Source: Phoronis australis (taxonomy: Eukaryota > Animalia > Phoronida). Taken from it: 34,739 nt of DNA. Shown one piece after another: positions 1 through 34,739 of the stretch. The stretch is from contig NMRA01000180.1 in assembly GCA_002633005.1 (NCBI GenBank), positions 1-34,739 of the forward strand, written 5' to 3'. The notes under the pieces were generated by a model. That model was not told the DNA's origin, made no database searches, and was given only the letters and a program-made list of their open reading frames with translations. The translations under genes and the position numbers were made by a program. Positions within the stretch are counted from its first letter, which is position 1. Every line of letters begins with the position of its first letter.

Positions 1-105
1 AGGAGCGCAGAAGAACGTGCACAAATCCTGAACCCGCTCATGGCGGCACAAGCTGTAATGGGAATAATACTGCAACCCAAATATGTTTTCTCCAACATTG
101 TCCAG
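1..105 (+). CDS. 3' end of a TSP1-repeat exon of the upstream TSR gene copy (partial)
   Basis: Translates ERRRTCTNPEPAHGGTSCNGNNTATQICFLQHCP, then a phase-1 donor (ccag|gtttg at 105/106). The exon end and the following intron are homologous to 16412-16570. Confidence 0.85.
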
Positions 106-318
106 GTTTGTTTTCGATTAAGTAAATTACGTTGTTTCAAAAGACTGGGTTATTGGATAATTTAAATGTTGAGTTCCAAGAAGTCTTTTTGTTTTTAAGA
201 ATAGAATTGTTTTATGCTAATTGAAAGCAAGTCCGAAGGTTGTTCGTCGAATTTTAACCGAAACTAATAAAACGTTGGGTTGATGTTGGTGTAAACATTT
301 AACCACCATAATTTTCAG

Positions 319-489
319 TGAATGGAGGTTGGAACACTTGGAATAGGTGGGGTGCGTGCAGTGCGACATGTGGTGGCGGTGTGCAGGTCAGGAACCGCAC
401 TTGTAATAAACCTGAGCCCCAGTACAACGGAACAGACTGCGTTGGTGCTGGTTCCGAAATTCTCGGCTGCAATTTCCATGATTGTCCAG
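319..489 (+). CDS. 171-bp single-TSP1-repeat exon (upstream TSR gene copy)
   Basis: ttttcag acceptor at 318 and ccag|gtaaaa donor; phase 1-1; VNGGWNTWNRWGACSATCGGGVQVRNRTC...CP. Paralogous to exon 16758-16928. Confidence 0.9.
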
Positions 490-644
490 GTAAAATGTTG
501 CTACTCATCAGTCGAAACAAATCGCAATTTCTTTTTGAAATTGTCTTAACTATGTTGTTAGCACACCATGCGCTGTAGATTTTCAACAAAATGTCTTCAA
601 CTATTCGCTTTTGAAGTGAATGCATTTTTGTATTATACATGTAT

Positions 645-839
645 TTGACGAGGTGGGAATTCTTGGGGATCATGGGGAGATTGCGCACTAAGTTGTGGAG
701 GAGGTCAGCAGTTGCGTACATACAGAAGGATGTGTACATTACAAACCCTACTCCCTCCCATTACGAGGAAGATTGCAAGGGACAAATTATCCTGGCTCCG
801 ACAAAAACTAACGAGTCTGAAGCACTCTTAACTGTAGAT
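645..839 (+). pseudogene. Decayed chimeric TSP1 pseudo-exon
   Basis: The AG acceptor is lost and there are frameshifts. The 5' part matches exon 17096-17266 (NSWGSWGDCALSCGGGQQLR...TNPTPSHYEEDCKG). The 3' part (cctggctccgacaaa...aactgtagat|gtaaatatt) matches the end of exon 13895-14065 and its intron. Confidence 0.75.
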
Positions 840-1031
840 GTAAATATTGGCATTTATTACATATTTTTTAATTTGATAAAATGTTATCTTTTTGCATTTT
901 TATGTATTAGCGTATGGCATACTTAAGGTACATTCATACTTTATGGTGAAGTGAAGAGGGTGGGATAGAAAAGTTAACTTATAACCTCGTCATACTTAAC
1001 AAAGAACATGATACAATCAAAATCATTTCAG

Positions 1032-2749
1032 TTGACGGCGGTTGGGCTGACTGGAGCCAGTGGTCGGACTGTTCGACGTCGTGTGGCAAGGGTAACGAAA
1101 GTTCAAAAAGAACCTGCTCTGATCCTGCACCCGCTCATGGCGGGCGAGGATGTGTTGGGAAGGAGACGAGAATCAGGAAATGTAAGCTGATGGAATGCCC
1201 TGTAAACGGCGGTTGGAGTCAATGGAGCTACTGGGGTCCGTGCTCTAAATCGTGCGGGGAGGGTACACAAACCAGCTCCCGAAACTGCAGCAACCCGTTG
1301 CCAGCCAACAGCGGGCTTGACTGTGTCGGAAACAGTACGAGAACAATTTCTTGCAAACTGAGCGAATGTCCAATAGATGGCGTATGGACGGCTTGGTCTG
1401 AGTGGAGTTCTTGTTCTCAGAAGTGCGGAGATGGAATCAAGAGGAGCTTCAGGAATTGTTCAGATCCAGAACCACAGCATAATGGGCTATATTGTCCAGG
1501 AGATAACCAGCGAAATCGGTCATGCGTAATCAAAAACTGTTCAATAAACGGAGGCTGGAACTCGTGGNTAAATGGGTCTTGGAGTGTCTGGGCTCCATGG
1601 ACCGACTGTTCGACAACATGTGGTGGCGGAGTGCAAAATCGAACGAGAACGTGTACAGACCCAACACCAAGATTTGGTGGGTGGAACTGTAGCGGTAATA
1701 ATTCAGAAATACGAATTTGTGGATTAATAAACTGCCCCGTTAACGGAAGTTGGGGACCTTGGAAAGAATGGGGTCCCTGTTCCTCTTCTTGTAGTCAGGG
1801 CCTGCAAACTAGGAGCAGACTTTGTGACAGCCCAGAACCATCGTTTGGAGGTAACAACTGTTCCGGTAACTATACTGCAGTGCGTTCGTGCATCGTGAAA
1901 CATTGTCCTGTTGACGGCGAATGGGAATCTTGGAGTAACTGGGGTGGATGTTCTAGAACTTGCGGTGAAGGTATGCATTTCAGATTCAGAACATGTGGTA
2001 ACCCTGCGCCACAATACGGGGGACGAAACTGCTCTGGGAACGATACCATGGCACAACAATGTATCAAAAAGCACTGTCCAGTCGATGGAGGATGGACGCC
2101 ATGGAGTGGGTGGGGTACGTGTTCTAGTAAGTGCGGCGTAGGGGTGCAGGTCAGAAACAGAACGTGTATAAATCCAGCGCCAATGTATGGAGGACAAAAT
2201 TGTTCCGGCAACAATACTATAACACAGGTGTGTTTCTTAAAAGACTGTCCCGTAGACGGAAAGTGGTCAGCTTGGAGTAACTGGGGGAAATGTTCCAAAA
2301 CTTGCGGTTCAGGTGTACGTGTGAGGAATAGAACATGTGACACTCCTGCACCGGAATATGGTGGAAGAAATTGTTCTGGTAACTCTACGATGATGCAGTC
2401 GTGCTTCGTAAAACATTGCCCTGTCGACGGATGTTGGGAGGATTGGAGTGAATGGGGCGCATGCTCAAGAACCTGTGGTGAAGGGATTCAGGTCCGGAAT
2501 AGAAAATGCAATCGCCCGGTACCAACGTATGGAGGGCGCAATTGTTCCGGCAACAATACTTTGACACAATCGTGCCTCGTAGCACACTGCTCAGTCGATG
2601 GAGGTTGGGGGGCTTGGAGTGAGTGGAGTGCGTGCTCAACAAGTTGTGGCGCAGGTGTTCAAGTCACCAAAAGAAGATGCGATAACCCTGCAGCAGCTTA
2701 CGGTGGACACAACTGTACAGGTAATGGCACTGACACAAAATTATGCTAA
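1032..2749 (+). CDS. Large multi-TSP1-repeat exon (about 11 repeats) of the upstream TSR gene copy; ends in TAA inside the last repeat
   Basis: tttcag acceptor at 1031; open frame of 57-aa WxxWxxWxxCSxxCG...RxRxC repeats. The N at 1568 stands where the paralog 14294-16516 has about 150 bp more. TAA follows KLC. Confidence 0.85.
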
Positions 2750-2830
2750 TCTGAATGGCTGACCCCCCACCTTGCCGCTTGTTGGCTGTACAGTGGTCGG
2801 TGGATCCGTGGACTGATACTTAATAACACT

Positions 2831-2995
2831 ATCATCACCATCATCATCATCATCATCATCTTCCCGGATCATCATCATCATCATCATAATTATTATTATT
2901 ATCATTACCATCGATATTATTATTATTAACAGTAGCACCATCATCATTGTTATTATTGTATTGGCATTATTGCTGTTAATATTTAGTATTAATAT
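2831..2995. repeat. (CAT)n/(ATT)n microsatellite
   Basis: catcatcat... and attattatt... tracts read directly. Confidence 0.9.
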
Positions 2996-3106
2996 TACTC
3001 ACAGTTATTTTTATGTCTGGTCTGGCCGCCACCTGTTGGCCATTAGGTCACATCTGTGATCTAAATGTACATGTATATTTCCTCACGGTTTCAAAATTTA
3101 CACACG

Positions 3107-3149
<43 letters not shown>

Positions 3150-3170
3150 GTTATTATTATCATCATTATG
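3107..3170. repeat. (CAT)n microsatellite
   Basis: About 14 perfect CAT units followed by TTA units. Confidence 0.9.
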
Positions 3171-3231
3171 AATCATAGCTGTTGTTTTCCTGATGGGAAG
3201 ACCATCGCTGACTTTTGATTTTCAGACGGGA

Positions 3232-4487
3232 GTGACATTCGATGCGTCCTCTCGAGATGATTTTGCTTTTTCAAGCTCATGTTGCGACCATATATGTAGC
3301 TCCTTTTGGCTACTAGAAGCTTGTAAACGTTTGCAGGTGTTTTCTTATAGATTAGACAATGGCGGCCAACGACTTTTCGGGGGTCTCTGTCCACCACCGA
3401 GCCCCTGGTGGCATTGTTGTACCTTTGCCTCTATATCTTCAGACTTTCTTATTTTTTTGTAATTTGTCAAGCAGGTTTCGGTAATGAAAATGACAGCATC
3501 GCTCCAACTTAGGTGGGTTTCGACGTATTTTGCGCCAAAAATGGCTTATCAGCACCACGTCGCAGTCGTTGGCTCATTTCAACTCTCGTAATGCTGCTCT
3601 GGATTACTTTTTGGCGCACAGCATGATCAATTTACGGATGCAATTCCATTCTTTTTCTATTTTCGAATAGGAAAGTTGTGTTATGTCTTCTATGCCTGAG
3701 TAACATACATGTAGTATGCCTGCATAATCTATTACTAACTGTACTTCGGGAGCAAGTTTTCTGTTATACAGAATTTGTTGAATGCACGACACTTTTCATT
3801 GTTCACGGTCTTTATTCCGTTGCGTTCATACTTTCTGAACAAAACTCTACTCTCTACTGAGCATAGATACAGTAACTGACCTAGCGACATAATTAAAAGA
3901 CACACGATATTTCGAAACATACTTGTTTCATTCTCAAGTGAAGATAAAATGACGCAGTAATGCCACCACAGAGTATAAGCTGANGGCGTGACATTCGATG
4001 CGTCCTCTCGAGATGATTTTGCTTTTTCAAGCTCATGTTGCGATCATAAATGTAGCTCCTTTTGCCTACTAGAAGCTTGTAAACGTTTGCAGGCGTTTTC
4101 TTATAGATTAGACAATGGTGGCCAACGACTTTTCGGGGGTCTCTGTCCACCACCGAGCCCCTGGTGGCATTGTTGTACCTTTGCCTCTATATCTTCAGAG
4201 TTTCTTAATTTTTTGTAATTTGTCAAGCAGGTTTCGGTAATGGAAATGACAGCATCGTTCCAACTTAGGTGGGTTTCGACGTATTTTGCGCCAAAAATGG
4301 CTTATCAGCTCTACGTCGCAGTCGTTGGCGCATTTCAACTCTCCTAATGCTGCTCTGGATTACTTTTTGGCGCACAGCATGATCAATTTACGGATGCAAT
4401 TCCATTCTTTTTCTATTTTCGAATAGGAAAGTTGTGTTATATCTTCTATGCCTGAGTAACATAGTATGCTTGCATAATGTATTACTA
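3232..4487. repeat. About 500-bp near-identical direct repeat (3232-3737 and 3988-4487) flanking an N gap
   Basis: Both copies start gtgacattcgatgcgtcctctcgag and end ...attacta, with scattered SNPs and a 6-bp indel. The second copy begins just after the N at 3984. Confidence 0.9.
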
Positions 4488-6732
4488 CTATAGATGCTCC
4501 TTTAAATGTTCAGGGTACTGTAAATTTGCAGAATTAATACTGTATTTATGAGATTAATACACAAATATCTTAAAATGTGTAAATGATTTTGTCAGTCTCA
4601 ATATGGCGTGGGAAACATTCTGTAAACATTCTATATCCCGTCAACACGCCATCTGTGCGAGGGGAAGAAGAGACAGATTGCCGTATTCGAATTAAGGGTT
4701 AAGATAAGTAGGACCCTGTCACGTGACCCTGTTGACAGGTCTGTGTGATTAACCGAATATCCACAAAACTATAAATTTTAACTGAGTAAAACTATAAATA
4801 TCCTGTAAGTAGATAAACTGTAGAATGTTATTTTTGAATTTTTACCAATGTATTATTAAATGAGTCACGTGACTACGACTTTTAGTTGAGTTAAGTTCAA
4901 AACGTATCAATGACATGATCACAATCATGAAAATCACATAAGTCCTATTTTTACTGTTCCCCGTGCAAAAGAGAAACAATATAAAAGCATTTTATAACAG
5001 CGTTTTAGAGAACAGTGCATCAAACATACTGCCTGAAAATTTCATATGAATTCGATCTGCCGTTTCTGAAATTTCATGTCTCGGAGTCTGGGCATTTTTG
5101 TAGGGTCTTACGGTAGTACATTAGTTATTGAGCTAACACAACTTGCATCGCTTTTGTTGTTCTCCGGACATATTAACAAGCGTGGGACAATGCGCGCACG
5201 TGTACGGAGAATGAGAACGAATTACACCAGTACTCTAGAGGATCGTTCCAGTTCCGTATTCAGTCCTAGTAAACACTTGTGTATCTGCCACTTTGGCATG
5301 AAGTAAAACATTACCATAATTCATCAGACAAAGGCAAAACAATTTTTTTCGAGAGTGCTATTTACAAATACTGGCATAGCTTTCCGACTTACTCGAAATG
5401 CTAGCGAAGTGTTTATAGCGTTTGACTTACTATTGACCAGGTCGTCACTGATTAGATAAAGGCAATGGGACGCATATCCACAGAGTAGTGACACAATACC
5501 GCCACATATTGCTTGAGTGAATTCCACGCGCACCGTACTTGGCAACTGACAGGTAAGATGCATTAAAAGATTGCCCGTGATTTCCATTTCTCATGAACAC
5601 TTTGTTTGCCAAAGTCACCCATTTCTTTGAAGCATCTCAAGGACAGCGGCTTCCTTTTACCTTTTTTGTCTTATGTGATTTTGCATTTTTGTTAGATTAG
5701 CGAGTTGGTCACGCGATATTTATAAGGTCTTGTTTCTATATTCACGAGATCATAACACTCTTTATTTACGCTTCGCACAAGTTCATCAATTAACTGAATT
5801 TTCTATATTTTGGATTTTTGGTCGAATAGACATACGGGTGGCAAGTAAAACGAAACAGACCACAAGGCGGTGTTTGAGGTAGAAACATTGGTCAATCTCA
5901 AAGAAAGCGGTATGATTCTGATTATTTCTGTGTACAGTGTTTTTGTTTTTGGTGTTATTGCTAATTGAAAGAAAACAACGATTAGCACACTGTCTTTTAT
6001 TCCAGTAGAACATCCTCTCGATCGGTCTTCATTATTGATGGAGTGATCCAAGCATGAAGCGACACCTGGCGCTAATCTTCGTGATTTTGACGTGTGGGAT
6101 AGCATTGCGTAAGTTGCCATTTTTATCGGGCTTGTTCCACATTGTTAGCTGGTTCTATCATCCATCTACATGTATGTTTCATAAACTCACTCTCCTTTTC
6201 TGCACAGGACATTGAATAAATCTTTGGAACGATGGCACTACCTGTTGAGACAAGAGGTTTTATTATTTTATGATAAGGGCGTTGTTCGCGAAAGTTTACT
6301 GGCTACTGAGGTTATTCAAAGCAGTAAAGCCTCACGTAGGCCGACATGAGGTGCTCGGAATATGTTTATATCGAACTTCAGTTTCAAGAGGGTAGATTAT
6401 TGTATTTGTCTTTGGACAGTAAGCACCACAGAGCATGACGTGATTTCTTGTGGGCCAGCTGGAGTTTCACCTCCGTTGTATATCCTTGGTTGGTGATAAC
6501 GGGTTTCAGAATACATGTACTGGAACAAGAAGCGAGTCCTTATTCTCGTGGCCCTGACTTATGACAAGACCTTCAAAAATTCTCAGCTGCGTTCCGTAGA
6601 CATGCACGATAATGTGATCACATGCTTCGATCGTAACGCATGGCAATATCTCGCTCTCGAAGACTTGTGTGATCAAGCTTATTTCTTGCATATATGGAAC
6701 CGGCGGAAACGTGGCAACCATATCAAGAAGGT

Positions 6733-6853
6733 GCGTGTGTGTGTACACATATGCCTAAATCAAGTATGTACACATACACGCACGCGCTCACAAAGGCACT
6801 CATACGCGAACACACGCAAACACACACGCACACGCACACACACACACGCACAC
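6733..6853. repeat. (CA)n/(CACG)-type microsatellite
   Basis: gtgtgtgt then cacacgcacacgcacacacac tracts. Confidence 0.85.
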
Positions 6854-7611
6854 AATTATATATGCTGTATTACTGGCTAATTAAGGTTTCTAACAGCACT
6901 TGCCTTCTACTTTCGGAGAATATATAACTTTCATTTCCTTAAATGCAATGGTGTTGTATACATGTATACCTGACTAAATTAGCAGCTCCAACATAACTAT
7001 CAGTTTGTTTTGCGTGCTCACAATGTACAAAAACTTTGTCTCAGTAGGCCATATTGAGTGCCATCCTTTGCCAGGGCATTGTTTTCGGTCAAGTTCTGTA
7101 ATGGTATCCCTTTAGAAGCCGAATGCGCTTGAAAAAAAGACTAATGCGGAGTTACGAAACGCCTCTTAAGGAATTTTTTTAGGCTACGGAAATTCCCGAA
7201 CTATTAGGGATGCAGGTGTTGGCGCATTTGGAACCCTTCAAATATTTTCGTAGCTTAAATTTTTAGGTTACAGCAATACCTGCTGAGACATTCCGGTTTC
7301 TGTCGATAATTAACCCGTAAATAACGACCCACGGCCACCCAAGCATTGACTCAGGGATCAACTGAAATAGAGTTGACGATGTTAGCGTTCTGTCGCGAAT
7401 TCATTAAGGCCAAAGTTGGCAATAATGTACTTTTTCTAGAAAAACAATTTTCGCTCAAATGTTTTCTCACATGTGTACATGTACATGTATGCATACTAGC
7501 CTAACTTCATAAAGGCAAAGTTTTATTCCATGCAGCATATGCCTCTTCTAAGTCTGACTGTGACATGTTTTAATTGCATTTGATAAGTTGAGTTGTCCTC
7601 CTATTTTGCAG

Positions 7612-9995
7612 ACGCCGAAGCGTATTACGTCGTTTACGTTAAAACGTCGGATGACTGGTTCTCAGGCACAGATGCCCACGTGGACATTAAGCTCTACGGC
7701 CACCTCAGAGAATCCGGGACAGACTGGATTAACTTGAACACGCGAAATCACAACGACTTCGAAAGGGGAAGGTACTGTCACTGAAAGGCCGAAACTTAAA
7801 CGTTATTATCCTTATACAAAATATTCACTTAAAATGATACTAAACCCTGCTTTGAAGAGTTTAGCCAAGTTTAGTTCTGTTACTTGCTCATTCTTGCTCA
7901 TTCCCCATTCCGGCTGATATGAACAGAACCGACAGACGGATTACGATAAAACATGACACAGAGGTACGCAATGTTATTTTGCGAACACCAGTCGATTTTC
8001 GAAGGCATTCGAGTACTGAAGCACCTCCTAGTGGCTATGTTGAGGAAGAATATCTTTTGAACCGATAGATAAATTTTAGTGAAACTTGACACTGGGGTTT
8101 GTGATGTCAATGCGCGATCACTATTAAATTTTTGCGCCATTGTGTTTTAATGTGTTGTGTGGGGAAAATCTGATTGGATAATATTTAAAACACGATTGTT
8201 TAATGTCAACTTAACTTATGTGATGTCACTGCGCCGATTTTTTTGTTTTCGACGTGGATTTGTCAACTGCACTATTGTGACAAGGAGGTTTTCAAAAGTT
8301 GTGTGGGGAATTCTCTAGATGGTATCTAGAGAACCGATTGATGGGTATCAATAAATCTTAATAGTATGTGATGAGAATGTACTGACACCATTTTGCTCTG
8401 ACTCGACAAAAGTTGTGTAGCGTAAGGGAAGAGCGTTTCCCGATTTTATCTAGATAACTGCACGAGTAACTCGTAGATTTTAATGAAACTTGAATCAACA
8501 TTAAATGATGACAATACGACGACACCGTTTGATTTTCGGGCTGATTCTATGACTGCAGCACCTCTTAATGACTCTTATAAACATAGCGTGTGCGATGCAC
8601 CATGGGCTCATGTCAACGCTCCCGCGTTGTCCGTTATTCAATTCTTTCTGGGGAAGAACTTGCACAGATGATACGTGCATCTATCGACAAAGAGGTGTGG
8701 GACTGCATAGCAAGGCGTCCAGTCGGTATTCGGGTAATTTTTACCCCTTAGTTGAAATTCTGTCCTGTTGTCCTCTCAGCTGTTGATAACTCGAACATCT
8801 TATCGTAGTTTGACACAAAAGTGTAGGGCATCGCAAGAGCGGTGCATGTCAGTTTTTACTTTGTGTTTTCCCCAAGGATGAAGGGCTGGGCTTTTTAGTA
8901 ATTTGGAGAAATTTGTTTCCAGATGATCTGTAAAGAACTCGTCCACGTAATTCAATGAAAATGTGGAAAATTGTGAACGCTTTTACATTAAAGCTACCGT
9001 GTGCGATGGGTTGCTTGTCTTCAATTTAAGACCCTTCCATTTTGCTCTCTTATGTTTATGATTTTGTTGTTCTTCTTAGCACCGACGCCTTTTATATTGC
9101 TGAAGATTACGGGATCATATTCAACATCGAATTAAGACACGACGACGCTCATGCGGGCGCAGACTGGAAACTCGAGACAGTGAGTATGGATTTGACCAAA
9201 ATGTGCTAGGCGTCTGTAGAAATGATGTCTTTATAATAATGTACATGGTTGCAACCATAACGCTTAATCATCGTGAGAGACCGTCCGGAGTTGGTGCAAC
9301 TCGGGACGGTCTGTGGTCTACAGTTCAACTGTGAGTCTACACCAATGTGATAAACGAGAGTAGTTCTACTTGCTGTGGCAGCTGCTGGTATGCTTATCTC
9401 TTTTATGGCACACAATGTGTGACTGGGCAAAGCGTTTTCAAAATAATGTGGATAAATCAGTGGAGTGTGAGACCCCTGAGGTCCCTGTTAAGTCCTCACG
9501 GCAATTTTACGTTATGACAGATTTCTACAATTCTGTGAACACAAAGAGATGTCCACCAAGGTAGTAGTACCAATCTTAATCAATAGTTTTCTTCAGAGAT
9601 GTTCAGCAGTCCGTTTGATGAACGAAGCCTATTGGCTCTGACATAAGAAGATGCCATTTTAGTTCGCAGTCGCCTCGGCCATGTCTCTAAAGTGTGGGTC
9701 AGCACAAGAATAAACCAGCAGTATCCAGGCGAATTCAACTTGTGCGGTCATAAACGTTATATTGCTTCTGTCCTATCCCGGCATGCTTTACAATCAAAAC
9801 TGATCTATTAACTTGTCGTCCGCCGGTATCCTGCTTTGCTTGCAAGGGCAGACAGGCCAAACATTATTGACACTATTGATGTTTCCGTATGACAGGTGAT
9901 CGTTATGGACTACAAACGATCGCATACACAATACCAGTTCCACTGCGATTGCTGGATAGAAGAACCTAACCCGTACAAAATTTTAAGAAGGAGCG
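7612..9995 (+). CDS. PLAT/LH2 domain exons (7612-7771, 9080-9179, 9896-9995)
   Basis: AEA-YYVVYVKTSDDWFSGTDAHVDIKLYG...NDFERGS|TDAFYIAEDYGIIFNIELRHDDAHAGADWKLET|VIVMDYKRSHTQYQFHCDCWI matches the PLAT consensus (YxVxVxT..GTDA.V.I.LYG, FERG, HD....W.L..V, F.C..W). Confidence 0.88.
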
Positions 9996-12900
9996 GTAAG
10001 TTAATGCACTTGGCTTTGTTTAGCATACTGAAAACGGAAATCATTCTTGGTCTTTTCCTCTTATAAAATTGTCTCATAACATACGTTACTGTTTCCGTTA
10101 CTAAAACGAAGTCAAACAACCAGTAACTCGAGAAAACGTTTCGTTGATAACTGAAATTTGAAAACACATTGCCTGTATAAGTGAATTGCCTGCTCATTCG
10201 GCAACCATCAATTCAAGATCGGATGAGAGTTATACAAGCCACAAAGAGATTCGGATAACACTTCAACACTGACATCGAAACAGCAGCAAAATGTGCCCCT
10301 TTAACAATTAAGAAGCAGTTTGCTTTCCTTCCATCTATGCATGAAACACCAAGGATCATTTCAGATCTGAGTCTAAAATATAGTCTCTGAATTTAAAAAC
10401 CGACTTGAACGTTTACCAATTTTCTGGTGTATTTCAAATAAACTAACAAAATTTTGCGCTCAAATCATGCAACACAATTGGTTACTTAAAAATACGAGTC
10501 CAGTCTGTGTTCAAAGATTACACTATAGAGAAAATCCGCTTTATTTCCTTGCTTCCAAAATCACTTAAATGTACAAAGAGAAAATATGTAAAACAAGAAC
10601 GAAAATCGTTGATTACACAAAACTATTTAGCATTATACACGTGTACTTCGTTTTCGACCTGGATTTTATTTTTAACGGCAGTGAACGGTGGATGGACCAG
10701 CTTCGGAGGCTACACTCGATGCTCCACAACTTGCGGCACTGGTAGACAGACCAAACAGCGATCTTGTACCAATCCAAAGCCTTACAATGGCGGAGCACAT
10801 TGTAGTGGCCACAGCATTGAAACCAAGTCGTGTTTTACAAAGAATTGTCCAGGTATATTCATAATACCAGGAATTTAATGTCTTCCTGATATATATAGAT
10901 TATTACATGGCAACTAGCCTCGGCTTCGTAACTACTTTTTATGTCAGAGGCCCTGGGTCAGAGGTGGTGACCTTTTAAGAAAATCCGAGTTATTTTTGTC
11001 AAAATAATGTTTTTACTCAAAACCAATTGAAAATTTAAACAAAACAGACAAAGAGAATCTATAAATTAAGGTTTAGCGATAATTATAGCTTACTACACAT
11101 TATATTGCGCTAAGCATCGAGCGGGAATATATCGTCTGCTAAATTAAGTTAGCCTACCACTGGTTGCTGAGTACATGTATAATGCCCAAGTCAAAGGACG
11201 ATATCAATGGACGAATGCGGGTGCCGTGAACCGACGACACGATACCCGAATTCAAATTGGAGATCCATGATTCACAAGTAAGAAAAAATGAGAGGTAATG
11301 TTAATTAAAATGTTGTTTTTAAGGAAATTATGCGTGTTATTTTTCATAGCGTCAAAGTGTCTGTAAAATGCCCTTTGTTGATGTCACGTTCGATGACTGC
11401 TGAGTGGTGCAGTGGTAAAGTAAACGACTCGAAACTCTTGCACCGGCCTCAGTTTCCCGCCAACATGTTATTTAACGCCGTTTTTGACGGCTGCATTGGC
11501 CATTCCAGACTGATATTGTGGTATAACACTTCTTTTACCACCATATTAGCCTCGAATGGCAGATACAACCGTGTAATAACCCATAAAGTTATCTCACTAG
11601 TGAGATAAAATTTTGGCGGGAAACCGAGGCGGGATTCGAACCTGGGCGTCAACAGTTGCGAGTCGCCGACTTTACCACTGCACGTCGAACGTGAAAATAG
11701 AATACTTAAATGAGCACGCGCAACAATCCCATGTTCAGCAAAGGGCATCACAGTTATACGCTATGAAAAATAAGACGCAAAATTTCCATAAAAACGATAT
11801 TTTAATTCACTGGAATTTTTCACTCGAGTTCTCTCACTTGTAAATCACCGATCTCCAATTTGAATGCAGGTGTCGTGTGGTCGGGATCCTTTGACTTGAG
11901 CATTATAGTCAGTTACTAGTGGTAACCTACTTTAGCAAACGGTATGTGCCCAGAAGAAAAATGTCGTCTGAAATAAGCATTATATGGACATCTAAAAATA
12001 CTTATACGTGTACGTCTGTTAACTCAAGTCATGTTATTATAAAACGATTACGTTTGCAAGCTCCTCGGGTACGAATTCTTCGAACACTGTACACGTACCT
12101 TTAAACAGTACACACCATGGATTTTTGCACATTTTGAATTACCGGTGGCCACAGACTAAATGTATGACGTAAAACTTAGCTAAACCCATGTTTACTTTGT
12201 GTAATTAGCTCAAAATTTTGATTTTTTTTTTCAATTTTGCCAATTTTCACATTTCCCGCCATGTGACGTCATGGGTTGAACACAAGAGATCAGTGACTAG
12301 CATTGAACAATGGCGGAGACCAGGGAATTTGAAAGTGACGACGATTATGAGCAAGAATTGAACGAATACTATGAAGAAACGTATGAGAATGGTGGCCAGG
12401 ATGAGGAAATGGGGTTGCACGAAAGCGAGAACAAGTTTAATGTGCTTCCGGCTGCGTACTTTTCTACTTTGAGCCTTATGAACTGGATCCTCCCGCGAGA
12501 GAAGCGGCCTCGGGCTCGACGAGTCAACCCAGTCATCCAACAGACGATCCTGAATTAAGAGCTGATGTTTCTGAATGATAAATATTGTCCTTTATTGAAA
12601 CAGGCCTTCATCGTCTCCTGTGACTGGAGTCGAAACACGAGTCCTCAAAGTGGGCAGAACACAGAGTGGCCCCGGACCGAATCGCTTGGTCCACGATGAC
12701 GTCCCACACTCTCGTTCGGCGCACTAAGTCATGCCACTTCTGCGCAACTTTGGTGTCCTTCGGAACACTGAGACGTTTTCCGCCTGGCTGCTGTTGCTGC
12801 AGCCTCCGGAAACACATCTTTTGATCCCTCTACGAACCTTCTCGACGCTAAATGTACTTTGCATTCTCTTCACTCTATACGCTTTGTCTCTGATCCGAAC

Positions 12901-15900
12901 GGTATGGCGAACGACCTGGGTTCAACCCATGACGTTGAACATAATTATTATTTTTTTCAATTTTTGCGTGTTTCTTTATGAGCTGTGCACTATAAGCACT
13001 GAAATCAAGTAAGATATAATAATAAAATTTATTTTTAGGTACATGTTGTGTACACTTTAAACCTTTGCTCTTTAATATTATTGTCAACCTTCACTGTCTT
13101 AATCAAACGTTTTAAGCCTGGAGGGGACAAAATGTGAAATTGTGGACTTGAAATGAGTAAACAACCAGGAGGCACTTTGCAATGAACATGATATCCAAAC
13201 CCAAATTGATATATGAATTGCCATTGGGGGGGAGTAGTTTTTGTAATAAACAGGGGTCCACGCCCCCGTTGTATCCCCCATATCGCTCCCCCGGTGGCTT
13301 CTTCTGGTCCTTAAACCGATGATATTGTTGCGAGATGTTTTTTATTTCAAAATTAGTCAATAATTCCATCAGCCATGCAATTTGATGGCGGATCCATAAT
13401 GTAGCTTTGTACAAGATTTCTGGAAGGACTTCGGAAAGCTACATGTACTTTAAAAGTGTCGCATTCAGGTTCCCAACTGTCTGTATTACGATAGTGTTAT
13501 TCTTGGACTTTACGAGACGCATGATTTTCTATTTAACATATTATTCCTTCTACTAGCTAAGCAGTACAATTACAAGGAGAGATGTCACAAAAATATACCT
13601 AATTTTCACCAGTTCATTACATATACTTATAAGTACTATAATGCTGAAAAATTAATTGCATATAAAAACTTTGTATATGACAGCTTCTCTTCGAAATGGG
13701 AAAATTTAATTGTTCATGTTAACTACATGTAAAAGATATTTACTTTAAACGAGATACGAGAATGGTCTTCCTGAGGTATGCGTGAACGAATGGTGTACTT
13801 ATTTGTTTGTTTGTTTTTGTAATTGCTTTGTAAAAGATAATAAATACCTTAAAAAAAGAATTTATATACTGTTCTTCGTTGGTACATTATTCAGTTGACG
13901 GAGGCTGGAGCGCTTGGTCAGATTGGCCTTCATGTACAGTGCACTGCGGCGGAGGTACGCAAACACGTGTGCGCACCTGTACAAATCCTCGACCTGCTTA
14001 CGACGGCTCAACATGTCCTGGGTCTGACAAAGAATCACGTGACTGTAACACTCATAACTGTAGTGGTAAATATTCACTTTCATTACATGTTTTGATGATT
14101 TGAGATTTTAGTAATCTTAAAATGTTGTCTCCTTGAAACCTTTATGTAAGAGTACTGTTCATTTACATTTCATTCAAGCGACGAATGGAAAAATACCATT
14201 TTATAAACGCATTGGAATACTAAGTTAACCTAAAACATCATTTGAATAGTGTGCCATTATACAATGTACATGTAATTATAAAAATTATTTTAGTTGACGG
14301 TGGGTGGACGGACTGGAGCCATTGGTCAGACTGCTCGACGTCGTGTGGCAACGGTAATGAAAGTTCAAGTAGAACGTGTACCAATCCTGCACCCGCCCAC
14401 GGCGGGCAAGGGTGTCTTGGGAACGAGACGAGAATCAGGAAATGCAAACTGGAGGAATGCCCTGTAAACGGCGGTTGGAGTCATTGGAGTGACTGGGGTC
14501 CGTGCTCGATATCGTGTGGGGAGGGTACACAAACCAGCTCGCGAAACTGCAGCAACCCGTCGCCAACCAACAGCGGGCTTGACTGTGTCGGAAACAGTAC
14601 GAGAACAATTTCTTGCAAACTGAGCGAATGTCCAATAGATGGCGTATGGACGGCTTGGTCTGAGTGGAGTTCGTGTTCTCAGAAGTGCGGAGACGGAATC
14701 CAGAGCAGCTTCAGGAATTGTTCAGATCCAGAACCACAGCATAATGGGCTATATTGTCCAGGAGATAACCAGCGAACCCGGTCATGCATAATCAAAAACT
14801 GTTCAATAGACGGAGGCTGGAACTCGTGGAATCAGTGGGGCACTTGCTCCACGTCTTGTGGAGTGGGTAATCAAACAAGACATCGCAAATGTACCAATCC
14901 TCTTCCAATGTTTGGAGGGCAGGATTGCGTAGGCAATAACTCAACAGTCAGAGAGTGTAATGTTAGAGACTGTCCAATAAATGGGTCTTGGAGTGTCTGG
15001 GCTCCATGGACCGACTGTTCGACAACATGTGGCGGCGGAGTGCAAAATCGGACGAGAGCGTGTACAAACCCAACACCAAAATTTGGTGGGTGGAACTGCA
15101 GCGGTAATAATTCAGAAATACGAATTTGTGGTTTAATAAACTGCCCCGTTAACGGTGGTTGGGGACCGTGGATCGAATGGGGTCCCTGTTCCTCTTCTTG
15201 TAGTCAGGGCCTACAAACTAGGGGGAGATTCTGTGACAGCCCAGAACCATCGTTTGGAGGCAACAACTGTTCCGGTAACTATACTGCAGTGCGTTCGTGC
15301 ATAGTGAAACATTGTCCTGTTGACGGAGAATGGGCATCTTGGAGTAACTGGGGTGAATGCTCTAAAAGTTGCGGCGCAGGTATGCAATACAGATTCAGAG
15401 CATGCGTCAACCCTGCGCCACAATACGGGGGACGAAACTGTTCTGGGAACGATGCCATGACACAACAATGTTTCATAAAGTACTGTCCAGTCGATGGAGG
15501 GTGGACGCCGTGGAGTGGGTGGGGTACGTGTTCTAGTACCTGCAGCGTAGGGGTGCAGGTCAGCAACAGAACATGTACGAACCCGGCGCCAATGTATGGA
15601 GGACAAAATTGTTCTGGTAACAATACGATGTCTCAGGTGTGTATTTTGAAAGACTGTCCCGTTGACGGAAAGTGGTCAGCTTGGAATAACTGGGGGGAAT
15701 GTTCCAAAACTTGCGGCTCAGGTGATCGTGTGAGGAATAGATCATGTGACACTCCTGCACCGGAATATGGTGGAAGAAATTGTTCTGGTAACACTACGAT
15801 GACGCAGTCGTGCTTCGTAAAACATTGCCCTGTCGACGGAGTTTGGGGAGACTGGAATGAATGGGGCGCATGCTCAAGAACCTGTGGTGAAGGGATTCAG

Positions 15901-18900
15901 GTCCGCAATAGAATATGCAACAACCCGGTACCAACGTATGGTGGGCGCAATTGTTCCGGCAACAATACTTTGACACGGTCGTGCCTCATAGAACGCTGCT
16001 CAGTCGATGGAGGTTGGGGGGGTTGGAGTGAGTGGAGTGCGTGCTCAACAACTTGTGGCGCTGGTGTTCAAGTCAGCGATAGAACATGCAACAACCCCGC
16101 TCCGGCTTATGGTGGACGTAATTGTTCCGGGAATGACAATGCTACAAAATTTTGCAATGTTATTGAGTGCCCCGTTGACGGCGGCTGGACATCTTGGAAC
16201 GGTTGGAGTTCATGTTCACTCTCATGCGGGACGGGAATGCAATATAATGCAAGAATGTGTTCCAATCCTGTCCCGGCTCACGGGGGAAATAATTGCACAG
16301 GAAACGACACAGTCACACGGGAATGCCATCTCACTCACTGCGCAGTCGATGGTGGATGGACCTCTTGGACGGGTTGGTCGTCGTGCTCTGTGACCTGCGG
16401 AAACGGTGGACAGCATCGTAGCAGAACGTGCACAAATCCTGAACCTGCTTATGGCGGCGCAAACTGTAGTGGGAATAATACTGCAACCCAACCATGTTTT
16501 CATCAACATTGCCCAGGTTTGCTTTCTATGAAGTAAATTACACTGTTTCATACGACTGAATTACTGGTTTTATAGAATCATGCGGTTTACTTAAATTTTG
16601 ATTCCATGACGTCGTAAACGAATTCCTAATTTTTTTTGCTGTTTTGAAAACAGGTTTGATTCTTGTTAATCCATTTTAACTGTAACGTACAGAAATGTTC
16701 ATTGATGTCGTGTATGATTTCAACAATAATTTCAAGTATTTGTGAACGTTCTTTTAGTGAATGGAGGTTGGAACACGTGGACTGGGTGGGGAACGTGCAA
16801 TGCTACCTGTGGCGGTGGTGTTCAGGTTAGGAACCGCACTTGCAATAAACCGGAACCACAGCACAATGGATCTGATTGTGCTGGCGATGGTTCCGGAAGT
16901 CGCAGATGTAATCTTCATAATTGCCCAGGTACACTTTTGCTTCCTATCAGTCTAAACAAATCGCATTTTTTCTGAACTTTTGTAACTATTTTATTAGTAC
17001 ATCACGTGCTGTGCAATTCAACAAAATGTTCATGTCTGCGTTTTTGCAGTGAAATATTGCAGGTTTTCGCAATTTATTCGCGATTCACATTTCAGTTGAT
17101 GGGGGTTGGAATACTTGGGGGTCATGGTTCGACTGCACCGTTACTTGTGGAGGAGGTTATCAGTTACGTAATAGGACATGCACAAACCCTATACCCGCCC
17201 ATAACGGGGAAGATTGCAAGGGTCCAAAAGTTGGTTATCGGGATTGCAACACTAACAATTGTCCAGGTAAGATGTATGCACGTGGACCATCTTTACACTG
17301 ATTGGGTCAAACGCTACGTTCTTATTTAAAGAAACCAAATTATTTGATGTAACTGACCAAATCAAACGTACCATAAATAGAACTTCGGTATTCCATATGT
17401 TAAGTAGCAAATATGGTTTCTAATAAATGTATTACGCTCGTTCTTCTTAGAACCTGTTCGATCGTTTCCACTGTCGTCAACCAATAAGAAAAATCCAGTA
17501 ACAGTGCATTCGCAATTTTCATCTTTGTATCATAGTGGGTTAAAACTAAACATAACGGTAAACAATATGGCCGTGTTAATTGTATTTATAGTCAACGGAG
17601 GTTGGAACCAATGGAGCGACTGGTCGCACTGCTCAACTTCTTGTGGGGGAGGTTATCAGACGACGTCGCGGAACTGCACAGACCCAGCACCTGCGTTTGG
17701 GGGAGGTTTTTGCTCAGGAGAAGACACTCGGAATCAAACCTGCAACTCACATCGATGTCCAGGTAATTTGTAGTAAGATAATGTATTTGAAGCCCACTGA
17801 GCCCATTGTAATTTAGAATGCTCGCAAGGGAAATTACCTAGTTAGATAAGGTACTCTCTTAGAATGCAAGCTGATTTATTTGTCGAGAAGACTTGCATGA
17901 CTTGTAAATTTACAAACCGCTAAGTTTATGGAACGATGCAGTTGTTGTATTCCCTTATTGAAAAGACGATATCAAATCAAGCGCGAAACCAAAGCCAGTG
18001 GAATGTACAAGCCGACACTGCAGCTTTGGATTAAGCGAAGGTTTAGACAACCAGCAAAGCCACCATTGTTGTTATCAGGGATCACTAATACTGTAGCTGA
18101 CGAATTAGTCCCATCCCATGTCCGCGTGCACGCTAAATCCTTGGACAGTCCAGTCAAGTAGCTGACGGATTAGTTCCATTTCAAACCCGCGTGCACGCTA
18201 AATCCATAGACTGTGTAGTCAACTTTAAATTCCATGTGCTTTAAAACAGCCATAAAACCTGTTTGCAACTTATTTAGAAATGAATGCCCTACCTCCACAT
18301 GGTTGGCTTTATTGTGCCTCGCGGAAAACTAAGATGTCGCAAGCCCGTCGCATAGATGTCGGTATATAGGCGTATCCAAGTTACATTTTTCATCACCAGT
18401 GGCGGATGTAAGGGGGGAGGGAGGGGGCCATGCCACCCCAAAAAAAAATTCTCCCAAACTCCATTTGGCAGTTCGGTGGTCCGAATGTCTAACATACAAA
18501 ATCCTGGCTAATACTCTGCCCTGGCCCCAAAATCCTAAATCCGCCCCTGATCACTTTAGCTTTTCAATTTTATTTGTTGTCTTTACATGTTCATGTCTAC
18601 CGTACATATATACGTGTACTTCGATTCTTTGCCGACCCTACTCATACAGTATATGCAGTATAACGTCGTATAGAAAGTAGAGAATATGTATAGAATGAGA
18701 TTGATCTATTGTAGGACTCGCCCGGTTCTCATGAAAAAATCTGAGGTTGCGTAAAATGAAAATGAAACATTTTAGAAAACTGTAACTTACGTTTATGAGA
18801 TCTCATACTGAACACATAAAAATAAAAAATGGACATGTTATCGATACCGTTGTTTTGCTTTCAATGTACCTTTCCTATTTGCTAAATACTACCAAATAGA

Positions 18901-21900
18901 CGTGGTCACGTAAACAAAGGCTTGCAACTTTGTTTCAGTCGATGGAGGTTGGAACGCTTGGAGTGGCTGGTCCAATTGCTCACAGGAGTGCGGCGGAGGA
19001 CAGCAACATAGGTCACGAGCATGCAATCAACCGTCACCGGCCCATGGGGGAAAGGTCTGCGACGGACATCCTCTCGCCATTAGGGAGTGCAATACTCGCA
19101 ACTGCTCTGGTATGAGTGATAAAGCCAACACCTAAACTTAAGATTGTTTAAACAGGTTTCTTAGCTGATTACACCAAAGACGGTTGGGGGTCTTATATTT
19201 GACACGTTCATGCACTTTCCCCATTTTCTAGTCGTTTAACTGAACATCTTGTCTGCATCTACTCGTCCAATGGCTGAAAGAAGATCGATATTAGATTTCC
19301 TTTAGTATCTGTTTTAAACGGTTCTTTACATTCACATTCTGTACATAGTCTTGTGAGTTGGTTTGGACCATTTTCTGGTCTCAACTCATTCTTAACACTG
19401 ATTGAGATTGAGTTGTAGGCATGGAAATTTGTTTGTTATTTCTTGAGGTCATGGTTGTTTCATAACCTTCTCACTCGCAAATAGTTGTTGATTCGCGGCA
19501 GGCATCATGTTTGTTAGACAGGTTACATGTGCCCAGTAAATAGATAATTGATAATACCTACTTAGTGAAATCTAATATTCGTTTTCATTGCTGAGCATGC
19601 ATTATGAGTCGTCTGCTTCAGAATCCAGAAAGTGTTAGGCAAACGTCTGCTCGGCAAACTGGAAGCTGATGCTAGATAAATGCCACCCATATTTTCCAAT
19701 CTGTGAAAACCGAACTTCCGGATGTTTAAAATACTGCTCGTGACATAAAATGTACTCGAATACCTACACCTGCAGGAGGTACTGCTCGCGATGACCGCCG
19801 GACCAAAGTTACATGTACGTGTGTTTATTATGTTCCGTACTGCATACTACATGTCTTTCAGTTGACGGAGGATGGAACGACTGGTCTACTTGGAACCCGT
19901 GCACGGTTTCGTGTGGAGGAGGTCACCAGACTCGAAATAGGACATGTACACCTCCGCTGTTTGGTGGGATGGAGTGCGAGGGATCGAATGTTAGCACTCA
20001 AATCTGCAATATAGGCAGTTGTCCCGGTGAGCAGGAATATTCTTTGTTTAAATTTGGTCTCCATAGGCGATTTTAAACATTTAACTGACGTTTGCCCTAC
20101 AGTTCCAACGTAAGATTGTAAAATAAGTGCAATATCGCCTTTCTAATTAAAATGGATATTTAACCCGCTTTTCATCACTAAAAACACTTTTGATTCAGAC
20201 TATTCTTGTCGTTATAAAAACTTGTCCGCAAGTGTTTTGAGTCAAACTAAGGATGACACGAGGCTTCGAAAGAAAAGGATTGTGTCTGTGCGTCAACTTG
20301 TGCTTCTATCATGGTTTCAAGAAACAACGAACTATCGATTGAGTACGAAAAATTTGAGGCCAATTAAGAGGGTTCCTTCGTCAAAGTCAAAAGTTTGCTT
20401 CTATAATGAAACGCCGGTAAATTCTTTTTTGAATTGAAGTAGATGTCTAACTTCCTGATTACACCAAATTTCAATCACAGAAATGAAGGAAACCCATTTG
20501 CTCATCAAATACCGACATTGTGGCGTGGATAACAATATAATTTTTGAGTCTTTTGAAGTCCACGTACATGTATTTGGTGAAAATAGATGAAATTCAATGG
20601 CTTTGCTGTTCAATCGTCTGTTATCAGTTGATGGTGGATGGACTCATTGGACAACATGGGCCTCCTGCTCAGTGTCATGTGATGGAGGTCAAATATCAAG
20701 GTCAAGGTATTGCACCAATCCACAACCTGCACATGACGGGAAAGACTGTGATGGTGCAGGCGTGCAGACGGCAGCATGTAACCCTCACATGTGCCCCGGT
20801 GAGTCAGAAGCGTTTCTTTTTCTTTTTGTAGCGTCTCCTCCCTTATGAAAACCTAGCGTTGGATGCAATCCAACAGCATCCAGAGGAGAAATGTTTATAT
20901 CACGTTCATGACGTGACTTGCGATTAGGATATTTTATCTTAACGTTCAGAGATATGAAAGCATTTGACACCCGCAATTGAAATCACCCCGAACTCAACAA
21001 ATAACAGCGTACATGTGTAAAAGTTAGGTTTTGGTAAACTTGATTCCAACACTGACCAATTACAGGACGTGCTTAGAGTAAACTTTCAGATACACTGTAT
21101 GAATTATTTCTTTGGCATGATTGGATAACTTTGAAAGTAAGAGTCGCATTTCACTAGGAAATTGTAGATTAGAACCTGAGCGGTGGTTGAGGGACAACTT
21201 ACGAATTTACATCTATTTACGAGGTTGGCAGCTTTTCCGACGATGAAGTTTCCAGTGGAATGAACATAAGGCTTTGTGAATTTTTCTAACGCATTACACA
21301 TGATTGCTTTTCTAGTCGATGGTGGTTGGACAGAATGGAGTACTTGGACGGTGTGCTCTCTGACATGTGGTAGAGGGGAAAAGGCAAGAAACCGAACGTG
21401 CTCTCAACCCGTTCCACAGTTTAATGGGACAGATTGCCAGGGAAATTCAATTGAATCACGTGAATGCAATTCGCATATGTGTCCAGGTTAGCTCGTTTGT
21501 TGATGCATGATCTTGCTTTTTCGTATCCAAGTTTAGATTTCTGCTAGAATGGTTCCCTCACTGACTATTTTGATATTTGATACATGACAATAAATATTTT
21601 ATACAAGTCAACATGAAGTCAAATAATGGTACAAGTTGATTGTGATCAGTATTTTTCAAACACATAAACTTCTCTTGACCTCCCTACATATGGCTTTGCT
21701 TGGTTGTGTTTCCTTGCAGTCAATGGGGGCTGGTCATCCTGGTCCAGATGGAGTGCCTGCACATTAACATGCGGTAGCGGGCAGAAGACGCAGACAAGAA
21801 CTTGCACTCAGCCCCCACCGCAATATGCCGGGAAAGAGTGCGACGGAAACGACCTTAACTCCACAGAGTGTAATACTCAAGCATGCCTTGGTAAATCAGA

Positions 21901-24821
21901 AGTGTTGGCTTTTTTTTCTTCTACCCGATCTATCCGATACTTTCATACATGTAGGTTGTCATGGTCTTTTGTTACTGATTGGTAATTCTACTTTTACCAA
22001 AAATAGATTCTAATTGTATAAGACTTTGGAAAGTAGACGGTGAAACTACTAAGAGAGTACTTACACTTTTATAAGACATAGGTCGGGCAGGTACTAGCGC
22101 CAACTGAAGCTAGTTGGAACTCTGGCTGCGAAATAAAAATGAAATGTTTACCTATCTCTCGTCTCCAAATTCAGTAGGGTTATCAAAATCTGCCCTTAAC
22201 CGTTCATCACTCAATCATCTTTAACCTGACCAACTTTCTGATACCACCTCTGTCATTACGAATCTTCTCCGTCATTCCTGACATTTCCCAACAATTTTGT
22301 CAGGTACCCGCATTTCATCTGTTTTGGGTGTTTAATATCCCACACCTCTCCGGGCTGCGTGGATTTCGGTATCACCGAACCTAATACTGAAAAGCTTGCA
22401 GAGCAAATAGTTCTGATTTTAACCCAGAAGCTGTCTGAGCTTTGTATGTCTACCGATAGCACATACCGACCTGCGTACTTATTATCCTGTAGATGGTTGG
22501 GGCGAGTGGAGCGCGTGGTCACCGTGTTCTGAGAGCTGCAATGGAGGGTACAGGATACGACAGAAAGAATGTCACTCGCAGTGTGAAGGGGTTGGCAATG
22601 AGACGGAAACCTGTAACACTCAGGGATGCCCAGGTAACCCCCTTACATCGCGTGTGAATTAACAATGAATTTCCATTCTACTTATCCACTTGATATGGTA
22701 TCATGCAGCAGGTCATTTAAATTGGAGTGTGTTTAAATTGCAATAACATGAGCAACAGTACGTCGTACAAAAATAAAATGTCAGGTTTGATTTCTTTAAT
22801 TTCACGAAGGATTATACTGAAATTCAGTGTGTTTTGCTTGATTTTTTGTTTGAAGTCAACGGCCAATGGGGCAAATGGTCGGGCTGGTCAAAATGTAGCC
22901 AGACATGTGGAAAGGGTGAGCAGCAAAGACTGCGTCGCTGTGACGATCCTTCAACATCTTCCGGTGGAACGGATTGCAAAGGAGGCAATATTGAAAAGCA
23001 GGAATGTATAATCGAAAAGCTGTGCGAGAAGAAAGCGATTGCAGGCGATTTTGACAAATCACAGGCATCTGCGCAGGATAAGACAGTAATGATGATTGCC
23101 CTATCATCAACTGCTGGAGTAGTGTTTGTGGCGATAATTGTCATAGCAGCGTGTATTGTTTTTGCAAGGTGAGTGCAACGCTACTTACATGTACATGTGC
23201 ATCGAAATTTTTGCCACACGAAGAGATATTTTATGGCTCATCAAGAACGCCACCCACAAGCACACAAGTACGCGGTTCAAACAAAACCTTTTTCACACGC
23301 AAAGACTTTTTTCCAAGCGCCAGTTTAAATACAAAGTCATCGTGGTACGTAGCAAAGGTGTTTGCATATAGTTTTAGTTCAACTTTCGTTGTTAGGGTTC
23401 TTTCCACTCTTGCTAATCAAAATATGAATTTTCATTCAATTCGTCATTTGCAACGTTAACGATTTGTCGTAAGAACTATGTTATTGAAGACGAGGTTAAA
23501 CAATAGGAGCTGGACTGCTATTCAAAGACGCCTTTGGCAATAACAGATTCATGCACGAGCATGAATACCCTGAGAAGAATATCGACAAGGACACGACAAG
23601 TGTACCCTCCCACACGAGAACGGTATTTCAAAGAATATCACCAATGTTTTCATCAGTCATGAAGCGCGTACTTACCACCACATCACCGCTCTTCACACAA
23701 GAACAAAACACCTGGCACAAAAATGAGGTGTGATCTACAAGATAGAATGCCCAGAATGTCCGGCTACTTGAATTAAGGAACAGCTTGAAAGAAAGCAACA
23801 ACTTTTCAAAAATGTATCGACATGTCGGTAGTTGTTGTCTTTAGTCAAACTTTACTAGCGTTCGTCAGTGCAAGATGTTTCGGTAAGGAACACACGTGCA
23901 AAAATGTTACTAGTCTTCCCACAATGGAAGACCATAGTGATTCGACTCTCACAGTGTTACACCTGATAATGTGACTGTAATTGCATCAATTACACCAAGT
24001 ACAGTTTGACAGTACTTTGGAATGTTGTTTTTCTGGTGTCTTACTTCTGACGTGGATCCCACAGTTATATAGTTTCCACGTTCCCCTGAAACTCCAACGA
24101 ATTTTGAAAACTGGACATAATGAACTTCACATGCACCTGGCACTGCATACGGTTATTGTTTTCATCTGTCTTCTCACTGGCAGTGTATTGATAATTTTGG
24201 ACTGTTTCAATAATTTACCTGTAGTTCGCGATTCCTTCGTCCATTTGCCGATAGCAGCATGGATGCAGTGCCATTGTTGTCTCTTGGAAGACTAGACAGA
24301 GTTACGGCTTTGCGATCCAGAGCATTTCTTGGTTTTAGGTTCAGTACGACAATGAAGGCGACTACTATTTTGACCGTCATAAGTATTGGCTGCATTTGGC
24401 AGTAAGGATGTTTTAGTTCTGGCGTATACGCATGTATGTTCATGGTCTCATGCTGTATTTCAGGAGGAATTCAAGGAAACGGAAGAACGCTTTACGCGCG
24501 AGAAGCGAATTTGAGGACTATGCGTCACACAATCCCACCTACGATTCAATGTTTGACAATGCCGGGGCACACAGCGAAGAAAATGTTTACGACTATATTA
24601 ATAACCCAGCGGGGCTCCATGAATCGGACAACATTCGCAATCAACACGTGGTAAACGACTATCACAAGCCACCACTTGGAAAGGTCACCGTAGGAGCGCT
24701 ATTTCAACCAGCCACATTTTCCACTTTCACTGGCAAACGACGGTCTATGTCTGACGAACTTGCTGAGCAAGTGTCTTTAGATTATCATAACCCCACGTAC
24801 GTGTATATGAAGCCTGCATAA
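7612..24821 (+). CDS. PLAT domain + 25 TSP1 repeats + transmembrane helix + NPxY tail, type-I membrane protein (17 exons identified; 5' signal-peptide exon not found)
   Basis: Exons 7612-7771, 9080-9179, 9896-9995, 10682-10852, 13895-14065, 14294-16516, 16758-16928, 17096-17266, 17592-17762, 18939-19109, 19862-20026, 20628-20798, 21316-21486, 21720-21890, 22493-22633, 22856-23168, 24464-24821. All are GT-AG with compatible phases, summing to 5099 nt in one frame to TAA at 24819-24821. Confidence 0.85.
9400..9720 (-). mobile_element. Possible highly decayed non-LTR reverse transcriptase fragment
   Basis: Minus-strand fragments in shifting frames, RHGRGDCELKWH ... GLLNI ... GPQGSHTPLIYPHYFENAL, resemble RT motifs (GFRxGRST, GxPQGxxLSPxLFxxY) in the right order. 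Confidence 0.3.
11123..11951. mobile_element. Foldback / MITE-like element with about 340-bp inverted arms containing a tRNA-like segment
   Basis: 11123-11470 is the imperfect reverse complement of about 11605-11951 (e.g. ttcaaattggagatc / gatctccaatttgaa; caagtcaaagga / tcctttgacttg), with a spacer of about 135 bp. Confidence 0.8.
12310..12577 (+). pseudogene. Acidic N-terminal fragment resembling the Kolobok accessory (KolX / P2X7-ballast-like) protein
   Basis: MAETREFESDDDYEQE... then, after a frameshift, YFEPYELDPP...DPELRADVSE ending in tg|ataaat (probably a mutated W codon and GT donor). An acidic leader, YxFEP and R....W precede the Cys-rich domain in such proteins; that domain is absent here. 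Confidence 0.5.
12600..12864 (-). pseudogene. THAP zinc-finger domain, frameshifted and truncated (transposase N-terminus)
   Basis: MQSTFSVEKVRRGIKRCVSGGCSNSSQAENVSV/(frameshift)PKDTKVAQKWHDLVRRTRVW...LCSAHFEDSCFD carries the C2CH THAP signature with the conserved P, W and F. Confidence 0.85.
14294..16516 (+). CDS. 2223-bp exon encoding 13 tandem TSP1 repeats
   Basis: Exactly 13 x 171 bp; ttttag acceptor and ccag|gtttg donor; lies within ORF 14242-16536. Confidence 0.95.
18093..18222. repeat. 65-bp tandem duplication (2 units)
   Basis: gtagctgacg...ccgcgtgcacgctaaatcc...agtcaa starts at 18093 and again at 18158. Confidence 0.85.
18397..18549. mobile_element. 153-bp MITE
   Basis: TIRs cagtggcggat / atccgcccctg; 5-bp TSD ATCAC at 18392-18396 and 18550-18554; G-rich subterminal tract. 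Confidence 0.8.
22856..23168 (+). CDS. Exon with the last TSP1 repeat, stalk and transmembrane helix
   Basis: VNGQWGKWSGWSKCSQTCG... then hydrophobic VMMIALSSTAGVVFVAIIVIAACIVFA; donor ag|gtgagt. Confidence 0.9.
23540..23785 (+). mobile_element. Decayed Penelope-like retroelement fragment (GIY-YIG endonuclease start)
   Basis: From 23727, GVIYKIECPECPAT*IKE matches the Penelope GVVYxIxCxxCxxxYIGET motif with a nonsense change; upstream EYPEKNI resembles the NGYP linker. Confidence 0.6.
24464..24821 (+). CDS. Terminal exon: cytoplasmic tail
   Basis: Basic stop-transfer RRNSRKRK, NPTY twice, ENVYDYI, KRRSMS, then TAA. The phase-2 acceptor tttcag matches the previous donor. Confidence 0.85.
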
Positions 24822-25183
24822 GGGCATTGCGGGAAGGTTGATTGATCAGTGCGAAATTTATCATAATGTGAAATGCACATGCATGTTCTCATCTGTTCAT
24901 ATTGGTGCACTCGTTCCATTGAAGCTGACTCACTAAATTCGTTTCTAGTAATTATGCTAATGAATGTGATTTAAGGTTAACGCATTGTCCTTGGATTTTT
25001 ATCTTTAAGGGACAACACAAGAAAAAATGCGCGCGATTTGGCAATGAATTTAAGGCGTGTCACAGGTTTACTGTTTGGCACATGGCTATCGCAGTCGAAA
25101 AGGTTTTTCTTAGCTGTTGTTTACGCAATGAAGAACTCACGGCGTCGGAGTTTTACGGGATATTGAAACTTGGTTTGGTCCAC

Positions 25184-25879
25184 AGGTGTCCTCAGCTTCT
25201 GATCGTGCTCAATACACTATATGTAATACCACAAGGTACATGTATGACACTCTCGTCAAGGAATTCCACGGGTGCTTCACTTCAGCCGTCCATATCAAAC
25301 ACAAGACTCAATATACTTACACAAAACAAGGTTTCAACGAACCATTAGCAATTGTTCTCTATTCTAGTGCCATTCACAGTATCCTGTTCCAGTGAGTTCA
25401 CAACAAATTCGTGGTCAAAGCACAAAAATGTTCCCAAAACACATGCATACTTCGCACTTTGACGGTTCGAGGTCAATGACGGTACTGAAATTGCTGGTTT
25501 GTCACGGAAAGTCACAACCTCGATATCTTCGTAACCTCCGTTAAGTAACGGCAATGTCCGTCCATCCGCAACTCATCGGATAATTCCGTACTGATCTCGA
25601 ATTGTCAAGGTGCGAAGTATGCATGGGCTTTTTGGGAACATTTTTGTGCTTTGACCGCGAATTTGTTGCAAACTCACTGAAGAAGGACACTGTGAATGGC
25701 ATTAGAAGAAAGGACAATTGCTATTGGTTTGTTGAAACCCTGTTTTGTGTAAATTTAATGAGTTTTGTGTTTGATATGGACGGCTGAAGTGAAGCACGCG
25801 TTGAATTCCTTGTCGAGAGTGTCATATCTTGTAGTATTATATGTCGTCTATTGGAGACGATCACGAACTGAGGATGCCT
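25184..25879. mobile_element. Foldback / long inverted repeat (about 300-bp arms, about 100-bp loop)
   Basis: 25184-25482 is reverse-complementary to 25584-25879 (e.g. gcttcacttcagccgtccatatcaaacacaa / ttgtgtttgatatggacggctgaagtgaagc). Confidence 0.9.
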
Positions 25880-26507
25880 TTGGTTTTGTCTGGACTAAAA
25901 CAACCCAAACGCAAAATAGAAAATTACTGGATTTTCATAAAATGAATTATAGCTTCATTTAACTATTGGAGTCCCACACATCACTAACTTGTTTGAAAAC
26001 TATCATCGGATTCTTGAAACTCAAATAACATTGGCGGCGGTATGAAACTATTCGTGAACATATTTGGTTAGTGGTCTCATGTGTATTCAAAAGCCTTAAC
26101 CGGTCGTATTGAAGGACCGTAAGAAAGGAATTATGTCCCAAAACATGTTCCAAAACAATGGTTTCTAAGATGCCACTGTCATTAACTCTGATACATTGGC
26201 GGCCATGATACTCCAAAACAAAACTGTTGATTTTAAGTAAATCAACACCAAAACAAAGGGATTCGTTTTAGATTCCTCAACTAGATCATTTAGAAACCAT
26301 GAAAACCTTTTCAAACAACTCACGATTCTTTCTGGGAAATGTATTTTTAAAGGCCAGTATTATTGAATCTAATTGTGCTGTATGTATGTAAATTTATGAT
26401 GCTTTGAGTAAAAAGGTGCTTGTATAAATGTTTAAAATTTGTGGTTCCATATTCATGTATTCACACAATTGTGATCAGTACGCTATACAACAGTAAAAAT
26501 CATATGG

Positions 26508-26513
26508 AATAAA
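26508..26513 (+). promoter_or_regulatory. Candidate polyadenylation signal of the PLAT-TSR gene
   Basis: First AATAAA I found downstream of the stop codon at 24821. Confidence 0.35.
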
Positions 26514-26619
26514 GTCCAATTTAATCGTCTAAAAACCGTCTTCTGTGGAATACGTAAGGGTCCCTTAATGGGGAATACTTTGTTAGCATTTTATTACATA
26601 TATTCGCCCTTTTAATTAT

Positions 26620-27460
26620 GTATTAGCGCATGTTGCCATCCTCTCTGTCTGAGCATCCTTAGCCCTAGGCGGCGTTCGGGCGTTCGGCGTTCATTGCTGG
26701 TATGTCGCCTAAAGCCTTTGCGGGATTTTAACGAGATTTCATAGAAATGATTCTATGGAGCTGATAATAGAGTACAATGATTTTTGGTCCTATCCCCTTC
26801 ACTACTACTCTACCCCCTTGTGGCAATTTGAGATTTTAGGGTTGCTTGTTGGATGGATTTTTGTGAAAGTTAGCAAATAGGTCTTCATTAAAAAGAGAGC
26901 GACATATTGTCACTTCCGGGTGGCTTTGACGATTTTGCGCCATCTGAAAGTCATTTTTAAATCAACCTGTCTATTGTTTGCCCTTCGCCTTAAAAATCTG
27001 TATTTTGACACACCGGGATCATTATGAAATTTGCTATGTGTGTTCCAGGTGAGGAGACCAAAGCTGCCGTTTATTTCCGGACGGGTTTCAACTCGTTGTT
27101 TTTACGTCTACGGCTGTAATCTCTTTCAACTTTTTGCAGAATCTGTAAGAATTTTGAAGGGTGGGTTCCTATGGAGCTAACAATGGACGAGTATCAGACC
27201 GATACGACTACCGCTCTGCTTTCTAGTGGTAATTTATTTTGTTACGTTTGCTCTGCTTTCTAGTGGTAATTTAACTTTTGTACGTTTGCTATGTGTCTTT
27301 GGAGTTCATTGATGACTTGTAAAGAAAATTGACTAATAGGTTACCATCAAAGAGACTGCGATATTCCAATTTCGGATGTATTAGGTGTATTTTTGCGCCA
27401 ACTTAGGGTCATTTTTATTTATTTGAGATCGCTTTTGGCGTCCACATCCGCCAAGCCGGT
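26620..27460. mobile_element. Possible non-autonomous Helentron/HINE-like element with degenerate internal repeats
   Basis: Starts tattagc..., then a short GGCGTTC repeat (ggcggcgttcgggcgttcggcgttc), then recurrent degenerate blocks like gat(t)ttnatgaaatttg...ttcctatggagct spaced about 130-170 bp. Confidence 0.35.
27213..27289. repeat. 37-bp tandem duplication
   Basis: gctctgctttctagtggtaattta...tacgttt starts at 27213 and again at 27250. Confidence 0.85.
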
Positions 27461-28407
27461 CAAAGGATCATTTAGAAACACATGTGTTCCTGATGATTAG
27501 ACTGCAGCCGACATATTTTCGTAAGGTCTGACAACTGTAGCCTCCCTGGTCGTGATGTCTTTTTGCGTCCTGTGCTGTATCTTCCCAATCATTTAGAGCA
27601 TCTATGTGAAGTTTTGGAAGGGTATACAACTTTTGGAAGTCTCTGACTACCGTTGTGGCATCTGGTGGCAACATCAGGTCTTACTTTTGACTCCGTATCT
27701 TCAGAGCTATTCGAGGGTTTTCTCATTAAATCTGAAGGCGATAGCATATTTCCTGCTTTTGAAGAATTCGGCATATTTTGCGCTACTTTGTGGCCACGTT
27801 TATTTTTTTTTTCAAGTCGTCATATTTATGTGCGACCAGACAAGATCTGACGACTCTACCCTCTCGTCCGAAAAACAAGACGCTCGATTTCGTAACAGTT
27901 TGTCTTTATGAGTGGAATTTGGTCCACATACGGCCGACAGTACACGCACGTACATGTAGACACACTTAGACGCACTGCACCTCTTTTTTCTTGCTGACCC
28001 TGAGTAACGCAGTCTTCTTACGCTGCTGGGTTTCGCATATCGTAACCTTGATGTGATCAGCGACGTTTTTCGTTGCACAACGTGGAAAAGAGGAACAAAG
28101 TTGACACCACCTATTAGTTAGCCAAAATTAAGACAAAACACAAACGTTAAAAACTTAAAAGAGGCCTAGAACGCGATGTATAGACTAAAATACAATATTG
28201 AAAGTGGTTTTCTGCCACTGAAACAGAATTCAACCTGATCACCGGGTATTTTTAGAGTTTGTTTGTAACGAATTTTATTTCTTTTGATATCAAACTACTT
28301 TCTTTTAGTTTCAATTTTCAAAAAACGATCTGTCAACTTTCCGCCACTTCGTCGATTTTCTCCCACAAGGCAAAGCACTTCTCTCTATTTAATATGGCAA
28401 GACATAA

Positions 28408-28895
28408 GGGCCTTTCATACTAACGTCGACGCATCGATGGTTTGGGGAGTTGCGGTCAGTATGAACGCTTATCTCCGGTCCTGGATCGCAGTTAACAGGT
28501 GGATTTAATAGCGCAGCGTCGACGCTGCGGTGCAGTATGAACGCTTAACTTCGGTCCAATCGAAGTTATCGCCAGGTGCCACTATTATCGTCAACAGTTA
28601 CAAGGTAGGCCTAGTGCCGTCACTAATAGCTGCTTAATATATTTTACTCTAATAATAACCAATCGATTGAAAAACAAGTTTAATGTCACTTAGCACGTGT
28701 AAATGTTTCCAAATTGAAGCATTGAAAAATCTTAGCGTGCAACGCTACCTTGCGATAACTTCGATGATGGCAGCGGCACCAACCGCTTACTTCGATGTTC
28801 ATTAACTACCGAAGCCAGTATGAACGGTCCTGTTAACTGCGCTGTTTACGTCGGCGCTCCTCTCAGACCGAAGTTAAGTCAATATGGAAGGGCCC
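28408..28895. mobile_element. PIF/Harbinger-type (Tourist-like) MITE
   Basis: TIRs gggcctttcatact / aatatggaagggccc flanked by TAA and ATA; three internal TIR-like cagtatgaac repeats; internal palindromes such as gcagcgtcgacgctgc. Confidence 0.7.
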
Positions 28896-29823
28896 ATAGT
28901 TGTAGTACATTTCCCTTATATGAAAATGTGACTTTGAGCAGCCGATTGTGCGCGTATGCGCGCATTTATCATACACTGTACATTTAAGTGGTAGGGAGAT
29001 TAGAAATTAGTTTTCCCTTCGAGCGTGTCTCAAAAATCGTGAATTTTGTGATTGTTTTTGGACATTTCCTCAGAGGGGAAAGTAAATTATTTTGTACTAG
29101 ACGTTATACTAGATGATACTCTCCTCAGGACTTTTTAAAAGATATTTTTGACGAATTTTCGTGTTCCATGCCCTTTTAAGTCAAACTTAAGATCTCTTGG
29201 AACGAACTTGAGATAAATTTAAGTTTTATCTTGAAATTGGTTGAAATTTAAGATATGTCTTAGCTAAGTCAGTTTTCTTGGAACGAGCTCCGATTTCTTA
29301 CATGTAAATTAGGAATGTTACATGAAAAGATCCTGCTGGGTTCAAAGCCAAAATTTGACGTAGTTTAAAAATGGATTAGCAGCGTTTGCACAGAGTCTTC
29401 ATTATACAGGAAAACATACCCAAGTCCCTAACAGACCTGATTCATGAAATTAATATGCTACATGTACTTGGCATGATAGAAATTCAGTTCTTTCGCCTAA
29501 CCGAATTATGATATCACCTGGACACAAAATGCTCCCCTTTTGAAAAAGCTGACCATCCCAGTGTTGGCCGCGAACGTTTGGCCTGCTTTTTTATCGGTTT
29601 TCCTCCGAAGAAAGTGGTTTGGAGTGCAAACCATGGTAAGGGAAGATTTGAACCATGTTTTGCATGCACATGGTCAAATGACCCGATTTGCAATTTGAAG
29701 GAAACGAGGAAGACTTTGTCTTTAAAGCAAGGAGTTTTGAAGTGATGCACAAACATTTTGTTGTAGATCTATTTTCTTTAGCCTTCAAGCATAGCATAAT
29801 GCGCGGAGAATTTGAAGGAAAGT

Positions 29824-32800
29824 TTAACCAGATCCGCAAACGTATGAACAGTAGTTGTTACTGTTGGTCCCTTCATAGACCCAGCAGGTGGCGCGGTTGT
29901 CCGTGTAGCGCCCAATATGAATGTGTTCTCCGCCAGTACAAGTCCTGGAACCGTGCCAGATGACCTGTAACGAAGAATGCAAATGCTAAATTTATTTATA
30001 CAAGGGTGGAGTCCCAACTATAGACATTTAGATAGGGTCCTGTAGACGTAAGAAACTCTTGGTTAGCGAACGGAAACAACGAATTCTGGGTATAGGCCTA
30101 ATCATGGGCGGCGCACCATAGGGGCCTGGGGGGGCTATAGCTCACCATATTTTTCACAGCTACGTCGCCCATGTTCTGTGGGAGATGCACCACTTTTTTC
30201 AGTCTGCACCGCCCATGATAATGGAATACCTCAACGACCAAGCACTTAAGTGACCTATGTTTTGCTGGATTACCCTAGCCCTGAATAATTCCGAAACACT
30301 CGCTTTTCATCTGTGTGATTTACATGTAGCGTGGTCTTGCATGATCTCACTTCTCACGCACAAAACATGGTCTACGGAATGCACTTCAGATATGCATGCA
30401 TCAGTAAACGTTATTCGTTTACATTCGCTCAGGCAAGAGCCAGTTGCAGAATATATTTTGCGACAGTTAGGCCACAAGTGTATTGAATAGCGGCCAATGC
30501 ATTTTTATCTGCGACAGTTTGCATGAAACACCCAGTTAGGAACTCAACTCTATTCCCAAATATTTAAAAAGTTTGCGTCCTTGTTTCGCTGCATTATCAT
30601 TATGAGTTCCTGTTTGGCTGGTTACAGTTTCTGTTCTGAAAACTCAGCCCTTAATTTCAATTAATCATAAAAAGCTTATCTAATGCTTAAGAAGACCCTG
30701 CACATGTTCAATACTTAGTGCGAGTTTATAGCTAAAATTGACTTAGAAATGGAAATGGTACAGCAATAGAACGGATTGCCAGTGGCTTGCACAAATAAGT
30801 GTACAACTGCGGTGAAAACGTATTTGAGTACCTATTTAGGACTGTTTCGCGTAACCGCTTACTGTTTCCCATAATATGGCTCTTAACTCACATCCGATTG
30901 GCCAGATCTCTCACCTGGTAGTAACGAGCGAGAATACCGCTTGATTTGATCTTCTGAAATATAGCAGCCCCAGAGCTTTGTCCGTCAATCCAGAAGTCAG
31001 CCGCCCTTCCGACATCGTGCTATGGACAGATAGGTGTGGCAATAGCGTGTCAAAGATATACATGTATGAAAAACTGAGTGCAGTGTATCAAATTCGTTTA
31101 TCCTATCAAAAAGTAAAATACAATGTAGATCAGTTACCGTTATAAAACTAGGTTAACTCTGAATAGAATACGGAAACTGTCAGATATTTATTGCTTGAGG
31201 CATCTTGTTCCGACGAATCCTGTTTTGCGCCCAGTATGGTCTCAGGAAATAACAAGCACCCGCCTTTCAACGGTGTGATGAAGATCGCCCTCATGTGACC
31301 AGAGTGGCGACGCAAATGTCTAAGACGTGGCAACAGAAGTTTCTGGTGTAGACACTAATGCACACCCCGGAGTTAATCGCTTGTAGTAAAAATAATCATG
31401 GGTCCGTGAACGTAAATTCTACGGGACAGCAAATGGCACCATTACCAACAACTATTTTATTGCCCCAGAAAAGCGTTACAGGTTCCACCAGGTACTCATA
31501 CATTGATACATGTATAAGGTCAAAAACCAATGTTTCCTCGAGGCCTGATAAAACACCGATCACTTCGCCACAATATCAACACGCAACTTCACGTGGAAGT
31601 TTATAATTTCCTTTCAGGAACACATCTCTGATGCATAATCAATCATAGCTCGCGTGTCAAAACCTTCATTTATTTCATTTCACAGGCGAAAGAGACGTAC
31701 TGTAACTGTGAATAAAGTTCAATTTCAAGGCATTCACAGCCTTCTGGTCCAAAATTAGCAAGTCAAAGTTTTATATGCTATGACGGTGCAGTAATTGTAA
31801 TAAGTCAATTAGATGCTGCGTAAGAATTGGCATTGATAATGTATCTGGCTGAGCCCAGGGGCATGGATAACGTAAACTCACGTGAGATCTCCCGTTACCA
31901 TTCCTGTCGCCACTGGTTACCCATAACCGGGTGCAGAACAAGTCAGCTATGCGTTGTAGGTCTTGCTTAACTTTGCTGTCGGAGATACGGTAACCACGGT
32001 AGTCTACTCTGCCGCAACCCGATTTTCCTAGAAGGAAAAGTATTGTGCTGAAGCATTATGTTCTTATTTCCAATACTCGATCACATGTTCGTACATGTAC
32101 ATTCCCTATAGAAAGGAAAATTAATTCACTAGAAAATTTTCGAATTTTTGCGCCGAAGCTCCAAAAAAGATTTCACGTTTGCACCATACTTTTGAACTGT
32201 ACACCGTGAATAAAAACTAAGAGAGAGAATACAAGGACAAAAATGTCACAGGCATTATGTTTGTAATACAGATAACAAACCGACTGAGCCACCGGAAGAA
32301 CACTGAGCGGACGATCCGACTTTCAGGTACTTGCCGACTGTCCAGACGCTCTGCAAAAGACAATTAGTTGCAAGGGAATAATATGACTTAAAAGTGTCAA
32401 CAATAAAATGTACAAAAGGATGTACTTTCAGTGAACATTGTTCACACCTGAGCGGATTAGATTGTGTAAATACAGTTTTCGTTGTTGTTGTTGTCGTTAC
32501 CTTAGTCCCGTATGTCAACTTGAACCACTGGTATCCGTCCTTGGTAAGTCTGAGCCCAGCGTATTTGTAACATTCACCCCTGTTGAGCGTTGCTACTACA
32601 CTTGCCCTGATGCTGGCTGAAATGTGTTTTGACAATAATGTCAGATTTTATTTCGTCGTCAATTGAAGTTAATTAGAGAGCATATTAGAAAATGTGATCA
32701 TTATCCGTAGATCATTGCAACATAATTTCATCCCACGGTAAAAGTTTTAACACATCAAGTAGAAAACTTGAACTTGTAGAGTTTAATGCCGAAATCTGCT

Positions 32801-33983
32801 CACTGACTAATCTGTCGCCTATTGGATCAAGTTTTAAATTTCAGTAAAAATATTTTGGAAAGTAATATCCTAGCAAGCACCAGCGTGATTTAACATTATA
32901 AATATTTACAATGCAGAACAAAATCCCAAGAACGATGTCAAAATTTCTAAATTTTATTTCCTTTTTCGAGGTATAAATAGGAACTTTTCAAAACTAAGAT
33001 TCTGTGCTAGAGCGACTTGTTTTAAAACAACTCACGATAATGTACATGTAGCTTCAATAATAGTGTTTGCACAACCATATATGGTATCAGACGATTGTTT
33101 TTGAGCCCGGTCAGCTATTTCTTATATCCGTTGTTCCGAATAAAACGGGGAAAGTTTTGACATGTTTTGTTTTTTTCATAGCCTTAAAAGGAGAATATTA
33201 TTTCATAAGTTTGCATTGTACTATGTTCAAGATCAACGCAAGTTACACACTTTGAGTTTCCAAATCAGTGATTGATTGTGGTTTACATTTCTTTATGTGA
33301 ATATTAATATTTTCTATAGAGGCCTCTAGATGCTCTCATTTTTTCACAATTCTGTTTTACCGACTTTTTGTCCACATTTTCATGAGACGTCATGTAAAGC
33401 CCGGAACATCTCATCCGTAACACTTCGTGTGTCATCTTTTCGTACCCTCAAAATCTCAGAGGCAAATTTCAACAGCAAGTCATGTGATCCTTAAATTTGA
33501 GGCAACGGAAATATCAATGCATGTATGTACATGTAATATACCTTAATTACGAAATGCTTTGCATGTACAAAGTTTTGAAGAAGACGACAATAGTAATTAA
33601 TTAGAATGTGGTAAGCGTGAAGTTTGCATGCTAAATTTACACGATATACCTGTAAAAGGTGACTTAAACTACATGTACTTCAGTTCGCAGAAGCATCTCT
33701 AATTCCTTTGTGGTTGTGAGTTTTTAGGAGGACACCCAAGAAGTGATCAATTTTAAGTGACTTAGACTTAAGAACGACGTGGTTCAATTGCCCCAATTAC
33801 TGATTTTGTCTTCAGTATGATTATAGAGCAACGATAATGTATAATTGTTTTTCAAATACCTGAGCTTCTGGCATTGACGCCAGTTCCCGTTAAACACAAA
33901 CAGGTTCCAAATTTCGGGTTGGTTCCGGTTATATCAGCCTCTGTTACAGCGAACAAACCGGCGAAGACGATGTACAATAGCAT
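29824..33983 (-). CDS. Secreted SH3b-like domain + peptidase M15 (Zn D-Ala-D-Ala peptidase fold) protein, 233 aa, 6 exons
   Basis: Exons (-): 33983-33860, 32616-32501, 32350-32281, 32027-31882, 31019-30915, 29964-29824; all GT-AG, 702 nt in frame. MLLYIVFAGLFAVTEA-DITGTNPKFGTCLCLTGTGVNARSSASIRASVVATLNRGECYKYAGLRLTKDGYQWFKLTYGTKSVWTVGKYLKVGSSAQCSSGGSVGKSGCGRVDYRGYRISDSKVKQDLQRIADLFCTRLWVTSGDRNGNGRSHHDVGRAADFWIDGQSSGAAIFQKIKSSGILARYYQVIWHGSRTCTGGEHIHIGRYTDNRATCWVYEGTNSNNYCSYVCGSG*. Confidence 0.88.
30103..30217. mobile_element. 115-bp MITE in an intron of the M15 gene
   Basis: TIRs catgggcggcgca / tgcaccgcccatg; imperfect 5-bp flanks ctaat / ataat; G-rich subterminal tract. Confidence 0.65.
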
Positions 33984-34056
33984 TTTGCTTAATGAGGCCT
34001 CAATACTTGATAATCACTCCAAAGCACTCTGATATTATTTTAAGGCCGATCGCTGA

Positions 34057-34063
34057 TTTTATA
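34057..34063 (-). promoter_or_regulatory. Candidate TATA box of the SH3b-M15 gene
   Basis: TATAAAA on the minus strand about 75 nt upstream of the ATG, with an Inr-like ATCAGA about 30 nt downstream of it. Confidence 0.5.
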
Positions 34064-34249
34064 ACGTCGCTGCCATGTGGTCACGCTTTGTATCTTAATC
34101 TTACTAAGTTATCTATGGCCCTGGTGCCGTGGGAATTGGAGCGTTGACGGACGAAAATAATATAAACCAAAACCGCTGTCCGATATGGAATGCCAACACG
34201 GAAGAAATTCAACACAAATTGACACAACAAGATCATGAAAATATTATAG

Positions 34250-34490
34250 TCAACATTTAAAATATTGACAAAATTTCGAAAATATTGTCGACAATTTCAA
34301 AATATCTTGTCAATATTTTAAAAATGTTACAAACGTTTTTAATAATATCTTGCCAACAATTTAATTATTAATCTGGTCTACATTTTAAAACCTTCCCAAC
34401 AGTTTAAACATCTTGCCAACCTTGTCAAAAAATCTTGCCAACATTTTTAATCTTGCCAATATTTTTAATCTTGCCACCAATTTAAAAGCA
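34250..34490. repeat. Degenerate AT-rich minisatellite (about 18-22 bp unit, atcttgccaacatttttaa)
   Basis: atcttgcca occurs at least 5 times, plus more divergent units. Confidence 0.75.
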
Positions 34491-34739
34491 TCAATATTTT
34501 ATGCGCATCCCGTATTTGGCACATCACATGATCACGGATGTCCGCCATTTGTCAGCTGATTCATGTCAAAAACTGCTACAATACAAAGGTTAAAACGTTG
34601 ATCCGTCTTTACACCTTTGGTGCGAAATTTCAGACGGCTATCCGCTGCTCTTTAGTTCCCTCGCAAGGCCGCTAGGTGTTATAATGTAGGTCACGTGATA
34701 TGCGCGAAGTGACTTGATCAATGAATCTTGATGTGGTGG

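Follow-up and report, generated by a model that had tools for sequence, protein, structure and literature searches.

Proteins with which a long TSR array may be compared differ in the domains that accompany their repeats. Hemicentin carries vWA, tandem Ig and EGF domains, SCO-spondin is secreted and contains vWD, LDLa and TIL/C8 domains, Semaphorin-5 has Sema and PSI domains ahead of its TSRs, the ectodomain of CED-1, MEGF10 and Draper is composed of EMI and EGF repeats, and the tail of TRAP has a sub-terminal Trp. The apicomplexan TRAP proteins join a vWA domain to TSR and TM (PMC5446238). CED-1, Draper, MEGF10, Jedi and stabilin are described as type I receptors with a long repeat stalk, and MEGF10 and Jedi have NPxY and other tyrosine motifs and bind GULP via NPxY (PMC5454446). 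The same source describes phosphatidylserine binding by BAI1 (ADGRB1) through its TSRs, and by TIM-1 and TIM-4 through a metal-dependent site in the lipid-binding head that they carry on a stalk (PMC5454446); BAI1 is a seven-pass GPCR that signals via ELMO/DOCK180. The invertebrate TSR arrays (Hydra HyTSR1, the mollusc, cnidarian and amphioxus 'SCO-spondin-like' proteins, and the Mytilus protein P0082) have dozens of six-Cys TSRs together with varied, shuffled heads.

The loops of PLAT domains confer Ca2+-dependent membrane binding, but not universally (PMC7436259, PMC10889196), and in the coral 8R- and 11R-lipoxygenases (PDB 2fnq, 3dy5, 3vf1) the domain is part of a cytosolic protein, in which it is joined to an enzyme and switched by Ca2+. 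Plasmodium offers an earlier example of a PLAT at an extracellular N-terminus: PfCCp3/PbLAP1 is described as having a signal peptide, then an LH2/PLAT domain and repeated adhesion domains; these are LCCL, SR and LamG domains and not TSRs, and the text consulted mentions no TM or tail (PMC10892792). Here we describe a Phoronis australis gene that is predicted to place an extracellular PLAT on a TSR array with a TM helix and a cytoplasmic tail. The window analyzed is the whole 34,739 nt stretch of contig NMRA01000180.1, which is intron-rich animal DNA of ~41% GC.

Gene structure and transcription

The gene is on the forward strand, and its predicted product of 1717 aa consists of a signal peptide (aa 1–22), a PLAT domain (aa 23–133), 25 TSRs (aa 139 to ~1551), a short linker, a TM helix (aa ~1575–1598) and a cytoplasmic tail of 118 aa. 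Seventeen in-frame exons within 7612..24821 had been proposed in a preliminary description, and these hold up: all have an AG acceptor, the 16 internal ones have a GT donor, the phases agree from exon to exon, and no stop codon interrupts the joined sequence. The proposed order of PLAT, 25 TSRs, TM and tail likewise agrees with Pfam and profile matches, motif counts and hydropathy. The gene extends further upstream than had been thought, with an exon at 6006..6108 that contains the ATG (6054) and the signal-peptide coding segment (6054–6108), and a 5′ UTR exon at 5440..5552 whose true start may differ; counting the signal-peptide exon, there are 18 coding exons. Residues 1–18 are hydrophobic, cleavage is predicted, as judged by eye, after the A-x-A at aa 20–22, and the phase-1 donor of this exon fits the exon at 7612. 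The exons and their domain order are real, and the single-gene model is a prediction, with RNA evidence of splicing among the UTR, signal and PLAT exons and of read depth on TSR1.

Three exons encode the PLAT domain: 7612..7771 (aa 19–71, with the DDWFSGTD and HNDFE loops), 9080..9179 (aa 72–105) and 9896..9995 (aa 106–138, ending in phase 1). TSR1 (10682..10852) and TSR2 (13895..14065) follow in separate exons, and 13 of the 25 repeats, TSR3–15, are packed in one exon of 2223 nt (14294..16516; 13 x 171 nt). The remaining repeats again have one exon each, those of TSR16 to TSR24 (16758–16928, 17096–17266, 17592–17762, 18939–19109, 19862–20026, 20628–20798, 21316–21486, 21720–21890 and 22493–22633) being phase 1-1, and TSR25 shares its exon with the short linker and the TM (22856..23168; TM at ~23095–23166). 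The tail is encoded at 24464..24821, with the stop codon at 24819–24821. Pfam TSP_1 matches support 16 of the 25 repeats, namely TSR1 (E=1.3e-9), 13 stretches of the large exon (E=8e-147), TSR24 and TSR25, and the other nine are assigned by motif only, in exons of fitting phase.

All TSR exons start in phase 1, and phase-1 introns likewise flank the PLAT block of three exons. By the exon-shuffling rule, boundaries of matching phase are expected of a shuffled extracellular module, and because the PLAT block has phase-1 introns on both sides we infer that it follows the pattern of such a module.

The RNA data cover 5400–12150 only and consist of reads from three stranded runs (X2, X3 and X4) and contigs of a fourth (X1). 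A GT..AG joint from the 5′ UTR exon to 6006 is seen in 12, 5 and 0 reads of X2, X3 and X4 and in one X1 contig, an X1 contig match ends at 6108, and reads join PLAT exon 1 to exon 2 (17, 7 and 1) and exon 2 to exon 3 (17, 2 and 0). The gene is transcribed, with the UTR joined to the signal-peptide exon and the three PLAT exons spliced together. The signal-to-PLAT and PLAT-to-TSR1 joints are not among the 15 RNA joints listed of 41. A form in which PLAT exon 3 runs on into a hydrophobic end was considered and rejected, as RNA depth stops at the end of the exon.

Expression over 5400–10852 differs more than tenfold among the three runs, which are from one study (X2 > X3 >> X4), and this suggests tissue- or condition-specific expression. 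Read depth is modest, ~10–23 per 1.8 Gb in the best run.

Domains of the predicted protein and their relatives

PLAT exon 1 alone matches Pfam PF01477 (E=1.2e-8, 36.1 bits versus a cut-off of 23), and the three joined exons align to profile positions 2–112 of 119 with 92.5 bits; the profile members were gathered with exon 1, and it is the second half of the domain that constitutes an independent test. By profile score the whole domain is covered and belongs to the PLAT/LH2 family. The closest solved structures to exon 1 are those of coral 8R- and 11R-lipoxygenase (best PDB match 2fnq, E=0.003), with which it has the GTD and HNDFE motifs in common. Unlike them, the P. australis PLAT is predicted to be extracellular and has no catalytic domain, and the second-loop W-F pair of 8R-lipoxygenase is replaced by R-N; an exposed W-F is present in the first loop. 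The GTD/NDFE motifs, which we take to be Ca2+ ligands, are general PLAT motifs seen also in multi-PLAT and bacterial proteins, and because they are so widespread they are no proof of lipid binding. From its sequence the head may be lipid-sensing or lipid-binding, and PLAT domains can also work via protein partners.

The PLAT is acidic (net charge −8), and the repeat next to it is atypical: TSR1 is divergent, has neither WxxW nor an N-glycan site, and has a net charge of +6, in contrast to the other 24 TSRs. Together the two form a small unit of ~175 aa. Among 3278 TSRs of related arrays, 157 are at +6 or more and 514 are without WxxW, and since such repeats are not rare the oddity of TSR1 is only suggestive of a part in a binding head. 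An analogy with BAI1 had also been drawn; it is a loose one, as TSR1 is the only strongly basic repeat, and the P. australis protein has one TM, 25 TSRs and a PLAT head.

The repeats themselves are typical of the TSR superfamily (PF00090), with six Cys in all 25, WxxWxxW in 24 and CxxS/TCxxG in 22. The ectodomain has 45 N-glycan sequons, and the O-fucose pattern is present in 22 of the TSRs. One TSR is ~5 nm long, and on that figure the stalk could reach up to ~100–125 nm. A fold of TSR8–11 gave a mean pLDDT of 68 and a pTM of 0.27, with one of five models above 50, and does not fix the relative positions of the repeats; the modeled four-TSR segment thus lends no support to a stiff rod.

Hydropathy peaks at 2.89 over aa 1580–1598, the only hydrophobic helix after the signal peptide. 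The tail has 8 Tyr in 118 aa, including NPTY at aa 1622 and 1708, YDSM, YDYI and YVYM; each NPTY runs straight into a YxxM, and there is in addition an acidic ENVYDYI site. The motifs used in shuffle tests were picked after the tail sequence had been seen, and with that reservation two NPxY arise in 69 of 100,000 shuffles (p=0.0007) and two YxxM at p=0.011; three YxxPhi are not above chance (p=0.18). NPxY is also used in integrin-type adhesion and in sorting. No Pfam or NCBIfam family matches the tail. A canonical ITAM was rejected, as the first motif ends in M, as was a TRAP-type tail, there being no Trp.

Searching with the large TSR exon gave 705 matches, of which the best 120 were examined. 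All of the statements that follow on TSR arrays refer to these 120. The best protein matches are cnidarian and molluscan with identities up to 50%, no close annotated relative of the repeats is among them, and their shuffled heads, by Pfam accession, include SEA, vWA, SRCR, PAN, MAM, CUB, CTL and astacin. None has a PLAT by Pfam lists or profile (0 of 120). A hydrophobic stretch follows the last TSR in eight and is lacking in 112; the tails of these eight contain no NPxY (0 of 8), and five are of 5 aa or fewer. The nearest in plan is Mytilus P0082, a partial record that also has 25 TSRs and, toward its C-terminus, a TM followed by a Tyr-rich tail of 122 aa, but no PLAT.

Searches from the other end of the protein gave a similar picture. 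A representative search with PLAT exon 1 returned 127 matches, mostly multi-PLAT proteins, a TSR profile found no TSR in 158 PLAT-side proteins, and a PLAT profile run on the 7994 best candidates had 25 matches, none with TSP_1. The Atlas search with PLAT exon 1 returned PLAT fragments only, and a weak search of exon 1 against longer proteins gave two candidates and no matches. No orthologue was found in these searches. Three small unnamed PLAT-only proteins were noted (P0220, P0226 and P0209, two with a signal-like start), for which a cluster look-up gave no useful names; they may form a family of secreted PLAT proteins from which the receptor head could have come. P0209 is a near copy of P0220 that ends where PLAT exon 1 ends, which hints at an intron position in common with the P. 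australis PLAT.

The literature gives no instance of the pairing in the texts consulted. Cnidarian surveys report many new TSR architectures (astacin, vWA, trypsin, ShK, Ig), with PLAT absent from the text (PMC5446238), shuffling of domains is given as the origin of coral TSP1 fusions (PMC4890752), the portions available of PMC3269628 and PMC6626399 add nothing on PLAT with TSRs, and ten supplementary files of a Nematostella matrisome (PMC12549020) contain no PLAT, LH2, IPR001024 or PF01477. Other supplements could list such an entry. The PLAT and TSR pairing was thus not found elsewhere in searches that are incomplete, and its absence is not proven. Marine invertebrates often have long TSR arrays with shuffled heads, which makes the stalk ordinary and lowers the surprise of the architecture, a point that had not been weighed before. 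The unusual part is an extracellular PLAT with phase-1 intron borders on a receptor.

The protein belongs to none of the hemicentin, SCO-spondin, Sema5, BAI, TRAP or CED-1 families. The signal peptide, PLAT, 25 TSRs and short linker fill the whole ectodomain, leaving no place for the domains of hemicentin; the vWD, LDLa, TIL and C8 domains of SCO-spondin are absent and a TM and tail are present; the N-terminus is a PLAT and not the Sema domain of Semaphorin-5; there is one helix and not the seven of the BAI/ADGRB adhesion GPCRs; and neither the vWA nor the tail Trp of TRAP is found. HyTSR1-type secreted arrays consist of TSRs only, and the PLAT, TM and tail set this protein apart from them. 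With CED-1, MEGF10 and Draper it has in common, by motif only, a tail with NPxY (two NPTY) and tyrosine motifs (YDYI, YDSM, YVYM). It has no EGF, EMI, FAS1 or Ig domain, its stalk is of TSRs and its head is a PLAT, and the likeness to CED-1, MEGF10, stabilin and TIM is an analogy of design and not homology. The preliminary description rightly warned against labeling the protein as hemicentin, SCO-spondin, Sema5 or BAI, the diagnostic domains being absent, and automatic 'SCO-spondin-like' labels hide distinct receptors. Its view that no named family fits is also consistent with the array, PLAT-side and literature searches, which, though incomplete, revealed no characterized family of this architecture.

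Candidate functions

Our leading explanation, offered tentatively, is that the gene encodes a predicted single-pass surface protein acting as a calcium-loaded, lipid-binding uptake or engulfment receptor. We rank it ahead of an adhesion receptor, a tethered component of mucus or matrix and, last, an artefact of two genes. A receptor had been suggested previously, and that reading gains from the two NPTY motifs; the uptake role would follow from sequence features. With the signal peptide directing it to the outside, the PLAT would meet millimolar Ca2+, its acidic loops would stay loaded, and it would be a standing membrane-binder and not a Ca2+ switch as in lipoxygenases. The acidic PLAT and the bare basic TSR1 could then act as a joint binding head for lipid surfaces, with dying cells, vesicles, lipoproteins and microbes as candidate cargo, and the 24 glycosylated TSRs would lift it ~100–125 nm, past the cell coat. 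Through the NPTY and YxxM/YxxI motifs, PTB-domain adaptors of the CED-6/GULP type, AP-2 and tyrosine-kinase signaling would be brought to the tail and the cargo internalized, and low endosomal Ca2+ might then set the cargo free. As to its origin, a TSR-array receptor gene likely acquired a PLAT module by exon shuffling.

If an uptake receptor is the correct reading, it would add a new lipid-recognition head to those of animal uptake receptors, and their design of a lipid head, a long stalk and an NPxY tail would have been built here from other parts. In a fuller proposal, an animal lineage would have made the PLAT, with which cytosolic enzymes dock to membranes under Ca2+ control, into an extracellular phase 1-1 shuffling module. 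The resulting receptor for engulfment or lipid uptake would owe nothing to CED-1, TIM or BAI; its head would combine the Ca2+-loaded PLAT with a basic TSR on a stalk of 100 nm, its output would run via NPxY, cargo would be released in the endosome, and the neighboring TM-less paralogue would act as soluble partner or decoy. Taken as a whole we consider this doubtful.

An adhesion or signaling receptor between cells or between cell and matrix, which we regard as unlikely though worth weighing, would have a PLAT that binds protein, TSRs that bind glycosaminoglycans or receptors, and NPxY motifs that engage cytoskeletal or sorting adaptors. The LH2/PLAT of PfCCp3 is extracellular in an adhesive protein described as attaching via protein partners (PMC10892792), TSR motifs are reported to bind GAGs and CD36 (PMC5446238), and EBR1, a long TSP1-repeat protein, is described as a sea-urchin gamete receptor (PMC13672419); loss of the aromatic loop pair of 8R-LOX points the same way. 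However, CSVTCG is present in only one of the 25 TSRs and no RGD was found in the predicted protein, the first PLAT loop retains an exposed W-F, and two NPTY each followed by YxxM fit uptake receptors.

It is rather improbable that the protein is tethered to the membrane as a component of skeletal matrix, cuticle, cell coat or mucus. In that case it would be a glycosylated polymer of TSRs that is perhaps shed, the PLAT would serve as an accessory anchor to lipid, and the paralogue would be its secreted form. The top match among the 120 arrays is HyTSR1, which has 48 TSRs and is reported from mucous gland cells (PMC4820225), shuffled TSP1 arrays are described in coral skeletal and anemone adhesive proteins (PMC4890752, PMC6626399), and the scarcity of hydrophobic stretches in related arrays, the >tenfold difference between X2 and X4, and a paralogue under purifying selection that ends without a TM are all in keeping with such a role. 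A 118 aa tail with two NPxY is needless in a passive coat protein, though, the TM-bearing arrays have no NPxY and mostly minimal tails, and the modest depth is not that of bulk secretion in the samples concerned. Were either the structural or the adhesion explanation true, the gene would be one more lineage-specific TSR array of modest interest.

Finally, fusion of two genes in the model, a short secreted PLAT (or PLAT and TSR1) gene and a separate TSR-TM gene split in the 3-kb intron 4, is highly improbable: no RNA joint crosses intron 3 or 4 among those listed and the RNA region stops inside intron 4, which contains a THAP fragment, nested inverted repeats and three AATAAA, the TSR2 acceptor is ordinary (17% of background AG score equally well), and stand-alone signal-peptide PLAT proteins are known (P0220, P0226), but the intron phases agree (1-1), the TSR1 donor is in the top 2% of background GT, the intron 4 content resembles transposon debris, and read depth is close to zero just past PLAT exon 3 and returns on TSR1. 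There, as rough bin means, it parallels that of the PLAT exons on the same strand (~12.7, 4.2 and 0 versus 14–23, 5 and 0 in X2, X3 and X4). A simple scan of introns 3, 4 and 5 (8, 71 and 7 ATGs) found no candidate for an alternative signal-peptide start exon, and the TSR-TM part alone would therefore be without a route to the surface.

Tandem paralogue and other features of the window

The 3′ part of a tandem paralogue occupies 1..2749 on the forward strand, its 5′ end being outside the window, and includes TSR exons, a dead exon (~652–830) that has lost its acceptor and frame, and a copy of the large exon. This copy is 91% identical in DNA to that of the main gene (dN/dS 0.30), a single TSR exon has a dN/dS of 0.12, and the repeats pair mostly one to one with those of the main gene's large exon. 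The reading frame has a stop inside the last repeat and no copy of the TM or tail was found within the window; the paralogue may encode a secreted form or be recently truncated. The block was also considered as an allelic copy and rejected, with 9% coding divergence and another exon order versus ~3% for RNA contigs. For 147 nt of the main gene the paralogue has only a single N, at 1568, which is probably an assembly gap. Between the two genes a segment of ~500 nt is directly duplicated (3229–3737 and 3985–4487, 95% identity); a single N immediately precedes the second copy, and the duplication may be an assembly overlap.

Two elements in intron 4 are likely non-autonomous transposons, one at 12266–12935, where 19-nt terminal inverted repeats enclose a THAP-domain fragment (E=2.7e-5), and the other a nested palindromic element at 11170–11910.

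A six-exon gene is present on the reverse strand (33983–33860, 32616–32501, 32350–32293, 32027–31882, 31019–30915 and 29964–29824), open throughout and with GT-AG introns. Queried as single exons it has no significant match in Pfam, NCBIfam, PHROGs or PDB, and the literature matches listed include no direct precedent for a bacteria-derived cell-wall hydrolase in an animal. In the product, the signal peptide precedes a stretch that resembles bacterial SH3 (Pfam SH3_5, E=0.068, which does not reach the cut-off), and then come H-x6-D and H-x-H motifs like those of zinc peptidoglycan peptidases of the M15/LAS type; it is possibly such a hydrolase.

Follow-up and report, generated by a model that had tools for sequence, protein, structure and literature searches.

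The locus and its transcript

The window, i.e. the whole analysed stretch of 34,739 nucleotides, carries on its minus strand a gene of six coding exons, which join to 702 nt and thereby encode 233 amino acids plus the stop codon. All introns show GT..AG borders, with lengths of 1243, 150, 253, 862 and 950 bp and phases of 1, 0, 1, 0 and 0. The phase-1 intron after exon 3 lies between the targeting module and the catalytic domain. The features of the locus, with their evidence in brackets, are as follows:

34058..34063, minus strand: TATA-like hexamer of presumed function, about 45 bp upstream of the read ends (sequence)
33984..34017, minus strand: 5' untranslated leader with numerous read ends at 34016-34017 (RNA reads)
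33860..33983, minus strand: coding part of exon 1 with the start codon, the predicted signal peptide (aa 1-16) and the start of the Cys-stapled SH3b module (splicing, RNA)
32501..32616, minus strand: exon 2, SH3b core (splicing, RNA, SH3b profile)
32281..32350, minus strand: exon 3, end of the SH3b module and Gly/Ser linker (splicing, RNA)
31882..32027, minus strand: exon 4, opening part of the M15-type domain, which includes TSGDR and R145 (31905-31903) (splicing, RNA, alignment)
30915..31019, minus strand: exon 5 with the predicted zinc ligands H153 (31019-31017) and D160 (30998-30996) (splicing, RNA, alignment)
30102..30145, no strand assigned: short dispersed repeat within intron 5 (RNA read mapping)
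29824..29964, minus strand: coding part of exon 6 with H191 (29955-29953), H201-x-H203 (29925-29917), the animal-specific cysteines C196, C214 and C226, and the stop codon (splicing, RNA, alignment)
29771..29823, minus strand: 3' untranslated stretch (X1 contig and reads)

An earlier note, made from the sequence alone, had proposed this in-frame six-exon model and named spliced reads as its check; stranded RNA reads confirmed all five junctions. Every junction was crossed by 58-134 reads in run X2 and by 81-109 reads in run X3, with 120 and 108 reads at the junction 32616/33860, and in run X1 a single 713-nt contig spans all five. Run X4 yielded only 2 junction reads, so that the junction reads were about 200-fold higher in X2 and X3 than in this sample. 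First mates map to the plus strand, as expected for a minus-strand transcript with most types of stranded library. Altogether, the gene is real, spliced and expressed, with strong differences in expression between samples. Amino-acid differences in the RNA reads all lie within exon 5, none of them at a predicted ligand. In all four runs, the repeat in intron 5 attracts reads on both strands that derive from other loci, at a similar depth across X2-X4. The neighbouring genes are animal in type, with thrombospondin repeats, and a search for paralogs of the SH3b-M15 gene within the window found none.

The motifs named in the earlier note were all found in the translation, comprising TEA behind a hydrophobic N-terminal stretch, the hallmarks of SH3b, the Gly/Ser linker, TSGDR, H-x6-D and HxH. 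The description as Cys-rich also holds, with 10 cysteines in the 233 residues. Judged solely by hydrophobicity and the -3/-1 pattern, a signal peptide at aa 1-16 is likely.

Catalytic domain

Since none of the six single exons matched any family in the Pfam scan, the family assignment rests on homologs and on our own profiles. A catalytic-domain profile built without the window protein scored it at 181 bits. Compared to the cut-off of 23.2 bits for Peptidase_M15_3 (PF08291), animal homologs reached 12.8-21.8 bits or gave no match, the window protein being scanned exon by exon, while 10 of 11 bacterial sisters exceeded the cut-off in one scan. Sequence searches of the PDB returned only two chance regulator matches for the whole-protein alignment and only insignificant rows, mostly Hedgehog, for the domain alignment.

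Folds were computed for the homolog of the annelid Owenia rather than for the window protein. The model of its C-terminal domain (pLDDT 95.4) found its best match among 48,161 chains in the Streptomyces Zn DD-peptidase 1LBU (rmsd 3.1, 102 aligned) with a Z of 8.2, which is near the level that the structure tool calls common for unrelated models and within 1 of the Hedgehog value of 7.6. Hedgehog, VldE and phage L-Ala-D-Glu peptidases followed, and the six top rows were all LAS proteins. Structure neighbours in the ESM Atlas were YcbK/MepK and M15 endolysins. The proposed anatomy of SH3b plus an M15-type zinc peptidase is supported via the Owenia homolog (Pfam SH3b, domain model).

The predicted site residues are R145 (in TSGDR), H153-x6-D160 and H201-x-H203. 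Together with H191, they were invariant in 10/10 animal and 45/45 bacterial rows. H153, D160 and H203 were also invariant in 28/28 rows of generic M15_3, although the invariance of H153 and D160 arises partly by construction, since the rows were cut on an HxxxxAxD motif. R145 is present in all 83 rows (55 of the subfamily and 28 generic). H201-x-H203 is kept throughout the subfamily (55/55), as are the extra histidines H191 and H201 (55/55), while at positions 191 and 201 of the 28 generic rows histidine was not among the four commonest letters. The cysteines C196, C214 and C226 occur in 10/10 animal rows, and 41 of the 45 bacterial domains comprise no cysteine at all. Based on the alignment, the putative Arg/His/Asp/His zinc-peptidase site is intact.

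SH3b module and animal homologs

The Owenia homolog, 60% identical to the window protein, matched SH3_3/SH3b (PF08239) with 37.9 bits compared to the Pfam cut-off of 27, and its SH3b domain shares 47% identity with the four-cysteine SH3b domain of the window protein. SH3b structures were matched at a Z of 9.6 (rmsd 2.0, 68 aligned) and 9.4. The window protein scored 58 bits with the SH3b profile, a value that is not independent since the profile was seeded from this protein. SH3b plus M15 had been regarded as a layout typical of bacteria, which for this M15 domain the survey contradicts: among 123 excised M15-domain sequences, SH3b was found in 0 bacterial and 5 animal-type carriers. The fusion of SH3b to the M15 domain looks animal-made. 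One candidate SH3b carrier, P0136, was not borne out by the SH3b profile.

Homologs were found in Owenia, a chiton and the brachiopod Lingula. At one locus (L024, 48.5% identity), all five intron positions and phases are the same as in the window gene. Animal paralogs carry Cys-rich repeats, a PAN domain or no extra module, and the modules on animal members are of types found on lysozymes and PGRP amidases. Named eukaryotic matches were lophotrochozoan only, among the best 150 of 2666 matches, which were mostly SH3 repeats, and among proteins of at least 245 aa scored from 7990 candidates. A Dreissena protein (P0143) was rejected as a family member; the H..A.D of its C-terminal domain aligns with the profile, with a probability of only 2%. 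Contrary to the reading as a lone or recent capture, the animal sequences of annelid, chiton and brachiopod form one clade with conserved introns, and the gain is probably an ancient one that was passed down among lophotrochozoans.

Bacterial and phage relatives

In its catalytic domain, the window protein shares 33-50% identity with a bacterial M15_3 subfamily that is so far uncharacterised, and the closest relatives outside the animal clade are bacterial (up to 50% identity). A peptidoglycan-binding or wall-hydrolase domain above the Pfam cut-off was present in 22 of the 36 bacterial relatives scanned, with LysM, PG_binding_1, SLT, glucosaminidase and Hydrolase_2 as fusion partners. When the neighbours at 13 loci were scanned, one relative was found in a type VI secretion locus, flanked by VgrG-like and TssN genes; apart from this single case, no gene context was shared among these carriers. 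The subfamily is rare in bacteria, with a strong match in 1/301 genomes of one phylum and 10/251 in the richest class. A domain-profile survey of one phylum matched 4/301 genomes, only the seed genome strongly. Identity within the bacterial members has a minimum of 29% and a median of 44%, compared to 33% and 54% in animals. The nearest bacterial rows (P0059, P0092, P0181) are metagenome proteins.

The assumed phage kinship of the catalytic domain was not retained, as its nearest kin are bacterial and phage relatives are distant (30-43% identity over part or most of the domain with a bacterial query, 15-24% by structure). Only one of 24 pattern matches in viral contigs passed, a 12-residue piece that was left unused; phage records gave 10 weak matches only, plasmids only SH3 matches, and PHROGs only weak rows for endolysins and amidases. 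These searches thus lend no support to a known phage donor. As leads only, feature searches in the ESM Atlas returned viral clusters (0.94) and fungal clusters of the VldE type (0.84).

Function and origin

We assign a probability of about 0.7 to the reading that the product of this expressed six-exon gene is a zinc peptidase, likely secreted, which early lophotrochozoans probably acquired from bacteria in a single event and which is predicted to cleave peptide cross-links in bacterial walls. Peptidoglycan is the likely substrate. The mature protein, which is cationic with a pI of about 9.5, would be exported, and its four-cysteine SH3b module would dock onto peptidoglycan stems. H153, D160 and H203 would hold Zn2+, R145 would stabilise the transition state, and water would be activated by H201, possibly together with H191. 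The enzyme would then hydrolyse a stem or cross-link bond containing D-amino acids, an endopeptidase cut as in MepK and VldE appearing more likely than dipeptide trimming. In this way, bacteria in the gut or on mucous surfaces may be weakened or degraded, which would serve either defence or feeding. The catalytic domain would have come from the bacterial M15_3 subfamily and then gained cysteines and introns, and in animals it would have been joined to separately acquired targeting modules.

It is unlikely that the protein instead binds or trims peptidoglycan fragments without lysis, as a scavenger or sensor tuning immune signalling or symbiont tolerance in the manner of catalytic PGRPs. Such a role would fit the closest solved structure (1LBU), a DD-carboxypeptidase, and the fusion of the same SH3b module to a PGRP amidase in Owenia (P0087); the outer membrane may also stop a secreted enzyme, as reported for tick Dae2 in the accessible part of PMC7962413. 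However, the wall-targeting SH3b module suggests a polymeric wall substrate, and the bacterial relatives are fused to the five wall-related partners given above.

A change of function as in Hedgehog, towards a task in the host itself (in matrix, mucus or signalling, or in processing host D-amino-acid peptides) and without any action on walls, appears quite unlikely. That animals can put the fold to new use is shown by Hedgehog, whose chains come next among the structural matches (Z 7.1-7.6), and two Lingula paralogs comprise no wall-binding module (PAN domain or none). Nonetheless, TSGDR stands where the acidic Hedgehog motif EGWDED aligns, and the best sequence match to Hedgehog/BacHh, with ShhN, is insignificant (E 0.34), while identity to bacterial wall enzymes reaches 50% and most animal members retain modules typical of such enzymes.

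Regarding the bacterial capture included in the preferred reading, two trees were built on 125-128 columns, without Hedgehog sequences and with a bacterial and phage outgroup. Three partial proteins, one row without the motif and 40 near-duplicates (at least 90% identity) were left out beforehand, and four long outgroup rows were removed for the C20 tree; three of the animal rows are atypical in composition. Animals and the bacterial subfamily grouped at 98/98 and 100/100, and the animal clade was supported at 94/89 and 99/89. In both best trees the animal sequences form one clade inside the bacterial subfamily, and in the C20 tree they lie in a mixed clade of 18 rows at 96/96. A sister-group position of the animals next to the bacterial subfamily was not rejected by AU tests (p 0.43 and 0.27). 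Of the horizontal acquisition put forward in the earlier note, the bacterial source of the catalytic domain is supported by relatives of up to 50% identity and by the nesting in the best trees, whereas the nesting is not statistically forced. Hallmarks of domestication are present, as the gene is integrated, intron-bearing and expressed in its host.

An origin without transfer from bacteria to animals, either as an old eukaryotic family lost in most lineages or by uptake from animals into bacteria, is considered very unlikely. Both best trees place the animals among bacteria, the bacterial members are at least as diverse as the animal ones and mostly without cysteines, the outgroup is bacterial and phage, and the named eukaryotic matches, among those listed, are all lophotrochozoan. 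In its favour, the AU tests are compatible with a sister-group position of the animals to all bacterial members, few bacteria carry the subfamily (1/301 genomes strongly, 10/251 in the richest class) and eukaryote sampling is thin. An artefactual gene model or a bacterial contaminant, as the missing Pfam matches of single exons might suggest, has a negligible probability, since this is refuted by RNA reads over five junctions and countered by the animal neighbouring genes with thrombospondin repeats and by introns conserved in another genome.

Significance

The animal enzymes known to act on bacterial walls are for the most part lysozymes and PGRP amidases, along with a few cysteine-type enzymes obtained by capture; tick Dae2 is a cysteine-type amidase. 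In the literature searched, no report of a secreted zinc endopeptidase for peptidoglycan in animals was found. If three animal phyla have retained a secreted zinc M15 peptidase, invertebrates would have one more chemistry for defence or for feeding on bacteria. Alongside Hedgehog, it would represent a second lineage of the Hedgehog/DD-peptidase fold in animals, one that has stayed near the bacterial form and is therefore a natural comparison for the debate on Hedgehog as a peptidase of bacterial origin. Furthermore, the work brings to light a bacterial subfamily that is so far uncharacterised, together with an SH3b module of animals. Testing the claim would be inexpensive, given the small size of the protein and its clearly recognisable predicted active-site residues.

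The odds appear even for a broader reading, in which lophotrochozoans possess an undescribed modular kit against bacterial walls, made up of a zinc cross-link peptidase derived from a rare bacterial M15 subfamily and a separately captured, disulfide-stapled SH3b targeting module, domesticated before the annelid/mollusc/brachiopod split and shuffled onto several catalytic or binding partners. If this is true, animals would gain a secreted zinc endopeptidase for peptidoglycan.

Comparison with known systems

The upstream Arg, H-x6-D and the distal His are common to the window family, the Zn D-Ala-D-Ala carboxypeptidase of Streptomyces albus G (1LBU), E. coli MepK/YcbK and M15_3, and 1LBU shares its fold with the Owenia domain model (Z 8.2). 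In contrast, identity to generic M15_3 is only 16-28%, and the subfamily described here has SGDR and the invariant H191 and H201; in its animal members, cysteines, introns and a likely signal peptide come in addition.

The L,D-endopeptidase VldE/MT3 of Streptococcus pneumoniae, as described in the accessible part of PMC11667670, shows the same Arg/His/Asp/HxH spacing (R294/H301/D308/H373/H375) on a LAS fold (Z 7.0). There, Ala at H301, D308, H373 or H375 abolishes muralytic activity, and the upstream Arg of LAS enzymes is given a transition-state role. Both VldE and the window protein comprise a wall-binding module, a linker and a catalytic domain. They differ in that structural identity is 24%, LysM takes the place of SH3b, and H370 of VldE, three residues before HxH, has no counterpart at that place in the window protein.

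Bacterial wall-degrading enzymes kept by animals after transfer are known from tick Dae2 and bivalve phage-type lysozymes (PMC7962413, PMC7379824, accessible parts). These belong to other enzyme classes than zinc LAS/M15, the lysozymes being glycosidases, and the targeting module described here was apparently added in the animal. The bacterial relative in the type VI secretion locus provides a further link to domesticated wall enzymes.

The earlier note had assumed that in animals the M15-type fold is known mainly from Hedgehog. However, the 2020 supplementary table of PMC7379824 already lists M15 domains on Cys-rich-repeat proteins of Lingula, Trichoplax, Ciona, Branchiostoma and fungi. Its Lingula entries A0A1S3ITZ8, A0A1S3IU05 and A0A1S3KGF4, labelled Hedgehog/DD-peptidase superfamily, are the family members P0004-P0006; M15 proteins of Trichoplax, Ciona and Branchiostoma were not among the named matches of our homolog searches. 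Since the main text mentions neither Lingula, Hedgehog nor SH3, the window family goes without a description there.

The Hedgehog N-terminal domain, BacHh and Hedgling share fold and zinc ligands with the window family, and a bacterial source has also been proposed for Hedgehog (PMC6027127, PMC8052667). A calcium centre, with a calcium-binding acidic motif, is a feature of Hedgehog/BacHh (PMC8052667, accessible part). Compared to Hedgehog, with about 22% structural identity and a profile E of 0.34, the window protein has kept the Arg and has neither the acidic motif nor the intein domain. The window family represents a lineage separate from Hedgehog, close to other bacterial proteins.

Gene structure and expression

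The gene under study comprises six exons on the minus strand (29824..33983). Splicing of the window sequence bore out the six exons, the GT..AG introns and the 233-aa product proposed in an earlier note, and the predicted junctions were confirmed by RNA-seq, since all five are crossed by reads in both X2 and X3 (RNA-seq runs, as are X1 and X4). Furthermore, one assembled contig of X1 contains the spliced form, and the orientation of the reads agrees with a minus-strand transcript. The expression is uneven: counted in about 18-19% of each run, the junction reads amounted to 480 in X2, 472 in X3 and 2 in X4, corresponding to 37.6, 41.7 and 0.18 junction reads for every million records examined. 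Of the differences between reads and the window coding sequence, the 13 listed ahead of four weaker ones comprise eight that are synonymous and five that alter four codons, the latter all in exon 5 and none at a predicted catalytic residue. At codon 185 (window positions 30922-30923), the window encodes Tyr and some of the X2 and X3 reads encode Gly, whereas the X1 contig shares the Asp found in most homologs.

The remaining DNA of the window is animal, with thrombospondin-repeat exons, and comprises the following features:

1-25000, plus strand: large gene or gene pair encoding thrombospondin type-1 repeats, with a hydrophobic segment at its end (about 23100-23170) resembling a transmembrane helix
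950-2749 and 14224-16536: two very long repeat exons of this gene or gene pair, whose DNA identity of about 91% points to internal duplication
24417-24821, plus strand: open frame with several Tyr motifs (e.g. NPTY and YDYI) and no Pfam match, possibly the cytoplasmic tail of a thrombospondin-repeat membrane protein
3229-3737 and 3985-4487: direct duplication of some 500 bp (95% identity) adjoining an N at 3984, which may be an assembly overlap
25189-25482 and 25586-25874: pair of inverted copies of about 295 bp (85% identity), resembling a MITE or foldback element

Animal relatives and the SH3b module

An Owenia fusiformis protein with a whole-length identity of 60% to the window protein was found via exon 4. 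A search from this protein reached Liolophura sinensis, a JGI protein and three Lingula anatina proteins with the database name 'lysozyme 1'; two further Lingula proteins belong to the family, but are more divergent. At another locus (L024), a gene model from DNA alone, with three in-frame options for its third donor, showed the same layout and 48.5% identity, and all five introns match those of the window gene in position and phase. Altogether, this is a real gene of a real family. The modules ahead of the animal catalytic domain are one or two SH3b domains, Cys-rich repeats, a PAN domain or a leader only. The animal range is a lower bound, with the deep search dominated by SH3 repeats and covering the best 150 of 2666 matches.

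The N-terminal domain of the Owenia homolog exceeds the Pfam cut-off for SH3_3, and its fold resembles SH3b domains known from endolysins and wall peptidases. A group of twelve animal-type SH3b domains, all of which contain four to six cysteines, stands apart from 50 bacterial-type ones at 98/97 (79 columns including the cysteine columns, unrooted). The animal type is also found at the N-terminus of a PGRP amidase from Owenia and of a Dreissena protein whose C-terminal domain is different. A four-cysteine SH3b recurs on a number of other animal-type proteins, namely this Dreissena protein (P0143), the Owenia PGRP amidase (P0087), P0064, P0023 and P0025, with a tandem SH3b protein among them. 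The C-terminal domain of P0143 comprises H..A.D and HxH motifs, and its match to the M15 family of the window is not significant.

The earlier note regarded SH3b plus M15 as a layout typical of bacterial autolysins and phage endolysins. This does not hold for the M15_3 subset closest to the animal catalytic domains (the bacterial subfamily), as SH3b was absent from every bacterial carrier examined. In addition, the linker holds a phase-1 intron in both gene models (window and L024). Domain shuffling within animals is the most likely source of the fusion.

Fold and active site

The catalytic domain of the Owenia homolog was modelled with a pLDDT of 95.4 (18-row alignment). Compared with 48,161 chains, the model came closest to 1LBU, the Zn DD-peptidase of Streptomyces (Z 8.2, rmsd 3.1, 102 aligned), followed by Hedgehog (Z 7.6-7.1), VldE (7.0) and a phage T5 peptidase (5.7); the Z values are of intermediate size, with a spread of about 1 across the first five matches. 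The top six all fall in one superfamily, and in the Atlas the structural neighbours comprise YcbK/MepK as well as M15 endolysins. 1LBU has been treated as a LAS peptidase (PMC4102407). By profile, Hedgehog was not a significant relative (E 0.34).

The residues R145, H153, D160, H191, H201 and H203 (numbering of the window protein) are invariant in all 10 animal and all 45 bacterial subfamily rows, and the 28 rows of the remaining, generic M15_3 show mostly Gly at position 191 and mostly Phe or Trp at position 201. E200 creates a pattern like ExxH, a feature of VanX-type enzymes. Since it is present in only 6/10 animal rows and 1/45 bacterial rows, H201 is the better candidate for the catalytic base. 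C196, C214 and C226 occur in every animal row and 41 of the 45 bacterial domains contain no cysteine, which would fit an adaptation of the animal enzymes to secretion. The predicted active-site residues show the same spacing as in VldE, for which exchange of H301, D308, H373 or H375 to alanine abolishes the muralytic activity; R294 of VldE presumably stabilises the transition state (PMC11667670).

Bacterial relatives and origin of the catalytic domain

The animal catalytic domains share 33-50% identity with the bacterial subfamily and 16-28% with generic M15_3. Two trees, both without Hedgehog sequences, were calculated with LG+G4 (83 rows, 125 columns) and LG+C20 (79 rows, 128 columns). Animals and bacterial subfamily split from generic M15_3 with a support of 98/98 and 100/100, respectively, and the animals form a single clade (94/89 and 99/89), whose sister comprises three LysM/PG-binding proteins (90/67 and 94/87); under C20, the animals sit within a mixed clade at 96/96. 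The nesting expected from the bacterial origin suggested in the earlier note is thus found in the best trees, but the AU tests also allow a sister position, as bacterial monophyly was not rejected (p 0.43 and 0.27). Based on this grouping, a bacterial source is the simplest reading for the animal catalytic domain, a claim that extends neither to the donor nor to strict nesting.

Among named bacteria, the subfamily is carried by Blastocatellia and other Acidobacteriota, by Chondromyces crocatus, by a single Bacteroidota genome and by two genomes with a Clostridia label. The proteins of the genomes titled 'uncultured Clostridia' (L001, L003 and L006) are nearly identical to Blastocatellia ones, and these genomes turn up in the same class-level search; the titles may be mislabels. 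The subfamily is rare, occurring in 10 of 251 genomes of its richest class, and a phylum-wide survey gave one strong match in 301 genomes. LysM, PG_binding_1, SLT, glucosaminidase or Hydrolase_2 exceeded the cut-off in 22 of the 36 bacterial relatives scanned, and four more carry the JGI name muramidase. In a Bacteroidota type VI secretion locus (L012:520-7467), a stand-alone member is flanked by VgrG-like and TssN genes and is a candidate wall-targeting antibacterial effector. The phage matches were distant.

Proposed function and relation to known systems

Taken together, we consider the following mode of action of the window protein probable (roughly 0.7). The cationic enzyme would be secreted, its SH3b module would bind wall peptides and the putative His/Asp/His zinc site would hydrolyse a stem or cross-link bond, whereby bacteria would be weakened or digested.

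In the largely open-access literature searched, no paper on the SH3b-M15 family or fusion was found, and transferred-gene tables of genome papers could list members. As far as this search reaches, the family is undescribed, and it is partly foreshadowed in one supplementary table (PMC7379824), where three Lingula members appear as Hedgehog/DD-peptidase superfamily next to M15_4 proteins of Ciona and Branchiostoma. That paper puts forward M15 domains of fungi and Trichoplax as candidates for transfer, and its main text makes no mention of Lingula. A bacterial source has been proposed for Hedgehog (PMC6027127, PMC8052667), and the tick Dae2 is covered by PMC7962413. The family described here is a variant of a known theme, that of domesticated bacterial wall enzymes.
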